Shown: piece by piece, positions 1-64,000 of the stretch | Position numbering within the stretch: position 1 is the stretch's first letter | Layout of the letters: each line of letters opens with the position of its first letter | From: Tolypothrix carrinoi HA7290-LM1 | GTDB lineage: Bacteria; Cyanobacteriota; Cyanobacteriia; Cyanobacteriales; Nostocaceae | Direction: 5' to 3' | Assembly (NCBI GenBank): GCA_019358935.1 | Contig: JAHHIK010000024.1 | Location: 1 to 64,000 of the forward strand | DNA length: 64,000 nt | Translations under genes and position numbers: made by a program | The notes under the pieces: generated by a model | What the model was told of the DNA's origin: nothing | The model's input: only the letters and a program-made list of their open reading frames with translations | Databases searched by the model: none

Positions 1-123
1 CTAGCCAACCTCGAAACCGAGGAAGCGTAAGCACTAGGAAAGAACGCTTTCACTTACACCGTGGAGTGAGGTATGGACAAATTATCTAGCTAGTGGTAGT
101 TCTGTCCACACATTTAGAAGCGG
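1..123 (+). mobile_element. Probable right end of an IS607/IS200-IS605-type (TnpB) element interrupting a WD40 gene
   Basis: Hairpin-rich non-coding stretch (tggacaa...tctgtcca) ending in ...gaagcgg. A WD40 frame (VRSVAFCPDG) then resumes abruptly. Resembles cyanobacterial tnpB 3' ends from memory; the rest of the element is outside the window. Confidence 0.4.
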
Positions 124-332
124 TAAGGTCAGTTGCTTTTTGTCCGGATGGTCAAACTTTGGTGAGTGGCAGTGAAGATGGGACAGTTAAGTTATGGGAT
201 GTTTTGACCGGTGAGTGCCTAAAAACTTTCATAAACGAAAGACCCTATGAGGGAATGAACATTACTGACGTTACAGGTTTAACGTCAGTAAGTATTGCTT
301 CTCTAAAAGCTTTGGGAGCTATTACTAACTAG
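93..332 (+). pseudogene. 3' fragment of an NB-ARC/WD40 protein (last WD40 repeat and C-terminal tail)
   Basis: SVAFCPDGQTLVSGSEDGTVKLWD repeat. Tail RPYEGMNITDVTGLT...LKALGA matches the C-terminus of 1745..5335. No genuine start. Confidence 0.8.
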
Positions 333-809
333 AGCGATCGCTCCAGAAAGGATGGCAACAATTTCTTTATACCCACTTTTTTTGGCAAGATCTAAGGGGG
401 TGTTTCCCTTCTTGCCTTTGATGTCTAACCGCGCACCTGCATTGACTAACAGTCTCACTCCTTCAACATTGTTTTGCCAAACTGCATCGTGTAAAGCAGT
501 GTATCCGTTGTAAGGACCCTGAGCGTCTATATTAATACCATACTCAATTAAAATTTCCATAACCTCCGGATGCCTTAGATAAGCAGCAGCGTGGAGTGCA
601 GTGGCTTTCATACTTGAGTCTACCGCATGAATATTTGCACCAGAGTCAAGGAGTAGCTTCACCATTTCAGGTTGACCGTTAGCAGAACTGACAATCAAGA
701 GGCTATTTCCACTACTGTCTGTTTGATTAACGTCTACGCCGTTTTCAATTAATTTTTTCGCCAATTCCAGGTCGTTATTGTTCACGGCAGCAACTAGATT
801 AGTACTCAT
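303..809 (-). CDS. Ankyrin repeat protein
   Basis: Repeated ankyrin motifs: GNSLLIVSS, ATALHAAA, GYTALHDAV, GNTPLDLA. Confidence 0.93.
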   Translation of the reverse strand: MSTNLVAAVNNNDLELAKKLIENGVDVNQTDSSGNSLLIVSSANGQPEMVKLLLDSGANIHAVDSSMKATALHAAAYLRHPEVMEILIEYGINIDAQGPYNGYTALHDAVWQNNVEGVRLLVNAGARLDIKGKKGNTPLDLAKKSGYKEIVAILSGAIALVSNSSQSF

Positions 810-821
810 ATCTACAGGGTT

Positions 822-1148
822 TAGGATTTACTCGTTGATATGAAGAAGTTTAAGGAACGCGGCTTTCCAGTCGCAAGGGTCAATTTTTCTTTTGCAAGTT
901 TGTATTCTTTGAGTTGTGCTTAGTATCGCTCCTTACAAGTGTAATGATACCTTGCGCGTTAATTTATATTAAAGTCTATTTGTAGGGTGCGTAAGTCCTA
1001 AGTGCATAAGTTGATTTCACTGACACCTATTAAGAATGCAGGAGGACTTATGTCCTCTAGGTTCCAAACCCTACTAAAGTTGAGGTGATTTATGTCTTGT
1101 GTACTATGGCTTAATATACAAAATATATTTTGTCAATGCGTAAGCCCT
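822..1148. repeat. Two degenerate cyanobacterial MITE-like repeats with TAGGACTTACGCA-type termini
   Basis: taggatttactc (822) ... tgcgtaagtccta (~988-1001); gaggacttatg (~1043) ... tgcgtaagcccta (~1137-1148). Confidence 0.45.
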
Positions 1149-1279
1149 AAAACAGTTCAATCGGGGGATTCCAAAGTGGCGGACGCATTGATACACTCCA
1201 CCAAACAGAGTTCAGCTAACTTTTCAGCATGGTCATAAAGTGTGCCTTATGTCAACTCCTTTGAGTGGAGTAACGCTCT

Positions 1280-1392
1280 CAATACGGTTCGGTTAAAGGT
1301 TATCGTTGAGAATTTCAGGTGTGTAGAGACGCAAAATTTCGCGTCTCCACAAGAATTATCGGTAGGCTAATTATCTTATCCGAACCGTATTG
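1280..1392. mobile_element. 113-bp MITE with IS4-like termini and 10-bp TSD
   Basis: TIR CAATACGGTTCGG / CCGAACCGTATTG. Flanking direct repeat GTAACGCTCT at 1270-1279 and 1393-1402. Internal hairpin gtagagacgc...gcgtctccac. Confidence 0.9.
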
Positions 1393-1430
1393 GTAACGCT
1401 CTAGGTATGGGTGCCAAAATACTCTGGCAA

Positions 1431-1628
1431 CTAAAGTAAGTTGCCGTCTAAACACTTTTTGAGTGAGCGAACCATCTCTCGAATGACATCGCTCTTCGTT
1501 CGCTGCATCTTCTCACAATATTCCTCCAAAATTTTTTTTTCCTCCTGGGAGAACTGAATCGTCAAATTAACAGCATTTTTTCTAGGCATGGTCATTGTTT
1601 TATAATTACTTTTCAAGTACCATAACAT
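1431..1628 (-). CDS. CopG/ribbon-helix-helix DNA-binding protein
   Basis: LTIQFSQEEKKILEEYCEKMQRTKSDVIREMVRSL is an RHH pattern. Divergent from the NB-ARC gene. True start probably one of the internal Mets. Confidence 0.75.
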   Translation of the reverse strand: MLWYLKSNYKTMTMPRKNAVNLTIQFSQEEKKILEEYCEKMQRTKSDVIREMVRSLKKCLDGNLL

Positions 1629-1744
1629 CAGACCAATTCGTCACTGTTTCAATAAGTTAGACCGCACGGGGATCGGTAAAAGTGGCAATTCCTTTGGAGT
1701 AAATAATCCAAGTCCGCCATCTTTATATAAATATAAAAAAAAAT

Positions 1745-4700
1745 ATGAACCCGCAGAACAAAAAACGCAACCGTGGGCTAATACTGACTCGTGAAGGCTG
1801 GCAGAAGCTTGAGAATGCAAAACTTGAGTGGGAATTTCATGAAAATAATGATACCAGGTGTACCCTGGAAGAGTTAAGTGAACGCGTTGGGATCACTCCT
1901 GTCACTTTCAGGAAGGTACTGACTCGCGAAACAGGGGTTGACAAACAAACGCTTGTTCGTTTGTTTATGGCGTTTAATTTAGAATTGGATAAAAGCGATT
2001 ATACAAAGCCAGAGTCGGATTTAGAGAAACAGGAAAATTTGAAGCTCCTCAAGCGCGTTGATTTGAGAGAGGCAGTTGATGTATCTGTTTTCTATGGACG
2101 CACAGCAGAACTGGCTCTCTTGGAACAATGGCTCATGAAAGAGCAATGCCGAGTGGTGGCGTTGTTGGGAATGGGAGGTATGGGTAAAACCTCTCTGGCG
2201 ACTAAGCTGGTACGTGAAATTGAGCAACGGTTTGAGTATGTTATCTGGCGAACGCTCTACAATGCGCCACCACTTTTTGAACTACTCGGTAACTTGATTC
2301 AATTTTTCGACAACTCGCAGGTTTTAGAAGCTGATTTACCAACCAGCGTAGACGAAAGAATCTCGCGACTGATTGATTATTTGCAAAAACAGCGCTGTCT
2401 TATTATACTCGATAATGCTGAGACGATTCTCCAAAGTGGCGCTATTGCGGGAAGCTATCGACAAGGCTATGAGGATTATGGTCAGCTGATAAGACGCTTA
2501 GGACAAGTTCCCCACAGGAGCTGCTTGCTGCTGACTTCTCGGGAAAAACCGAAAGAGGTAGCATCACTCGAAGGACAAACACTGCCCGTTCGCTCATTAC
2601 GACTAAGTGGTTTGGAGGCGGTAGATGGGCAGAAAATCTTTGGAGTCAAGGGGTTCTCTGGTTCAGAGTCAGAATTGAGAACAGTCGTTGAGCGCTATGC
2701 AGGCAATGCTTTAGCCTTGAAAATAGTAGCGACGACAATTCAAGATGTCTTTGATGGTAATCTTTCTGAATTTCTCAAACAAGACACAGCTGTTTTTGGT
2801 GACATTCACGAGCTTTTAGACCAGCAGTTTGCCCGCTTGTCATATTTAGAAAAGGATATAATCTACTGGCTGGCAATTAATCGTGAGCCAGTTTCGCTAT
2901 CAGAGTTACGAGAAGATATTGTATCACCAGTACCACTACAAAAATTACTGGAAGCGCTGGAGTCTCTGGTAAGGCGATCTCTAACCGAGAAGGCTGCTGC
3001 GCCTACCCTAGTTGAGAAAAGTGCTGCACTCTTCACGCTACAACCTGTAGTTATGGAGTATGTGACTAATCGATTGATAGAGCAGGTTTGTGGAGAGATT
3101 GAAACTCAGAATATCGATTTGTTCAGGTGTCATGCTTTGATGAAGGCGACGGCAAAGGATTATGTTAAGGAAACTCAAATTCGCCTTATCCTTAAACCAG
3201 TTGTAGATGGGCTGGTTACTGTTTTTAGAAGCAAAAAAAACCTTGAATATCAGTTAACTCAAATTCTAGCAAGGCAGCGAGAAGAATCTCCGCTAGAACC
3301 AGGGTATACGGCTGGAAATGTTCTCAATTTGCTTTCTCATCTAAAGACAGATTTAAGCGGTTATGATTTATCTCACCTAGCGGTTTGGCAAGCTGACTTG
3401 CGGAATGTGAAATTGCACGATGTAAATTTCCATTCCGCCAATCTAGCTAAGTCTGTTTTTGCTGAAACCTTCGCTGGTGTTATGTCGGTAGCCTTTAGCC
3501 CTGATGGCGAACTTTTGGCTTTGGGTGATACCAATGGTGAGATTCGCTTGTACCAAGTTTCGGATTGGAAACAACTTCTGTTCTGTAAGGGTCATAGTAA
3601 CTGGGTTACATCACTTGCCTTTAGTCCTGATGGCAGAACCTTTGCTAGCGGTAGTGTTGACTGTATTGTGAAGCTGTGGGATATCAATACAGGTCAATGC
3701 CTGCAGACTTTGCAAGAACACGATGACGAAGTTTGGTCAGTTGCCTTTAGTCCGGATGGTAACACGCTAGCAAGTGGCAGTGATGACTGCACGGTAAAGT
3801 TATGGAGTGTCCACACTGGTCAAATCTTAAGAACGTTTCAGGGACACACAAGTTGGGTATGCTCGGTTACCTTCAGTCCGGATGGGCAAACGCTCTTTAG
3901 TGGCAGTGATGACCACACAGTTCGCTTGTGGGATGTCAATATCGGTGAATGCCTCAAAGCTTTCCAAGGACATAGTGATGGGATACGGGCAATTGCCCTC
4001 AGTCCTGATGGTAAAATGCTGGCGAGTGGTAGTGAAGACCAGACGATAAAGTTGTGGGATGTCAATATCGGTGAATGCCTCAAAACGTTCCAGGGACATT
4101 TAAATGAAGTATATTCAGTCACTTTTAGCTCACAAGGTGATATTCTAGCTAGTGGCAGTTTTGACCAAACGGTGAGGTTATGGAGCGTTAGCACTGGTGA
4201 ATGCCTCAAAACGTTCTACGGACATTCCAGTTGGGTATTGTCGGTAGCTTTTAATCTACGGGGCGATATAGTGGCTAGTGGTAGTTACGATCAGACTGTA
4301 CGGCTGTGGAGTGTTAGCAGCGCTCAATGCCTCAAAATATTCCAGGGATATACCCATCAGGTACTCTCAGTCGCCTTCAGTCCGGATGGACAGACGCTGG
4401 CAAGTGGCAGTCACGATTCTTTGATGAGGTTGTGGGATGTCTCGGAGGGTAAGTGCCTCAAAACGTTCCAGGGACATGGTGCTGCGATCCAGTCAGTTGC
4501 CTTTAGTCCAGATGGGCAGACCCTAGCAAGTGGCAGTGAAGATCGAACGGTGAGGTTGTGGAATGTTAATACAGGTCAAGTCTTGCAGACTTTTCAGGGA
4601 CATCGTGCTGCGATTCGGTCAGTTGCCTTTAGTCCAGATGGGCAAACGCTAGCAAGTGGCAGTGAAGACCAAACAGTCAGGCTATGGGATGTTAACACAG

Positions 4701-5335
4701 GTCAAGCTTTGAGAACTTGCCAGGGACACACAAATCAGATATGGTCAGTTGCCTTTAGTCCTCAAGGAATGATGGTAGCCAGCGGCGCGTTCGAGCCGAC
4801 AATCAGGTTGTGGGATGTCAGCACCGGTGAGTGCCTCAAGACCTTAGAGGGGCATACGAGTTGGGTTTGGTCAGTTGCTTTTAGTCCGGATGGTGAGCTG
4901 TTGGCGAGTACCAGTACAGATCGAACCTTAAGGTTATGGAGTGTCAGCACTGGTGAATGCCTTAAACTTTTGCAGGTAGATACAGGGTGGTTACTCTCAG
5001 TAGCCTTTAGCCCAGACAGTCGAACACTGGCGAGTAGCTGTCAAGACCACACAGTTAGGTTGTGGGATCTTAGCACTGGTAAATGCCTCAAAGCCTTACA
5101 AGGACACGCAGGAGGTTGGATCAAGTCTGTCGCCTTTTGTCCGGATAATCAAACTCTAGTTAGCAGCGGTGAAGATGAGACAATTAGACTGTGGGATGTT
5201 ACAACAGGTAAGTGCTTAAAAGTTCTGAAAGCGGAGAAACCCTATGAGCGGATGAACATTATGGGGGTTACAGGTTTAACTACAGCAGCTATTGCTACGC
5301 TGAAAGTTTTGGGAGCATTTGCTGGTGAAAAATAG
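1745..5335 (+). CDS. HTH-NB-ARC (STAND NTPase)-pentapeptide-WD40 repeat protein
   Basis: N-terminal HTH (TLEELSERVGITPVT), Walker A GMGGMGKT, Walker B LIILDNAE, about 14 WD40 repeats. Confidence 0.95.
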   Translation: MNPQNKKRNRGLILTREGWQKLENAKLEWEFHENNDTRCTLEELSERVGITPVTFRKVLTRETGVDKQTLVRLFMAFNLELDKSDYTKPESDLEKQENLKLLKRVDLREAVDVSVFYGRTAELALLEQWLMKEQCRVVALLGMGGMGKTSLATKLVREIEQRFEYVIWRTLYNAPPLFELLGNLIQFFDNSQVLEADLPTSVDERISRLIDYLQKQRCLIILDNAETILQSGAIAGSYRQGYEDYGQLIRRLGQVPHRSCLLLTSREKPKEVASLEGQTLPVRSLRLSGLEAVDGQKIFGVKGFSGSESELRTVVERYAGNALALKIVATTIQDVFDGNLSEFLKQDTAVFGDIHELLDQQFARLSYLEKDIIYWLAINREPVSLSELREDIVSPVPLQKLLEALESLVRRSLTEKAAAPTLVEKSAALFTLQPVVMEYVTNRLIEQVCGEIETQNIDLFRCHALMKATAKDYVKETQIRLILKPVVDGLVTVFRSKKNLEYQLTQILARQREESPLEPGYTAGNVLNLLSHLKTDLSGYDLSHLAVWQADLRNVKLHDVNFHSANLAKSVFAETFAGVMSVAFSPDGELLALGDTNGEIRLYQVSDWKQLLFCKGHSNWVTSLAFSPDGRTFASGSVDCIVKLWDINTGQCLQTLQEHDDEVWSVAFSPDGNTLASGSDDCTVKLWSVHTGQILRTFQGHTSWVCSVTFSPDGQTLFSGSDDHTVRLWDVNIGECLKAFQGHSDGIRAIALSPDGKMLASGSEDQTIKLWDVNIGECLKTFQGHLNEVYSVTFSSQGDILASGSFDQTVRLWSVSTGECLKTFYGHSSWVLSVAFNLRGDIVASGSYDQTVRLWSVSSAQCLKIFQGYTHQVLSVAFSPDGQTLASGSHDSLMRLWDVSEGKCLKTFQGHGAAIQSVAFSPDGQTLASGSEDRTVRLWNVNTGQVLQTFQGHRAAIRSVAFSPDGQTLASGSEDQTVRLWDVNTGQALRTCQGHTNQIWSVAFSPQGMMVASGAFEPTIRLWDVSTGECLKTLEGHTSWVWSVAFSPDGELLASTSTDRTLRLWSVSTGECLKLLQVDTGWLLSVAFSPDSRTLASSCQDHTVRLWDLSTGKCLKALQGHAGGWIKSVAFCPDNQTLVSSGEDETIRLWDVTTGKCLKVLKAEKPYERMNIMGVTGLTTAAIATLKVLGAFAGEK

Positions 5336-5421
5336 TCCACGTAAGCAGTTATATGAAACCAATGGAGATTTCACCACCGAGAGACATCAGCCTACCGCAA
5401 ACCTTGTCTGAAACATCAGCT

Positions 5422-5516
5422 TACAGCGTTTTTCAAGTAAATAAACCACAGGTAGGGGCAAAGGCTAGCCGTGTCCCTACGAAAATCTGTGGTTCAATTA
5501 ACTGAAAATAGATGTA
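5422..5516. repeat. MITE-like repeat with IS630-type TA termini
   Basis: TACAGCGTTTTTCAAGTAAATAAACCACA and TGTGGTTCAATTAACTGAAAATAGATGTA form imperfect inverted ends. Internal gtagggg...ccctac hairpin. Confidence 0.6.
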
Positions 5517-5692
5517 ATGAACGGAAAATTTTCTCTGCCCAATAAGTATTAACTCCTGACTATCTAGTTGTTACGGTAGCTAGGGCTAACCCACTTTGAG
5601 GTTGCTGGGCGCTCCTAGCTTAACAGGGATTAGACAATCAGGGCTACCGACTGTTTCAATTTTAAGCCACTAAATCTATAGATATGCTTAAT

Positions 5693-5959
5693 CTACAGTG
5701 TACCGAATTCGGTATCGCTTGGTAATCCTTGCGCGAATTCATTTATGATAGTTTCCAAATCATCAAGTTCAATGCCATTCAATATATCAAAACTGGTCTG
5801 AAGGAACTTGGTGGTGAGATCATGCCTTAAAGACTGCTGCTCGATAATTGTAGTCTTCCTTCCATTTGGAAAGACCTCTAAAAAAACAGCTTCATTGGCA
5901 AAACCTAAACCTAGCGATACTAAAATCGACAGTCCTAAATCTAAAATCCGAAATCGCAT
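5693..5959 (-). CDS. Hypothetical protein or gene remnant
   Basis: 88-aa ORF with aggagaag RBS-like sequence upstream. No recognised motif. Confidence 0.3.
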   Translation of the reverse strand: MRFRILDLGLSILVSLGLGFANEAVFLEVFPNGRKTTIIEQQSLRHDLTTKFLQTSFDILNGIELDDLETIINEFAQGLPSDTEFGTL

Positions 5960-6050
5960 CCTTCTTCTCCTTAAAATTTGAACAGTACAGTTAAGGGTGT
6001 CTGAGAAAAGCTCTTCTTGCTTACCGAGTCATTTCTTTAGCTTCTGAAAA

Positions 6051-6905
6051 TTAGTTACACTCGTAGCAAGTATTCAGCTCTAGCGGTTTCAATACATTCT
6101 GAAGTTCTGAGTCTGATATATAGCCCTCCTTGGGTGGAGTAAAGCGCAACAACGCAGTCTCATAACAAGCTCTTGCTACGCGGATACACTCTTGAGGAGT
6201 AAGCTGTGCAACAACTTCAATTGTCTCTTCTACATGCTTGACTTCGGCACCAACACCGCTGTGTATCCGCAGCCAGCGTGTGGCATGAGTACCCGGTGGT
6301 AGCAAAGCCTGCACACTCTGGATGTACTCCTCCCCTTGAAATGTCCCTAAGCGTTCGGCTGTATAGAAAAAACCAACGCAACCAATTGGATCGGTCGTCT
6401 GCACGCTTTGAAAGAAGTAATCTACCAAAGCCTGTATAGGAGATGGCACAAGCGCTTGCACTACAGCCTCTGCGTCATATCCCATTGATTGAATATCAAG
6501 CAGGGCGAGTCGGTCGTGACCCGCTTCCTCTCTGGCTTTCTGTGCAGCCCACTGCGCCAAACTCTGGCGACCAGATGCAGCAAAGCGGTCTCGCGCTTCC
6601 TCCATCAGTCGTGTGGTATGGCGGCTTGAATGGTAGGCACCTGCAAGCCGCCATACCCAACGTGTACGGGTCAGGTCTGGTGGTCTGCGGCTCGACTTTA
6701 TATCCCTCCAAGCTAATGCTATTGCCCTATCCAAGAGCTTCTGGGTTTTAGCTATACTGTCTGCATCAATCATCTTTGGAGCGAAGCGATCCCTGCTCCC
6801 CACAGGACTAGGTTGATGCACCTTAGTGGGGTTGGCAGTCTTCAGCACTACTTTGTCAAGCGCAATATGCACCCATTCAGTATTAATGAAAAAGACATTA
6901 CGCAT
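6051..6905 (-). CDS. Heme-oxygenase-like (iron-containing redox) enzyme
   Basis: Helical metal-ligand pattern REEAGHDRLALLD, YTAERLG, LRIHSGVGAEVKHVEE. Start moved to Met 6905 because the sequence upstream belongs to the TPP pseudogene in another frame. Confidence 0.65.
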   Translation of the reverse strand: MRNVFFINTEWVHIALDKVVLKTANPTKVHQPSPVGSRDRFAPKMIDADSIAKTQKLLDRAIALAWRDIKSSRRPPDLTRTRWVWRLAGAYHSSRHTTRLMEEARDRFAASGRQSLAQWAAQKAREEAGHDRLALLDIQSMGYDAEAVVQALVPSPIQALVDYFFQSVQTTDPIGCVGFFYTAERLGTFQGEEYIQSVQALLPPGTHATRWLRIHSGVGAEVKHVEETIEVVAQLTPQECIRVARACYETALLRFTPPKEGYISDSELQNVLKPLELNTCYECN

Positions 6906-7598
6906 GGTTCGTTTCCTCGCTTGTGGTTGCACTATATGAGAGAAAGTCACTCGTGGAAAAATTTCTTGCTCGAACTTGTCTGAATGGCAGTGAAGATACT
7001 CAGATGAGCTTCGTAGCCATCCGGCTGTGCTAGACCGAGGGCGAGCCAGAGATTTCTCTCTAGAAGTTGCTCGCTGCACTTATTGAGTGCTAAGATAGTA
7101 AACTAGCCATCCCCGTTGTAAAAATATCTGCGTTGTTAACGCTTTAGTGATCCCCAGACCTGTTGTAGTAAACGCCACGACGGGACAACCACTAGCAAAG
7201 TACGCCTCGGTTGCTGCAAAAGCTGCTCCCGCTTCATGATGAAAGTGCAGTACGGGTATGTCACTTTGTTGCAGTGCGTGCTAGAGGGGTGCGATAGCAC
7301 CACCCGAAACACCAAACGCATATTGCACTCCCATATATCCCAGCATTTTGGCGATCGCCTCAGCTACCGAGACAGGTGCAAGTTGCAGACTTCTTTTGAG
7401 AGACGCGATGTCCAATTGTGGGTTTGGCTGGACATCTGTAAGAGGTGAGGGGATCAAAGATGACTCAGAAGGTAAGATAATGCTATGTTCGTATCTCTTA
7501 TTAATGTGCGTGGTCTGAACTGGCGTGAATTCGCTATTGGTATCGGATTTTAACTTTTTAGCTCTATTTCTGCTGGGAGAAAAGGATTTAGTGTTCAT
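6906..7598 (-). pseudogene. Thiamine-diphosphate-dependent enzyme (acetolactate-synthase/ScyA-related), degraded
   Basis: AFGVSGGAIAPL-TAG-HALQQSDIPVLHFHHEAGAAFAATEAYFASG.PVVAFTTTG reads in frame through a nonsense codon. A frameshifted piece CSEQLL...LALGLAQPDGYEAHLSI follows. The C-terminal two thirds are missing. Confidence 0.85.
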
Positions 7599-7861
7599 AA
7601 AGGTAAAGTAGATGCATACAGGTTGACAATCGGCTCTAATTGTGCAATGGGTATAGGGAATCTACCACGAAGCTCTCACCTTTAAGTGGTAAGTAAATTG
7701 CACACAGGATGTTTTTCACCACCATCTTGCACATTCAATAAGAAGCGATGCCTATCTAGATCTGATCGCAGCATTGCCTATTGGTCATTTCACGCACCCT
7801 AGTCAATTAAGTTGCTTGATACATTTTTGTTACGATTCAGTTTCCTAACTTCACAAAACTA

Positions 7862-8228
7862 TAGCCACTCAAGATAATCAACTTAAGAGAAAGTTAAGTT
7901 TTTTTACTAAAGATTAGTTGATATCCTCTTGCTGATATAACTCGAAAGGCTTAGTGCGGGATTCCCGCATTATTGTGAGAACTTCCTGCTTCTACGAACA
8001 CCATCTTTAGGCGATCGCATTCCTATGCCTGTGATTGCATCAGCTGCTTTACATTTCTTTACAGATAGGCGCTTAGATTTCACTTGTACCGAGTTTAATT
8101 TAAAAAATTAGCCAAACCTGATATCTAAATTTGCTAGAGGCTGAAAGTCGCTTCAGTTGTGACTTGGTGTAATGTACAGCGAAAAAAACCTAAACTTTTT
8201 TTCTTAAGTTTTCTATCTTAACTGGCTA
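7862..8228. promoter_or_regulatory. Pair of inverted ~45-bp operator-like boxes in a divergent promoter region
   Basis: 7862-7905 TAGCCACTCAAGATAATCAACTTAAGAGAAAGTTAAGTTTTTTT versus the reverse complement of 8182-8228 TAGCCAGTTAAGATAGAAAACTTAAGAAAAAAAGTTTAGGTTTTTTT. Confidence 0.6.
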
Positions 8229-8644
8229 AAATCTTTTGATAAATAGACAATTAGACTCAATGAACCTAAGAGAAACACCTGCCCTATGGGCAATCTACTT
8301 AGGTGTCGCGTTCTATTCCTTAGCCCAAGCACGGCAGCTTTCATGCTCCCGCTAGCTTATTTAATTTTTTCACCGAATAGAACTATTATTCCATGTACGA
8401 GTACACACTCCAACCAGTACGTGTTGTCAAGGAGGGTATGCGCTCATTTTTAGCATTATACATTAGAGTCAGACTTCAATGGTGCTAGCTTCCAAGCCTA
8501 CATCTACCTAACAGAGGTATCAGCGCTCAGGTTCTCCCTAAGATTTTAAACTCCTGAGCGCGTTACCAGCAAAGATAAAACGCCTAAATAGGGTGCTATT
8601 TCAGCACTACAACATTCTATTAAGACTTTGCGTAGAGGTTTGAG

Positions 8645-9211
8645 ATGACGAAGCGAACGAACTACTACAATGATCTGTCTGGAGATTATTCAAAGCCAGG
8701 GCTAGTTTCCAATGAACAAGCAGTAGAACTGCTCAGGGACGCGGAGACATACATTTCTCAACGTGAAGAAAAGTTGCCTGAAATAACTCCAGAATACACT
8801 TTAGCGCAAATAGAACAAGAAAACAAAGATTGGTGGCCAACCCACTGTGAAGCGCTGCGACAAGGACGGGGAGATATTTTAGCAGGTGTGTACGCCGATA
8901 GTCTTATTTATTTGTGTGCTGACGGACCTTTTTATGGTAGAACCGCAGCAACAAATAGAGAAGTAAATTGGTGGGCAATTCTCGCTCAACCAGGCGTAAC
9001 GATGGCTTGGCCCATTGTTATGTTCAATGGTGAATTCGTCTACTGTGAATGGAATTGTTTTAACGATGTAACGAAGGAAATAATCGCCAAGGGAAACGAA
9101 ACTCTACTTCGACGCGGGCACAGAGGTGCCTGCTACTTAAAATCCGGGCAACTTAACTTTTATCGCGATGTTTATGCCTCCAATGAATTGCTGCATTGGC
9201 TCAGGCGTTAA
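8645..9211 (+). CDS. NTF2/SnoaL-like fold protein
   Basis: Clean 188-aa ORF with agagg RBS. The pattern YADSLIYLCADGPFYGR...FVYCEW suggests an NTF2-like fold. Confidence 0.55.
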   Translation: MTKRTNYYNDLSGDYSKPGLVSNEQAVELLRDAETYISQREEKLPEITPEYTLAQIEQENKDWWPTHCEALRQGRGDILAGVYADSLIYLCADGPFYGRTAATNREVNWWAILAQPGVTMAWPIVMFNGEFVYCEWNCFNDVTKEIIAKGNETLLRRGHRGACYLKSGQLNFYRDVYASNELLHWLRR

Positions 9212-9436
9212 CAGCAAATTTAGCAATTTTTTAGCAAAAAAAGAAAAGTTAAATGAAAAGTTTTAAAACCCTAAATATATATCTTTTATATATTTTCTAA
9301 CTTTTCACCTACAATTTTACCAAAAAATTACGATTAAGTGTCATTCGTCTACTTGAACAATTTCTGGAATCTTTTCAAGTTCAGGTGCATCTGACATGAG
9401 AGTGACAGACTATTTAACCTAATTAAGGAAGGTAAT

Positions 9437-10051
9437 GTGATGAGTCAATTGCTTGAACGCACCGAATCCCACGACGTTAACATAGACTCTCTCTTTAACA
9501 TTCCGGAACTGAGCGTAGGGATCCAAGAGTGGTTTCTTCATCCCCGACCACTGCTGCTCAGCGTCTTCCGCTTCATTGAAGAGCATTATCAAGATTCGAT
9601 TAGTCTTCGGGACGTGGCTGAGGTGGTTGGTCGCTCCCCAGCTTACCTCACCGACCTCGTGCGGCGAGAAACCGGAAAGACCGTACTAGCTTGGATTGTT
9701 GAGCGCCGCATGGCCCAGACACGCCGCTTGCTCCTCGAAACTAGCCAGTCAATCGAACAAATTGCTGAAGCGGTGGGCTATTTCGATAGGCGTCATTTCA
9801 GCCGCCAGTTTCTCCGGCTCCATGGGGAGAATCCGCAAGCGTGGCGAAAGAAACATCAAAGCTGGAGCATCCCTCTTTCGCAGATAGACCCACAGAAGGC
9901 AATACCAAACGAGTTAATCCAGCAGAGAGCCACGACTATGACTGCTGCGGAAGCCCACCGGCTACAAGTTTGTGTCCAAGAAATTGCTGCGATTCTTTAC
10001 AAGAATACTGCCACTGGTGAAGTCATATCAAGTTCGGATGATTACTTATAA
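9437..10051 (+). CDS. AraC-family transcriptional regulator
   Basis: ISLRDVAEVVGRSPAYLTDLVRRETG and SIEQIAEAVGYFDRRHFSRQF..G.NPQAWR form the double HTH. Confidence 0.92.
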   Translation: MMSQLLERTESHDVNIDSLFNIPELSVGIQEWFLHPRPLLLSVFRFIEEHYQDSISLRDVAEVVGRSPAYLTDLVRRETGKTVLAWIVERRMAQTRRLLLETSQSIEQIAEAVGYFDRRHFSRQFLRLHGENPQAWRKKHQSWSIPLSQIDPQKAIPNELIQQRATTMTAAEAHRLQVCVQEIAAILYKNTATGEVISSSDDYL

Positions 10052-10295
10052 TAAAGTTTCTTTTTGTAGGTTGGGTTACGCTCCGCTACACCTAACAAAC
10101 TTTTAATTAATAAGTAAGTCGGCGCAAAAAAAGCAAACTATGTAAAGTATGGGCTACTCCCCCAACAAATTCTTCGTGAAGCGATCGCTGACTATCACTC
10201 CAAAATCAAATCTCAAGAAAACGAGCAGTCCCAGAAAGAGACTGCTGAATCTGAAGTGGTTGTGGTTGAGTCGAGTATGCTTCCACAAGTGTAAA

Positions 10296-11314
10296 TACAG
10301 CGAATTGCAGGTTTATGAGGTACAGTAACAACAGTTTGTAAACCAGTTTTTTAAATGTTTAGGATTAATCAAATGGAGTGCGAACGCAATTAAAACGTCA
10401 AGCATTTTTGCAGTAGTTGGAGAAAATTGTCGTAAAAAAGCCTTCAGCTGTGACCACCAATGTTCGATAGGATTAAAGTCAGGAGAATAGGGAGATTGAT
10501 AAAGAACACTTGCGTCAACCGATTGAATTAAAGGTTCTATTTCCTTCACTTTATGGGCTGGAACATTATCCATAACAACTACAGCACCTTCCCATAATTG
10601 AGGAAGCAGACACTTCTGAACAAAGACTTTAAACACGTTTCCATTCATTGAACCATTCAGAGTCATAACAGCCAAAACTTGTTTCAAGCTAATGGCCCCA
10701 ATTACTGTCACCTTGGCTCCTCGGTAAAATGGTTTAAAATCATACGTCCTACTTCCATAAACACTTCTGGCATGGGTTCGTGTAAAACCCAATAAAACAC
10801 CCATTTAATCTATAAAAACTAAGTTTTCTGGGTCTACTTGCTTAACTTGCTGCCAATACTCACTTCTCAACTTTTGGACTCTTTCTGTCTTTGCTTGGCT
10901 GCTGCGTAGCGTCTTTTTTTTAGTGTTAGTTTTTGTTTTTTCAATGCACGACACATCGTACTCGTACTGAGCCAATGATTATAAGTTATACCCCAATATT
11001 CACAGTATTTTAATAATGTTGCATCTGGATACTTTTCAACCATTGCAGCTAGTTGAGCTGAATATCCATCCAACTCTCCTTTCATTGCTCCACCTTGTTG
11101 TTTCGGTTCTACATGGCCCTGAGCTTTCTTCATGGAGAGCAGTTTTTGTACAAAGCTTTTAGCTACACCAAATCTATCAGCCACCTTCCTGATTGAGCTG
11201 TCTTCCTGTTCGTAGGCCTTTACTATTTTTCTCGCAAGTCGATGGAGTAAGCTTTCATTTTAAGAGTTGATGTACTAAATATTAGTGTACCTCATTTACC
11301 TGCAATATGCTGTA
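10296..11314 (-). mobile_element. IS630-family insertion sequence, inactivated
   Basis: TIRs TACAGCGAATTGCAGGTTTATGAGGTACA / TACAGCATATTGCAGGTAAATGAGGTACA with TA at both ends. Transposase motifs MDN...HK and YSPDFNPIE. Confidence 0.93.
10313..11258 (-). pseudogene. IS630 transposase (orfA/orfB) with frameshift and nonsense mutation
   Basis: MKAYSIDLREK is followed by an early TAG (one A lost). A-rich slippery site at LKKR. VFID-TAA replaces the FIDE motif. Confidence 0.88.
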
Positions 11315-11885
11315 TAAAATCAACTGTAAGTCTTATAATATACGAACTGAAGAGTATGAACTTGATTCTTTAGAAGAACTAAAAGAATTAGGTACTTCCG
11401 AGTGAAATTTTGTTAAATTTGATTCAAGCAATCCTCACATACATTTAGAGATATCATTTAAGGGCACAAGAATTTACAGTCATGAAGATGATGTAGCTTC
11501 TAGAGGAATAGTTAGTAAATTAGAAGATATTCTCAAATACCGGAGAAGCCCATTAATTTATTCTGCTAGTACATGGTCATGGTTTATTTCTGTGACTATA
11601 TTGATACTTAGTTACTTACTATTAGGAGATTTAATTAAAGTTAACGTAATTTTAGATGACGCTATTACAGTATTAGAATTGTTACTATTAATAATTCAGA
11701 TATTTTTCTGAAAATTTGGTTTTGCCAAACTCCCAGTGTTTTATGTAAAAAGTATAAATGAAAAAACCAACTTTTTCGTACAACATAAAAATCAAATTCT
11801 ACTTTTGTTTATAGGAGGTTTAATAACTTTAACAGTGCAACTTTTAGTTCAGTGGTTAAAACAAAGCATATTTAATGCGCTCTAA
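11313..11885 (+). pseudogene. AT-rich membrane protein remnant, 5'-truncated by IS630
   Basis: One 191-codon frame with two in-frame TGA stops and three hydrophobic segments. Begins exactly at the IS630 end. Confidence 0.6.
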
Positions 11886-11937
11886 CGGTAGACTTACAGG
11901 TAGTAAGTAGAGCGATCGCACCCCGGCATCCCAACCC

Positions 11938-12343
11938 TTAATTCGTCCAAAGTGATAACTCCAACTGCCCAGGTGAGGTATTCGTTCTGCCTCGCGCTCG
12001 ACTGTGCAACGCAAGGTGGCATGGCGATTATGGAGTTGTCATGGGTTACGTTGTAGAAGAATTTCACCTAAGTCAGTCACATCAAGGCTTCTACGACGTG
12101 GATTCTACATAATGGCGAACAAAGCGGAATTAAGTTCTCTGGTCGGTTATCTTCAGGCGTAAAATTGGCGTGGTGTACCGACAGCGTTAGTACAGTCCAC
12201 TCAGAGCGTGACAATTCCTTTGTCTTCTCACCTGGGCGCAGACATTGCTGATTGCAGTGCCGACAGCGCCAAGAAGCTGCCGCCTTAGCAGCAAGTGCTA
12301 TTTCATCCCAGTCATCCGCGTATCGCTCTCTATAAATAGGCAT
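11938..12343 (-). pseudogene. Small HNH endonuclease interrupted by an 85-bp insertion
   Basis: CRHC...LSVHH...DNRPENLIPLCSP|CHLALHSRARGRTNTSPGQLELSLWTN* is restored in frame when the insert and one TSD copy are removed. Confidence 0.85.
12028..12112. mobile_element. 85-bp MITE-like insertion with 6-bp TSD
   Basis: Ends TTATGGAG / CTACATAA. Direct repeat TGGCGA at 12022-12027 and 12113-12118. Confidence 0.8.
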
Positions 12344-12566
12344 TTCTACTCAATATAAATTCAGCAGTTGGGGAATTTTAACAACTTTACCAAGTTTTGG
12401 TATCAGCTTCAGCACCTGAAATCATGACAAACAGAGCGATCGCAATTAGGGGCGCGAGTATTAATGGATGCTGTTGGCGAAATATTTCGTTACATTTCAG
12501 AATAGAAAACCCAATGCAAGGAAAAACATTGAGCTTTACTTTTTCAGACAGATTTTTTAGCAACCA

Positions 12567-13091
12567 TTAAAAACTTTCTTTTAGGAGTTTTAGCTCGGCA
12601 ATCATTCTATTTAAAGCTTTTTGGGCTGTTTTATAAGCCTGAGCCTGTCGCCCTAATTTCAATTCAGATAAAATGCGATCGCGTATCGCCTCATAATCTA
12701 CAGCATCATACACTTTGGTAATGGCTGACCGTTCCTTAAGTTCAGAGTTACGTGAAGTGAGATCCTGTACTTGGGCTTTAAGCACCTCTATCTCTTGTTC
12801 ATACCGTGTAATACTTGGTAATAGCTCTGATGATTTCCAAGTATTACACGGTAAAGTTTCCGCACCCTCCCATGTATTACACGGTATTAGCTTTCTTCTA
12901 ACTATTTCCTCCAGGTAGTCGGCTCTACTTAATCCCAAACATTCAGAGGCAATACCTAATTCCTTCCATGTATCATCTGTTAACCGGACAGAACGAACCT
13001 CACGGTAGTCCGAGTTTTTTATAGCAAACTTACCTTGAATATCCCTTTTCATTGGACTTTTATCCATGTAATACACGGAATAACTTACCAA
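12567..13091 (-). CDS. Putative RHH/coiled-coil DNA-binding protein (passenger of the IS1182 element)
   Basis: VRSVRLTDDTWKELGIASECLGLSRADYLEEIVR is RHH-like, followed by a coiled coil. Likely start at MDKSP or MKRD. Confidence 0.6.
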   Translation of the reverse strand: MVSYSVYYMDKSPMKRDIQGKFAIKNSDYREVRSVRLTDDTWKELGIASECLGLSRADYLEEIVRRKLIPCNTWEGAETLPCNTWKSSELLPSITRYEQEIEVLKAQVQDLTSRNSELKERSAITKVYDAVDYEAIRDRILSELKLGRQAQAYKTAQKALNRMIAELKLLKESF

Positions 13092-13161
13092 AAAAGGTCA
13101 ACCCCGCCAACCGTGTATTACATGGAAATGTTTGATTTCAAAGGTACGTATCTCTGTTGTT

Positions 13162-14838
13162 TTAAGTGGCGGCTAGTGCTGCAAAGCGTGATATTCTGGT
13201 CGCAGCGTGAGGTATTCCATCTAACCAAGACACTGTACGAACAACATTAATCGCAACCGCAGTGATAATGTGCTGTAGTCGAACTTTTGGTAAGTTTCGG
13301 TAACGTGCTTGTCGTAAACCAAAAGCATTTATTCCTTGTGATAAAGTTCCTTCGACACCAGCACGAGTGTTATAGCGCTCTTTCCATTCATCAGTATCTT
13401 GAGCAGAGCGAATAGTTTGAATAATTTGGTGTTCTTCTTCTGGACGTAATCTTAATTTTCTTGGCTCACTTTCACTTTTTGATTTGATACACAAGTGCCT
13501 AAAATCACAACGGCGGCAGACTTTGGAGGGAAACTTAACGTTAATTCCTGAATTGCCCCAATTATCTATTGCAGGAGTCCAAGTCGTACTTTTTTGACCT
13601 TGAGGACAGGTGACTGTTTTTGCCTCCCAATCAACTGTAAATTTACTGATGTCATACCCACCTGGCGTTTTTGCTTGCCAACTAACGTTTGGACGAACTG
13701 GACCAATAAGTTCTATATCAAAATCGATTTGACTTTTTATCAGTAATTCGCTGTCTACGTAACCTGCATCGACAATATGTTCTCTTGGTGATAAGCCTTT
13801 TGATTCAAGGGATAGATGAATTGCTTCTGTTTGGTCTACGTCAGAAAATTGGGCTTGGGTCGTCTCAACATTTGTAATTAAATGAACATCATTAGCATCA
13901 CAAGTTTCAGTGATATGTACCTTGTAACCAGTCCAAGTTGTACTGCGTTTATTGGCATAACGAGCATCAGTATCGTAAGGAGAGTCAAAACGATCGCCTG
14001 CTTTTGGTAAGTCTGCTGCATTACGCCAACGCAATTTACCAATTGTATCTAATGGTACGTCTGTGTAATCTATATAATATTGATGTAGCCAGGTTTGGCG
14101 GAGAATTTCAATTGCTGGAATCTGTCGCAGCCATTGGGGCGTTGTTGACGATTCGTAGATAGATATTAATAGCTGCATACCATCATTACCAATTGTTTCA
14201 GCTAACGAGTACCTCGCTTCAATCCCTTTGGGTAAGCGGTACTCGTCTACAGCACGTCCGTAACGTTCAAACCACTCGTTTGGAACCCATGAAAGTAACC
14301 AGTCTGATGCTACGGTGGCGACCGCATTTAATGCAGCGCGTAAGGTTTCGGCTACGTTTTCAAGGCGATTTAAATTGCGAACTGCTGCCAGCACGTGAGT
14401 TGAATCAGTGCGCTGTTTTCCTTTGTCTTTTATGATACCTTTTTCTTGAAGCTGCTTTAACAAAATATCCAGTAATTTTTGTTCTACACCTCCTGCTATT
14501 AGTCGCCCTCTAAATTCGCATAGTACGCTAAAATCAAAGCCGGGGTCAGTTAGTTCTAGAGAAAGTGCATACTTCCAATCAATTCGACCGCGCACTGCAT
14601 CCGCAGCTTGCCTATCAGTCATGTCATTGATGTATTGCAATACACATACTAAAGCTAATCGCCAAGGGCTAAAAGCTGGTTGACCTTGTGTTGAGAATAG
14701 AGCTTCAAAGTCTTTATCGCAAAAGATAGTACCGATAGAATCCCTCATTTTTATACAAGTGTTGCCTTTAGGAAAGGCTAAACGAGCAATGCGTGCTGTT
14801 TCTTCTGGGATTGGATCGATTTCTTGAAGTTGAATCAT
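13162..14838 (-). CDS. IS1182-family DDE transposase
   Basis: QRTDSTHV, WTGYKVHITETCD, HIVDAGY, YNTRAGVEGTLSQG, GLRQARYR motifs. Intact 558 aa. Confidence 0.92.
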   Translation of the reverse strand: MIQLQEIDPIPEETARIARLAFPKGNTCIKMRDSIGTIFCDKDFEALFSTQGQPAFSPWRLALVCVLQYINDMTDRQAADAVRGRIDWKYALSLELTDPGFDFSVLCEFRGRLIAGGVEQKLLDILLKQLQEKGIIKDKGKQRTDSTHVLAAVRNLNRLENVAETLRAALNAVATVASDWLLSWVPNEWFERYGRAVDEYRLPKGIEARYSLAETIGNDGMQLLISIYESSTTPQWLRQIPAIEILRQTWLHQYYIDYTDVPLDTIGKLRWRNAADLPKAGDRFDSPYDTDARYANKRSTTWTGYKVHITETCDANDVHLITNVETTQAQFSDVDQTEAIHLSLESKGLSPREHIVDAGYVDSELLIKSQIDFDIELIGPVRPNVSWQAKTPGGYDISKFTVDWEAKTVTCPQGQKSTTWTPAIDNWGNSGINVKFPSKVCRRCDFRHLCIKSKSESEPRKLRLRPEEEHQIIQTIRSAQDTDEWKERYNTRAGVEGTLSQGINAFGLRQARYRNLPKVRLQHIITAVAINVVRTVSWLDGIPHAATRISRFAALAAT

Positions 14839-15142
14839 TACTATTCTCCACCAGTAGACACCCTAACGATACAAATAATCGAACCATACCCAGAGGCTTA
14901 TTTTTTCGCATACCCATTGGCAACTGGAATACACATTCACAAGTTGAATCTTTAACAAGAATGATAATCAACTTTTAGGGGAGAGGCGAACATAACTCGC
15001 CTCTCCCCCTCCCTATTTTAGGATTATCATTTTCATTGCTATATGAGGTGTTAATAACACACCTGTAGTCAATCAGCGGAAATACTTCACTTGAAATGTA
15101 ACGAAATATTTCGCCAACAGCATCCATTGATACTCACGCCCC

Positions 15143-15388
15143 ATACCCCAATCTTCAATGAAGGCAAAGAGTGAGGGTTGCACCTGTAAAATCAGTTCCA
15201 TCGAGTTGCGTCTGCTTCAGATTTGCTCTTGATAAATCAGCATCTTGTAAGTTGGCTTCACTAAGGTTGGTAGCGACAAAGCTAGCATCAACTAAGGAAG
15301 CTCCACGGGGAGCAACGCTCTTAGGTGTGTTTTCGGGATTTGCTTGTAAGGCATCCCCTACACTGTGTAAATATACATCAAGACTCAC
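15143..15388 (-). pseudogene. Pentapeptide repeat protein fragment
   Basis: ASLVDASFVATNLSEANLQDADLSRANLKQTQLDGTDFTGATLT. A frameshifted AFIEDWG stops at the outer inverted repeat of the IS1182 element. Confidence 0.75.
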
Positions 15389-15518
15389 TCATAGGCTTTT
15401 GGAGAGATGAGGTCAGAAATTTTTGTACCATTTCACTTTGATTTTGATGCACTTGGCATCACCGTGCCAAAACGGGAAAATTGTACGCTAAGGCTGAAAC
15501 CCATATCAAAAAAGCATT

Positions 15519-16824
15519 TCAGCGATACTTGTTTTCCTTGACCCGCAAAGGACGCAACTTGTCAAAACTGGTAGCCTGTTTCAAATTCCAGACATAATCG
15601 CCAGTAAGATTGATATGCTCCCACCCCAATGGTGACAAATGTTGTAAGTGTTCTTCAGGAATATCCATTCCCTGTTGTTTTAAATAATCCACGGCTTTTT
15701 CTAAGTAGACCGTATTCCACATCGGATACTTGTTCGCCGGAATGTAAATGCGTAAAATGCTTAGTGAATTGCGTCCAAGAATCAACTTCTACTAACAAAT
15801 CAGTCAACTTAATTCTTGGCAGTAAACTATGAACTTTTCTGCTAAATCCATCAATCTCCTTCGGCACAGCATTGGTGAGAGGAGTGATAATTAACATCTC
15901 ATTTTCTATCCTGACATCAACCAGTTTCTTCTCTGCCATTAAAGAAGAAACAAGCGATAATTGTTCAGACAATTCGAGTGAGCGTTGTTCAATATAGGTA
16001 GTAAAATCCGTCATCACTGCCACAGGTATAGTGTTAGAAGAACGCATTGACTGCCATGAACTATCTGCTAACAAATAATCCTCAAAATCTTGGAACTGCT
16101 TCGAGCCTGCTACCCAAATATCCCCAGAACGCAAACCACTACGTAACTCAGCTAAAGCACACATCTCATAGTAGTGACGGTCAATAGTATCGCCCTTAAT
16201 TACGTGTTTTGACCAACGAGGTTTAACGAAACTAGTGTCCGCAGATTCCGGTACTTTTCGACCGCCTGATATATTTAATTCTTTAATGACCTCCAAAGCT
16301 TTTATCACTGGTAAACTGGCTCCGGTAGCTTTAAACTCAAAGGTCTCCAACAATTTAGGCGTATACCGTCGTAATTGTGAATAACGGTTATCAAGCAATT
16401 CAAGATAATCAAAATCTGCGGGTCTGGCTAGTTTTTCAGCTTCAGCAACAGTACTGATAAATTTCTCCCAATCCAATACAGACTCAATCGCTTGATAGGC
16501 ATCATTGGACTCATCTCTAGCTGCAATTAGCGCCTTACCCACTTGAGCATACAATCGGACTTTCTCATTAATCGCTTTCCCATCACGTTGAAACTTATCG
16601 CCGTGCTGATGCTCACTTTTGTTAAACAATTTACCCATCATTTTATCGTGCATACCTATGGCATAATCGACCAATGACGCGCTCCATTCAATGAGAAAAG
16701 CAACTAAAATAGCATAGCGTCTCAGTTCATCTAACCTAGATAGGTGAGCAGGTGTAGACATAGAATCGGGAATTTCAGTAAATTGTAGTCGCTGTGCTGG
16801 AGATAAAAGTTCGCGCGTTGCCAA
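15519..16824 (-). pseudogene. tnpA: Tn3-family transposase with two internal deletions
   Basis: Motifs YEMCALAELRSGLRSGDIWVAGSKQF, LPRIKLTDLLVEVDSWTQF and C-terminal WNTVYLEKAV...SPLGWEHINLTGDY. Only ~440 of the usual ~1000 codons remain; the DDE core is absent. Confidence 0.9.
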
Positions 16825-16846
16825 TTAAATACCTGTATATTTGATT

Positions 16847-17317
16847 TCAAGCAGTAGTTTGATTTTGTTTGTAATTCGCGCCGCAGTAAGGGCAAAATTT
16901 GAATTTCAGCGACATAATTGGTTCGTTGCAACTAACACAGCGATTCCGTAAGGCTGTACCACAAGCAAAGCAATACTTTGACCGTAAGTCAGTCCACATT
17001 TGGTCAGGGGTAGTTCCTGGAGTCCAACATTTTGGGCAAAATTTTAACGTAGTTATTGTTTCTGGGGAGACTTTCTTCGCCGCCGCATCCAAGTATTCCG
17101 GTGGTATTCCCAACGCAGAAGCCAGACCACCTTTAGCCTTTTGATTGAGCCTCGAAGTTTGTCCACCTTCAATTTTGCGGATAGTCTGGATATGTATCCC
17201 CGCTTTGAAACTCAACTCTTTTTGGGTTAAAGAAAGATGACCTCGCAATCTCTGGACGTAATTAGCAAGCCCTTCTTCCCCCGTGGGAAGCGTCGAATGT
17301 TCTGTTATCACTATCAA
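16847..17317 (-). CDS. XRE-HTH / double zinc-ribbon protein
   Basis: LTQKELSFKAGIHIQTIRKIEGG HTH; four CxxC pairs (CPKC, CFAC, CVSC, CPYC). Confidence 0.85.
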   Translation of the reverse strand: MIVITEHSTLPTGEEGLANYVQRLRGHLSLTQKELSFKAGIHIQTIRKIEGGQTSRLNQKAKGGLASALGIPPEYLDAAAKKVSPETITTLKFCPKCWTPGTTPDQMWTDLRSKYCFACGTALRNRCVSCNEPIMSLKFKFCPYCGANYKQNQTTA

Positions 17318-17400
17318 AATATATCTAAAAGTATATTTATTAATAATAATTATATATCTACACTTTTATTCAAATAAATTGCCAAAAACCTCTCTTCGTA

Positions 17401-18294
17401 ATGATGACTTTAGCTGCTTTAGCCACCGCGTTTTTAGAACGTCCGGGGCTAGCCAAAAGTACTCTACGTTCTTATGAGTCTACGATTATCCCCTTACTCA
17501 AGGAGTATGGTCGATGGTCAATATAAATCATTGACCGACAAATCTTGGTAGAATACCTCAATGATCTAACTGATGTTTCCTATACTACCCACCACCGTCA
17601 TCAAGCTGTAATCACGGCTTTGTTCAACTTTGCTGTTGATATGGGATATGTCAAATCCAATCCAGTTGCGGGACTCGCAAGACGCAAACCCATTCGAGAG
17701 CAAGGAGAACACGCTACGGATGAATTGGTTCGTTATCTTACTCCTACTCAGTTAAGTGTCCTGTATCAAATGATCAAGCCAGATGTGCGAATGTCTGCGT
17801 TGGTGCGTTTGTTGCATACCAGTGGCGCTAGAATTGCTGAGATACTGGCTCTAAATTTAGATGACATAGACCTCAAAACCCGGAAATTTCAGGTGATTGG
17901 GAAAGGTAACAAGCAACGGTGGTGTTTTTACAGTGAAGTGACTTCTTTTAGTCTAAATTACTACATTAAATATTATAGACACCCCAACCATTCAGCACTA
18001 TTTACTGCTCAACAGCCAAAAACTTTGGTTGTCTCCCGTCTGTCATACCGGATGGTGCATAAATCTTGGACTAACCTTATTGGGGAAACTCCGGAACTCC
18101 AAGAAATTCGTATTCACGACCTACGGCATACTTTTGCTACAGAGCGAGTGGGGCTAATGGGGATTGAAGAACTCAGGGCGCTCATGGGACATGAAAGCAT
18201 TCAGACAACATTACGGTATCAGAAAGTCACATCCCTTCGTGCTGAAGAAGTAGCACAATTGGCGTTTAAAAACTTACAAAATTTTTCGGAATAA
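17401..18294 (+). pseudogene. Tyrosine recombinase (resolvase of the Tn3 element) with premature stop
   Basis: Catalytic motifs SGARIAE, GKGNKQR, HDLRHTFAT, MGHESIQTTLRY. The frame opens at ATG 17401 (MMTLAALATAFLERPGL) with TAA at 17524-17526. Confidence 0.85.
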
Positions 18295-18878
18295 TTTCAG
18301 TATATAGCTTAATTATGTGGATATAAAAAATACTTTTTTTACCAAAAACTATCAAGGTGCAGGGAATATATACTACTCTGCACCAATAAAATGAGGGTAA
18401 TCAGCCGATCTTCGGGTGAAGGGTGAAAAGTCAGTGGCTAAGATGCTTCCTGGGCAACGCTTTCAGCCTTAGCGTACAATTTTCCCGTTTTGGCACGGTG
18501 ATGCCCACTTGCCTTTCATTTATTTCTGTTGATTGAGTGAGTGTATTGCTCGTTTGAACCGATACTTGAAAACAGCTAAAAAATACTCCTAAAGTCAACA
18601 AGGCTGTTGATTAATAACTCTTCAGCCAAATGAATGCAATACCATCATGTTGGATAGAATCGTAAGAGTTAATTTTTAGCTCGAAAGCTCAAAACCCTCT
18701 CTCTATTTTATTTATGGGCAAGCGCGTGCATTTTTTTCAATTACGATTCACGCTTTCAAAGTCAAAAGTAAATTCAGTGGGATTTGAGTTAACTGGATTT
18801 GGGTTAAGTGGAGTGTAAACTACCCACCACCATAGCTGTACTCAGCTATGGTGGGGGCTTTCAGAAGCCCTAGAAATA

Positions 18879-20283
18879 TCAAATAAGCGATCGTTGCACG
18901 TACTCAGATTTTCTCCCAATACGCACATCTAGCTTACAAGACAATCCCGAACCACGAGGCTGGTTTACAATCACAGCCCCAATTGCAGAAATATTTTTTG
19001 CACCATTCAAATCAGCGTCACCAATCCATCCACAATGGCCACAAGCAAACTTCTTAGCACTGCGATACGATTCACCCTTTACTGGATGAACGTGCAAGCA
19101 GTTGTGGCAAGTTTGACTTGTATAGCGCGGGTCAACAAAAACCAGCTTCACCCCAAACTTGATCGCTTTGTAGGTTATGAATTGCCGCAACTGATAAAAA
19201 CTCCAACTGTTAGACAATCGGCGTTCTCGTTTACTACGCGGCAAACTGTTTGTGCGTTCCCTAATTCCTGTCAATTCTTCCAAGGCAATCGTCGCTTTTG
19301 TTGTCTTGGCAGACTTTACAAGTTGATAGCTGGTAACGTGATTAATGTGAGCCTGAAAGCGCCGTTCTTTGCCCGACAACCGTTGCTGAAGTTTTCGGCA
19401 TCTACGCCGACCACTTCTTGTGCCTTTCGCAGCTTTGTGCTGGAGTTGCGCCCTAACTTTGGCGTACTTGTCTCGAATCTTGGTTATACTTTGTCCACTG
19501 AATTTATCTCCATCAGAAGTAACCGCAATGTCTGTTCTCCCTAGATCAACGCCCAAAACTTTATCGGTCTGTTCAGGTGTTGGTGGTTCAGACTCAAGCT
19601 GAATATTCAGGTAGTATGTGCCATTATTGCGCAGGGCAAACGCATCTTGTCAACAAGAGCCTCTAAATGTCAATAAAGTCCAAAAGAATCGCATTAATGC
19701 CCGCTTATTGACAAGTCTGTTAGCGATCGCTTAACCCCTGAAAAACCAATTCCCCCAATAAATTCTTGTTCTCCCGTTGATACACTAATTAACTTTTTTG
19801 TCAAGACTAATTAAGATGCGTTTGCCCTGCATTATTGCGTTTTACTAAAGTCGCTGTTTTAGGGTTTTGTGCCTTCAACAATCCCCTTTGGTAATTACCA
19901 ATGGCAAGTTTAAACCTTTCCCTGCCACCAATCAATGTTAAGCTAGCCGTCCAGTCTTTCTCTCGAAAGCTGAACGTTCTTACATCGTAAGTAGCCGAGG
20001 TTGGAGCAAACTTTGTGACAGCAAACCCTTTTTGCTTGGCGGTTTTGCGATTTCCAGACACTCTCCTTACCGCATGAATAGCCAACTGAGAAGACAATCC
20101 AAACAATGCCCTGACATCGTGATAAACCAAAGACTGCATCGCCAGTTCGTTTACTAAAGTTAGTGGTGCAGTCTTGTTCACGTATTCGCAAGCATCCGCG
20201 AAAGCCTGCAACGTTGCATCAATTTTGGCAATTTGCTCAGATGTGACTTGGATTTTGCAGGATACTGTCAGGACTTGCTTCAT
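18879..20283 (-). pseudogene. tnpB: TnpB RNA-guided nuclease split by a MITE
   Basis: RuvC motifs GVDLG, IALEEL, DADLNGAKNI and zinc finger TSQTCHNC...CGHC. The halves join as LVKRNN|GTYYLNIQLE after removing the insert. Confidence 0.92.
19632..19829. mobile_element. 198-bp ISAs1-type MITE
   Basis: 17-bp perfect TIR CAGGGCAAACGCATCTT. 10-bp TSD CATTATTGCG at 19622-19631 and 19830-19839. Confidence 0.9.
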
Positions 20284-20383
20284 CCCATCATGATATCTCA
20301 ATACATGAATATTGTAAATTGCTCAACTGCCCTCCTTTCCTCATCTGTCTATGGCAAATATTTGTTGGAGGACGTTTCACAAT

Positions 20384-21169
20384 TTATGCGCAATTCCTCT
20401 TGCCACCAATCCGAGTAGAGATATGGTTGGGGACTTCTTGCTGTTTGAGCTGAGGAACTTTAAATTTGAATTTTTCAAGTCCCAATTGTCTTAAAGAAGA
20501 AACCACAGATAAGGGCAACTTGACACTTGCGGCTGCTTTAGAAATTGGTGTTCTATTCCGTACCAATGCCAAAAATTCACGCACTTTAAAGACAACCGGG
20601 TCATCGGTTGCTGTATAACCCAAGGCGATCGCAACTTGTAAACCTCTTTCAATGTCGTTGAGTGTGGCAATTTGGTTACTTCCTACCAACCCAGTTTGTT
20701 CGACTTCGGGAGTTATCGCAGATATAGAAATGCCACTGTAGCTCGGTGTACCAGAACCAGGAACGATATTGAAAGTGTAGAGGTGTTGTTGTCCATTTGG
20801 AGTGCGGGTCTTGATAGACAAATTAGTGATGACTGCTGAAGTTGCACCTGGAAAGCGCAACGGCTTAATCACCTTTACAAACACAGTTTTTGCCTGATTA
20901 CTGCTGAGTTCAGCATCAGTGTTGTAAACAGTGCGTGAAGGATCGGCTATCAGAATGTAAGTGATGACTTCGTTGGTCTGGGAAAAATCAATAGCTGTAG
21001 AACGACCAGCCCAAACTTGTAAGTTTGTAGTACTTGCCGCTGCTGCTTCTTGCCCGATGACGTGCAAAGCTGGTGTTTGTGCCAGTGTCCGTAACGGGGA
21101 AAGTACGGTAGCAGTTGTTGTTAACGAAGAAAAAGCGCACGCAAGTAAGATAGCTTTTAATTTTTTCAT
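20384..21169 (-). CDS. Exported conjugation protein (VirB9-like by position)
   Basis: Signal peptide and beta-rich domain. Last gene of the T4SS operon. C-terminus probably altered by the tnpB element. Confidence 0.55.
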   Translation of the reverse strand: MKKLKAILLACAFSSLTTTATVLSPLRTLAQTPALHVIGQEAAAASTTNLQVWAGRSTAIDFSQTNEVITYILIADPSRTVYNTDAELSSNQAKTVFVKVIKPLRFPGATSAVITNLSIKTRTPNGQQHLYTFNIVPGSGTPSYSGISISAITPEVEQTGLVGSNQIATLNDIERGLQVAIALGYTATDDPVVFKVREFLALVRNRTPISKAAASVKLPLSVVSSLRQLGLEKFKFKVPQLKQQEVPNHISTRIGGKRNCA

Positions 21170-21200
21170 CTATTTTTCCTCCAGGTGACTTTTGTTATAA

Positions 21201-23012
21201 CTATCGACGCACACGTACAAAGCTGTTGACAAAAATAGAAACCTTAGTTCCTTCTGGCACAACTGTTACATTCGGTTTTTTAAGCATTTCCTGTACTGCT
21301 TGATCTGAGCGTTTTGCTAGGCGATCGCCTGTCACTTTAAAGAACCCTTCCAAAGCTGCTGCTAGGACGTTTGGATTACTTGTACTAGTGACTGTGGATT
21401 GGCTAAAGCCAAAAGAGGATGACGAACTCGATGATTGAGTACGAGGTTGATTGATGATTTCTCCAACTCTTCCCAAACTACTGATAACTCCGATTAACAA
21501 ATCTTGTTTGGCGATTTCAGAACCTTTATCAAAGAGTCCCTGAGCAATTAACGGCTGATTATTTTTGCCGCGAATTAGCAATTTGCCGGCTGGTATTTCT
21601 TCTTGCCGCATATGCCCTTGTAAATCGGGGTAAACCAGTGCCACAACACTCATATTCACCAATCTATTACTTCGGTTTACAGACTCTACCTGAGTAACTA
21701 AAATAGTGCCAGTTGGTAAAGCTACACTGCCATCAGTTGCCTGCATATCTTCTGTTAACTGAATAGCAAACCTACCATTTGTAGGGCTTTCACCGCTTTC
21801 ATCCCAGAGCATCGGTACAACGACTTGTGCGTTAACAGAAGTTCCAATTGCCACTTCTAAGGCAGAGTCAGATGTTTCAGCACTATTACTGTCTTGATTA
21901 ACCGGGGAGCGGTTGAGAATTCCCATTTCTCCATCAGTCATTCCAGTAGCATTAGTTACTACTGAATTATTATTAGCTCCGGTGTAACCAATGGAAACAG
22001 TTGAAATGCCTTGCTGTATACTTTGTTGTTGTTTTATTGTAGGGACAGGGCTTGCATTGTTTTGAGTAGAAAGTGCTGTTGGCGAAGCCCGAAAAGCTGC
22101 TATGGTTGGCGCAGGGGTCGAAGATGTAGCAAAAGAATCAGATCCAGACTGTGTAGTTGGTTGTCCTTCGCTATTCGATGCCATTTCTGGCGTGGTTAAC
22201 TCGCGAGTTTGCCCCAAGGAAGCCAATTGGCTCCACCGTTCAAAGGGGTCTACAGCCTTTACTGGCTCTGCGGGTGGTACAGCCTGTATAGCGCGTATAG
22301 GCTGCTGTATGGGTTGTGTACGCTGTATAGGCTGTGTAGGTCGTGCAGTGAAGAGTGCTGATTGCGGTGGTGGAGGGGATGGTTGACGAACAAAAACTGT
22401 TCTAGGTGGAGGTGGAACAGTAGGAGTTTGACGGACTGGGGGTGGAGAGGGAGGAGTTTTAGCGACCACTGGTGATGGGGAGGTTTGGGGCTTGGTAGAG
22501 GTAGAACGTTGTTTCTGTATGTCTGGTTTAGTTTCCAATTGTCGTCGTTGGTCTTGAAAAGCTAATTTGCCTTTGAGTTCGGCAGATTCGTCTTCTAATT
22601 GTTTGGGGGTCGTTGAAGGAGAAGGGTTAGATGCTTTTTGACGCGCAGGCTTAGGAGCAAGAAATCCAAACCAAACGAATCCTACTGCTCCTATGATGGC
22701 TGCTGTTGCAGTTAGAACTAATCCCATACGAATACTTGGTTTTTCTGAAGTTGAACGCCCTTCTGGTTCTTCTTCGTCTTGTTTAATGCGATATTCCTTT
22801 GTGAGTAATTCAGGAAGATCATCATTATATCCAGCCAGTTCTTTCTCGTCTTCCAAGGTGATTTCGTCTTTATTAATACCCAAACTGCCTGTTTCTTCCA
22901 ACATTTTTCCAGAGTTATTAGCGGAGCCATTAAGACCGTTGGACAAACTTAGTGGACTGCTAATTTCATCGGATTCGTTGTCTAATTCTTCTAGTGATGC
23001 TTTATTGTTCAT
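21201..23012 (-). CDS. TrbI/VirB10-like T4SS core protein
   Basis: Acidic N-terminus, single TM, Pro-rich linker, C-terminal beta domain (ALPTGTIL...PNVTVVPEGTKVSIFVN). Confidence 0.8.
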   Translation of the reverse strand: MNNKASLEELDNESDEISSPLSLSNGLNGSANNSGKMLEETGSLGINKDEITLEDEKELAGYNDDLPELLTKEYRIKQDEEEPEGRSTSEKPSIRMGLVLTATAAIIGAVGFVWFGFLAPKPARQKASNPSPSTTPKQLEDESAELKGKLAFQDQRRQLETKPDIQKQRSTSTKPQTSPSPVVAKTPPSPPPVRQTPTVPPPPRTVFVRQPSPPPPQSALFTARPTQPIQRTQPIQQPIRAIQAVPPAEPVKAVDPFERWSQLASLGQTRELTTPEMASNSEGQPTTQSGSDSFATSSTPAPTIAAFRASPTALSTQNNASPVPTIKQQQSIQQGISTVSIGYTGANNNSVVTNATGMTDGEMGILNRSPVNQDSNSAETSDSALEVAIGTSVNAQVVVPMLWDESGESPTNGRFAIQLTEDMQATDGSVALPTGTILVTQVESVNRSNRLVNMSVVALVYPDLQGHMRQEEIPAGKLLIRGKNNQPLIAQGLFDKGSEIAKQDLLIGVISSLGRVGEIINQPRTQSSSSSSSFGFSQSTVTSTSNPNVLAAALEGFFKVTGDRLAKRSDQAVQEMLKKPNVTVVPEGTKVSIFVNSFVRVRR

Positions 23013-23026
23013 ATTATTGAAAGTAT

Positions 23027-23746
23027 TTATTTGGGAATGAACTCAGTTATTCTGGTGATTTCTAGCCCTGCGGAGCGAATTTCATAAACTTTTTGCTCAA
23101 AAGCTGAAGCATTCTGTCCTAAAGGAGGTTTTTGAATTTCAACAGCTTTTAGTCGTAGCGTTCGGTTAAAGGGAATTCTTTCGTCAGTTCCTGAAGTGCG
23201 GTCAACCAGAAGTCGTGTTGCTATCATGTCAACTTCCCATTCTCCTTGCCGAATTTCTCGCGGTTCTGAGAGGTAAGAAATGATTACTGTGGAGCGCAGT
23301 TTACCGGAGAAAACACTAGAAGGGACTAATTCAGCAATTTCTGAAAGTGCTGCTTTGGCAAACTCTGGTTCAAGTAGTAAGGAGGCAAAATAAGTACTGG
23401 TAGGTATTCTTTTTCCACCTTTTCCTACACGCACACCAGTATCAGTCTCGTTAGTACCAGGAATTTTGTTATCCCAGTTAAATGTTAGTTCAGTCCAGGT
23501 TCTAACTGTATTTTGGATAACAGATGGATAACGCCAGTAGCGGTCTCTCTCAGAAACGACTAAGGTTTCACCATTTACTAGCTGCACGAAGGTTGTTTTC
23601 CTCGCAGCGAGAATGTTAATTCGGAAATAAACAAACAAAATAAAGATGAAAATTAGGGCATTAAATCCTGTCAATGCTACAAAACATAATGCCAGCAAAT
23701 TTTTTGAAGCAGGTAGAAGTGGAGTCTGAAATCGTTTAATTTTCAT
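23027..23746 (-). CDS. Bitopic T4SS inner-membrane protein (VirB8-like)
   Basis: One N-terminal TM plus soluble domain ending GLEITRITE; operon position. Confidence 0.6.
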   Translation of the reverse strand: MKIKRFQTPLLPASKNLLALCFVALTGFNALIFIFILFVYFRINILAARKTTFVQLVNGETLVVSERDRYWRYPSVIQNTVRTWTELTFNWDNKIPGTNETDTGVRVGKGGKRIPTSTYFASLLLEPEFAKAALSEIAELVPSSVFSGKLRSTVIISYLSEPREIRQGEWEVDMIATRLLVDRTSGTDERIPFNRTLRLKAVEIQKPPLGQNASAFEQKVYEIRSAGLEITRITEFIPK

Positions 23747-23754
23747 GGCATTAA

Positions 23755-24879
23755 CTATTGTCCACTCTTAACAACTAGAGTTGTAAATGAGCCGATGGCG
23801 TTGCTAAAAACATCAATTACTTGCTTAACATTTGACGAGATTCCGTTGTAGAGAGCAATCCCACCACCACCAGCAATTAAAACAGCCAGAATGGGTGCGA
23901 AAATGCTGAGGAAGAATAAAAAGGCTACATCAGAAGCAAGTTCTGCACCAGAATTAACAAGGACAACAGCGGCTAAACCAACGATAATGTTGTAGCCTAA
24001 CTGAATACCAAATAAGCTTAAAAAGCCAGTTGTCCAAGCCCAGATTGGACGACCTTGGAGGGGAAGTAGTGACATGCCCATTGCTATCGGGGAAAATAAT
24101 GCTGTTAGCAGTAATGCCGCTTCGAGAATGTTGACAAAAGCCCACTGCAAACTGTAAAGAATAAAGCGGATGATTGGTATAGCTGTTTCTCTAAAAACTC
24201 CTCCGGGGTCTGTTGTTAGTCTCACTGCATCTCTAGCAGTACCTATTACTGACCGATCTACTAAAAAATCTGCAAACTGTCGTAGAGGTTCGAGTGGTCT
24301 TTTGCTTTGTTCTTCAGCCCGTTTAACAATCTGTTGAACTTGTGCCTGTTTGGACTCCCAGCATTCAATTAATTCTTGTCCAACTTTTCCTCTACATTCG
24401 CTGTAAACATTTTCTATTTGTTGTTTGGCGATGTTGCTAATTGTGACCTTGGCGATCGCGTTTTTAAACGTGAGTTCTCCTAATTGTGCTTGAAGAACTT
24501 TCTGTACTTGCTGGTATCCAAAGTTTCTGGCAAAGGTAACAGTTTGTGATAATAAATTCCCGTTACCACCCAGAAATAAAGTAATCACAATTGGCCAAAT
24601 AAACATTGCCATTAACTCTGACCATGATTGCTTTTCGACGATTTCCCGACCCGAAGTTAAAGTCAAGAAGACAATGCTGCCCGCTGCTAAAGTTAGACCA
24701 AGCCGGACTAAACCAATCCACAAGCCAGAGTCCAACGGTTGAAGTATATTTATCCAAAGACCATTCCAGGCTTCGGAAGTACTCCGAGCTAAGTCAATTG
24801 AGCTAGAAACTATCTCAAATGCATCCGCTTCTCCACCCGTTTGAGGATAGGTAAATGTTTGTGCTAAGAAGTGCAACAT
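23755..24879 (-). CDS. Polytopic T4SS protein (VirB6/TrbL-like)
   Basis: About six TM segments around a central soluble loop; operon position. Confidence 0.7.
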   Translation of the reverse strand: MLHFLAQTFTYPQTGGEADAFEIVSSSIDLARSTSEAWNGLWINILQPLDSGLWIGLVRLGLTLAAGSIVFLTLTSGREIVEKQSWSELMAMFIWPIVITLFLGGNGNLLSQTVTFARNFGYQQVQKVLQAQLGELTFKNAIAKVTISNIAKQQIENVYSECRGKVGQELIECWESKQAQVQQIVKRAEEQSKRPLEPLRQFADFLVDRSVIGTARDAVRLTTDPGGVFRETAIPIIRFILYSLQWAFVNILEAALLLTALFSPIAMGMSLLPLQGRPIWAWTTGFLSLFGIQLGYNIIVGLAAVVLVNSGAELASDVAFLFFLSIFAPILAVLIAGGGGIALYNGISSNVKQVIDVFSNAIGSFTTLVVKSGQ

Positions 24880-24975
24880 TGCTTTAAAACTTGCGTTCGG
24901 GATTTCAAGAATAGGGGAAGGAATGGACTTCCCCTAGATTTTTTAATAAACAGAGAAAAACCCAATATTGGATTA

Positions 24976-25863
24976 TTATTGGTCTACATCGTCAGCACCA
25001 ATCGTGCCACCGCCTGGAAGCATTAACATTCCCGCCTGTTGACTTGCAGCATTACCAGAGGCTGCATCGGCTCGTCTAGAGCTAGTATTAATTGCCGCAA
25101 TTTCCTTAGCAGCTTGTGCAGTTAATACGTTATTGACTGCTCGGTCAGTCCGGGCTTGTTGAGCTTCCTGGATCAGCATTTCGTTAGTTTGAGTGTTGAG
25201 GGCGGTTTGCTGGCTGATATTCTGCATGATCCGTTGAGTAACGTCTTGATTTTTCGAGTCCTGACTTAGCTGGTTGCTATTATGAGTTGCGGTTTGCGCT
25301 GCTAATAGTTGTTCGGCGCTTCGTTGTTGGGCTTGGGTGCTAAGAGTTGCACCATTGGCAACACCAATAGCAGCTGCTCGTTCAGCTTGCTTGTTGAAGT
25401 CATCCTTAATGGCATATGAACCTTCGCCACCAATTTTGTTTTCTAGTGTTTCTGAAAGTTTTGTGCCTTCGTTGTTAGCAGTTGAGGATTTCATAATGTT
25501 ATCGCTCACCTGATTTAAAACTGGCACTTTAACAGCACCCAGAGTTGAAGAAAGGAGGTTGTTGAGAGAACCAAACACATCATTATGAACAAATCCAGTT
25601 ACATCGTCAATGAAATTATTGACTGACTGCACAACATTTTCAATCGGGGCAAAGAAACTACTTCCTGTTGTTTGGTTAGCAGCTTTTGTTCTTATTTGTG
25701 TTATTTCTGTACTCGTTGGTGTGTTTGTTGATTGTCCAGCTTGGGTAGTTGCATTCGCAGGGTCTTGGGTCAAAGCAGCAGCACGAGTGGTATTTATTAT
25801 TGCACTGCTCAGTGCAATTACAAGAGCTAACAAAAGCACTTTTGAGGATTTGATAAATTTCAT
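24976..25863 (-). CDS. Exported helical T4SS protein (VirB5/TrbJ-like)
   Basis: Signal peptide, Gln/Ala-rich helices, QDVTQRIMQN. Lies between VirB4-like and VirB6-like genes. Confidence 0.55.
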   Translation of the reverse strand: MKFIKSSKVLLLALVIALSSAIINTTRAAALTQDPANATTQAGQSTNTPTSTEITQIRTKAANQTTGSSFFAPIENVVQSVNNFIDDVTGFVHNDVFGSLNNLLSSTLGAVKVPVLNQVSDNIMKSSTANNEGTKLSETLENKIGGEGSYAIKDDFNKQAERAAAIGVANGATLSTQAQQRSAEQLLAAQTATHNSNQLSQDSKNQDVTQRIMQNISQQTALNTQTNEMLIQEAQQARTDRAVNNVLTAQAAKEIAAINTSSRRADAASGNAASQQAGMLMLPGGGTIGADDVDQ

Positions 25864-25875
25864 GGTTGTAATTTT

Positions 25876-28800
25876 TTAACGTGCAACAAGTGGGTTGTTT
25901 GTTTGCGTTTTTAAAGGTTTGGGTTCATTTGAATTTGACTCTCGACCAATATGTGAGAACCCTTTGCCCTCCTTCACTGCCAGGATGTATTCTTGGGTGA
26001 AATGTTTTAATCCTTGAAGTTGACCCTTGAGAGTAGGCGGATATTTTGCCATAATGCGATCGCGTGCTTCGCGTTCGTTTTGGTTGTTGGCAATCGAAGC
26101 CAACATCATCTCGCCAGGGTAAAATCTGGTTCGCCAGAAGCGTCCACCTCTTTCAATCAGCCAGCAGGAGTAGAGGTCAGCAGCTCTGGGCAGAAAGGCT
26201 TCAGTGGCATTTCGACTAATAATGTTGGGGTCGTAACCCAAGTGACGTTGGAAAGATGCTACGCCGTTAGCAGTGATGCGCCCAGTAATTCTGTAAACCA
26301 TGTTTTGCATAATTTGAGAACCCGTAGCACACTGGCAGATAGTGTCGGGGTCTTGACTTAGCAACAAGACAGAAATTCCATCTTTTCTTCCAGTTGCACA
26401 GAGTTCTCCCACGATTTGGGCGAAACCGTCACGACGCAGCAAAACTGAAAGTTCATCCCCAATAAACAAACTTCTCGGATGTGAAAGTGCATTTCGGATG
26501 CAAGCAGTGTGAGCGTTAATTGCCATCAAGTAAGCATCTTGTTCATTTGACAGTCCACTGAGGGCAAAAAATTTAACTGCTGGCTCAGGTGAAAAGGTGC
26601 TTGGTCTGCCGATCGCTTTCCCCAAACGCGATGCTAATAAAGCATTTCCTTGGCTGAGAATTTGGTTGATGGCTTGTTTGTCCAATTCTTCAAAGGACTT
26701 GAGGTTGAGCCTTTCTTTACTGCAAAAACGTAGTAAATCTTTAAGTGTGGGGATTTGCTGCCATTCAGGAGATTGCCAACCTTTCTCGAATGCTTGATTA
26801 TAGCGGGCAATAATCTCTGGATCTCTAAGAAACATATCCAGCATTTGGAGTACGATCGCATCAACTCGTTGAGCTAAGTGCGGGTTATGGACTTTCCCAA
26901 GTGCGATCGCCACCATTGCTTTGCGAATAAACTCTTTCCAAGATTCCATTCTTCGTTCTCTTTCTGGCTTATCAAACTTCCGCAAATCGGGTGGTTCTAC
27001 CAGATTGCTTGAACCTGCCGAAATGTCATAGTACGCGCCTTGCTCACCCAAAAGTTCAATAGCTGTTTTGAACGTACTATTCCCACCGCTGCTAATATCC
27101 ATCCCCACAACCGGGATATTGTTGGCGAGTGCTTCTACTGCGAAACGCCATCCCAAAACACTCTTACCCGAACCGGATTCTCCAGTAATCAAAGCGCGAC
27201 TGATTTGGTCGTGGAATAAGTCAATAAAAATCGGTTTATTTCCCCGGTCTGTGACAAATTCAACTCCTCTTTTATCTATGTCCCTAGGAATTGTTAAAGG
27301 CAAAATTCCCGCAACAGTTTCTGTGTCTAAGGTGAGTCGTCGTTCGCTAAAAAGTGAACCACTATGTAGCAGCCAATTCCAAGTTATCGGCAAACACTGC
27401 AACCAAATATCCCAAGCAATATTTCGCTCTCGAATAACTTTAGCTGTTCCAAAGCTATTACTAAAAACATTACAGGCATTGTTTAATTCCAAAGAGTCAT
27501 TGCGGTAGACCAGAAAAGCCACAGCGCAATGAAGTGCTTTTGCACCTTTGTAAAGTCTGCGTTGTGCATCAAATGATTCTTCTTGTTTGATTTCTGCTCC
27601 GATGTCACGCCCTTGTCCCTTTGTTATTGCCCTGGTACTTGCCGCTTTAGATTGTTTGGCTTGACGAGCCAGATTGTCATTGATGATAAAATTGTTTCCG
27701 GCGCTAATTTCAATCCATGCTTCAGTGTCATGAACGTAGCTAGAACTCATTACTTCCCAAATCCACTTTAGTTGCTGTCTCGTATTGATCCAACCTGTTG
27801 GTGGCTCATACATAGTCAACACACCACATTCTTTGCCTTTGCCATTGAGATAAACACGGTTGTGACTTAAGCGATGCTCTGGACAAGACGATCTACCTTC
27901 TTCTCCCTCAATCAAGACAGTACAAATATGCTTTGGGGTAGTCTTGGTTTCTGTTAGCTTGAAGCCCGATGGTGTTTCTTCTAATGTTAGTATTTGTGGA
28001 ATTGGTGGAGCTTCACCGCTATTAAACCGTTTCCAAAGCCATTGCCAAAGGTCTGTTGCATTGCAAGGAGTAATTTCCAGCCCCATTTTGGTATTTAGTA
28101 GTAATTCCCAGCGGATGAAACCTTCATCAAATCCTTTGAGGAACAGCTTTGTATAAAACTGTTCTTTGTAAAGCCGCGTGTTACCAGTAATGGAGCCAAG
28201 TAACGAGTCCGCAAGATTTTTTACACCGTCAATTACTTTACCGAGAAAGTCTCTAGATTGTTGTTCTGCTTGAGCATCCGCTGTCCAACTACAGAAAGCA
28301 ATTTGTTCCCAGACTTGCCGTGTCCCGTTTTGGGTCATTTGTTGAAGTCGGCGCTGCTCATTCCGAACTAAGATAGAAATCGGCTTCAGATGGGTATTAT
28401 CAGCTAGTTGAGTGAGTTCCTTTTGGCGATCGCTGTCGTCGCTGTAGCAACCTGCACAAAAAGTAATCTTTTCGCCGTTTGGGATATCTTTCATCGCTTC
28501 TTCAATGGAGTCAGCAAATCCCGAAACCTCACTTTGAAAAAGTAAATTGTGAAGTCCTTTGGTGTTAAAACCAAATATCAATTGGTATTGTGAACCATTA
28601 TTAAGAAGAATTCCGGCAGCTTCTCGACCTTCTTTTTTGATTTCAACTAGGCAACAGATATGTGTTTCATTTTGAAATGGCATAAACTTGCTCTTGCCTC
28701 CTTTTTGATTTGGTACAATTTTTGGCTTGAGCTTTACTTGAAAAGGTTGTGAGTTCTTGTGCTGTTTTAGGGTGTGTTGGCGATCGGAGTGTGAAAAGGG

Positions 28801-29094
28801 AGAAATATAGAGAGAGTCGCCGTTACACCATTCATATCCAGGTGGTTTTCGGAATTTATCTGTAAAATGGTGTGGCTGATTGCCAGTTAAAAGCCACCAG
28901 CTGACGATTAGCCAAAACGAAACAGCAAAGAACCACCCCAAACCTAAACTGAAAAGTGCGTTTGTCAAGATATAGGAAACGACGAAAATTGCACACCAAG
29001 GTCCTATTTGGTTGGCAGGAATGGGACCGACACTTGCCTGTTTGCCTAAAATCTTATTAACACGGATAAAGTCTTTTTCTGGATCTCGTGGCAT
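25876..29094 (-). CDS. VirB4-like conjugation ATPase with N-terminal VirB3-like TM segment
   Basis: Walker A ITGESGSGKS, Walker B LFIGDELS, RKDGISVLLLSQ; two TM helices at the N-terminus. Confidence 0.88.
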   Translation of the reverse strand: MPRDPEKDFIRVNKILGKQASVGPIPANQIGPWCAIFVVSYILTNALFSLGLGWFFAVSFWLIVSWWLLTGNQPHHFTDKFRKPPGYEWCNGDSLYISPFSHSDRQHTLKQHKNSQPFQVKLKPKIVPNQKGGKSKFMPFQNETHICCLVEIKKEGREAAGILLNNGSQYQLIFGFNTKGLHNLLFQSEVSGFADSIEEAMKDIPNGEKITFCAGCYSDDSDRQKELTQLADNTHLKPISILVRNEQRRLQQMTQNGTRQVWEQIAFCSWTADAQAEQQSRDFLGKVIDGVKNLADSLLGSITGNTRLYKEQFYTKLFLKGFDEGFIRWELLLNTKMGLEITPCNATDLWQWLWKRFNSGEAPPIPQILTLEETPSGFKLTETKTTPKHICTVLIEGEEGRSSCPEHRLSHNRVYLNGKGKECGVLTMYEPPTGWINTRQQLKWIWEVMSSSYVHDTEAWIEISAGNNFIINDNLARQAKQSKAASTRAITKGQGRDIGAEIKQEESFDAQRRLYKGAKALHCAVAFLVYRNDSLELNNACNVFSNSFGTAKVIRERNIAWDIWLQCLPITWNWLLHSGSLFSERRLTLDTETVAGILPLTIPRDIDKRGVEFVTDRGNKPIFIDLFHDQISRALITGESGSGKSVLGWRFAVEALANNIPVVGMDISSGGNSTFKTAIELLGEQGAYYDISAGSSNLVEPPDLRKFDKPERERRMESWKEFIRKAMVAIALGKVHNPHLAQRVDAIVLQMLDMFLRDPEIIARYNQAFEKGWQSPEWQQIPTLKDLLRFCSKERLNLKSFEELDKQAINQILSQGNALLASRLGKAIGRPSTFSPEPAVKFFALSGLSNEQDAYLMAINAHTACIRNALSHPRSLFIGDELSVLLRRDGFAQIVGELCATGRKDGISVLLLSQDPDTICQCATGSQIMQNMVYRITGRITANGVASFQRHLGYDPNIISRNATEAFLPRAADLYSCWLIERGGRFWRTRFYPGEMMLASIANNQNEREARDRIMAKYPPTLKGQLQGLKHFTQEYILAVKEGKGFSHIGRESNSNEPKPLKTQTNNPLVAR

Positions 29095-29109
29095 GGTGAC
29101 TTTAACTGT

Positions 29110-29769
29110 TTAGTTCAAAAGAATCGTAGCGATGTTACGTATGAAAAAGGTGTTGATTGCTGTTGCAGTACCATTACCAATGAACAAGAACGTAATCACA
29201 TCAATGGCAATGACTATGCCAAAAGCCAAGCCAATTTGAGTGACAATAGGTCGCCAGTCATTACCCTGTTGCGCCTGGTTGTAAGCGAAAAGTGAAGCTG
29301 CTGCAACCAGCAAAAGGAAGACACCGCGAATGACGTTAAATATCAATCCGATAGTGCTTTCGTCAATTGCCGTACCTCCTCCTGCGGTAGAGCTTTGTGT
29401 TGCTATCTGCTTAAAGAAGGCTTCTAACCCGCTGAGGAAGATGGCGTGAGCAGGCATCTCGAAGGTGTTGAGCAATGCTGTGAGGGCGATGATTGCTGCG
29501 ACAACGTGCCAAAACCGAATTTTGGCTCCAATCAGTTTTTCCAGAATGGGTACTGTTCTTGTAATCTGCCAAAACCCAAAAAATACGACGCTGGAACACC
29601 CTAAAACACTCATTAACAGGGGTTCTTTGACGACCATGTACACGCTGACAACAGCACAAAGCGCAATAAAAAGCAAGTCAGTCCGGTTGATTTTAAATTT
29701 TCGTAAAAACTGGCTGACGGAATGGCGATGGTTTTGTCTTGTTGGTTTGATTTGATAATTACTACGCAT
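29110..29769 (-). CDS. Membrane protein, probable pilin (VirB2/TrbC-like)
   Basis: PAHA|IF cleavage-like site followed by two hydrophobic helices. Directly upstream of the VirB4-like gene. Confidence 0.55.
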   Translation of the reverse strand: MRSNYQIKPTRQNHRHSVSQFLRKFKINRTDLLFIALCAVVSVYMVVKEPLLMSVLGCSSVVFFGFWQITRTVPILEKLIGAKIRFWHVVAAIIALTALLNTFEMPAHAIFLSGLEAFFKQIATQSSTAGGGTAIDESTIGLIFNVIRGVFLLLVAAASLFAYNQAQQGNDWRPIVTQIGLAFGIVIAIDVITFLFIGNGTATAINTFFIRNIATILLN

Positions 29770-29788
29770 TTTTACTCCTTAAGAATTG

Positions 29789-32047
29789 TTAAGCTTGCAT
29801 TTGGTCTTTTTTTTGCTGTTCTTGACGTTCTAGCTTCTTGACATCTCTGCTATTCTGGGATGGTTGCGATCTAGCTGCCTCTGCTTCACCGAGCAAATTC
29901 TCCATTTCTTCGATGGGGATACGACACTTTCGGATGTCCGGCGGTTGACCGTCTACTAAAACAGCCTCGAACACTTGTTCATCACCTTTGCGCGGGTCAA
30001 ATCCTTGTAGTACCTTCAATCCCTTTAAAGACAGAATTTCAAATTCATACTTGGGCTGTTTGTTCTCTTTCCAGGTGAAGGTAGGCTCTTTTTCTCCGTT
30101 GAAACGTTTGGGGAAGGTTTCTTCAAACTTTTCGACTAAAGCTTGGGCAGTGGCTTTAATGGCATAGTCTTCTGACGACTGAGGTAGATTGAGTATGTGG
30201 TTTTTTTCATCCGGGTTAAGGTTGTCAGAATGAACAGTCCACTGTTTATCCTTTTTGGTGCCTGCGAATAGTTCTTGCCCGTTATTGCTTTTCAGGGTGA
30301 AAGAAAGTTGATCGTTTTGACCCTCAACAAATAAAGTGCTACCGCCAGTCAGAGGAATCCCCTCTTGAGGAGACTGCTGTGTTATTTGCGCTGTCACCGC
30401 AGCAAAATTCACCAAGGATTCAGCGCAGGCTTCCCGTTGCTGTTGGACTTTGCGTTGCACCACAATTTGTTCGAGAATGTCTTCTGGCTCGTCGGTTTCC
30501 AGACTTCCATTAGAGCTAAATTTCTCCTGTGTCGTGTGCAATTCTTCTTCATCGTCAGTTTCCAAAGCATCGGTGCTTTTATTTACAACAGTTGACTTTT
30601 GTTTTAACACTTTAAGTTCTGTAGGTGGCGATGATGCTCGCTCAACTTCCAATTTAGTAGTAGGTACTACGGCATTTTCATCAACAACTTCTTCTGGGCG
30701 AGATTGTGTTTGGGCTTTTGAAACGAGCTTTTCTTCAAGGTCATTAACGATCGCTTCCAGTCGATCGAGTCTCTGCGAAAGTTTGTTTAGGTATTTTTCA
30801 ATCTGATCGAGTTGTTCACTAATTGGCGCGTTTTTATCCAGTTGCAGAGGTTGAGACTTGTATTCTGGGTCAAGTTGGCTCCCTAACTTGTCAATTTTCT
30901 CTCCTACTTGAGCAGCAGCGCTGGCGATCGGATTGTCTGTTAAGGTTTCTGACTGGCGGTTTTCTGACTTAAATATTTCAGCAAAGGGAGCCAATTCTTC
31001 TGGCAGTTCCGACTCTGGCGTACTTTCCACAACTTTAGCAATCCGTTTGAAAAGTTTGCCAATACGGGCATCCTTTTCTTCTAGGTTTTTAAGGATGTCC
31101 TCCAGCCGTTTCTCTTCCCCTTGTTGCTTAATCTGCTCTAAAAGCTCATCAACCCAGGCAATGCTTTTTGTTCCTAGCACAATCCCCAAGCTTGTCAGCT
31201 GACCAGCTAACCCGACTTCATTGATACCGTTGAGTTCACCACCTTTGGTAGCAGCGTTAGCGCTAAAGCGGGAAGCTTCTTCAGCCAAGTTGTCTGCTAA
31301 ATCTTTTGCAAATTTAGACTTTTGGTCGTTTGAGTCTGGTTCAGTTTCCCGGTTTTTACGTTGGGGTTTAGTTACGGTGCGTGCTGCTGCTTTGTTCTGG
31401 TTTTTTGGTTTTGCAGAATGCACCTCGTCATCTTCAAGCAATACAAGAGGGTCTACATCGTCCTCCTCTGCTTCAGCCACTTGAGGTTTCCCAGTGCGCT
31501 TTGCTCCTTTTGAAGCAGGTTTTGGCTGCGAGCGGTTGTTGGATTGTTTATTGATTGACCGACGGGGAGTCGTTTCTTCTTCGTCATGTAATAAATCTTC
31601 TTCTAAGTCGTCTAGATCATTATTTAGGTCGAGGTCTTCATTTTCTTCGTCCAAGTCAAGGTTATCTGAATATAAAGCTTCTATCCCCAACATTTCCATC
31701 ACATTGGATGGAGTAAAGTAGTCTTCATCCTTACTGGTGGCATTTCCCAGGTTTTTAATTAGGTACTTACCGCTGGTTCTTTGGCTTGGATCTTTGGTGA
31801 GGTAGAAGCGAAATCCTTTGATTTCGTCGCTACCTGGTTCTGTGCATAGTTCTACAGCGATCGCAGCTTTTCCCGACTGTTCGCTATACTCCTCCACAAA
31901 ATCTTTGAAGTCTTCTAGAGACTCAATGTCTCCTTCTTCTTGCATCGCTGCAATTGCTTTGTCAAGGGTGTTTTCGATGTGGCGCAGCTTCCTGGTATCA
32001 GTCAGGTTTTGCCATTGTCTTTTCTTAGAAGTAGCTGTATAAGCCAT
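29789..32047 (-). CDS. Large acidic coiled-coil protein of the transfer region
   Basis: 752 aa, directly downstream of the MobC-like gene. No HUH motif seen. Ends in a QEQQKKDQMQA-type tail. Confidence 0.6.
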   Translation of the reverse strand: MAYTATSKKRQWQNLTDTRKLRHIENTLDKAIAAMQEEGDIESLEDFKDFVEEYSEQSGKAAIAVELCTEPGSDEIKGFRFYLTKDPSQRTSGKYLIKNLGNATSKDEDYFTPSNVMEMLGIEALYSDNLDLDEENEDLDLNNDLDDLEEDLLHDEEETTPRRSINKQSNNRSQPKPASKGAKRTGKPQVAEAEEDDVDPLVLLEDDEVHSAKPKNQNKAAARTVTKPQRKNRETEPDSNDQKSKFAKDLADNLAEEASRFSANAATKGGELNGINEVGLAGQLTSLGIVLGTKSIAWVDELLEQIKQQGEEKRLEDILKNLEEKDARIGKLFKRIAKVVESTPESELPEELAPFAEIFKSENRQSETLTDNPIASAAAQVGEKIDKLGSQLDPEYKSQPLQLDKNAPISEQLDQIEKYLNKLSQRLDRLEAIVNDLEEKLVSKAQTQSRPEEVVDENAVVPTTKLEVERASSPPTELKVLKQKSTVVNKSTDALETDDEEELHTTQEKFSSNGSLETDEPEDILEQIVVQRKVQQQREACAESLVNFAAVTAQITQQSPQEGIPLTGGSTLFVEGQNDQLSFTLKSNNGQELFAGTKKDKQWTVHSDNLNPDEKNHILNLPQSSEDYAIKATAQALVEKFEETFPKRFNGEKEPTFTWKENKQPKYEFEILSLKGLKVLQGFDPRKGDEQVFEAVLVDGQPPDIRKCRIPIEEMENLLGEAEAARSQPSQNSRDVKKLERQEQQKKDQMQA

Positions 32048-32104
32048 TTTTTCAATTCCCTTTTCCTTTTGAGACTGTTTAATGCACGGGAGGGCATTTC
32101 AGGT

Positions 32105-32560
32105 TTAGTCGCAACTCTGTCCTAGATCCTTTCGGGAGCAACCATCCTGCTGTTCAATCCTTTGTTGAAAAACCTTGCCCTTCAACTCCAAGTGATATTC
32201 TGCTAACTGCCTGCCGAACTCCCGTAAAATTTCATAGTTTTGCTGGGGCATTTGTCCAGCTGCTAAGGCTTTTTGGGCGAATAGGGCGAGGGAGTGCAGA
32301 TGTGCGCTCATGCTTTTTAGTTCACGGGCTACCTCTTGATTGATTTCTGGCACCACAGGACGAGGACTAAACTCGAAAGCACGTTTGCGGAGATAATCAG
32401 ATAAGGTTTTCTCGCCTGACTGCGCTGTTCGCTTTGCTAAGTCCTCTTTCTCAACTGGGGTGAGCCGCATTCGGACGACTTCAGTCCGATGGCAAGAGTC
32501 TTGCGTTAAGGAAGCGGCTCGGAACGAGCATTGCTCTTGTCTCAGTGTAGTTTTAGGCAT
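32105..32560 (-). CDS. MobC-like relaxosome accessory RHH protein
   Basis: RTEVVRMRLTPVEKEDL...TLSDYLRKRA...PEINQEVARELKSMSAHLHSLA follows the MobC pattern. Confidence 0.75.
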   Translation of the reverse strand: MPKTTLRQEQCSFRAASLTQDSCHRTEVVRMRLTPVEKEDLAKRTAQSGEKTLSDYLRKRAFEFSPRPVVPEINQEVARELKSMSAHLHSLALFAQKALAAGQMPQQNYEILREFGRQLAEYHLELKGKVFQQRIEQQDGCSRKDLGQSCD

Positions 32561-33250
32561 TTAGTTCAAAAAATTACTTTTTTTTACGTATCATTACGCC
32601 GATAAAAAACCACTTTATTGAGTATGACTACCAGATTTAAATTAGGCATTGATCTTAGAAAATTCATAAACATCGTTGCCTTTGTGAATTTATTTTAAAG
32701 CTGTATCTATACATCAATATTGATTGTTGTTTGGTTTTTTTATCACTAGCTTTTGCTATTACTAATTTCTCAAATAAAGTATAATTTTTGGGTATTTCTT
32801 TGGTTGGATATTTTGCTATGCCTAAAGCTACATGATTTAACAGGTAAAGGTTTTGGAATTTTATATTCGATTTAATGACGACAAGAATGCGACTAAATTA
32901 CGACTTGCATACGCATCAGGATTTCTGCAAAAACTTTTTTATTAAAGAGTTCAATTATTTTCAAAAAAATTACGCCTTAAATACGTATTTTGGCTGAGTG
33001 AGTTTCTAGGAGTGAGATGTTTATAGTGGATTTATTAATCCTAAATTTTCAAGGCAACTATGCAAGATGTCAGCTTCAAGGTAGTAAATAGCACTGGAGC
33101 CAGCAGAACTAAGGCGATAGCGTTCGCGGAGCGTGCCCCTCAGGGCAAGCACTGCTGCCTAAGCGCAAAGCGCACGCTACGCGATCTGCCCTTCGCTGCT
33201 GCCTCCATGTCAGTAGCAAAGAAACACAGTAAAAAGGTGGGAGCATAATA

Positions 33251-33625
33251 ATGAACGAAGAAATTACACTTCATCTCAAAATACGAGTTCCTGTCGATTC
33301 CCCAGACAGTAAGCTGCTCAGTTTCCTGAAAGATAGCCGTACCTCAGCAACCCAAATGGTGTTAGAAGCTGTTCGTGCTTACTGGTTGCCGGTGGCTTGT
33401 GCTAGCAATAAACATCCTGAACGAATTAAGGCGATCGCTCACGAGTGTTTACGAACTTTGCAAATTCAGGAACGCTACATCAGTACAATATGCGAACTGG
33501 AAAGTTCTCTGGCATCTGTACCTGTTCATTTCGATGTGTCGCGCTCCAACCAGGAGTACCAGATTGCTGCTTTAGCTAAAAGTGAAAATGTGCCTTTTTC
33601 ATCTCAGGAACCTCATTCATGTTGA
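33251..33625 (+). CDS. Hypothetical plasmid protein, possibly DNA-binding
   Basis: ggag RBS; LLSFLK...QMVLEAVRAYWLP motif; divergent from mobC. Confidence 0.55.
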   Translation: MNEEITLHLKIRVPVDSPDSKLLSFLKDSRTSATQMVLEAVRAYWLPVACASNKHPERIKAIAHECLRTLQIQERYISTICELESSLASVPVHFDVSRSNQEYQIAALAKSENVPFSSQEPHSC

Positions 33626-33693
33626 GAATTACTGGTCTAAGGATGCTTTATCGGAATCCAATTAAGTAGACGCGCAAGCTACAACATAACTGT

Positions 33694-33719
33694 GTTCCTG
33701 TCGATTACTCGACAGGAAC
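33694..33719 (+). terminator. Perfect 11-bp hairpin followed by a T-run
   Basis: GTTCCTGTCGA-TTAC-TCGACAGGAAC-gcttttt downstream of 33251..33625. Confidence 0.55.
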
Positions 33720-33852
33720 GCTTTTTGCGCGAGCGAGTTTCATGCAGCATTAGTCCCAAAACTCATATTTTCGAGTCGGTGACACTCAGTCAAAGGGCAA
33801 AGTCAAAAACTAATAAAATAAATCTGAGGTGAGCTAAACCAGAGTAATAAGT

Positions 33853-34899
33853 ATGGCTAAAACTAAGAAATCAGAAAACGTTCCCAATGCGATGCAAGAA
33901 AAGTTCGATGGCATTGTGGCTTCTTCGGATGATTTTGCAAAACTTCATTTGAACTCGGAATATGCCCAGTTGATTCGTTTTGCAACAGCAGCTCTGTGTC
34001 GGAAGAGACCATCTCCCCTGGCAAGCGGTAAGGAGAAAACTTGGGCTTGTGGCATTACCCATGCTATTGGTATGGTCAATTTTCTCTTTGACCCTTCACA
34101 AAAACCCCATGTTAGTGCCAAAGAAATCTACAATTGGTTTGGTGTAAGTCCCAGCACCGGGCAGTCAAAATCAAAACAGGTACGAGATATCCTGGATATG
34201 CGGCAGATGGACCCTGATTGGTGTCTGCCGAGTAAGTTAGACAACAACCCGATGGCTTGGATGATTTCTGTGGATGGATTTATCCTGGATGCCAGGTCTG
34301 TTCGCCGAGAAATACAGGAAGAAGCATACGCACGGGGTTTGATTCCTTATATTCCGGCTGATGGGAAACCGGAAGATATTGATGAGAAACAAGCATCATC
34401 CCAACAAAGCAAACCAGTTAACTTTTCTCCCGATGCCCTGTATGTGCTAGATGTTTTTATAATTGACGGTCCAATCGCAGAGAAATTTATCGCCAAAAAT
34501 CCAGTGATATCCCGAACCATTGAGATTAAAGGCAGCAATACCCTGGAAGACCTCCATAAAATTATCTTCAAAGCATTTGATCGCCAAGAAGAGCATATGT
34601 ACGAATTTCAAGTGGGAGGTTGTGGACCACAAGACCCAAATGCTAGAAGGTATGGCTTGAAACAAGCATTTTCTTTTTTCCATTTTGCAGAAGCGCCTAC
34701 AGGCGATGTGTCTAGCACCCCAATTGCTTCTCTGGATTTATCTATTGATGATGCTTTTGGTTACTGGTTCGATTTTGGTGATGATTGGTGGCATCAGATT
34801 AATGTAACCAACATCGCAGACAAGACTCCAGAGAGCAAGTATCCCAGAATCACTCTTGTGGTTGGGGCTAGCCCTCCTCAATACGCGGATTTTGAGTAA
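33853..34899 (+). CDS. DUF6398-like plus plasmid pRiA4b ORF-3 family protein
   Basis: N-domain WACGITHAIGMVNFLFDPSQKPH. C-domain RTIEIKGSNTLEDLHKIIFKAF...HMYEF...YWFDFGDDWWHQI. Confidence 0.75.
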   Translation: MAKTKKSENVPNAMQEKFDGIVASSDDFAKLHLNSEYAQLIRFATAALCRKRPSPLASGKEKTWACGITHAIGMVNFLFDPSQKPHVSAKEIYNWFGVSPSTGQSKSKQVRDILDMRQMDPDWCLPSKLDNNPMAWMISVDGFILDARSVRREIQEEAYARGLIPYIPADGKPEDIDEKQASSQQSKPVNFSPDALYVLDVFIIDGPIAEKFIAKNPVISRTIEIKGSNTLEDLHKIIFKAFDRQEEHMYEFQVGGCGPQDPNARRYGLKQAFSFFHFAEAPTGDVSSTPIASLDLSIDDAFGYWFDFGDDWWHQINVTNIADKTPESKYPRITLVVGASPPQYADFE

Positions 34900-34959
34900 C
34901 AAAAACGGGCGTTACTGATTCATAGGATGATTTCGGCTCATTGTCGGTTCGCGGACATA

Positions 34960-35117
34960 TGTCACTGTAAGGATAAGTTGAGCAACTCTGAAGGCATAAG
35001 TTGAGCAATAGATTCCTTGAAACCCGATTAAACTCTTGTATAGCGTAAAAGTAGAAATAGAAGTTTTGAAAGCATAAGTTGAGCAAATGTTATATTTAGA
35101 AACTATAAGTTGAGCAA
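34960..35117 (+). repeat. tns-proximal transposon end with four putative TnsB-binding sites
   Basis: ATAAGTTGAGCAA at 34973, 34996, 35074 and 35105. Confidence 0.88.
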
Positions 35118-35212
35118 ACATTTTCAATATGAGCGCTCATAAATACATAACGTTGTGCTGTGATAAACAGTAGGAGGAACTCGGACTTAGACCCAGGATT
35201 AAAGAAAGCATT

Positions 35213-37960
35213 ATGCTCTCGAGCCAAGAGTTTAATAACTGGTGTCATACTCAACACCTCAGTCCAGCAGCGCAAGCAGTAATCTCAGAGATTCGCAGCA
35301 CCAACCCATCTCGTCGAGTAACAGGGGGTAGGAAAAATGTTTGTGGCTCTTACCCCAGTAGAAAAATGGGAGTAACAATCCAATTCGAGAGCCACCGTAA
35401 CGAATTAGCACGTATTTACGAACTAGAAAACGACCCCGAAGTACTCGAATATTACGACCAACCAAAGCCCATCGAGCTAGTTTACTCTTCAAAAAGTGGG
35501 CGTAAAAATAGACATCAATATACACCCGACTTCTTTATTATTCGGACCGATTGCGCTCTTTGGTGCGAATGCAAAACAGAACAAGAACTAAACAAATTAA
35601 CTAACATTAGTCCAAATCGATATTGCTTCCAGTCAGATGACAAATGGCATTGTCCCCCAGGAGAAAACTATGCTCGTCTTTATGGTTTCGACTTCCAAGT
35701 ATGGTCAGATGCTCAAATTAACTGGAACTTTCAACAAAACTTAATTTGGCTAGAAGATTACTTCGGTTACTCGTCAGGAATCATAAAAGAAACTGAAAAG
35801 TTTTTGATTGTAGACATTGTTAAAAATCATCCAGGGATAAGCCTTGCAAAGCTTTTAACAAATAAAGATATCAATCCCGATAGCGTTTATTGGTTAATTG
35901 CTTTTAATGAAGTTTACGTAGAACTTAATAAAGTAAAACTCTCGCAAGCTGAGACAGTACTCATATTTATTAACCAAGATGTTGCTTTATCTTATGAGTA
36001 TCTAAACAAGAGTGAATCACATCAAAAAACCAGTAATCAAACAGGATTGCAAATAGCTGTGGGTACTTGTATTTCCTGGGATGGAGAATCTTGGGAGATA
36101 GTAAATACAGGAACTGCAACTACTGGATTATTACGTGCAGATGGCAAGCTTATAGAGCTACCAAATACAGCATTTACAACGTTAATTGATAATTGTAAAA
36201 TAGCTGGAGTCGGTACAACAGAAAGCGAAAATATTAAAGCAGCATCAACCGGAATTCTACAACAGGCAACTTGTCTTGACATTATAGAAGCCAACCGTCG
36301 CTACAGTTTAATACAACCATACTTAGTGGATAATCCTCCAATATACCCAAGCAGTACAATCCGTCGTTGGCGCAGTCAGTACCAAAAAGCTTTATACATC
36401 TACGGAAATGGATATATAGGATTACTGCCTAATCACAATAGTAAAGGCAACCGTACAGCAAAAATTGATGATAAAACCAAAGAATTTATGCTCGAATTTA
36501 TACTAAAGCATTATGAAACACCCAAACAACGAAGAAAATTACGGGTTTATGAGTCATTTGTTTTAGCTTGTCAAAACCACGAACCGCCATTAAAACCTCC
36601 ATCCCGAATTACATTTTGCGCTTATATCAAAACTAGAAGCGGACATCATCAAACTAGAAAGCGTCTTGGTAATCGGGCAGCTATTCCAGAAGAGCCATTT
36701 TACTGGGAATTAGAGCAAACTACGGAAAGACATGGCAGTCGTCCCTTTGAGATTGTCCACATTGACCATACTCAACTTGATATTGAATTAGTCAGTTCCC
36801 TCGAATCTCTAACTAGTTGTCATATTGCCACAAACAAGGATTTTCATCAAAATTTAGGTCGTCCTTGGGCAACCTTTATGGTTGATGCATATAGCCGGAA
36901 AATTTTAGCCGTTTACCTCACTTTTGATGAGCCAAGTTATCGAACTTGTATGATGGTAATCCGCATAGTAGTGCAGCGATTTGGTCGATTTCCTCAAAAT
37001 ATAGTTGTAGATAACGGTGCAGAGTTTCACAGTCACTATTTTGAACAATTATTAGCATATTACACTTGCACTCTCAAATATCGACCACCAGCACATGCCA
37101 GGTTTGGTTCAATTGTTGAAAGATTATTTGGGACAGCCAATACGCAGTTTATTCATGAGTTACAAGGTAATACCCAAATTAAACGTCTTAACCGCCAAGT
37201 TACCTTATCAGTTAGTCCAGAACGATTAGCAATTTGGACATTAGAAGAACTATATTTAGCTATATGCGAATGGGCATATTCAGTTTATGACCAAAGATTG
37301 CATCCCACATTAGGTAAAAGCCCTCGCGATGCTTTTGTCTACGGACTTACCATTGGCGGAAGTCGTTTACATCGACGAGTCGAATATGACGAATTATTTA
37401 ACATCTTAACTCTACCTGCACCCGATGGGGGACAACGGAAAGTTCAACCCGGAAAAGGGGTAAAAATCCATAATATTTATTACTGGGCAGACATATTCCG
37501 CGACCCAGAAATTGAGAAATCAATGGTCTGGGTTCGGTATGACCCTTGGGATGCAGGAGTTGCCTATGCTTTAGCAGGAAAACAATGGGTAAAATGCATT
37601 TCTTCTTACTATCAATATTTCCAAGGACGTTCAGAAAAAGAAATTCGACTCATTAGCGCAGAACTTAATCAGCACAAACGTAATTATGAGAGAAACCGGA
37701 CAATAACGGATAAAGAATTAGTGAATTTTTTAAATTATCAACAAGCATCTGAAGGGCTTTTTCTTAAACAACGCTTGCATGATGCCGAACATTACAAAAT
37801 TCACAAAATTATTCAAAATCGTTCTGACGAACCACAGAAACTATATCCTACTTCTTCGGAAAAATCAAATGATATTGAGTTACAAGAATCTAATGAGACT
37901 GAGACAAATTGCCATTTCAACTCCGACACAGAAACCTTTGAATATTATGGAGAGTTTTAA
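35213..37960 (+). CDS. tnsAB: TnsA-TnsB fusion transposase
   Basis: TnsA motifs YPSRKMG..QFESH.E, YYDQP, YTPDF, ECK. DDE motifs VHIDHT, VDAYSR, VDNGAEF, VERLFGT. Confidence 0.92.
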   Translation: MLSSQEFNNWCHTQHLSPAAQAVISEIRSTNPSRRVTGGRKNVCGSYPSRKMGVTIQFESHRNELARIYELENDPEVLEYYDQPKPIELVYSSKSGRKNRHQYTPDFFIIRTDCALWCECKTEQELNKLTNISPNRYCFQSDDKWHCPPGENYARLYGFDFQVWSDAQINWNFQQNLIWLEDYFGYSSGIIKETEKFLIVDIVKNHPGISLAKLLTNKDINPDSVYWLIAFNEVYVELNKVKLSQAETVLIFINQDVALSYEYLNKSESHQKTSNQTGLQIAVGTCISWDGESWEIVNTGTATTGLLRADGKLIELPNTAFTTLIDNCKIAGVGTTESENIKAASTGILQQATCLDIIEANRRYSLIQPYLVDNPPIYPSSTIRRWRSQYQKALYIYGNGYIGLLPNHNSKGNRTAKIDDKTKEFMLEFILKHYETPKQRRKLRVYESFVLACQNHEPPLKPPSRITFCAYIKTRSGHHQTRKRLGNRAAIPEEPFYWELEQTTERHGSRPFEIVHIDHTQLDIELVSSLESLTSCHIATNKDFHQNLGRPWATFMVDAYSRKILAVYLTFDEPSYRTCMMVIRIVVQRFGRFPQNIVVDNGAEFHSHYFEQLLAYYTCTLKYRPPAHARFGSIVERLFGTANTQFIHELQGNTQIKRLNRQVTLSVSPERLAIWTLEELYLAICEWAYSVYDQRLHPTLGKSPRDAFVYGLTIGGSRLHRRVEYDELFNILTLPAPDGGQRKVQPGKGVKIHNIYYWADIFRDPEIEKSMVWVRYDPWDAGVAYALAGKQWVKCISSYYQYFQGRSEKEIRLISAELNQHKRNYERNRTITDKELVNFLNYQQASEGLFLKQRLHDAEHYKIHKIIQNRSDEPQKLYPTSSEKSNDIELQESNETETNCHFNSDTETFEYYGEF

Positions 37961-39069
37961 TGTCAACCGAAAAAAGCTTTCCTCGTGATTTACTCCAGCG
38001 ACCCCAACACGATAGAGTTGCTTATTTCCAGCAATATACAATGGCACATCCGAAATTACTACTAGCTTTTGAGAAACTAACACATGCAATTGATGACCCG
38101 GCTTCTGTTGCTTTAATCTTTTTATTTGGTCCAACTGGTGTTGGTAAAACAACTTTACTGCGTCGCATGACGACTAAGTTGCTAACTTCAAATATTGAAA
38201 AAATGGAACAGGATAAAGGCTTTATTCCTATTGCTGGGATTGAAGCTGCTACCCCTGAATTTAGTAACTTTAATTGGAAGGATTTTTACTTACGTGCTTT
38301 AACTGTTCTCCAAGACCCATGCCTGGAATTACCAGGTTACGGTCAAGTTACTAATTCAAAGTTGAAAACTTCGCTGGAAACTGCACTTAAATATCGTCAA
38401 CTTCAAGTTTTTTGCATTGATGAAACACAAAATCTAAGTAAAGTTGCCAGCGGACGTAAATTACGCGACCAAACTGATTGTATCAAATCGCTGGCTAACT
38501 TGACGGCTGTTAAGTTTGTACTGGCGGGTACTTATGATTTATTAATACTCCGAAATTTGAGTGCCCAACTGTGCCGACGTAGCCTGGATATCCATCTGGA
38601 ACGCTACAAAGCCGAAAATCCGGAGGATTTAAAAGCTTTCAGAGGTATTGTCCAAACCTTTCAACGCCATTTACCTCTTGAAGTTGAGCCGGATTTACTT
38701 AAACACTGGGATTTTTGCTACGAGCGCAGTTTTGGTTGTGTGGGTATTCTAAAAGATTGGCTATGCCGTGCGTTTTTTTGTGCATCTTCTCAAGGAGCTA
38801 AAACTCTGACTATTAAACACTTGCAGTTGTCTGCTTACTCTACTGAACAATGCATGATTATAGTCACTGAAACTAAACATGGAGAAAAGCAGCTTGAGTT
38901 AATAGAGGATAGTTCTGCTTTAAGAATTGCTTTAAGCTTAGAACATAATAATGATGCTTATGCTTCAGCTACTCATATTGCTACAGCTCCAAAAAAATCC
39001 CGTCGTGACAAAGTAGGCGATACTAAACCTCAGCGTCGTCCAGTTGGAGGAGGTCAAAATGCCAGTTGA
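37960..39069 (+). CDS. tnsC: TnsC/TniB AAA+ ATPase
   Basis: Walker A GPTGVGKT, Walker B FCIDETQ, LSAQLCRRS. Translationally coupled to tnsAB (TAATG overlap). Confidence 0.92.
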   Translation: MSTEKSFPRDLLQRPQHDRVAYFQQYTMAHPKLLLAFEKLTHAIDDPASVALIFLFGPTGVGKTTLLRRMTTKLLTSNIEKMEQDKGFIPIAGIEAATPEFSNFNWKDFYLRALTVLQDPCLELPGYGQVTNSKLKTSLETALKYRQLQVFCIDETQNLSKVASGRKLRDQTDCIKSLANLTAVKFVLAGTYDLLILRNLSAQLCRRSLDIHLERYKAENPEDLKAFRGIVQTFQRHLPLEVEPDLLKHWDFCYERSFGCVGILKDWLCRAFFCASSQGAKTLTIKHLQLSAYSTEQCMIIVTETKHGEKQLELIEDSSALRIALSLEHNNDAYASATHIATAPKKSRRDKVGDTKPQRRPVGGGQNAS

Positions 39070-39949
39070 ATATTTGACTAACTATGAGTCTTGGGATTTT
39101 GACACAAATGAACTTCCTCTTCGTAGTCCTCTTTACTCTCTTCTTCCTATCGGTATTGGTACACCCGCAGTTGAAAGTTTTACCAGTTACCTGACTCGCT
39201 TGGCGGCGGCTCATGGTGTTTCTGTTACTACTTTGATTCGCTATAAAATTGCACCATTATTTATCGAGAGCAGTATTGCAACAGATTTACTATCCGCCTA
39301 TATTATCAGAATACTTATGGATGCTTCGCCCAAAAAGCCTACAACGCTCTTGATTCAAACTGCTGGATTTTGGTTAGACCTAACTCAAAATGCTTCTAAG
39401 CTCGTCTGTGCTGTTAAAACATTGACTGGTAGGCAGGATATTCATTATACGTCGCTACTGTCAATGCAAGGGTGGCGGCTAAAGTTTAACAATATTTTTC
39501 ATTTCTCACAACGCTGGTGTCCTAGCTGCTATTCTGACTGGCGCCACGGCGGAAAGCCTATCTATCAACCTTTGTTATGGGCTTTGGAACCTGTAACTGT
39601 TTGCCCCCATCACCAACGTTACCTACAGTTGCGATGCTTTGATTGCAATGGTTTACAGCCATTTCTCGTTTTGGACAAAATTCAAGTTGGTTGTTGTTGT
39701 ATATGTGGTGCATGGCTAGGACAAATTTTAGAGTCGGAGGCTAATTTCAAGTTGCCCGACCTTGTTTGGGACTTGTGGTTTGCTCAAGTTCTGGGAAAAC
39801 TCCTGGCTGCGACACCAGAACTTGTTACAAATCCGACTAGAAAGGAAACTCGGTTTAGAGAGCGCCCAATATTTCATAGTCTAAATTGGTTTTTAAGGCA
39901 GTGTTATCAGATAGGAATCAATCCTGTTGAATATTTGAGTAATTTTTAA
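39059..39949 (+). CDS. tniQ: Short TniQ family target-selector protein
   Basis: ESFTSYLTRLAAAH and zinc ligands WCPSC, CPHH, CFDC, CCIC. GGAGG RBS before ATG 39059. About 296 aa, with no long TnsD-type C-terminal domain. Confidence 0.9.
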   Translation: MPVEYLTNYESWDFDTNELPLRSPLYSLLPIGIGTPAVESFTSYLTRLAAAHGVSVTTLIRYKIAPLFIESSIATDLLSAYIIRILMDASPKKPTTLLIQTAGFWLDLTQNASKLVCAVKTLTGRQDIHYTSLLSMQGWRLKFNNIFHFSQRWCPSCYSDWRHGGKPIYQPLLWALEPVTVCPHHQRYLQLRCFDCNGLQPFLVLDKIQVGCCCICGAWLGQILESEANFKLPDLVWDLWFAQVLGKLLAATPELVTNPTRKETRFRERPIFHSLNWFLRQCYQIGINPVEYLSNF

Positions 39950-40035
39950 ATGAAACTTGGGTGTATTTGAGTTCAACTCGCTTCGGCCTGAAGTCAGGGC
40001 GCAACATCCGTAGCGCTATACTTTTCTCCTCCTTC

Positions 40036-40116
40036 TTTGTAAGTATAAGGCTAGTTTATTCAAGCAGAAAGCATAAAGTAAGCAACAAGCATCTCTTAAG
40101 ATGCTTACAGTTAACA
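40036..40116. repeat. Degenerate relic copy of the transposon's tns-distal end
   Basis: TTTGTAAGTATAAG...GAAAGCATAAAGTAAGCAAC...ATGCTTACAGTTAACA is collinear with the real end TTTGTAAGCATAAG...GAAAGCATAAAGTGAGCAAC...ATCCTTACAGTGACA (40932-41007). Confidence 0.8.
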
Positions 40117-40160
40117 AATGGTTAAAAGTATCAGTAAGCTATGCCCCGAACGCCCTAAAA

Positions 40161-40194
40161 TATCTATACGAGTGTATCTCCATCAGTGTAGATA
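40161..40194 (+). promoter_or_regulatory. Inverted-repeat operator TATCTAYAC-N16-GTGTAGATA overlapping the cargo start codon
   Basis: TATCTATAC (40161-40169) and GTGTAGATA (40186-40194). Same architecture at 41051-41084. Confidence 0.7.
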
Positions 40195-40781
40195 TGGTGA
40201 AAATAGAGCGCGAGTCTATCAACTTCAAATTGCCAAAATCGTTATGTGACGGACTCAGAGCCGCTGCGGAACAACGCAACACTACCGCCACTGATTTGGT
40301 AATTCAAGGGTTGCACCATATTTTGGGGGATGTACCTGGTGTGGAGGCTAGTGTCGAAGTTCGTTTAGACCAACTTGAAGAAGAATTTTGGCTTCTCAAA
40401 CAAAACATTAATCTAACCTGCACCAACCCCGATCAAGAAAGTAGGTTAACTGCATTGGAGAATAAACTCGAAGCTATGAGTACTCGACTCGCTCAGTTTG
40501 AAGGGGCGATAACGCAACTCCAATATAGCGTCAATTCATCAAAATCCCGCAAATCGGGACACCCCTATCAATTTAGTTCCCAACCGCCACAACTCCAACC
40601 CCTTGATGAGAATAAACTAGCTTTCAGACTTAATACTACTGTAGCAACATTAACTGAAAAACGTACAACCCTCAGTCCCAAAGAGTTTGAATCTTGGACA
40701 AGAGACAAAGACAGTATTAGACGTGGATGGCAGTTCAACGATAAAGATGGTCTGTACCATGAAGTAAGCGCTTTCTTTTAG
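40194..40781 (+). CDS. RHH-coiled-coil-HTH-like DNA-binding protein (transposon cargo), paralogue of 41084..41659
   Basis: MVKIERESINFKLPKSLCDGLRAAA...TTATDLVIQGLHHILG is nearly identical to the N-terminus of the downstream gene. Shared C-terminal LA.RL...EFESW.R.KD...GW.FN...GLYH. Confidence 0.8.
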   Translation: MVKIERESINFKLPKSLCDGLRAAAEQRNTTATDLVIQGLHHILGDVPGVEASVEVRLDQLEEEFWLLKQNINLTCTNPDQESRLTALENKLEAMSTRLAQFEGAITQLQYSVNSSKSRKSGHPYQFSSQPPQLQPLDENKLAFRLNTTVATLTEKRTTLSPKEFESWTRDKDSIRRGWQFNDKDGLYHEVSAFF

Positions 40782-40931
40782 GAGTGAATGAGAATTGCTG
40801 GTGGTGACATACCCTCTCTGTTGCACCCAACATCTATTACATTACCCGAAGCGCTTCAGCAACACTGTAAAAAATGCATCCAATACCGAGCGAGTTCAAG
40901 AATTATCTATTGAGCGATTGGAAGCATTAGG

Positions 40932-41007
40932 TTTGTAAGCATAAGTTGAGCAAGTCTCTTTGAAAGCATAAAGTGAGCAACTTGCTCAACTTATCCTTAC
41001 AGTGACA
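40932..41007. repeat. tns-distal transposon end with three putative TnsB-binding sites
   Basis: ATAAGTTGAGCAA at 40941, ATAAAGTGAGCAA at 40968, inverted TTGCTCAACTTAT at 40982. Confidence 0.88.
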
Positions 41008-41050
41008 ACATATTTTGAACTAAATATTAATACTCATCCTCGTTGTAAAC

Positions 41051-41084
41051 TATCTACACGAGCGTATATAACTGGGTGTAGATA
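41051..41084 (+). promoter_or_regulatory. Inverted-repeat operator TATCTACAC-N16-GTGTAGATA, 43 bp outside the transposon end
   Basis: Perfect 9-bp inverted repeat whose last base is the A of the ATG. Confidence 0.75.
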
Positions 41085-41659
41085 TGGTACGAATCGAACG
41101 GGAATCCATCAACTTCAAACTCCCCAAACCCTTAGCTGACGCACTTCGAGCCAAAGCTGCCGAGCTAGACACCACCGCTACCAATTTAGTCATCGAGGGG
41201 CTGCATCACATCCTGGGAGAGATTCCGGGTATAGAAGATAGTGTAGAAAATCGTCTACAACAACTCGAAGCTCAATTAAACCACCTCGCTAATAGTACAG
41301 ATAAGCGTGTAGACACTGATGTAGACAACAGACTTAGTTTGTTAGAGCAGAAACTAGAAGCACAAGCATTACAGTTGGCAAAAATTGAAGGAGTTATAAC
41401 AACCCTTAGTCAACAGCGTTCGCATACAGGTGGTGGCTACAGAAGGCAAGCTTTTAATTATCATCCCCCACAACTAGAACTTCAGCCTTACACGGGGGAA
41501 AATTTAGCTAAAAGATTGGGAGTTGATATCGCAACCCTAACAAGAGAGCGAGAAAACAACACCCAGGCTGAGTTTGAATCGTGGTGTCGTCGCAAAGACC
41601 CAAGTCCGGTGGGGTGGCGTTTTAACTCAAATTCGGGACTTTATCATCCCGTAAAGTAA
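41084..41659 (+). CDS. RHH-coiled-coil-HTH-like plasmid DNA-binding protein (gene flanking the insertion site)
   Basis: SINFKLPKPLADALRAKAAELDTTATNLVIEGLHHILG RHH pattern, coiled coil, LAKRLGVDIATL helix-turn-helix. Confidence 0.8.
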   Translation: MVRIERESINFKLPKPLADALRAKAAELDTTATNLVIEGLHHILGEIPGIEDSVENRLQQLEAQLNHLANSTDKRVDTDVDNRLSLLEQKLEAQALQLAKIEGVITTLSQQRSHTGGGYRRQAFNYHPPQLELQPYTGENLAKRLGVDIATLTRERENNTQAEFESWCRRKDPSPVGWRFNSNSGLYHPVK

Positions 41660-41822
41660 ATGGTGATGGGTTCTGTGTAAGCGTTGCGCTCTTGCGGCAG
41701 CGCAAATCGCTTTATAAAGGCTCATGTCGGAGCAATAATACTTATAACTTAGGTTTCTACCACAAGCTTACTCTCTTACACGATCGCTTAAACTTGCGTG
41801 TCATTCACCTTGACACCTATAC

Positions 41823-44800
41823 CTACGCTAATTCCATCTCTTTCCTTTTGCCTGATCCCCTGGAATTTGCTTCTAAGACAGGAGATTGTAGTTGGGCTGA
41901 TTTTGATGTCAGAATAATCATCTCTTGCAATTGCAGTGCCCCTGCATCTGAGAGGAGTAGGACTTCTTCTCCGGTATGAATATTGCCTTTGCAGATAGTT
42001 CGCTTGGATTCCGAACGCACAAAGAAATCACCATTGGGTTGCACGTAAGCAGTCCAACTGTTGCCAATTTTGAACTGTTTAGTTTCAGTATTATCAGGCT
42101 CTCTTTCTTGCCTGCGTTTGTACGTATTACTGACGGCTTCAAAGAGCAAATCTTGCATTTCTTTGCGCCAGTCTGAGCTAATGTTAGTCTGCGTGGTACT
42201 GTCTGTCTGGGTTTCGCTTTGGGCGTCTGGCAAGCGAATAGAATTAGGGTCAATATTGAGTACAACGGTAGCACCCAACGGTGACAATGAAGCTTGGAAT
42301 GTAGTGCCGATAGGTAGTTTAGGGGTATCAGGGGCGAAGGTTCCCAGATTTTTACCATCAATTTGAATAATGGGGATGCCATTGTAGCGGTAGAATTCTG
42401 GGTGCGATTCAGTCAGCTCAAAAGTGCCGACTTCTAGAGTGACTTTCTGCTTTTTCCATTTTTTATTAGCAAAGTCTTCATTCTTCAAGTCGTTGTATTT
42501 TATGCCTAGCACTTTGATTTCATCAAATTGAAACTGTTGTAGTTGATCTACAATTTCCTCCATGAATAAGTGGTAGGCGATCGCTCCTTTTCCCGGTTCA
42601 GTTCTCGATTCCACCCAGGCGCAATCAGCAGGTGGGACAATCATTACATTGTCCGGCATTTGAAGAGTGTCAATGTCGTTGTAGTTGTTGCCGTATTTAG
42701 CTTCTAGCTTTTCGATTTGTAATGGTGACAAGCTTTTTAAGGCAAACTCAACTAGCGGTAATCCTGGGTGAACTGTTGCCTCATATTCGATGCTTTTTTG
42801 GTCGAGGGATTCTTTCCATTCTTGAACTTTCTTTCCAAATGGAACTTGCAGGACATAGATATCTCGCGGGAGTGCCTCATGGAGTAACTCGTAGTCTGGT
42901 TCAAGGGAAAATGTCATTTTGAGCGTTTTGGCAATCTTTAGACATTCCTCTTTGTGGCTATCGATGTCAAGTTTGGTATGTTGCGTATGCCAAGTAGCAG
43001 CAGCGGCGCGAAAACGTTCTTCTTTTGTGGGGAATAACTCATCGATTTCGGCACGGTAGCTATCGTAGAGTTTCCCTAACTCTTCATTGAAAACGTCTTT
43101 GTCGTCTCCAATTCGTTGGGCGATCGCCGCAATATCTTGTTTAGATCGTTTTTTGAGTTCTTCAGCCCATTCGAGTTCATCTACGCCGAATGTCTCTTTC
43201 GGAAACAGATACCGAAATTCGTGGCGTTCTCGGTGTCGAATACGTGTCGCTTCCCAGTGGGGATTTACCGCTTCTCTTGGGATTACATTAATCGGGTTCG
43301 GTTCCTCAGCAGGCATAGGAAAAGTTTTGTAAAGTCGGTTGTCTTTTTTGAAGTCGAAGAAGTAACTTGGATGAGCTTCCGACCATTTTTTCGAGTCTGG
43401 TAGCAAGTTTTCCCCGTCGATTTCCTTGATATCCTCCAACCGTTCTGCACTTTTTTGGTAATCAACTTCAGGCTGTAATGCTATGAACAGGCGATTTAGC
43501 AATCTTGTTTTCTTGCGCTCAAACAGTCGGGGGTTTTCATCTTCATTCGGGACTGATGATTGGACTCTTCCAATTGTTGTGGCGACTAAACCAATTTTAT
43601 TCTGGGAACTGGCTGCGGCTATGCTTGACAAAGTTCTATATTTTTGCTTACCCTGAGCATCTTTGACTGCGGTGTAGGGAACTTTAGGGCGTTGTTTAAC
43701 TTCAGCATAGCGCCTGGGTTCTCCGGCGCGTAGAGTTTCAGCAGCAATCTGGGGTAGCATTTTAGATGGAGCAACTACCATTTGGTCGCCGTCAAAGTCA
43801 GCTTGGTGGTATTCTTCAGCGTCTTTTGGCTGCATGAAGACAACACCTTTGTATTTCATTAGTTCTAGTTTGTGAACATTTGTATAACGTCTGATGTTAT
43901 CGCTGGAGACAATTGGAAAGCGAGTGGTGATAATATCGCCTTCGCTTAGGTGAGGTACGCAGATTGTTCCTCTTTCCAAGTCTGTACATGGCATAGCCAT
44001 CCCAGAACTAAATTTGAAAGCTCCCTTGATTGCCAAGTCACACCAGCGATTGGCAACGTATTGTCGCATAGCATCAGCAACAAAGGGGCTGTCGATCAAA
44101 AGACCAAATTTATCGTTGCGTAGCAGAGTAACGAGCCGTAATTCTTGTTGTTCTTGATTTTTGTCAGTATTTTCACGTTCTAATGAGTCATCAACTGAGA
44201 GTGCAGCATATTCCCTGGCACGCTGTTGTTTCTTGTCGTACTCTTCAACAATGTGTTTAGCTAAAGCGAGGGGGTTGCGTTGGAGCTTGGCTAGTTTTTC
44301 GGCTTCTTTTCGAGTTGGTTCTACGAAGTCTTTCTTGAGAGCCTCTTCGCTATACCAAATGCTAAATTGCCAGCTGTTGTCATAGTCGATTACTTTAGCA
44401 TTACCCCGGTTGCCCAAAGCACTTCTGGGTAACTCATATTCGCCGCAAGGGATTAAATCAAGTAAAAGAGTTTTCTTAATCCCTTTAATTGAGGAGCGAT
44501 CCATAACAATATCAAACCCCTCTGCTTCTAAAGTGGCATTGGGTAGTAAAGTGCCTTTAGCCAAGAAACTAGTTAAGGATTGCTCCGGATTATCTGCCCA
44601 GTTTTCTAGCCAAGCAAAGCGAAATTGGAAGGGTCGGTTAGCTAAACCTCCCATGAGTTTAACAAGGCTAGGTGATACTTGTCCATGACAGTCTCCGGTT
44701 TTATATTTTTCGGCTTCAGCTTTCTCTTTGGGGTCTTTGCTGTTATAGTCCACAATTTTGATTCGTAGACCTTCAATTTGCTCTGCTCCCTTAAAGCAAT

Positions 44801-45158
44801 TACTGACCAACAGAGAACCGTAGCGACAGGCAGTATCTTCTTCAGTTTGGAAGATTTTGCCTATTTTGGCGCGTAGTTCATCATCTGCAAAGTAGTAGTT
44901 ATTGCCAGAACTAAAGGTGAGTTGTCGTTTGACACCATCGAAGGTTTTGGGTTTTAGATGTTTAGGGTCAGGGTTTTTCGAGTTAATTTTGACCAGTACG
45001 AGAGATTCGAGTTCTTCTGGCTCAAACATGAGTTCCAGAAGAGAGTTTTTGATAATTTCTGGTTCAGAAAGGAACCTTCCTTTACCGTTGTTATAAGAAC
45101 CGTCGAAAACTTTAATTTTGAGACCGATGTTTTGAGCGACTTCTGTTGTTGGTATCAT
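41823..45158 (-). CDS. Single-subunit two-barrel RNA-polymerase-like protein (YonO/cellular RdRP-related)
   Basis: Ordered motifs GDCHG..., PFQFR, AKGTL, DRSSIKG, then TRFPIV and HQADFDGD (DFDGD at 43785-43799). Confidence 0.75.
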   Translation of the reverse strand: MIPTTEVAQNIGLKIKVFDGSYNNGKGRFLSEPEIIKNSLLELMFEPEELESLVLVKINSKNPDPKHLKPKTFDGVKRQLTFSSGNNYYFADDELRAKIGKIFQTEEDTACRYGSLLVSNCFKGAEQIEGLRIKIVDYNSKDPKEKAEAEKYKTGDCHGQVSPSLVKLMGGLANRPFQFRFAWLENWADNPEQSLTSFLAKGTLLPNATLEAEGFDIVMDRSSIKGIKKTLLLDLIPCGEYELPRSALGNRGNAKVIDYDNSWQFSIWYSEEALKKDFVEPTRKEAEKLAKLQRNPLALAKHIVEEYDKKQQRAREYAALSVDDSLERENTDKNQEQQELRLVTLLRNDKFGLLIDSPFVADAMRQYVANRWCDLAIKGAFKFSSGMAMPCTDLERGTICVPHLSEGDIITTRFPIVSSDNIRRYTNVHKLELMKYKGVVFMQPKDAEEYHQADFDGDQMVVAPSKMLPQIAAETLRAGEPRRYAEVKQRPKVPYTAVKDAQGKQKYRTLSSIAAASSQNKIGLVATTIGRVQSSVPNEDENPRLFERKKTRLLNRLFIALQPEVDYQKSAERLEDIKEIDGENLLPDSKKWSEAHPSYFFDFKKDNRLYKTFPMPAEEPNPINVIPREAVNPHWEATRIRHRERHEFRYLFPKETFGVDELEWAEELKKRSKQDIAAIAQRIGDDKDVFNEELGKLYDSYRAEIDELFPTKEERFRAAAATWHTQHTKLDIDSHKEECLKIAKTLKMTFSLEPDYELLHEALPRDIYVLQVPFGKKVQEWKESLDQKSIEYEATVHPGLPLVEFALKSLSPLQIEKLEAKYGNNYNDIDTLQMPDNVMIVPPADCAWVESRTEPGKGAIAYHLFMEEIVDQLQQFQFDEIKVLGIKYNDLKNEDFANKKWKKQKVTLEVGTFELTESHPEFYRYNGIPIIQIDGKNLGTFAPDTPKLPIGTTFQASLSPLGATVVLNIDPNSIRLPDAQSETQTDSTTQTNISSDWRKEMQDLLFEAVSNTYKRRQEREPDNTETKQFKIGNSWTAYVQPNGDFFVRSESKRTICKGNIHTGEEVLLLSDAGALQLQEMIILTSKSAQLQSPVLEANSRGSGKRKEMELA

Positions 45159-45305
45159 TGTTAAATTGTTGTTGTTAACTATAAAAATATGCGTTTTATA
45201 GGCTTAACATAGGACAAGTCTGTTAGTGATTAGTCGTTAGGAGGATTCTGGAGGTAAGTAAGGCACCTAGTATTCACCGAAAAGTCATTTTGAGGAAATG
45301 CGATT

Positions 45306-45536
45306 ATGTACATTGGTAATGGGCGGAGTGGAAAACCACATTATTTGAAAGTTTCGGACTTTGAACTGGAGAGCGATGGGCTGTTAGAGGATGAAGGTCT
45401 GGCTGAAGTTGTAGAAATTTCTCCTGGCGAGCTGGAGAAGATAGGAGCAAGGATTGGTAAAGTTAGGTTTGAGCGGGACAATATGGAAGTGGATGAGCGG
45501 CTCAACCTTTATCCGGACGATATAGACCGGGTTTGA
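45306..45536 (+). CDS. Small acidic hypothetical protein
   Basis: 76-aa ORF with gagg RBS, upstream of the kinase gene. Confidence 0.35.
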   Translation: MYIGNGRSGKPHYLKVSDFELESDGLLEDEGLAEVVEISPGELEKIGARIGKVRFERDNMEVDERLNLYPDDIDRV

Positions 45537-45616
45537 TGGTATTCCCTCCGAGTGTGACAGTTGTCACACTCGGTGGCTTCCTTGGGGATTTGCTTTTATA
45601 GCACGGTATCGACATT

Positions 45617-46543
45617 ATGACTAACGAGTTTGATATTATCGTCGTACCCGGCGATGCCGCCGAAGCTACTGAGGCGATGGGAACCAAATTCAAATTCTGG
45701 TTTTACCACCCGGAACTAGGCTATTGTCTTTATAAGCAAGCTCGACCTAATACAGGTGAAGACTGGGCAGAAAAGATAGCGGCTTCGTTGTGTGAGTTAC
45801 TCAAAGTGCCCCATGCCCGTATTGAACTGGCTACCTGGAACAACGGTCGTGGTACGGTGTCACCATCATTTCTATCTAATGGTTCCTCACTCATTCTTGG
45901 TAATGAGATTCTTGCTCCAATGGTGCCGGAGTATCCCCGATTCCAAGCTTTTAATGTGTCGCAACACACCCTTGATGTTGTGCTGGCAGCCATTAGTAAT
46001 AATGCAGTCAATCTGCCTTTGAACTGGATACCACCAGCAGGTATCCAGACAGCAGTAGATACTTTTGTTGGCTACTTACTGTTGGATGCTTGGATTGGTA
46101 ACAGCGACAGGCATCACGAAAATTGGGGGTTTATAGAAACATCTTTAGATGCCTCTACACAGAAGAGAATGTTTCATCTTGCACCCACCTACGACCACGC
46201 TTCCAGCCTAGGTCGGGAAATGCTGGACAGCAAGCGACTGGAGCGACTTCTCAATCGCTCTGTCTCAGCCTATGTAGACAAATGCAGATCGGCGCTATAT
46301 GCTCAAATTGGGGATAAAAAAGCCTTGAGACCTCTGGATGCGTTTTGTGAAGCAGCGCAACAGGCAACTAATGCAGCTTCAGTGTGGTTGGAGTGCTTAA
46401 GTTGTGTGTCCTCCACAGAAACGCTGGCACTATTTAACCGCGTGCCATCGAACCGGATTTCAGAAACGGCGATCGCTTTTGCTCAGGATATACTGGAAAT
46501 AAATCAACGCCGACTGCTTGAACTGCGGGAGGAACTACTGTGA
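45617..46543 (+). CDS. HipA-like Ser/Thr kinase
   Basis: MGTKFKFW, LYKQARPNTGEDWAEKIA, LDAWIGNSDRHHENWG, LAPTYDHASSLG. Confidence 0.88.
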   Translation: MTNEFDIIVVPGDAAEATEAMGTKFKFWFYHPELGYCLYKQARPNTGEDWAEKIAASLCELLKVPHARIELATWNNGRGTVSPSFLSNGSSLILGNEILAPMVPEYPRFQAFNVSQHTLDVVLAAISNNAVNLPLNWIPPAGIQTAVDTFVGYLLLDAWIGNSDRHHENWGFIETSLDASTQKRMFHLAPTYDHASSLGREMLDSKRLERLLNRSVSAYVDKCRSALYAQIGDKKALRPLDAFCEAAQQATNAASVWLECLSCVSSTETLALFNRVPSNRISETAIAFAQDILEINQRRLLELREELL

Positions 46544-47295
46544 AAATGCTCTTTCTAGCTTGGCAAGACCCAGTTAGTCGCGCTTGGTTTCCCATTGGTC
46601 GCTTATCTAGTGATGGAACCACCTATCAATTTGTTTATACTCAAGGAGTCCAAGTGGCGCAGCAACAGTGCGCCTTTCAGCCATTGCCGTCTTTCCCAGA
46701 CTTAGACTTGGTGTACTTTTCGCCAGAATTGTTTCCATTATTCGCTAACCGCCTTCTACGTCGAAGCAGACCGGACTACGCTGATTTCGTACAGTGGTTA
46801 AACCTCTCCACCCACGAAGATGACCCAATCGCTTTGCTTGCTCGCAGTGGGGGACAACGGGCTACCGATACGTTTTTTGTCTTGCCTGCAAGTGAGCAGG
46901 ATGGGAATGGAGTTTACCACATTCACTTTTTTGTTCACGGTCTACGCTATCTGCCTTATGAAACTATTAATCGGATTAGCCACTTACAGACGGGCGAACT
47001 GTTGCGTCTTGTTCGCGACACATATTCTGATGAAGAACGTGGTTTGATTTTGTGTACTGAAGACCGTTACATTGTGGGCTACAGTCCTCAATATCTTTTA
47101 GATGATAGCTTTGAGATGCTGCGCTCTTTACTAAACTGCGTGCAAGTTGCCGTTGAGCGCGTCAATCCACCCCCCACACCCCTCCAGTTTCGGTTGCTTT
47201 GTCACCTGAGTGCCTGTTTGCCAGAAAACTTTCGTCCTTTCTCCAGTTCGATTTACCAACCACTGGTTGATATGGTAGCGGCTAGCCCGGTTTAG
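46540..47295 (+). CDS. HipS/HipA_N-like plus HIRAN domain protein
   Basis: Overlaps the kinase stop (GTGA). N-domain FVYTQG...ELFPLFANRL...RPDY. C-domain FFVHGLRY...LQTGELLRL...IVGYSPQY. Confidence 0.75.
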   Translation: MKMLFLAWQDPVSRAWFPIGRLSSDGTTYQFVYTQGVQVAQQQCAFQPLPSFPDLDLVYFSPELFPLFANRLLRRSRPDYADFVQWLNLSTHEDDPIALLARSGGQRATDTFFVLPASEQDGNGVYHIHFFVHGLRYLPYETINRISHLQTGELLRLVRDTYSDEERGLILCTEDRYIVGYSPQYLLDDSFEMLRSLLNCVQVAVERVNPPPTPLQFRLLCHLSACLPENFRPFSSSIYQPLVDMVAASPV

Positions 47296-47306
47296 GAAAG
47301 GTCAAC

Positions 47307-48143
47307 TCACAGTGTTTGAATCGCTTTGAAGACGGACTCTTGGGTGAGGTAGAGCGATCGCATACTGGCACTTGCCGAATCGAAGTAAGTGGCGAAGCGT
47401 TTTAATTCCCCCGTTGTTAGTTGAATTAAATAATCAGTGGCAACTGCTGCTACTTGTTGGTTGATGCTCAAGCTTTGAGTATTGAGTAGCGCCATTTGTT
47501 CGCATGATAAATTGTTGTCCTGCAATTCCTCTGGTAGTGGAACCAAAAGTTCTGGATGTTGGATTGTTGGCGAGGGGATTTGGCTACAGCCAAGGGGTCC
47601 AAAGGTATAATCTTGCGGGGCATTAGATAGATTTGAACCTAATAAAACCTGTCCGCTACTTTTACTATTCCCACAGTCTAAATACCAGATTGAAGGAGCC
47701 TGATTAGAATTGTAATCGTTATGTTTCAGCACTTGTGAAAGTGACTCTCGCGCCGAAGCATTATCCACGCACCCAATAATAATTGACAGTGTTTTGTACC
47801 CTGCTTGTACCATTTTTGGGTGAAAGCGTTTGGTTATTGCTTTAATTTCCATCCCCCAGGCAATTGAATATCTTAGAGCTAATGTTTGGGCTTTGAGCAA
47901 GCCGATTTCTTTATAGCAGAAGCACTGCCTTAGTACATTAGCTTCTTCGACAACATCATGATCTACGAAAGTGACTTGCACCTCTTTACCCGTATTGCTT
48001 AAGCTACAAGCAAGTCGAACAACACTCGCAGCAAGCCAACTCCCAGTCCCTCCCATTCCAACGACCCAAAATTCAATGCGGGAGTGTTGTAAAAGAATTA
48101 GCTTTGATGCGTTAACAAAATCATAGTAATGGTTCATGTTCAT
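47307..48143 (-). CDS. ThiF/E1-like adenylyltransferase (PRTRC-type)
   Basis: VVGMGGTGSW, VDHDVVEEANVLRQ, KAQTLA, IIGCVDNASAR, YLDCGN...GQVLLG, LSCEQ. Start reassigned to 48143. Confidence 0.92.
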   Translation of the reverse strand: MNMNHYYDFVNASKLILLQHSRIEFWVVGMGGTGSWLAASVVRLACSLSNTGKEVQVTFVDHDVVEEANVLRQCFCYKEIGLLKAQTLALRYSIAWGMEIKAITKRFHPKMVQAGYKTLSIIIGCVDNASARESLSQVLKHNDYNSNQAPSIWYLDCGNSKSSGQVLLGSNLSNAPQDYTFGPLGCSQIPSPTIQHPELLVPLPEELQDNNLSCEQMALLNTQSLSINQQVAAVATDYLIQLTTGELKRFATYFDSASASMRSLYLTQESVFKAIQTL

Positions 48144-48840
48144 CCAAAGAATTATCCAGAATTGGAGAATTAGTATTCGAGTAAAATTTGTAGGCAATTG
48201 CTGAGTCACAAGAGATGTCGTGCATAAACTCAGGTAGTTCAAAGACGTTGCTTGCAGGGATATCCCAGTAGTTTCTGAAAATTCCCACTCTGACTCGGAT
48301 TTCAGGTTCTTTGGTGTTGACTCGCCCCAAAACAGCATAGATGCGGAACCCTCCTTCGTCAGCATCATCGGTTGTTGAGAAGAAGGCTTTCATTGCATGA
48401 TGAGAATGCACGTCCACAGTAGCGTTGTGGAACGAAGAATCGCCGTCAAATCTGGTTGGTTGACAGCTTGCGCTATGTTGAGTTTGGTCTGGTATTTCCA
48501 AGCGCCAATTGTTCTGTTCATAGTGAATGTGAAAAGCAATTTCTACTGCACCTTGAGCGTTACAAGCGAGGCAACTGCGTCGCCACATTTCTAGCAATAT
48601 TGTTTTAGGAATCTTATTTGGTTTGAGTTGCAAATAAGGTTCAATAATTGGCAATCCTCGGATATTTTCTCTGTAGTATTCCACGGGCATCAATACTTCT
48701 AATCCTGGGCGGATGCCTCTAATGAATACTCCATTCCCAGCAAAAAGATATTCAAACAGAGAACTGGTATGAGATGGTAAAGGGAGTTGACGGACAATTT
48801 TGTAGTCAACTATTTCCTCAAAATTAACTAGCTGAATCAT
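48121..48840 (-). CDS. JAB/MPN metallopeptidase (PRTRC protein A-like)
   Basis: YLFAGNGVF, VEIAF and DVHSHHAMKAFFSTTDDADE (HSH-x7-S-xx-D JAMM motif). Confidence 0.9.
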   Translation of the reverse strand: MIQLVNFEEIVDYKIVRQLPLPSHTSSLFEYLFAGNGVFIRGIRPGLEVLMPVEYYRENIRGLPIIEPYLQLKPNKIPKTILLEMWRRSCLACNAQGAVEIAFHIHYEQNNWRLEIPDQTQHSASCQPTRFDGDSSFHNATVDVHSHHAMKAFFSTTDDADEGGFRIYAVLGRVNTKEPEIRVRVGIFRNYWDIPASNVFELPEFMHDISCDSAIAYKFYSNTNSPILDNSLDEHEPLL

Positions 48841-49534
48841 CGGCAATTTCTGAAAATAAAGTTGCAATGGTAGCCTTTTTATCTAAAGGCACAAGGTCTT
48901 TGAGCGGGTAAGTGCAGTTTTTCTGCTGATGCAAAGCTAAAAGTTGATCGCGGACATCATTTGTATGGTGCTTCGATTTGCCATTACTTAAATGGGAATT
49001 AAACGGACTAGAAATGAAAAGATTCCAAGCTTGATTAATGGATTGGGCAGAAGCAGATGGGGGTTGATTTTTACCCCAGCAAACTTTTCCCCACGGCGTG
49101 TACACATTTGGCAGTGGGGCATGGAAAAGGCTGGCATCAGGGTCGAATATCTTAATTTTGGTTGCCCATAACCAGTAGGTAAAATTTTTGCCGACAAATA
49201 TCATTGCAGGCATTGGAATTTGAACTTGCCCTAGTTCGTCACAGTCAAGTAGTGTTCTTTGTGGCGGGACGAATTTAACTACCCATTCCCCAGAGTTGCT
49301 AGTACAAGTGCGAACTACACCTTCACCTATCCAACCAGAGTCGATAGGTTCATTGCTAAAGGCGATGCGTAGTGCCGTTGGTGAGAGACATTTGTAGTGT
49401 GATTTTTCTCCAGATTGGTAATGCAGGATGTAAGTGCCATCAAGGATTAGTAGCTCGGCTTTGATTGCAGATAAGCTTCTGGGAGGGTCTTGTAAAAGCT
49501 CCCTGATTATTTCAGCAGTGATGATGTGTTCCAT
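48824..49534 (-). CDS. Prokaryotic E2 family D protein (PRTRC protein B-like)
   Basis: IPMPAMIF, LFHAPLPNVY...GKVCWG with putative catalytic Cys, FISSPFNSH. Confidence 0.85.
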   Translation of the reverse strand: MEHIITAEIIRELLQDPPRSLSAIKAELLILDGTYILHYQSGEKSHYKCLSPTALRIAFSNEPIDSGWIGEGVVRTCTSNSGEWVVKFVPPQRTLLDCDELGQVQIPMPAMIFVGKNFTYWLWATKIKIFDPDASLFHAPLPNVYTPWGKVCWGKNQPPSASAQSINQAWNLFISSPFNSHLSNGKSKHHTNDVRDQLLALHQQKNCTYPLKDLVPLDKKATIATLFSEIADDSAS

Positions 49535-50307
49535 ATTCCCAAAACTAGTTCAAAGTGGTTTATAAGGTCTTGCTCCAGCCATTCGATAAGGTGATAAACT
49601 TGGTCGAGGATTACCTTGGCATTTTGCCATTCCCTCTGTAAAAATTTGATGTTTTCAATTGTCCAAAGTAATGAAACTTCTGGTTCATTTGTTGCACAAT
49701 AATCCAGCCAAATGTTATTGCTTTCATAGTCAAGAAGTTGCAATGCCAAGGGTAAGAATTTTAAAGGTTTGGCAGCACGACAGGATAGTTTTTTTAACAA
49801 TTGAGCGTTAATATCTTTGGGGTGTGCGATCGCCTGCCATGACACCCCAAACTCGCACTCATACCAATCAGTGCCTTCCGCTGACTCAAGCCAGTAATAT
49901 CCTTCTGTGCTTAAAGGAAGAAGAATTTGCCATCCAGACCGCAATGATTCAATGTCCTCGTGTCCGATCCAATCGCAGCCCATTGGCATAAGTGGAATTT
50001 GGTAGAAGCGTTCTTCATAGGCGTTTTCTATTTGTAACTCTGAGATGGGAAATAGGTTTTGGCTGACTAGATATAAAAACTCGATTTCAAGGGAACTGTG
50101 ACTGTCAGGGTTATTTAGGTCTTTGGGGTAGGGTGCAGCTGTACTGTTCTTAAATTCATCTGGGAATAAGTGTTGATATAACGCCAGCAGTCGGTAGCTA
50201 TTGAAACGGTTTTCTAAATAGTCAACCGCTTGGTTAGTGTCAAGAATTCTTTGGCACTGTCGCAAGCGGTGAATCGCTGATAACGCATTTAAAAGAGAAG
50301 GTAACAT
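49507..50307 (-). CDS. Cassette-associated hypothetical protein (position of PRTRC protein F)
   Basis: Overlapping, co-oriented ORF between the Ubl and E2 genes. Confidence 0.6.
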   Translation of the reverse strand: MLPSLLNALSAIHRLRQCQRILDTNQAVDYLENRFNSYRLLALYQHLFPDEFKNSTAAPYPKDLNNPDSHSSLEIEFLYLVSQNLFPISELQIENAYEERFYQIPLMPMGCDWIGHEDIESLRSGWQILLPLSTEGYYWLESAEGTDWYECEFGVSWQAIAHPKDINAQLLKKLSCRAAKPLKFLPLALQLLDYESNNIWLDYCATNEPEVSLLWTIENIKFLQREWQNAKVILDQVYHLIEWLEQDLINHFELVLGIWNTSSLLK

Positions 50308-50309
50308 TG

Positions 50310-50732
50310 CTAGAACCCTTCTGGAATTGCGCCTGGTGATGGTAGAATTTTCTCTAGCAAGCGCAATGTTTTCCGAATTACATTAGAGTATTCGGTTCCC
50401 TGTTTAATGGCTTCTTCAATTTCATTGGAGAGGGCGTTCATACTTTCGTAATCAAGTTCTCCTATCAATTCCATATGCTGAACTTTTCGGCACATGCTTA
50501 TTGCTGGATTAACTTCTTCAGGTGAGGTGATTAAAACCTCTAGAGGTGACGCACCTTTTGGACCCGCTCGTTTTATAATTTTGATAATTTCTCCGGGCTT
50601 CCTCTCAATCACAGAATTTGCCATGTCGGGATAAAAAGGTGTAAAAAGGTCGCGTAGTAATTGGTCGTTGGCAGCAATGTTTTCATCTACAGGATGTTGT
50701 TGTCCCTCAAAAGACACTATTACTTTAACCAT
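50310..50732 (-). CDS. Ubiquitin-like protein (PRTRC protein C-like) with C-terminal extension
   Basis: LRDLFTPFYPDMANSVIE...IKIIKRAGPKG followed by ~80 extra residues. Confidence 0.7.
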   Translation of the reverse strand: MVKVIVSFEGQQHPVDENIAANDQLLRDLFTPFYPDMANSVIERKPGEIIKIIKRAGPKGASPLEVLITSPEEVNPAISMCRKVQHMELIGELDYESMNALSNEIEEAIKQGTEYSNVIRKTLRLLEKILPSPGAIPEGF

Positions 50733-50760
50733 AGTAGAATTATTGTGTTTAAATGTTGAA

Positions 50761-51477
50761 CTAGACCCCAAACAGCGTTAGCTGTGTATTTTTGCTGGTA
50801 GGGTTTTCTTCTTTGGTTTTGATAGGGAGAGAAGCAGCGGGTTGTTTATTTTTGGTTTTCTTAAGAGCCGCGTAGGAAATAGCCCGTCGCACTTGTCGGT
50901 TGGGAAAATCTGCTACTAATTCGTTAAGAAGGTCAGTGATAGCAGGTGGTAATTCGCCCATTTCATAAAGTCGCAGCATTTTATTAACAGGAAAGTCGCC
51001 GTGGCTACTGGCTGCCAGCATCACCTTTCTACCTTCGGGAGAGTTGTCATCAGGTAGAAAGGTAATGGTTAGCTTTACTGTGCATTTTTCAAAGATGTAC
51101 GGTTCTAATTGTTCTTCTTTTGAGTTTGTTTCAGACTCGAAGTTTTTGGATTCTGAGTCGTCATCATTCAATTCGTCCACTTCGTCATTTAATAAAGCTG
51201 CATCTGGCGCGTCAACTATTGGTTTTTGTTCATCTGGCTGTGAATCATCTGAAGAGTTGTCGTTAAGTTCATCATTTTTGGACGCTGGTTGGAGAAGTGC
51301 CAAGTAATCAGACGCACCTGAAGACCAGCGATCGCGCTCAAAAAGAAGTCCTAATTCTTGGAACCGTTCTTCTGTTGTTTTATGCTTTTGAGAACGATTG
51401 GGGTAAGTTTTGAGAGTAGCAGGGCTAATTGAAAGTTGAAGCAGTGAAACAGCTTGTTCTGGAGTTAGCCAGTTCAT
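50761..51477 (-). CDS. Acidic hypothetical protein (PRTRC protein E-like), first gene of the cassette
   Basis: Acidic linker, VKLTITFLP segment and QLTLF C-terminal motif. Confidence 0.55.
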   Translation of the reverse strand: MNWLTPEQAVSLLQLSISPATLKTYPNRSQKHKTTEERFQELGLLFERDRWSSGASDYLALLQPASKNDELNDNSSDDSQPDEQKPIVDAPDAALLNDEVDELNDDDSESKNFESETNSKEEQLEPYIFEKCTVKLTITFLPDDNSPEGRKVMLAASSHGDFPVNKMLRLYEMGELPPAITDLLNELVADFPNRQVRRAISYAALKKTKNKQPAASLPIKTKEENPTSKNTQLTLFGV

Positions 51478-51717
51478 GATGCGTGTTTTCTACAATAGTC
51501 AATTGTTCTGCTTGTGGGGGCGATCGCCCCTTGGACTACAGATTTTATGGTTTTCACACTAGGAAATTTGGGGTTTAGTTAGTCGTGAAGCGTTAATTCA
51601 GTAATTCAATCGAAGAACGTTAGATCGGCGTTTCAGTGCTTACAAATCAATCATTTAGCCGCTAAAATCCATTTATTGCTTATTACTGAATCAGTGTTGT
51701 GGTGCTATTGAATCGTG

Positions 51718-51981
51718 CTAGTTGTTTTCGTCGCTCAGTAACAGAAGTGGATCTGGATCATCGACTTCTTCTCTGACACCAGCAGTCATAGCATCGGCTA
51801 TGCTTTCTCGGATATCCCCCAGTATTTGGAATAATTTACCGTCTTTAATTGGGAAAACAATTGCGATTGTGTTGTGTTCGTCGCTGATTCCTAAAACAAT
51901 TTTTTCTCGGTCAATGTGATGGGAGAGGGTGTCCAGTGTGGATACTTCAATAGTTTGATATTGTTGGTTACTTCTTTTCAT
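51718..51981 (-). CDS. Hypothetical protein
   Basis: 87-aa ATG ORF co-oriented with neighbours. Confidence 0.45.
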   Translation of the reverse strand: MKRSNQQYQTIEVSTLDTLSHHIDREKIVLGISDEHNTIAIVFPIKDGKLFQILGDIRESIADAMTAGVREEVDDPDPLLLLSDENN

Positions 51982-52223
51982 GTTGCTATAGTGCGCGTGA
52001 TGGCACGAGTATTCTTTGATAATGGTTGTTGAAAGGAGGAGATAAGTGTGAAGATAAATTTGGCATAGCGTGAAAGGGAAGTAGTTTAAAGGGGTGTAAT
52101 TTATGCGAGAAGTGAAATGACCATTGATAAGATATGCGTATTCGCTCTTATAATCAGTTGTACTTCGTTTGCTAATTCCTCAAGCACCAAATATGCTCAT
52201 TTTATGGTGCTTGAGTGTATGAA

Positions 52224-52832
52224 TTACTTCACTGCGGAGACTTTTTTTTTTCCATTACGTTTTTGATGGTTATCTTGAACGTCTTGGATGTTTTTCGGAA
52301 TTATTCCGTACTCGACTTTTCGCTTGCGTTCTATATGCGTACCGTCTACGGGTATGCCTTTTTTCCAATCAGCGATGATTCTCTTTTTGTCAGGAGTAAC
52401 CACTTCTTTTCGGTTGATGTACTCTTGGGGTAATTCCTCCGTAGGAATCAGTACTTCACAACTAGGCGGGTTTTCTTTGATAGTAATGTGGCGGGATTTG
52501 CCCACTAATTTATCTGGTAAAATTCCAGTGGAGTGGAAGTACAGTAGGGTAGAATCCAAGGAAAGTCGCCAGCGTTGCAAGCGATCAAGTGCCGTTTTAT
52601 GAATTTCTACTAAATGTTCAAGGCGTGCTTTGATCCCAACTATTTCAGCATCCAGCTGCAAAGCTAGCTCGGCTTGGGTATCAGTTGATGTTTCTTGGTT
52701 TTTATGGTTTTCCCAGAGTGCTTTGAGAATAGCTTCCTCTTCTTCTGGAGTTTGGGCGCTTTCTAACTGTGTCCAAAGTTCAACAGCTTCAAATGAATAT
52801 TTGGCTAAGGTTGCTTGAGCTAAGTAAGACAT
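52224..52832 (-). CDS. Siphovirus Gp157-family protein
   Basis: Coiled coil, then ITIKENPPSCEV...ELPQEY...PDKKRIIADWKKGIPVDGTHI. Confidence 0.85.
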   Translation of the reverse strand: MSYLAQATLAKYSFEAVELWTQLESAQTPEEEEAILKALWENHKNQETSTDTQAELALQLDAEIVGIKARLEHLVEIHKTALDRLQRWRLSLDSTLLYFHSTGILPDKLVGKSRHITIKENPPSCEVLIPTEELPQEYINRKEVVTPDKKRIIADWKKGIPVDGTHIERKRKVEYGIIPKNIQDVQDNHQKRNGKKKVSAVK

Positions 52833-52834
52833 TT

Positions 52835-53008
52835 TTACCACCTTCCGCAGCTATGTTTGTAGTCCCATTCGGCTTCAATTTGGTTGATGATAACCATAGT
52901 TTCTGAATCAAGTTTTTCTTCAGATGACATGGGAATTGGTAGGATATTAATGGTCGTCTGATGTTCAAATGTGGATAACTTTGGTTTTGTAACTCGTTTT
53001 GGCATCAT
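52835..53008 (-). CDS. Small hypothetical protein (57 aa) coupled to gp157
   Basis: MMPKRVTKPKLSTFEHQ...EAEWDYKHSCGRW*; the stop lies 2 nt before the gp157 ATG. Confidence 0.55.
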   Translation of the reverse strand: MMPKRVTKPKLSTFEHQTTINILPIPMSSEEKLDSETMVIINQIEAEWDYKHSCGRW

Positions 53009-53529
53009 TGTTAGTGCTACTAGAAATGGCTATAGTGTTGAAAGTTAGGACGTGGGAGTAATGTTGCTAACATTTAACGCTCATAGCGCGGTAGCGCGGC
53101 AATGCGTGCAACGAATGCTCAATTGACTTTAAGAGGGTATTGATGCGGTTGAAAGAAGCGTTATGGATGGTCAATATTCCTTAGGAAAGATGTTTTCAAT
53201 CTTTAAGCGGTAGATGGCATTAAAAAAATTTTGTGCCACTATAAGTTGATGGTTTGTGCAACTTTACTTATGAATTAGTCGTTGGTATTTGTCTTTTCTA
53301 ATGACGTGAATTTTTAGTTTTTATTAGGTTAAATTACATATTTACTAAGATACAAACAAAAGTGTTTTCCGTTTATCACCAGATTTCTAACTTAATTCAT
53401 GAGTCAATTAAGTTATGAATATATATGTTTAGATAATTTTATATATACAGCTTTTGATGTTAGTCATGTTGGTTATATCCGTGCCAAAATAATTTAAATA
53501 AGTATAAATAAATATTATGAAATTGAGTT

Positions 53530-54519
53530 ATGAGTAATGGTTTTTATCCAGTGGTTCTTTACCCGATGTTAGTCAACAGTTTTTGTGCAGAAAATCCCTT
53601 ACCAATTCAAGACTCAGGTGCTACACCAGAGCTTATTCCTCCTGTGCCGTCGCGATCGCCTAAGCGTTTTGAACGAGCTTACATTTGGGTACTACAGGGT
53701 TGGCTGATTAGCGTGGGGGTGTTAGTGGTGACTCAGTGGTTGTTTGGGCTTTCATTAGTTGCGTTTTCTTTAGCTTTGGGTTGCTCTGCAATTAGTGGAA
53801 TAGCGATTTGGTATTACTTGCTCAAGTGCGATTGTAGGGCGAAAACACGGTATAAACAACGATTGTCCGAGTATGAAAATCGTTTGAAAATGGCGACGGG
53901 TACTCAAAAGAATTCTTTAGTGTTGCAAACTCGTCAGAAGAAGCTGAAAGCTTTGCTCAATGGTCTTATTCAATTGCCCTGTAATTCCAGTAATGCCCAG
54001 CAAGGGGTAAGCGAACAGCAGTTTTTTCGCTATTTACTTCGTTATTTTCCAACTGTTTGTCAGGGTATGGAATTTCAAATCCCTGACTCGTCTTTTCGTT
54101 ACTCGGCTGATTTTATCCTTTACCACCAGCAATCCGGTTTAGGTGTAGACATTGAAGTTGACGAACCTTATGAGGGACGTACAGGAGAACCACATCATTG
54201 CATAGACCAAGGCAAGGACAGCCGTCGCAACCAATTTTTTATTGATAATAACTGGATTGTAATCCGATTTTCTGAAAAGCAAGTTGTGCAACATCCAGAT
54301 TCTTGCTGTAAAGTAATTGCTAGTGCGATCGCTAAAATTATTGGTGATTATAGTTGTTTAGTTTCTCTTCAAGATGTTCCGGCTTTGCCTTTTGATAAGC
54401 AGTGGACAATTAAAGAGGCAAAACGGATGGCGAAAACTAATTATCGGCAGTCTTACCTACCGAGGTTTTCGTTTTCAAAGCGTGTTCTTTCAGCACAAAC
54501 GAAGCAGCCGAAAAAGTAG
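53530..54519 (+). CDS. Membrane-anchored DUF559/Vsr-like PD-(D/E)xK nuclease
   Basis: Two TM helices, then YSADF...IEVDEPY...HH...DSRRNQFFIDNNWIVIRFSE. Confidence 0.75.
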   Translation: MSNGFYPVVLYPMLVNSFCAENPLPIQDSGATPELIPPVPSRSPKRFERAYIWVLQGWLISVGVLVVTQWLFGLSLVAFSLALGCSAISGIAIWYYLLKCDCRAKTRYKQRLSEYENRLKMATGTQKNSLVLQTRQKKLKALLNGLIQLPCNSSNAQQGVSEQQFFRYLLRYFPTVCQGMEFQIPDSSFRYSADFILYHQQSGLGVDIEVDEPYEGRTGEPHHCIDQGKDSRRNQFFIDNNWIVIRFSEKQVVQHPDSCCKVIASAIAKIIGDYSCLVSLQDVPALPFDKQWTIKEAKRMAKTNYRQSYLPRFSFSKRVLSAQTKQPKK

Positions 54520-54767
54520 GTGGTTAACCACCATCGCAGACACACCACAGTCTATGAGACAAATAGCTGGTGCTATTGGATACGAGGAGTGGAGATATAT
54601 TCCGATTTCCCCCGACTTATGCCATAAAATCTCAACACGTTAGATGTTACATAAACAGGCAATAATAAAGCCAGAAGTATAATGATGCTGAAGCCAAACA
54701 GTCTCATACTTACTCACTTATGTTTCCAGTGACACGCGCAAAGGCAACCGCGTACTGGGGTAATGAG

Positions 54768-54795
54768 AAAGGTATGGAAAATTTTCCATACCTTT
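54768..54795. terminator. Palindrome between convergent genes
   Basis: AAAGGTATGGAAAATTTTCCATACCTTT is a perfect palindrome. Confidence 0.5.
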
Positions 54796-54860
54796 AACCT
54801 GGAAAGCCAATTTGACCCACATCTTCCTTCAAGTATGTCAACTTTCAGACTCAGTAGACC

Positions 54861-56948
54861 TTAATTCAAAAGGCTTGCATTTATGTCCAAGTAGCCGCGA
54901 CGAGCTAGTTCCGCTCTTATATGTGGGTGGTTTTTTAGCTCAGGGTCAATTGCAAGTATTGAGATTGCGGCAGTCCGTGCGATCGCCAGTATTTCCTCAT
55001 CTTCTAACAGATTCGCCAAAACCAAATTTGACAGCCCAGATTGGCGAGTTCCCAACAATTCACCTTCTCCACGCAGCCGCATATCCATTTCAGAAATAAA
55101 AAAGCCATCTTGCGACTGTTCCAGCACAGCGAGACGACTACGCGCTTCTGCTGTTTTACTGCCATTTATCAGTAGACAGTAGGATTGGTGGGAACCGCGA
55201 CCGACGCGCCCCCGCAGTTGATGCAACTGGGATAAGCCAAAACGCTCGGCATTTTCAATCAGCATCACTGTCGCATTGGGAACATCCACTCCCACTTCAA
55301 CAACCGTAGTAGAAACGAGAATTTGAGTTTGGTTGTCGCGGAAAGCTGCAAGCGCCTCATCCTTCTGGGCTGGAGTCATGCGTCCGTGCAGTAGACCCAC
55401 TTTAAATTCGGGGAAGATTTTTTCCGATAGACGTTGATGCTCCTCAATAGCTGAACGCACATTCAGCTTTTCTGATTCTTCAATTAGGGGCAACACAATA
55501 TAGGCTTGATGTCCGAATGGCACTTCGCGGCGGATTAGGTCGTATGCACGAGTGCTTTTGGTCAAAACTTTGGTGCGGATTGGAGAACGTCCTGGTGGCA
55601 ACTCATCAATTTGACTGACATCCAAATCCCCATGCAACGTCAGCGCCAGTGTTCGAGGAATCGGCGTTGCCGTCATTGTTAGCACATGGGGTTGTTTACC
55701 TTTTTGCTGCAACTGCATCCGCTGCTGTACGCCAAACCTGTGCTGCTCGTCAATTACTACCAAACCCAGCTTATTGAAATTCACCTTGTCTTGAATCAGG
55801 GCATGAGTACCTACCAACAGCGGTAGTTCACCACTTTCAAGCTGGGCTTGTATGCATGAGCGTTTTGCAGTTTTCGTCGAACCCGTGAGCAGTTCGACGG
55901 GCAAGTGCATTTTGTTGAACCACGCATTTATCTTACGATAGTGCTGTTCTGCCAGCACCTCAGTGGGAGCCATCAGCGCCGCCTGGTAGCCAGATTGAAT
56001 GACGGTGAGTATTGCAACTACTGCTACTACAGTTTTACCTGCACCCACATCCCCCTGCACCAATCGGTTCATCGGCGTGGGCGATTGCAAGTCATTGAGA
56101 ATATCGTTGATGACTCGCTGTTGTGCTACTGTCAGATCGAAGGGCAATTGCGAATAAAATTGTTTAATTAGCGAACCAGTAGGAGCGATTTTCGAGATGG
56201 ATGCTCGTGCTTTGAAAAGGTGGCGGCGTTGAAGTAGCGACAGTTGGAGGTAGAAAAATTCATCAAAGACTAATCGGCGACGCGCAGCTGCCAGGGTTTT
56301 GCTGTTAGGGGGAAAGTGGATGTTAGCGATCGCCTTTTTTAACCTAATCAATCCATATTGCTGACGCACATACGCAGGCAAGGGGTCTTTTAGTTGATTA
56401 ATAACAGTTAAAGCAGTCTGGATGGCATTTTGAATTAGCTCCAACGTCACCCCTTTAGTTAAAGCGTAAATGGGGATAATTGAAGAAGACTTAGCTTTGA
56501 TGTCTGCTAACTCGATTACACTGAGTTCTGGATTATTTAAGGTTTTGCCCAAGTACGAGTCATCTTTAACTATTCCAAATACAGCAACGAGTCGAGTAGT
56601 GGAGTAAAGTTTTGATTGCTCACAACGCCATCGTTGCGATTGGTAATAAGGATGGTTATAAAAACGTTTACAAGTAATAGAACCTGTTTTGTCTTTGATT
56701 GTCCAAGTTTGGATTGTTAATTTTGGGTTTTTGGCAGGGCTGATGATTTCATGTTTTTTGATTATACCGATGATTGTAACGTTGTCACCTACTTTTAAAT
56801 TGGCAATTCTGACTCTGCGGTATTTTATATAGTCGCGGGGGTAGTAAAATAGTAGGTCTAGGATAGTATAAATTCCCAGGTTTTTAAGAAGTTTGCTGTT
56901 AGTTGGACTGATACCTGGTAAATTATGCAGGGGCTGGAATAAACTCAT
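54861..56948 (-). CDS. recG: ATP-dependent DNA helicase RecG (plasmid copy)
   Basis: DLLFYYPRDY, QGDVGAGKT, DEQHRFG, MTATPIPRTL, QLHQLRGRVGRG. Confidence 0.96.
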   Translation of the reverse strand: MSLFQPLHNLPGISPTNSKLLKNLGIYTILDLLFYYPRDYIKYRRVRIANLKVGDNVTIIGIIKKHEIISPAKNPKLTIQTWTIKDKTGSITCKRFYNHPYYQSQRWRCEQSKLYSTTRLVAVFGIVKDDSYLGKTLNNPELSVIELADIKAKSSSIIPIYALTKGVTLELIQNAIQTALTVINQLKDPLPAYVRQQYGLIRLKKAIANIHFPPNSKTLAAARRRLVFDEFFYLQLSLLQRRHLFKARASISKIAPTGSLIKQFYSQLPFDLTVAQQRVINDILNDLQSPTPMNRLVQGDVGAGKTVVAVVAILTVIQSGYQAALMAPTEVLAEQHYRKINAWFNKMHLPVELLTGSTKTAKRSCIQAQLESGELPLLVGTHALIQDKVNFNKLGLVVIDEQHRFGVQQRMQLQQKGKQPHVLTMTATPIPRTLALTLHGDLDVSQIDELPPGRSPIRTKVLTKSTRAYDLIRREVPFGHQAYIVLPLIEESEKLNVRSAIEEHQRLSEKIFPEFKVGLLHGRMTPAQKDEALAAFRDNQTQILVSTTVVEVGVDVPNATVMLIENAERFGLSQLHQLRGRVGRGSHQSYCLLINGSKTAEARSRLAVLEQSQDGFFISEMDMRLRGEGELLGTRQSGLSNLVLANLLEDEEILAIARTAAISILAIDPELKNHPHIRAELARRGYLDINASLLN

Positions 56949-57036
56949 GGTATTTGCAGAAATAGTAACGTGCGCGTTCCTCGTGATGTGGCACGAGTTT
57001 TGCTGCGTTTTAGCTGCGGTAGCAGTGTTTATAGTA

Positions 57037-57068
57037 AAAAGAAACCCCCGGTATCACCAGGGGTAAAA
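57037..57068 (-). terminator. Rho-independent terminator-like hairpin
   Basis: Minus strand ACCCCTGGTGATACCGGGGGT-TTCTTTT, between the primase gene and recG. Confidence 0.55.
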
Positions 57069-57239
57069 TTGTTGTTCCTACATAGATAAATCGTCAAAAT
57101 GTGACTTACTTTTCGACTTTTCTAATGTTTAATTGTCCGATTTTGTTTTGAATAAATCGATTAAATGTCCGATTTATTTTGTAGAATGGTATTAGGATAT
57201 TCGTTCCAAGCCGCTACGCAATGGCAGGGAGTGCCCGCA

Positions 57240-58538
57240 TTAAGGCGATCGCCACCAATTGATGCTTCTAACAATTGAAGCTGCGTCTCGCGTAGGATAA
57301 GCGGGTTTGCTGTTGGCACTTTGCCAAATTGATAAAGCTTCTTCTGCGTCCAAGGGAGGGTTACAGCGTTTGCAGTATTGGCGGAATAGGCTTTGTGATG
57401 TCGGGTAGTAAGCTATGCCTTGCTCTTCCAAGATGGCAGATGTACCCAGTAAATTTCGTGCTAATTTATAGCCTGAGTTGTTGCGATTTCCTTGTGAGTC
57501 TCCTTGTTTTATTAGAGTTTGGTCACTTTGGGTTAAACATATAGACAATGGAATGCCTTGGGCGCTACCGCGCAGCTGTTTTAGAGGTAAAGTGCTGTTT
57601 TGGCGGTAGAGTGGCTGCATTGTCCTACGCTTGCTGTGTAAAAGCAAACGCTTATTCGGGATGCCTTGCTGCAACTCTTTTACCAACAGTACGCAGCTTG
57701 GGTTTACGTCTTCTCCGTTGTGTTTTTTTCGGAGGAGATAAACCCATTTTCTCCATCGTTCATCTGATAATCCATAGGGGAATAAGCCAGTTGAATCAAA
57801 TGCACTCTCTAGCTGCTCTGGACTGTACTGGCAATTAGACCACTGCTCAACAGTGATTGGGATTGGTTTACTTAAGCACCCATCAACAACTCGCCGCCGA
57901 AATAATCCTGGTAGCCGCATCGCACGAGCTAAGTTGCAGATAGCTGGATCTGAGGTTTGGGTTATAGCCAGTTTGCGATTGAGTACTAACCATTGTTCAG
58001 GAGTTAAAGCAGTTTTGGCGCGGAAATAGCAATGCAGCGATTTCCCTCCAGTGAATACAACAGCAGCAGGCTCTAACTTTGTTTTCTGTTTGAGTTGTTG
58101 CAGTGCGATCCACTGATTCTCTAATGGCAGATCGTCAATTTCATAGAAGATTGTTTGGCAGCTTTTAACGTGGTTGTTGCTGATGCCACGGGTTGGTTGA
58201 TTCGGGTAAAAACTAATTGTTGCACCGATACGAGACAGTTTAAAGACATGAGCAAAGCCGTCTGTGTGTTTTTTAGTTGACTGCTTCCAAATCGTATTGC
58301 CGCATTTGTCGCGTCCTCCATATGTGCATTTGGTTAGGCTAAAGCCTTTGCGAGTAATCTTACCGCAAAAAATATATTGACAATAAACGGTTTTGTTACT
58401 TATGCGGTATCTTCTCCAACTACTAGGGGCTGGTTCTGTTTTGTGATCCCAAGAGGCTCTGATCCAAATTTGGGTTCCTATGGCAAAGCCTATGGTTTTG
58501 AGAAAACGGATGGCTGTTTTTCTTGGCTGATTGCTCAT
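57240..58538 (-). CDS. Archaeo-eukaryotic primase (RepB'-like) with PriCT-type C-terminal domain
   Basis: FYEIDD, VFTGGKSLHCY, DPAICNLARAMRLPG; C-terminal GNRNNSGYKLA...CNPPLDAEE..SIWQSA. Confidence 0.8.
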   Translation of the reverse strand: MSNQPRKTAIRFLKTIGFAIGTQIWIRASWDHKTEPAPSSWRRYRISNKTVYCQYIFCGKITRKGFSLTKCTYGGRDKCGNTIWKQSTKKHTDGFAHVFKLSRIGATISFYPNQPTRGISNNHVKSCQTIFYEIDDLPLENQWIALQQLKQKTKLEPAAVVFTGGKSLHCYFRAKTALTPEQWLVLNRKLAITQTSDPAICNLARAMRLPGLFRRRVVDGCLSKPIPITVEQWSNCQYSPEQLESAFDSTGLFPYGLSDERWRKWVYLLRKKHNGEDVNPSCVLLVKELQQGIPNKRLLLHSKRRTMQPLYRQNSTLPLKQLRGSAQGIPLSICLTQSDQTLIKQGDSQGNRNNSGYKLARNLLGTSAILEEQGIAYYPTSQSLFRQYCKRCNPPLDAEEALSIWQSANSKPAYPTRDAASIVRSINWWRSP

Positions 58539-58585
58539 TGTATACGTGCAGCGGTTATAGCTTTGTTTTCCAAGAGCGTCGGATT

Positions 58586-58795
58586 TTATGTACGCTCTGC
58601 ATGGAACGCAGCAGCGATCGCTGCACGGGAATGCCGCTTTTTATCCGAGGCATGGCGCTCTTGGCATTGAGCCAAAATTATTGTAAGATTATGTAATTGA
58701 GTCTGGAAATTATTGTTAAATTTAGCTCGCAACCATTTTTCATCAATTAACGCTACACGATAAAGTCTAAATATACGGTTGACAGTGGATGGCAT
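58586..58795 (-). CDS. Small hypothetical protein
   Basis: 69-aa ATG ORF directly upstream of and co-oriented with the primase gene. Confidence 0.35.
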   Translation of the reverse strand: MPSTVNRIFRLYRVALIDEKWLRAKFNNNFQTQLHNLTIILAQCQERHASDKKRHSRAAIAAAFHAERT

Positions 58796-59134
58796 TAAGC
58801 AAATATATGTGTGTTGATTGGCAATTAGAGATGAGAAGTTTTGCTAAATCTGTCTTCCAATAATTTTTCATCCAAGTACCACTTAAATCAAAATTTATCT
58901 ATCTGTAGCTAAATCGTTAATTAGTTAAGTAGAAACTAAAAAATAAATTTCGGTTAAGCAGGAAACACTCAACAGGTAAGCAATAAAGATGGCAGTATCG
59001 CGCACCCGTGTTGCCCAGTGTTGGCTCTAACTGTATACATCCGTAACCACTGTATACAGGTGGCATTACACGAAATGGCTCATTTGACTACACTTTAATA
59101 CTAGGAAGGATGTTCATTCCTAAGGTCTCCCGTT

Positions 59135-62100
59135 TCAAGAGTTACCGTCGAGAATTAAACGGCGATCGCTCTCACTGACATCGGGGTTATTCTGGAGATA
59201 GTCACGCACCCAATCGCAGCCCCGCTGCATTAGTTCATCCAGTGATTCAATCTGCAACAGCTTGGTATTTCCACGATATCCGACGGTAGCCAGTAGCCGA
59301 CCATCTGGGCTAAAACTAATACTCTTGACAAAACCTTGATCCACTCTCCATCTTGCTAATGGCTGACCTTTTAAGTCCCATAAGCGGACAGTGCGATCCG
59401 CTCCTGCGGTAGCGAGTAGCTGACTATCTGGACTAAATTTGAGTTTCATGATTGATTTTTGCGTTGCCTGCCATGTTGACAACTGCTCTGTCAATGGCTG
59501 ATCCTGCAACTTCCAAAGGCGGACAATGCCATCGTTTCCCGCAGTAGCGAGTAGCTGATTATTTGGGCTAAAACCGAAGCTACTAATTCCACCTCGATGC
59601 GCTACGGGTGTATCTGCCACATGCTGACCTTGCCAGTCCCACAAGTAAACATAGTCGTGATATTCTATGGTGGCCAATCGCTGACCATCCGGACTAAAAT
59701 TGTCGCTAGTAATATAACTTTTGTTGTTTGTTATAATATCGCTTCGCTTTTGAGGAAATTCTATCGGCGGCTGATCCGTCATCAAGTTCCACAAGCGGAC
59801 TGTACCGTCTTCTTCTACGGTAGCCAATTGCTGACCATTCCGAATAAAACTGACAATAGTGATCTTGCGGTCATTCCCTGGCAATTCCTTTAACAGCTGA
59901 CCCTGCAAATTCCATAAGCGAGCTATACCGTCATCTCCTGCGGTAACAAATTGCTGACCATCTTGACTAAAACTGACACTGATGATCTTGCGGTCATTCC
60001 CTTTCAATTGTGTCAACGGCTGACCCTGCAAGTTCCATAAGCTGACTGTGCCATTCTCTCCAACAGTAGTCAATCGCTGATTATCCGAATTAAAACTGAC
60101 GCTTTTGATTACCTCTTGATCTCCTTTCAATTGTGTCAACAGCTGACCCTGCAAGTCCCACAAGTACGCTGTGTCGCTAATTCCTGCAACAGCCAGCATC
60201 CGACCATCCGGACTAAAACTAACACTCTTAAGCTCGTTTTGACTTGCTTTCAATTCTTCCAACTTTTGACCCTGTAAGTTCCAGAAGACAATTGTACCGT
60301 TCCCTCCATAGGTAGCCAGCATCTGACCATCCGGACTAAAATTGACAGTAGAGTATTGGATTTTAGGGTCATTCTCTTCTAATTCCATGACCGTCTGCTC
60401 CTGCAAGTTCCACAAGCGGGCTATACCGTCATCTCCTGCGGTAGCGAATCGCTGACCATCCGGGCTAAAACTGACGGATCTGAGGTAGTCGTCAGACGCT
60501 TTCCATTCCCGTCCTTCTAACGTCTGTACGTCCCATAAGCGGACATAGCCATCAAATCCTACGGTAGCTAGTTGGTGACCATCCGGGCTAAAACAGATAT
60601 TCCATATCCAACCCTTATCGGTAGCTCGCCATTCTTTCAACTTCTGACCCTGTAAGTCCCACAAGCGGACAATACCAGTACCTCCTGCGGTAGCGAGTTG
60701 CTGACCATCCGGGCTAAAACTGACGCGAGCAAGCCAAAATTGATCCGCGTTCCATTCTTTCAACTTTTGACCCTGCAAGTTCCATAAGCGGACAGTAACG
60801 TCATCTCCTGTGGTAGCCAATAGTTGACGATCTGGGCTAAAACTTAACAAGTTTGTACGTGGCTCAGTCTTCCATTCTTCCAACTTTTGACCCTGCAAGT
60901 TCCACAAGCGGATAGTACCGTCATCTCCTGCGGTAGCTAATAGTTGACCATCTGGGCTAAAACTTACCATAACGCTGCTGGCATTGTCTCCCCCTTTAAG
61001 ACGGTTGCGTTCTTGTACTCTACTAAGAGTTTGCTGAAGAAGTGTTTGAATGCGAACATGGAGATTCTTCTCTAACCACGGCGATTCTTTGAGTTGTTGG
61101 ATTTGTCTGCCCGCCTTCAAAGCATATACCAACGCTCCAAGTTGATCGTCTCCAAAACTAGCTTGAGCTAAAGCTGACAAGGCAGTAAAGGCAGTATGAA
61201 TCTGTGTTTTAGTGTCAACTTGCCTTTTTTCTTCTAGTTGTTGGCAGGCATGAACATATTCCCTAGCCAGCGTGTCCAGACAAACCGTATTTTTGCTGTA
61301 TGATAATTCTACTGCATCTTCCAAACGGCTTCCCTGAAGCAGTAAAAGCTCTTCTTTCTTCTCCTTCTCTGCCTTTTCCCACTCCCGTGCTTCGTTTTCA
61401 ATTCGTTGCCGCAAAAAGAGGCTGGTAAGGTCTTTATCCAGCCAAGAACGCAATGTTGGCCAATAGCGGATTAACGCTTCATGGGCAACTTCTACTTCTT
61501 CTTTTTTTGTTGATTCGTTTTGGCTGGTGATTACCAATCGCTCATTTGCTAAAAGCGTCACCAGCTTCTTGATAACAGCTGAATCTCCATTGGCTGGCAC
61601 CAATTGTTTTAGCTCAACTCGTCGCCGTGTATCCCGTCGTTGTTCTCCTTGGATAGAATTTTCATCTAAATGGGTTAGCCTGACAAAGATATTCCTGACT
61701 TGTTCTTTTTCCTCAGATGATAATTTATTGTAGACCTCATCAGCGGTATGAGCGATCGCTCCTTGTACTCCACCAATCTCTCGATACTCCTCCGACAGTA
61801 ACCACTTTCCGTGTCGTCGATTCCACAACTCCAATAATGTGTGTTGCAACAGTGGCATTGCCCCCGGTTCTCCCTCCAAGTGTTCCAAAATTTTATTCAG
61901 CAAATCGACTTCAAACCGCAAGCCAACCTTTCCTGCTTGTTCGTGAATCGCATTACGCAACTCAGCAGTATTCATCGGGGCAATTAGTTTCTGCTGTTTC
62001 TCCATCAAGTCTTTCAATTCGGGGTACGGCGCACATTCACCCCAAAAGTCAGCACGCATGGTAAGAATCACTTGCTGATTCTTAGCTAACTTAAGCAGTT

Positions 62101-63871
62101 CGTCGATAAAATTTTGGCGCTTGTATTCATCGTTGCAAAGGGTAAAAATTTCTTCAAACTGATCCACCACTAATATATAAGGATGGTTTTGTACCTTGGC
62201 TAAACTTGCTTTCAGTTGCGCCAGTGGGGCAACTTTTGGAGTCATGTAAGCCATCTTAAGTTTTGGTTCTTTTTTCTTTAGTGCAGGGAACAAACCCGCC
62301 ATTATCAAAGATGATTTACCGGAACCGGAAGGACCTAAAACTGGTAAAAATTTATCTTCGCTGAGTTTTTGTTGCAATTCCTCAATTAATTTTTCCCGTC
62401 CGCAGAAAAATTCGCGCTTTTCATAGTGGAAGGGATACAAACCTTGAAATGGACAACGAGCATCGTAGCTGGGGACTTCCTTACCTAAAGCTAGATTTTC
62501 AAAGCTAAGGTCAAGCGCTTCTGAACATATTCGTTTTACTTCTACCAAAGCTTTGTCTTTTTCTTCAATTGCTTTATCGCTGTCCGCGTTTAATGTTCTT
62601 TGGAGGGTTGCAATATGTTGTTTTAACTTCTCAGCCAAAACAGGCGCACTTTCTGGTAACAATTTTTGCAAGCGTTCTAGACCAAACTCGATTTCGTTTT
62701 TAGTCAAAGGACGATCCAAAGTGTCGCTAAACAGGGGTTTTCCACCCAAGCGGCTAAACAAAGCTGGAACTGTAATATCATATCTACCTTGTAGCCCAGC
62801 TGTTGCTTCAACTAACGCCAAGTCTACATACCCGTGCTGCCTCAGTTGCTTGTAAAAAGTTGCAGCTAGTGCCTTAACCGTATTTATACTTATTGCGTCA
62901 GTCATAGCAACTACCGCAGGCATACCTAGGTCCCGGACAAGACCTTGTGCCAGTCCCCCTATCGCTTTTACTTCTCCTATCTGGGCTTCGTTTGCTTCAT
63001 CGACTTTTGTTACCTCAGCCTCAGCACTTGCACTTTCACAAGTTGATAAAAAAGCAAAATGGGGTAGACGACGCAATAGCTTTAATTCTTTGATTAAGTC
63101 AGTTGCTTTGACTGGTGCAACCTCATTTTTTTCATTTGCCAAATAAATTGCTGTTTCCCCATCATTAAGTACTCGACCATGACAGACTAAGTGCAGCAGA
63201 GTATAGTTATTCTCAGTAAGAAATTTTTTCAAGTTGTCATTAGTCGGTAAACCTGCTGCACCATCAACAGTTGCAAGTACATCACAGGGAATATCGCTGA
63301 GAGAAGCCTTAATACTAGATACCGTTGCTTGAACATCAAACGGTGCCAGGTGATACGTAACCGAATTTTCAGGACTAGCAGCCACAACCAAAGCCTTTAA
63401 ATCACGCCGTCCAAATCTAGGAAATTTATCGTCCGTTATTGGCGAGGGAATATAGAAAGAAAGGGGGGTTTGTTGGTTGAGTAATAAATAGTCCCAGTCG
63501 TCATCATCCCCAGGAGCGTGGAGTTTTTCCCATCGTAATTGTCTTAGTTCTTCGTCTTCAATATCTAATAGAATATGCAGACAATTTAGATTGTCATCAC
63601 TATCGGAAGTCTTATTCGTCGAGAAGAAACTCCGAGCTTGAATGAGAGCTTTATGAGCGTTACCGTCAAATAAAGCTTTACCCAACATTTCACCATAGTC
63701 TTGTGGTTTCCATAATAACTCTCTGAACTTATTAAAAATATCGTCGTTATTGGGTTTGAAGTTTAAAGTGCTATTTTTATGAATTTTTAGCCCTGTTCTA
63801 CTAATATATTCGATAGTCACAGGCCAACTATTTTTATCTTTGGGTCTAATAGTAATTTCAAAAATACTCAT
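59135..63871 (-). CDS. CHAT (caspase-like) protease - nSTAND1-type NTPase - WD40 repeat protein
   Basis: CHAT dyad LHLVCHG / FLSTCES. CPFQGL..F, Walker A GPSGSGKSS, Walker B VVDQFEE, EVAHEALIRYW. About 14 WD40 repeats. Confidence 0.93.
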   Translation of the reverse strand: MSIFEITIRPKDKNSWPVTIEYISRTGLKIHKNSTLNFKPNNDDIFNKFRELLWKPQDYGEMLGKALFDGNAHKALIQARSFFSTNKTSDSDDNLNCLHILLDIEDEELRQLRWEKLHAPGDDDDWDYLLLNQQTPLSFYIPSPITDDKFPRFGRRDLKALVVAASPENSVTYHLAPFDVQATVSSIKASLSDIPCDVLATVDGAAGLPTNDNLKKFLTENNYTLLHLVCHGRVLNDGETAIYLANEKNEVAPVKATDLIKELKLLRRLPHFAFLSTCESASAEAEVTKVDEANEAQIGEVKAIGGLAQGLVRDLGMPAVVAMTDAISINTVKALAATFYKQLRQHGYVDLALVEATAGLQGRYDITVPALFSRLGGKPLFSDTLDRPLTKNEIEFGLERLQKLLPESAPVLAEKLKQHIATLQRTLNADSDKAIEEKDKALVEVKRICSEALDLSFENLALGKEVPSYDARCPFQGLYPFHYEKREFFCGREKLIEELQQKLSEDKFLPVLGPSGSGKSSLIMAGLFPALKKKEPKLKMAYMTPKVAPLAQLKASLAKVQNHPYILVVDQFEEIFTLCNDEYKRQNFIDELLKLAKNQQVILTMRADFWGECAPYPELKDLMEKQQKLIAPMNTAELRNAIHEQAGKVGLRFEVDLLNKILEHLEGEPGAMPLLQHTLLELWNRRHGKWLLSEEYREIGGVQGAIAHTADEVYNKLSSEEKEQVRNIFVRLTHLDENSIQGEQRRDTRRRVELKQLVPANGDSAVIKKLVTLLANERLVITSQNESTKKEEVEVAHEALIRYWPTLRSWLDKDLTSLFLRQRIENEAREWEKAEKEKKEELLLLQGSRLEDAVELSYSKNTVCLDTLAREYVHACQQLEEKRQVDTKTQIHTAFTALSALAQASFGDDQLGALVYALKAGRQIQQLKESPWLEKNLHVRIQTLLQQTLSRVQERNRLKGGDNASSVMVSFSPDGQLLATAGDDGTIRLWNLQGQKLEEWKTEPRTNLLSFSPDRQLLATTGDDVTVRLWNLQGQKLKEWNADQFWLARVSFSPDGQQLATAGGTGIVRLWDLQGQKLKEWRATDKGWIWNICFSPDGHQLATVGFDGYVRLWDVQTLEGREWKASDDYLRSVSFSPDGQRFATAGDDGIARLWNLQEQTVMELEENDPKIQYSTVNFSPDGQMLATYGGNGTIVFWNLQGQKLEELKASQNELKSVSFSPDGRMLAVAGISDTAYLWDLQGQLLTQLKGDQEVIKSVSFNSDNQRLTTVGENGTVSLWNLQGQPLTQLKGNDRKIISVSFSQDGQQFVTAGDDGIARLWNLQGQLLKELPGNDRKITIVSFIRNGQQLATVEEDGTVRLWNLMTDQPPIEFPQKRSDIITNNKSYITSDNFSPDGQRLATIEYHDYVYLWDWQGQHVADTPVAHRGGISSFGFSPNNQLLATAGNDGIVRLWKLQDQPLTEQLSTWQATQKSIMKLKFSPDSQLLATAGADRTVRLWDLKGQPLARWRVDQGFVKSISFSPDGRLLATVGYRGNTKLLQIESLDELMQRGCDWVRDYLQNNPDVSESDRRLILDGNS

Positions 63872-64000
63872 AGCTGAGATTGTCCTTTTGAGATTAGTTG
63901 TATTTTCACCCCTCTGAGTGTCAGAGAAAGGTAGGGTAAAGGTTACAAAAAATCGCGTTATATTACATTAACTTTAAGTTCTCATTGCTTGAAGTAAACT

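Follow-up and report, generated by a model that had tools for sequence, protein, structure and literature searches.

Organization of the element

The 64-kb stretch of DNA analysed here (hereafter the window) carries an element of 6048 bp at positions 34960-41007 whose features are listed in Table 1. It is bounded by a 26-nt terminal inverted repeat with TGT...ACA termini, the two arms of which (34960-34985 and 40982-41007) are 100% complementary, and the 5-bp target-site duplication ACATA can be read from the sequence next to each end (34955-34959 and 41008-41012). The tnsAB-side end harbors four repeats of about 25 nt that resemble TnsB sites (34961, 34984, 35062 and 35093) together with the terminal repeat, and the tniQ-side end harbors two repeats (40929 and 40956), oriented as at the tnsAB-side end, followed by the inverted terminal repeat. 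Such termini, several repeats of the transposase-binding type per end and a 5-bp duplication are the characteristics of Tn7-like ends. A segment considered as a relic of the tnsAB-side end of a second copy (40866-40880) was dropped, as just an 8-base match lay behind it. No joint across the element, either an empty site or an excision product, was observed among the contigs aligned, which, these being contigs, is not evidence of its absence.

Table 1. Features of the element and of its insertion site, in window coordinates.
Feature	Position	Strand	Basis
Target-site duplication ACATA, tnsAB-side copy	34955..34959	.	sequence; identical 5 bases at 41008-41012
tnsAB-side end ('right end' in Tn7 convention)	34960..35117	+	repeat analysis
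tnsAB fusion, 915 aa	35213..37960	+	PF08722, PF00665, PF09299; TnsB model E 4e-15
tnsC (AAA+ regulator), 369 aa	37960..39069	+	AAA_22 E 3e-14, TniB E 8.5e-11
tniQ, 296 aa from conserved Met	39059..39949	+	PF06527 E 2.6e-15; TniQ_IB E 1.6e-32
Fossil (decayed) tniQ-side end	40036..40116	+	aligns with 40932-41007; present too in Scytonema copies
Operator-like inverted repeat, cargo gene	40161..40194	+	pattern search
Cargo gene, 195 aa	40194..40781	+	protein comparison, dN/dS, domain search, AF2
Functional tniQ-side end ('left end' in Tn7 convention)	40929..41007	+	repeat analysis
Target-site duplication ACATA, tniQ-side copy	41008..41012	.	sequence
Palindromic operator (predicted), target gene	41051..41084	+	pattern search, half-site scan
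Target (outer) gene, 191 aa	41084..41659	+	protein comparison; PLSDB family
Three half-site-like 9-mers, 12 nt apart, within target gene	41301..41327	-	loose-end mapping, half-site scan

The element contains four open reading frames in all. The 915-aa product of the first joins a TnsA-type endonuclease (PF08722, E 9e-9, residues 74-163) to a DDE transposase of the TnsB type (rve, E 2.5e-10; Mu-transpos_C, E 6.8e-6), and it is followed by an AAA+ protein of the TnsC/TniB type and a TniQ-family protein, which completes the gene set of a Tn7-like transposon. The tniQ frame opens at 39044, and its start was set at M6 by family alignment. Neither cas genes, nor a tandem array, nor an Rfam match were found in 34800-41900 (Cas models, repeat scan, Rfam), so that the cas genes and the CRISPR array or guide that characterize a CAST are missing from the element, and no recombinase gene was detected in it (ORF list, Pfam). 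The first-pass annotation had described a complete, Cas-less Tn7-like element with a target-site duplication, and the terminal repeat, the two ACATA copies and the presence of TnsAB, TnsC and TniQ bear this out; the range that it gave (34955..41659) does span the element, but also takes in the left-hand duplication and the outer gene.

The TniQ protein

In profile comparisons, TniQ matches the TnsD chain 8v32_J (E 1.3e-59), with residues 1-253 and 281-315 of 462 aligned, and the I-B TniQ 8fcu_P (E 3.8e-50). The alignment stops at residue 315, leaving the C-terminal ~150 aa of TnsD absent, and TniQ has no C-terminal DNA-binding (HTH) extension past its core of the kind present in a full-length TnsD, just as the first-pass annotation had noted for a protein of ~296 aa. 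Judged from these alignments, it is a TnsD of the I-B2/I-D CAST type that is truncated at its C-terminus. Most of its homologues are 450-650 aa long and match profile positions 1-265 only. The protein contains a CxxC...CxxH motif plus a second Cys cluster, and the residues C159, C162, C187 and H190 of a CCCH zinc finger are invariant in the family alignment (301-aa numbering). The AF2 model of TniQ, built on a 16-row alignment, has a pLDDT of 39, too low for use, and the predicted complex of TniQ with two copies of the cargo protein scored 0.06, which is uninformative either way.

In the account of related minimal elements by Chacon Machado and Peters (2025; PMC11837452), a distance of 40-50 bp separates the conserved target motif from the tnsD-side end, deletion of the C-terminus abolishes the activity of McTnsD, and reconstitution of short-TnsD elements in E. 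coli failed, for which the authors suggest host factors. Given that TniQ lacks the TnsD C-terminus, that the deletion inactivates McTnsD and that the short-TnsD elements were not reconstituted, a helper factor is plausible here as well.

The target gene, its operator and the cargo gene

The pattern TATCTAYAC-N16-GTGTAGATA occurs at exactly two loci of the window, 40161-40194 and 41051-41084, against an expectation of 0.00 (100 shuffles). In the target operator, the proximal half-site TATCTACAC lies at +44 from the end of the element and the distal half-site GTGTAGATA at +69; the inverted repeat starts 43 bp past the end, and the ATG of the outer gene begins at the 77th base. The shared inverted repeat and both distances agree with the first-pass annotation. 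The site shares bases with a -10-like GTATAT/TATATA element and with the start codon, and a consensus promoter scan did not call the promoter of the target gene.

The cargo and outer proteins are 50% identical (E 5e-59); they are thus paralogues, as had been proposed, although the epithet 'close' was generous for this level of identity. The family combines an RHH-like N-terminus, a coiled coil and a winged-helix-like C-terminus. In the AF2 model an extended segment precedes helices H15-27 and H32-44 (pLDDT 85-90), PF12441 is matched weakly by 8 of the 37 family members (best E 2.6e-4), and Foldseek retrieves the RHH proteins Arc and PutA with an rmsd of ~1 Å over 35-37 residues, yet with E > 1. 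In PLSDB, 106 Nostocales plasmids carry a gene of the target family, and 94 records contain the 1111-aa gene that neighbours the target gene. The dN/dS of the cargo gene was 0.33-0.37 and 0.09, versus 0.43 for tniQ and 0.21 for tnsC; by this measure the cargo gene is under purifying selection while carried by the element.

Upstream of the cargo gene we identified a decayed tniQ-side end, one repeat of which matches the live end in 19 of 20 bases and which retains the terminal ...GCTTACAGT. This fossil end stands 78 bp before the cargo ATG, and the live end 77 bp before that of the outer paralogue. Because the fossil end precedes the cargo gene at the spacing of the live one, the cargo gene can be understood as a captured former target: an ancestor would have inserted upstream of the present cargo gene, its end would then have decayed, and a new end beyond the cargo gene would have replaced it. 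The fossil end illustrates a route by which a Tn7-like element may capture its own target gene.

Insertion sites of related elements

Related elements elsewhere have hit the target family again, and the insertions comprise four on the upstream side of the operator and two mirrored ones inside the gene. Among the 9 distinct flanks of window-type ends on the tniQ side, 3 are operators of this family (the window, L049, and the locus L044/L047/L053, which was seen several times and is counted once), and the fossil end provides a fourth case. In these four operator cases the proximal 9-bp half-site starts at +44, +45, +45 and +39 from the end; by chance, a 9/9 match would be expected within 40 scanned positions in 0.4% of cases, and a match of at least 8/9 in 2.3%. 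The L047-type insertion lies 5 bp closer, with a 266-bp mini element that has no matching duplication. The mirrored insertion is represented by L049 and L052, from one sample, which give two ends after codon 15 with the duplication CCAAA, the tniQ-side end facing back toward the operator. The distance between the centre of the duplication and the dyad is 58.5 bp in this case and 57.5 bp in the window. The CCAAA junction recurs on a contig of run X4 that holds the whole element, where another copy of the gene is hit. In run X15, the element contigs differ at 20 of 5942 positions (99.7% identity), and a contig across the tniQ-side end into a window-type flank shows 18 differences in 257 nt. Finally, an end in run X14 lies within an outer-type gene, where the 29-nt flank is identical to window positions 41341-41369 and a half-site-like 9-mer, the first of the three at 41301-41327, is found at +43.

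Other insertions fall elsewhere. The closest relative, from Scytonema, is present in six copies, whose tniQ-side flanks are all at unrelated sites; none of the six has an operator, the best match being a 7/9 half-site at +45 (L061). Four further junctions were located elsewhere inside target-family genes (Scytonema contig C15 and run contigs). On C15, two tnsAB-side ends interrupt a family gene whose operator is intact and unoccupied, one at nt 171 and the other near codon 91; at a junction at codon ~31 of a family gene in run X14, no half-site was seen at +44 in the proxy sequences. The two C15 junctions, or the two intragenic ones of X14, may reflect double insertions that face a second internal landmark, an idea that we did not adopt, as sequence is missing there. 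Targeting is therefore a preference and not an obligation. The control region of the gene family, which the first-pass annotation took as the att site, holds as a preferred insertion site, not as a strict target; likewise, the mapping of homologous elements that it had called for recovered the same upstream position and its mirror image, but also the six unrelated Scytonema flanks and the four other intragenic junctions, which in part amount to the outcome that it had set as refuting.

The end pattern was found among 401 genomes of the order of the window only in the window's own genome, the combination of end and gene in 0 of the 300 genomes of the Scytonema family sample, and there were 0 matches among viral contigs. 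None of the 23 PLSDB records that match the end adjoins a family gene among the 40 listed of 106. The best TniQ in PLSDB is 54% identical. In a sister clade (TniQ 52-54% identical), 8 of 13 tniQ-side flanks share a different motif at +21 to +65; these flanks gave no Rfam matches and have no gene of the target family alongside.

How the site may be recognized

Taking as observed the anatomy of the element, its fossil end, the recurrent insertion positions and the homology to TnsD, we consider it probable that this is a minimal cut-and-paste transposon of the Tn7 family, whose TniQ reads an operator half-site as a preferred, not obligatory, target and whose cargo gene is a former target. TniQ would bind the ~9-bp half-site T-R-T-M-T-A-Y-A-C (outward from the element) and load TnsC, and TnsAB would then insert the element with its tniQ-side end ~43-44 bp from the half-site. 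As the operator is palindromic, the same reading works from both sides: on one side the insertion would fall harmlessly 76 bp upstream of the gene, and on the other the mirrored insertion at codon 15 would cut it. As one orientation destroys the target gene, the loss could be made good by a paralogue that the element carries under the same operator.

Direct reading of the half-site by TniQ, which we favour, has to be weighed against recognition through the regulator. An RHH-like repressor bound to the operator, either that of the plasmid or the cargo copy, might recruit the truncated TniQ and thereby replace the lost DNA-binding C-terminus of TnsD. We regard this as rather unlikely, and hold equally doubtful that TniQ is unable to find DNA by itself, so that the element hunts the repressor-DNA complex that marks Nostocales plasmids (operator plus intragenic half-site repeats) and carries its own copy of the guide. 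The end of TniQ at the equivalent of TnsD residue ~315 of 462 speaks for such a partner, as do the reported inactivity of truncated McTnsD and the failure of short-TnsD elements in E. coli (PMC11837452), the symmetry of the insertions around the dyad, which is exact to 1 bp and would be predicted if a symmetric protein were bound there, and the purifying selection on the cargo copy; a spreading or multi-site binder could also mark the several junctions elsewhere in family genes with half-site-like repeats, and the res-site hunters of the Tn5053 family, as cited in PMC11406308, offer a precedent. Against it, the fossil end shows that a cargo-less ancestor already used the site, so that an element-borne copy was not required; the half-site falls precisely at the distance from the end, 40-50 bp, at which relatives contact DNA; and the intragenic X14 event involves direct repeats and no palindrome, still keeping the +43 spacing. 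In the sister clade, the different motif tracks the TniQ sequence with no target-family gene alongside. TniQ itself as the reader fits this clade, in which another TniQ goes with another motif at equal distance. Were the repressor involved after all, the element would constitute a natural two-part, protein-guided Tn7 system, with a plasmid regulator replacing the lost DNA-binding domain of TnsD, and it allows a direct test of a bound regulator as guide.

It is less probable still that TnsC and TniQ are attracted by a state of the DNA instead of its sequence, such as an open complex, bent DNA, a cruciform or an unknown bound host factor. The overlap with the -10-like element and the start codon, the use of both orientations and the frequent off-site insertions would all suit this idea, but the spacing to the half-site varies by only a few bp, both among diverged operators and at a non-promoter repeat within a gene, the target promoter was not called, and the sister clade has a sequence motif of its own. 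Least credible of all is the absence of any targeting, by which a tandem duplication would have produced end and gene twice, the other cases being inherited copies of one old insertion. The inner and outer units do share their layout, and some metagenome matches (L044, L047 and L053) are one locus seen repeatedly. Nevertheless, the two genes encode proteins of 50% identity, yet the fossil repeat still matches 19 of 20 bases; the duplications differ between the window (ACATA) and the mirror site (CCAAA), and so do the target genes of L052 and X4; and in X15 the 18 differences in 257 nt across the end contrast with an identity of 99.7% for the element. The mirrored orientation contradicts this account, as it cannot come from an inherited upstream insertion.

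Comparison with known systems

The closest precedent is the group of minimal Tn7-like elements from cyanobacteria whose targets are CRISPR repeats (Chacon Machado and Peters, Mob DNA 2025, PMC11837452). As described there, they share with the present element a TnsAB fusion, TnsC, a single TnsD/TniQ without the C-terminal HTH and the absence of cas genes, as well as cyanobacterial hosts, residence on plasmids and chromosomes, occasional off-target copies, multi-copy genomes and a conserved target motif 40-50 bp from the tnsD-side end. The first-pass annotation had proposed a new target-selection pathway, which we do not retain, since TniQ is by homology a truncated TnsD and the motif lies where these relatives read DNA, at the same end. 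The present element differs in targeting a plasmid regulator's operator, a palindrome used from both sides, and in its captured-target cargo; it is flanked by an intergenic region and by a regulator gene, with no array. The TniQ of an Allocoleopsis plasmid is only 32.8% identical to the one studied here.

The TnsD arm of I-B2/I-D CASTs (PmcCAST TnsD, PDB 8v32; McCAST) resembles our element in its TnsAB fusion, 5-bp duplication and oriented, fixed-distance insertion, and our TniQ is homologous to its TnsD over the whole TniQ length. Here there is no Cascade, array or second TniQ, the selector has 296 instead of 462 aa, and a tRNA gene does not serve as the att site. Minimal cyanobacterial elements of the Tn5469 type, with TnsAB, TnsC and one TniQ, are described as probably untargeted in the treatments that we cite (PMC9881144, PMC11406308). 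By that description, Tn5469 of Fremyella diplosiphon has the same gene set and host group; the present element differs in having a cargo gene and in clearly preferring one kind of site. Our data suggest that this clade and its sister clade, at least, have defined sites. A plasmid match in Tolypothrix PCC 7601, pursued as a lead to Tn5469, was a lone end remnant without transposition genes. The res-site hunters Tn5053/Tn402 (Minakhina et al., 1999, as presented in PMC11406308) have in common with it one TniQ, a plasmid-typical, protein-binding regulatory target and plasmid-seeking spread, but they have no TnsA and use the TniR resolvase and a res site, where our element has a TnsA domain and no resolvase.

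At attTn7, the TnsD of Tn7 recognizes an asymmetric site within a conserved gene of the chromosome, and does so in a single orientation. The Tn7 TnsD is 508 aa long; unlike this TnsABC+D pathway, our element uses a short plasmid palindrome, in both orientations, with a selector ~200 aa shorter. A short palindromic plasmid operator usable from both sides would represent a new kind of att site for the Tn7 family, at which insertion remains position-specific with a TnsD remnant of 296 aa, and TnsAB, TnsC and a small TniQ reading ~9 bp would provide a compact system for studying how site reading is coupled to TnsC loading.

Architecture of the element

The element is bounded by perfect 26-nt terminal inverted repeats with ACATA read on either side, which sets its length at 6048 bp and, together with its four genes, bears out the proposal of the first-pass annotation that this is a complete Tn7-like element with a target-site duplication. 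That annotation had taken 34960 as the left end; the position stands and the name does not, since Tn7 convention makes the tnsA-adjacent end the right one, and the termini are here called the tnsAB-side end (34960) and the tniQ-side end (41007). In the family alignment, TniQ begins at codon 6 of the ORF, in agreement with the length of about 296 aa first given. Neither a tandem array nor an Rfam or Cas model match was found in 34800-41900, as expected from the claim that the element lacks cas genes and an array. At the tniQ-side end, inversion is confined to the terminal repeat; the two inner transposase-site repeats are oriented as at the tnsAB-side end. The repeats of this end thereby form a hairpin-like pair, a layout also present in locus L024.

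Features of the element and its surroundings (positions in the window)
Feature	Position	Size	Matches or remarks
Large WD40-repeat proteins	1745-5335; 59135-63871		two genes, one with an nSTAND1 NTPase domain
Insertion sequence genes	10313-19556		IS630-, IS4/DDE- and TnpB-like
Element	34960-41007	6048 bp	ACATA on either side
tnsAB-side terminal repeat	34960-34985	26 nt	perfect inverted repeat
TnsA-TnsB fusion		915 aa	PF08722, rve, Mu-transposase C
TnsC			AAA_22, TniB
TniQ		296 aa	PF06527; TniQ_IB (E 1.6e-32)
Fossil end	40036-40116		decayed tniQ-side end
Cargo gene	40194-40781	195 aa	fourth gene of the element
tniQ-side end repeats	40929-41007		inner and terminal repeats
tniQ-side terminal repeat	40982-41007	26 nt	perfect inverted repeat
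Outer gene	41084-41659		target family
Adjacent ThiF-like (E1) and prokaryotic E2 family D genes	47307-49534		may act in ubiquitin-like conjugation or in defence

The cargo gene as a captured target

The cargo gene had been described as a paralogue of the gene just outside the end, and the two proteins are indeed 50% identical (E 5e-59). Also upheld is the claim of a common inverted repeat over both start codons: TATCTAYAC-N16-GTGTAGATA occurs in the window at these two loci only, with a chance expectation of none. We refer to this palindrome as the operator and to its 9-bp half, read outward from the element, as the half-site. Aligning the DNA 5' of both genes revealed the fossil end, which retains both internal repeats together with the terminal ...GCTTACAGT and stops 78 bp before the cargo ATG, the live end stopping 77 bp before the outer ATG. 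One fossil repeat matches at 19/20 bases despite the 50% identity of the two proteins; the fossil is thus younger than the gene duplication, and end and gene are unlikely to have been duplicated together in tandem. Judging from these alignments, the cargo gene is a captured former target. The new end would, as a guess, have come from the insertion of another copy, or of a mini element, at a next operator downstream.

Fossil and cargo are common to all close relatives, namely the Scytonema copies, the metagenome locus L049 and the cargo protein cluster P0040; the longest contig is 5750 nt both in this cluster and in the TniQ cluster P0002. The cargo dN/dS (0.33-0.37 against the window copy, 0.09 between loci L012 and L049) is comparable with that of tniQ (0.43) and tnsC (0.21), so the gene is maintained.

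Insertion sites of related elements

The TniQ protein search returned 39 proteins at E <= 1e-3, 15 of them short (288-311 aa). Loci came from a one-genome-per-species scan (34 pattern matches, 29 loci) and from a metagenome scan with the end pattern (12 loci); a whole Scytonema genome holds six tniQ-side and six tnsAB-side ends. Window-type ends have nine distinct tniQ-side flanks, three of which are operators of the target gene family (one in the window, one at L049 and one at L044/L047/L053, which are treated as a single case). In these operator flanks and the fossil, the start of the half-site (T-R-T-M-T-A-Y-A-C, read outward) lies at +44, +45, +45 and +39; over 40 scanned positions, 0.4% of random window segments give a 9/9 match and 2.3% give at least 8/9.

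Insertions were also found inside family genes. L049 (tniQ-side end) and L052 (tnsAB-side end), from the same sample, each carry one half of a family gene that is interrupted after codon 15; CCAAA is the target-site duplication, and the tniQ-side end faces back to the operator. All operators align gap-free relative to the ATG with the dyad at about -16.5, and by manual count the distance between dyad and duplication centre is 57.5 bp for the window and 58.5 bp for L049/L052. Public-run contigs aligned to the window supplied the events of runs X4, X14 and X15. In X4 the element is complete and about 95% identical; its tnsAB-side flank is once more family-gene sequence that begins at codon 15 with CCAAA, here from another copy of the gene. 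Four element contigs of X15 show 20 differences over 5942 positions, and a contig that runs past the tniQ-side end into the flank known from the window shows 18 in 257 nt, suggesting an insertion at the same position in a diverged site. One X14 end adjoins a gene interior, its 29 flanking bases being identical to window 41341-41369, in mirror orientation; a half-site-like 9-mer, located in the window gene, lies +43 from this point and is the first of three spaced 12 nt apart. Separately, the conserved S-V-E-x-R-L codons of family genes (window 41241-41260, homologues L028 and L073) make a small palindrome that consists of these half-sites (GTGTAGA...TCTACA).

Several observations argue against strict targeting. 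The remaining six window-type tniQ-side flanks, all from Scytonema, are unrelated sequences in which no operator was found, the best half-site match being 7/9 at +45 (L061). On contig C15 of Scytonema genome G401, a family gene whose operator is intact and empty is interrupted twice, at nt 171 and near codon 91. The two junctions (L070, L072) are of the tnsAB-side type, and the ~100 bp separating them are absent from the assembly, possibly reflecting two copies facing each other. A further X14 junction falls at codon ~31 of a family gene. The L044/L047/L053 locus holds a 266-bp mini element (L047:1259-1524) whose tnsAB-side end is shortened and whose tniQ-side end is full; it lies 71 bp upstream of a family gene and lacks a matching 5-bp duplication. 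This type of insertion is 5 bp nearer the operator. In PLSDB, 23 plasmid records match the end, and 0/23 adjoin any of the 40 family genes that were listed.

Calothrix brevissima NIES-22 carries three 100% identical 5639-bp copies on chromosome and plasmid (L018-L020), whose 5-bp flanks are unpaired within each copy; GCAAA pairs across copies, which suggests inter-copy recombination or misassembly. The elements L020 and L028, in two species, have one and the same conserved flank sequence 27-30 bp away, which reflects either an orthologous insertion or a third site. The window's own genome also holds a degraded regulator-family gene in several pieces with a stop codon (contig C9:95013-95868, L006-L010), near which no strict-pattern transposon end was found.

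In a sister clade (TniQ 52-54% identical), 8 of 13 tniQ-side flanks (L022, L023, L026, L034, L036, L039, L042 and L048) contain the motif ACAAAATAAG-N6-CTTATCTTTTATCCG at +21 to +65, also seen as ACAAAATAAG-N6-CTTATCTTTTATCCGRYA...CGAT, with ends ...CTTATGCTTACAGTGACA. Loose ends of runs X14 (41012) and X15 (41008) also belong here. The motif looks like a second att site; Rfam gave no match on the sister-clade flanks. Since this clade has its own motif and no family gene was found beside it, specificity tracks TniQ sequence.

The target gene family and its surroundings

At E <= 1e-3 the target family has no fewer than 308 members, all of them unnamed cyanobacterial proteins, and it is found on 106 PLSDB plasmids, including those of Nostoc (47), Calothrix (18) and Tolypothrix (10). 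One family gene, on a Nodularia plasmid, has a MobV relaxase as its neighbour; another, carried by a Tolypothrix plasmid, is preceded at a distance of about 1.5 kb by a tyrosine recombinase gene. The window neighbours, a NikA-like protein, a weak TrbI-like match and a 1111-aa neighbour gene present on 94 plasmids, look like a plasmid or conjugative backbone.

The AF2 model of the regulator (pLDDT 75.7) has three parts: an N-terminal extended segment with two helices, RHH-like; a long coiled coil; and a winged-helix-like C-terminal domain of three helices and a hairpin (pLDDT ~88), possibly a second DNA- or protein-binding module. Sub-threshold CopG_antitoxin matches in 8 of 37 family members and Foldseek superposition on Arc and PutA at ~1 A, but with E > 1, make the predicted RHH assignment a weak one. 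In the cargo protein, residues 130-195 form a confident C-terminal three-helix and beta-hairpin domain with weak fold matches to BldC and RacA.

TniQ and recognition of the site

The TniQ profile matches the structurally solved TnsD chain 8v32_J (462 aa; E 1.3e-59, residues 1-253 and 281-315) and the I-B TniQ 8fcu_P (E 3.8e-50). In an exhaustive search most homologues were 450-650 aa long and matched the first ~265 positions only, full-length homologues of ~300 aa forming just five 50%-identity clusters. From this match and these lengths we infer that TniQ is a TnsD minus the C-terminal ~150 aa that kept its Cys motifs, the invariant CxxC...CxxH and a second Cys cluster being present.

Chacon Machado and Peters (PMC11837452) describe minimal relatives, their TnsD similarly shortened, that target CRISPR repeats and have a conserved motif 40-50 bp from the same end; they further report that deleting the McTnsD C-terminus abolished activity and that reconstitution of short-TnsD elements in E. 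coli failed. The lost HTH and these failures leave room for a helper, for which the regulator itself, recruiting TniQ while bound to the operator, would be the obvious candidate. We consider such recruitment unlikely, given that the half-site spacing is the same as in relatives, that the X14 event sits at direct repeats and that a cargo-less ancestor already used the site. These points make direct reading the simplest account, and on balance TniQ probably recognizes the proximal half-site by itself.

Comparison with known systems

The papers found on Tn7-like elements with ribbon-helix-helix proteins, none of which deals with targeting, and on Tn5469 do not describe this att site; the TniQ trees and tables of PMC11837452 and PMC9881144 may list these proteins. 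What appears new is a palindromic plasmid operator serving as att site from both sides, a captured target gene carried as cargo, and evidence of targeting in two clades of "minimal" elements. The machinery and its logic, a TniQ-family selector acting at a fixed distance, are already known. The minimal elements of PMC11837452 resemble the window element in their shortened TnsD and have their motif 40-50 bp from the same end, but they target CRISPR repeats, whereas the window element favours a plasmid regulator operator.

Follow-up and report, generated by a model that had tools for sequence, protein, structure and literature searches.

The gene at positions 41823..45158 (minus strand) of the window, the whole 64,000-nucleotide stretch of Tolypothrix carrinoi HA7290-LM1 DNA that was analysed, is predicted from its conserved motifs and modelled fold to encode a DNA-dependent, single-chain RNA polymerase of the two-barrel type (P0001, 1111 aa). 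Its surroundings suggest, at a little short of an even chance, that the enzyme is delivered by the T4SS and primes or transcribes the incoming single-stranded DNA. The more general proposal, put forward tentatively, is that conjugative elements of cyanobacteria send a self-encoded two-barrel RNA polymerase, structurally akin to the RNAi enzymes, through the mating channel into the recipient, where it would prime or transcribe the DNA single strand as it enters. The present analysis adds to earlier work on the family the relaxase-like C-terminal tail of the relatives and, in one sub-lineage, a 14-base site shared by the polymerase and mobC genes.

The open reading frame runs intact from 45158 to 41823 with zero internal stops, and the six motifs named in order in the preliminary description were all located at residues 155-453 of the 1111-aa product: GDCHG at 155, FQFR at 177, KGTL at 201, SSIKG at 222, TRFP at 412 and ADFDGD at 453. 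Residues D156, Q178, R180, K225, R413, P415, D454, D456 and D458 were invariant across 79 homologs, and K201 was conserved in at least 90%. When the alignment was widened to 89 members, close and distant, D454, D456 and D458 were present in 88, the remaining one having a gap; P415 was retained in 88, R413 in 76, K201 and K225 in 85, Q178 and R180 in 83, and D156 in 82. The conservation of the motifs indicates that they are not the product of chance.

The AlphaFold2 model had a mean pLDDT of 88.7 and a pTM of 0.81. Structure match and conservation identified a first double-psi barrel at residues ~125-252 (44403..44786, minus strand), which contains D156, Q178, R180, K201 and K225 and aligned with the expansin double-psi barrel over 102 residues (Z 6.5, rmsd 3.3), and on the same grounds a second at residues ~381-466 (43761..44018, minus strand), which contains R413-F-P415 and D454-F-D456-G-D458 and aligned with a designed double-psi barrel over 76 residues (Z 8.6, rmsd 1.9). 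The model accordingly has two such domains around DFDGD, and the predicted fold agrees with the conserved catalytic residues in supporting the single-chain two-barrel RNA polymerase-like protein proposed earlier. Over residues 6-878 the model aligned with RDR2 (Z 21.3, rmsd 7.5, 594 aligned), phage gp64 (Z 21.3, rmsd 5.9, 514 aligned) and QDE-1 (Z 16.8, rmsd 8.2, 613 aligned); Thermus phage gp62 gave a Z of 20.8, and QDE-1 and RDR2 were the top Foldseek matches (E 4e-17 and 6e-16). PDB sequence searches returned nothing relevant. Of the enzymes to which the preliminary description had pointed for comparison, the RNAi type was borne out, with RDR2, QDE-1 and Thermus gp64 and gp62 as the nearest structures, but the multisubunit RNA polymerase was not the nearest.

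The window polymerase shares with QDE-1 and RDR2, eukaryotic enzymes of RNA silencing in fungi and plants, an identical motif order at 12-14% identity. It lacks the N-terminal 370-480 residues of those enzymes and, unlike them, has two additional C-terminal domains, a tail and a bacterial conjugation context. Residues D156, Q178, R180, K201 and K225, kept in 82-85 of the 89 aligned members, are the counterparts of the first-barrel acidic and basic residues D709, Q736, R738, K743 and K767 of QDE-1, equated through motif order (PMC2919709, PMC1750930) rather than residue-level superposition. R413-x-P415 corresponds to the R-X-P loop of QDE-1, the arginine of which is described as contacting the 2'-OH (PMC9508822), indicating an RNA product. 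QDE-1 is also described as initiating RNA internally on circular single-stranded DNA and leaving RNA:DNA hybrids (PMC2950127).

With RNAi RNA-dependent RNA polymerases as the best structural matches, defence-type cargo accumulating adjacent to the gene, and NADAR and SLOG domains in long family members, an RNA-templated polymerase, or a defence or counter-defence effector making double-stranded or signalling RNA, was considered and is judged very unlikely. The match to the Pfam RdRP profile (PF05183) was weak (E 5.8e-4), its 19.1 bits lying under the 23.8-bit gathering threshold; PADLOC gave no match; no Argonaute- or Dicer-like gene was present among the 48 ORFs scanned in the window; and the cargo varies between loci whereas the transfer genes are constant.

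The contig that contains the window is 79,954 bp long. The element, previously described as a plasmid, is only likely to be one: the contig ends without terminal overlap, and relatives also occur on a 6.8-Mb contig of genome G127, where three polymerase copies each lie 27-94 kb from a VirB4. The co-oriented gene order is relaxase, Gp157, (PRTRC), polymerase and T4SS, which places the polymerase between the DNA-nicking and DNA-transfer genes. Frequent upstream neighbours are the Gp157-family gene (52224..52841, minus strand) and a PRTRC cassette of ThiF/E1, JAB, E2-like and three more genes (47307..51477, minus strand), the ThiF family occurring near the polymerase in 23 of 47 loci. On the other side, locus comparison and tail tests identified a conserved 752-aa gene with a relaxase-like tail that comes first in the transfer cluster (29789..32047, minus strand). 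Profile matches identified a VirB4/TraC-like conjugation ATPase (25876..29094, minus strand) and, together with locus comparison, the rest of the cyanobacterial T4SS cluster (20384..25863, minus strand). Within the cluster TrbI/VirB10 was recognized by profile match (21201-23012, minus strand), and the other genes are putatively VirB6, VirB8 and VirB9, named from position. A Tn7-like transposon (34960..41007, plus strand), the insertion of which separates the polymerase from the transfer cluster, is cargo outside the system. Polymerase neighbours were relaxase, T4SS, ParM-like and PRTRC genes, with no phage neighbours.

Conjugation is the constant partner of the polymerase, all 16 close-clade plasmids keeping relaxase or T4SS genes. 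VirB4 was located 8-49 kb from the polymerase in 12 of them; three of the remaining four carry the same backbone in a form damaged by transposons, and the fourth, from a sister strain, has the same match. Among PLSDB plasmids, all 11 whose VirB4 is close (>48%) carry the close polymerase, and in 32 of the 42 plasmids with both genes they are at most 35 kb apart versus 12.8 expected, these counts being of related plasmids and hence of non-independent samples. A polymerase match was absent from 10 of 30 VirB4-bearing genomes, indicating that many such systems can do without the gene, and VirB4 had 134 plasmid matches versus 94 for the polymerase. The two genes are not invariably inherited as a pair, one plasmid having 80% identity in VirB4 and 43% in the polymerase; the polymerase is intact on two plasmids with a broken VirB4, and one plasmid persists with a truncated polymerase copy.

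Two further domains follow the polymerase body in the AlphaFold2 model. The first, beta-rich and accessory (residues 872-976; 42231..42545, minus strand), is common to long family members and often occurs there in two copies; the second is a small alpha/beta domain found mostly in the close clade (residues 993-1092; 41883..42182, minus strand). Residues 872-976 gave no Pfam or PDB sequence match and folded poorly in isolation, and a HIRAN identity, considered on the grounds of a resemblance, found no support, hhalign giving a probability of 0.2%, which did not exceed that of reversed controls. A single-sequence model of the C-terminal domains was poor (pLDDT 39; best structural Z 4.7), and ESM Atlas look-ups for these domains returned no usable match.

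The protein ends in a polar, basic tail (41826..41885, minus strand) modelled with low confidence, residues 1091-1111 having a pLDDT below 50. We know of no export signal from a cyanobacterial T4SS for comparison. A tail model was trained on 25 relaxase tails, with 4069 genome ORFs as background. The 99th background percentile was exceeded by the tails of 27 of 60 close-clade polymerases and 9 of 44 distant long members, but by none from the 33 short and the 7 HU-adjacent members; the tail of the window polymerase ranked 83 of 4069, at the 98th percentile. The signal in the clade is mainly one of composition, with 10 of 60 passing on the last five residues alone. A hand-made pattern, composed after the polymerase tails had been viewed, selected three contig ORFs of at least 100 aa and no others: those of the polymerase, the relaxase and the 752-aa gene. 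Thus the polymerase tails resemble relaxase tails, with enrichment within the close clade, and, judged by this comparison and the pLDDT, the tail is a candidate T4SS export signal; T4SS signals are described as having no single consensus (PMC10025392). The position of the gene between nicking and transfer genes, combined with the relaxase-like tails of its relatives, suggests that the polymerase probably leaves the donor together with the plasmid DNA.

What the enzyme does, the template it uses, its export and the cell in which it would act are inferred from these results. The gene would belong to the conjugation module of the element, and the protein would likely be exported via the T4SS alongside the relaxase-bound DNA strand and likely begin RNA synthesis in the recipient, on the single-stranded DNA as it arrives. 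The main reading, by itself rather unlikely, is that these RNAs would prime second-strand synthesis by analogy with the transferred primases TraC and Sog; that they would be the first plasmid transcripts, by analogy with phage virion polymerases, is quite unlikely. TraC of RP4 and SogL of R64 are primases shown to enter the recipient during conjugation. In the proposed analogy the window polymerase would likewise be a large mobile-element protein, encoded beside transfer genes, that primes the incoming strand in the recipient. The catalytic fold of TraC and SogL is Toprim or PrimPol, to which the two-barrel fold is unrelated, and their transfer is demonstrated, whereas that of the window polymerase is deduced from gene position and tails. 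The virion RNA polymerases gp66 of crAss-like phi14:2 and gp96 of P23-45 also have the two-barrel fold (Z 8.9 and 13.3 against the model) and enter the cell together with the genome. They pass from the phage particle onto double-stranded DNA, whereas the window polymerase would pass through the T4SS onto a single strand. The preliminary description had named RNA priming during transfer, along with host-independent transcription, without stressing the conjugation backbone as the context.

A donor-side, plasmid-specific enzyme that stays in the cell and transcribes mob and tra genes from promoters of its own, in the manner of YonO and gp64, is an unlikely alternative for which both structural and upstream-sequence evidence can be cited. 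YonO and gp64, the characterised bacterial relatives, are demonstrated DNA-dependent RNA polymerases, described as transcribing the SPbeta late genes and the P23-45 early genes, respectively (PMC5467207, PMC10770324). That both serve transcription counts against the export reading. P23-45 gp64 and P74-26 gp62 from Thermus phages are, like the window polymerase, single-chain two-barrel enzymes of mobile elements, and the full body of the model aligns with both; the structural comparison covered gp64 and gp62, YonO being likened by description. All three serve promoter-directed transcription of phages, whereas the window polymerase is without phage neighbours and ~500 residues longer than gp64. 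In one sub-lineage a common 14-base site precedes the polymerase and mobC. The 11 matches to it in five Nostocaceae-type genomes comprised five upstream of the polymerase, which are circular since the site was derived from those regions, four upstream of mobC and two inside other genes, with 0 matches for the reversed control; a related palindrome precedes both genes on contig G005:C42. The site is itself palindromic and thus equally consistent with a repressor site. No copy was seen ahead of the T4SS cluster, and the site was absent from the window and four other elements; no repeated promoter-like motif and zero Rfam matches were found within the window. Donor-side transcription also leaves unexplained the relaxase-like tail and its absence in the non-conjugative clade.

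The preliminary description had also proposed that the enzyme makes primers for vegetative replication, acting on R-loops with RecG and an AEP-like primase. The RecG helicase (54861..56948, minus strand) is genuine by profile match. The 432-aa primase-like gene (57240..58538, minus strand) had no Pfam or NCBIfam match and is linked to helicase/primase families by weak PHROG matches. Both genes lie 10-13 kb upstream of the polymerase on the same strand, the relaxase is followed by RecG in 4 of 9 related elements, some family members are fused to RNase H and the short clade occurs on non-mobilizable plasmids. A replicative role nevertheless has little support and is considered very unlikely. Among the 16 close-clade plasmids, RecG is present on 2, the primase-like gene on 5 and both on 1, so that neither is a constant partner, and the primase-like gene is in 0 of the 9 related elements. 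Furthermore, the position of the polymerase tracks the transfer genes, three copies are on the 6.8-Mb contig with VirB4 genes, and the plasmid with a truncated polymerase persists.

The window polymerase is a member of the cyanobacterial YonO-like or RdRP-like family predicted in 2010-2012 by Ruprich-Robert and Thuriaux (PMC2919709) and by Iyer and Aravind in 2011, the latter as cited in PMC3417536, where a primase role is described as already proposed. It has in common with the published members a single chain, eight near-invariant two-barrel residues and residence on cyanobacterial mobile elements, RNase H fusions in part of the membership being a further shared trait. The portions of the family papers available mention neither the link to MPF-C T4SS, nor the relaxase-like tail, nor the division into T4SS-linked and non-conjugative clades. 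The literature searched, which included few subscription papers, yielded no experiment on the family, in agreement with the earlier statement that it was predicted on mobile elements and uncharacterised; the family has been known by prediction since 2010, and cyanobacterial conjugation was without experimental study as of a 2014 survey (PMC4027160). If exported, the polymerase would be a new kind of conjugation cargo, no two-barrel polymerase being among the transferred proteins in the available text of one survey (PMC5512222), and would support the proposed descent of RNAi polymerases from primase-like enzymes of selfish elements. It would also be to conjugation what the virion polymerases are to phages and would bring to three the primase chemistries of conjugation, and the shared tail would be the first export signal for an unstudied class of cyanobacterial T4SS. 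The window member is convenient for purification, being 1111 aa long, free of large fused domains and confidently modelled, and its tail and conserved residues offer straightforward mutation targets.

The distribution of the polymerase in cyanobacteria is sporadic, with matches in 94 plasmid records, all cyanobacterial among the 60 matches listed, and in 29 of 221 genomes sampled from the phylum. In a quick tree the T4SS-linked members formed one side of a branch with an SH-aLRT of 100. The HU-adjacent short clade was considered as phage-plasmids and this was rejected: no capsid, portal or terminase was listed on two of its plasmids (annotated over ~70 kb of the 77-kb plasmid and throughout the 52-kb one), and the clade is therefore termed merely non-conjugative. 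Insensitive searches of INPHARED (two queries) and IMG/VR (one scan with a short-clade protein) found no phage homologs. RNase H-like, SLOG or NADAR fusions were present in 6 of 12 long members scanned, the RNase H-like RVT_3 in three (a 3147-aa paralog in the same genome, P0259 and P0224) and absent from the window protein; similar accretion of extra domains is described for conjugatively transferred polyvalent proteins (PMC5512222). The uncharacterised PHROG 34895 is related to the polymerase (E 3.7e-26).

The gene encoding the predicted polymerase (window 45158-41823, minus strand) is a single open frame of 1111 codons, in which the six motifs of the preliminary description were found in the order given there, starting at residues 155, 177, 201, 222, 412 and 453. 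The sole Pfam match was a weak one, to RdRP and below cut-off (PF05183, E 5.8e-4), and NCBIfam returned none. A search with residues 1-640 identified 136 homologs among 8000 candidates, with 43-97% identity among the 120 matches listed. Conservation was read from two alignments, one of 79 rows and one widened to take in distant as well as close members (89 in all). In the latter, D156, Q178, R180, K201, K225, R413, P415, D454, D456 and D458 are each kept in 76-88 of the 89 polymerases, and by motif order they match the QDE-1 residues named in excerpts of PMC2919709 and PMC1750930. The polymerase is a real, intact member of the predicted family. Identification of this family is already known and not new here: excerpts of PMC2919709 describe five families, the cyanobacterial YonO-like proteins among them, and call for experiments, and an excerpt of PMC3417536 attributes to Iyer and Aravind 2011 the RNase H fusions of the cyanobacterial forms and the suggestion that they may act as primases. 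No experiment on a cyanobacterial member came up in our literature search. RNase H-like, SLOG or NADAR domains are borne by six of 12 long family members scanned. The same genome encodes a 3147-aa paralog (G000:C96:5816-15259, locus L202) with the polymerase core and an RNase H-like domain (E 1.6e-8), and a relaxase-like gene is directly upstream.

The AlphaFold2 model, built from the 79-row alignment, had a pLDDT of 88.7 and a pTM of 0.81. A structural comparison of the kind proposed in the preliminary description was run on this model, and each of the two predicted barrels was found separately by a wide structural search. Foldseek ranked maize RDR2 (E 4e-17), QDE-1 (6e-16) and Thermus phage gp62/gp64 (2e-10, 7e-10) at the top, with multisubunit RNAP chains far lower (1e-4 or weaker). 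VIA-align gave Z 21.3 and rmsd 7.5 over 594 aligned residues for RDR2, Z 21.3 and 5.9 over 514 for gp64, and Z 16.8 and 8.2 over 613 for QDE-1, the alignments covering model residues 6-878. C-terminal to the core, the model has two small domains (872-976 and 993-1092), to which structure and sequence comparisons gave no assignment, and then a low-confidence tail. YonO and P23-45 gp64 are demonstrated DNA-dependent RNAPs (excerpts of PMC5467207 and PMC10770324). An RNA-templated or defence role for the polymerase is improbable. A candidate defence pair of the PADLOC type PDC-M03A/B (E 1e-115 and 3e-86), a HipA-like kinase and its partner, lies just upstream of the polymerase on the opposite strand (window 45617-47295).

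The contig is 79,954 bp long, and the window is its initial 64 kb. Profile searches matched VirB4 and VirB10 in the window, within a T4SS cluster; a MobA/VirD2-like relaxase gene (contig 67875-70205, minus strand) and a NikA-like mobC lie past the window end. The relaxase, primase-like, RecG, Gp157, PRTRC, polymerase and T4SS genes are on the minus strand throughout, and a close VirD4 is on a separate contig, C91. Since no replication gene was identified on the element and the contig is not closed, the element is a candidate plasmid or a candidate integrated element. Service in vegetative replication is an unlikely task for the polymerase.

Among 47 related loci in GTDB genomes, a co-oriented first transfer gene follows the polymerase in 28, and a co-oriented VirB4 in 25. 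In 13 of the 19 loci lacking the first transfer gene, the locus stops no more than about 5 kb from the polymerase; variable cargo occupies that position in the rest. In PLSDB the polymerase matched 94 records and VirB4 134, the comparisons resting on the best 60 of each. Among these matches, close VirB4 was on 11 plasmids, all 11 with a close polymerase; VirB4 was 8-49 kb from the polymerase on 12 of 16 close-clade plasmids; and the two were less than 35 kb apart on 32 of 42 plasmids with both positions, vs 12.8 expected. Identities to the window's polymerase and VirB4 correlate (Spearman 0.88, n=35, kin not being independent). Three of the other four close-clade plasmids were examined and have broken VirB4 or relaxase genes amid transposases, the polymerase too being truncated on one. 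Across 221 genomes, the polymerase was found in 29, VirB4 in 30 and both in 20. Five of the nine polymerase-only genomes have the short clade (about 880 aa) with an HU gene next, and in the other four the polymerase is a protein of 1115 aa related to that clade, a form of 670 aa, or broken. A quick tree (midpoint root, 39 rows unlabelled) set nine T4SS-linked members apart from seven HU-adjacent ones with SH-aLRT 100. The short clade (L082-L086, L090, L102, L103) is tail-less and occurs on non-conjugative elements with many small unknown genes. RecG and the primase-like gene had been proposed as partners. This did not hold up, RecG being on two, the primase-like gene on five and both on one of 16 close-clade plasmids; in the upstream parts of nine elements inspected, RecG came after the relaxase four times and the primase-like gene did not occur. 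The two are optional backbone genes.

Linked-clade polymerases end in a polar, basic stretch followed by a short acidic-hydrophobic terminus, like cyanobacterial relaxases. A hand-made pattern, composed after the tails had been viewed, matched 16/26 relaxases, 24/60 close and 8/44 distant long polymerases, 0/33 short and 0/7 HU-adjacent members and 22/4069 genome ORFs; among this contig's ORFs of 100 aa or more it matched solely the relaxase, the 752-aa protein and the polymerase. A model trained on 25 relaxase tails only, with the 99th percentile of background as threshold, passed 27/60 close, 9/44 distant long, 0/33 short and 0/7 HU-adjacent polymerases (15/25 relaxases in leave-one-out). 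The signal is largely compositional, the last five residues alone passing 10/60 close polymerases, and the window's polymerase ranked 83rd of 4069. Some T4SS substrates have documented basic C-terminal signals, with no general consensus (excerpt of PMC10025392); the tail is therefore a suggestive candidate signal and not proof of export. On this contig the most relaxase-like tail belongs to the 752-aa conserved protein heading the T4SS cluster (window 29789-32047, minus strand). That protein has no match in Pfam, NCBIfam or PHROG and is a candidate second exported protein.

Elements of the Nostoc/Anabaena type have a site, AAWTATCCACTTGG, that precedes the polymerase by about 100 bases. In five genomes it gave 11 matches, five at the polymerase (of which one falls at a contig end and was assigned from flanking sequence), four at mobC and two elsewhere; the reversed control gave none in the same genomes. 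A related palindrome is upstream of both genes in G005:C42; the window and four other elements gave nothing comparable. The palindromic site is common to polymerase and mobC in some lineages (L154-L164; L057 and L122); it suggests co-regulation with the relaxosome there, and could be an operator or promoter. Donor-side transcription of transfer genes by the polymerase is a possible but doubtful explanation; the tested bacterial relatives are transcriptases (PMC5467207, PMC10770324, in excerpt), which counts against export, and the tail and fused domains were counted in favor of export.

The R-x-P loop arginine of QDE-1 binds 2'-OH (excerpt of PMC9508822), which points to RNA as the polymerase product. 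QDE-1 begins chains internally on circular ssDNA, leaving hybrids (excerpt of PMC2950127), and the known cargo that conjugative elements send along with the single strand includes primases (excerpt of PMC5512222). This chemistry, the sent primases, the fused domains, the gene position and the tail together make it the likeliest reading, held tentatively and at somewhat under even chance, that the polymerase is exported and acts on the incoming strand, where it would prime, a task ranked ahead of early transcription. Also counted against export are the third of VirB4-bearing genomes without a polymerase match and the intact polymerase on two plasmids with broken VirB4. The relaxase-like tail, clade split and shared upstream site give a sharper testable hypothesis for the family.

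In L003-L049 the stretch separating the polymerase from the 752-aa gene is an insertion hot spot, with differing large genes and small pairs in most relatives. In the window it contains a Tn7-like transposon (34960-41007; fused TnsA/TnsB of 915 aa, TnsC, TniQ), whose terminal inverted repeat is perfect over 26 bases and whose target duplication is 5 bases long; the 97%-identical relative L003 lacks the transposon. Its gene at 40101-40781 is a paralog of 41084-41659, just beyond the transposon end. Ahead of the T4SS cluster, at 32105-33625, are another NikA-like gene and one resembling parR, a pair similar to the mobC/parR pair near the relaxase. The PRTRC cassette (ThiF/E1, JAB, E2-like; 47307-51477) is upstream of the polymerase, and its ThiF family is present in 23 of the 47 loci. 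Two NTPase-WD40 repeat proteins and insertion elements (IS630, IS1182, split TnpB, Tn3 remnant) occupy 1745-5335, 59135-63871, 10295-11315, 12449-15142 and 18879-20301. On the 6.8-Mb contig G127:C1, three polymerase genes near 429 kb, 2.66 Mb and 3.22 Mb, each with VirB4 27-94 kb away, probably mark integrated conjugative elements. Among the matches listed, the window's VirB4 (25876-29094) has its nearest relatives on Oscillatoria nigro-viridis-type plasmids (80%) and its polymerase on Nostoc-type plasmids (63% vs 43% for the Oscillatoria type), differing relatives that suggest module exchange.
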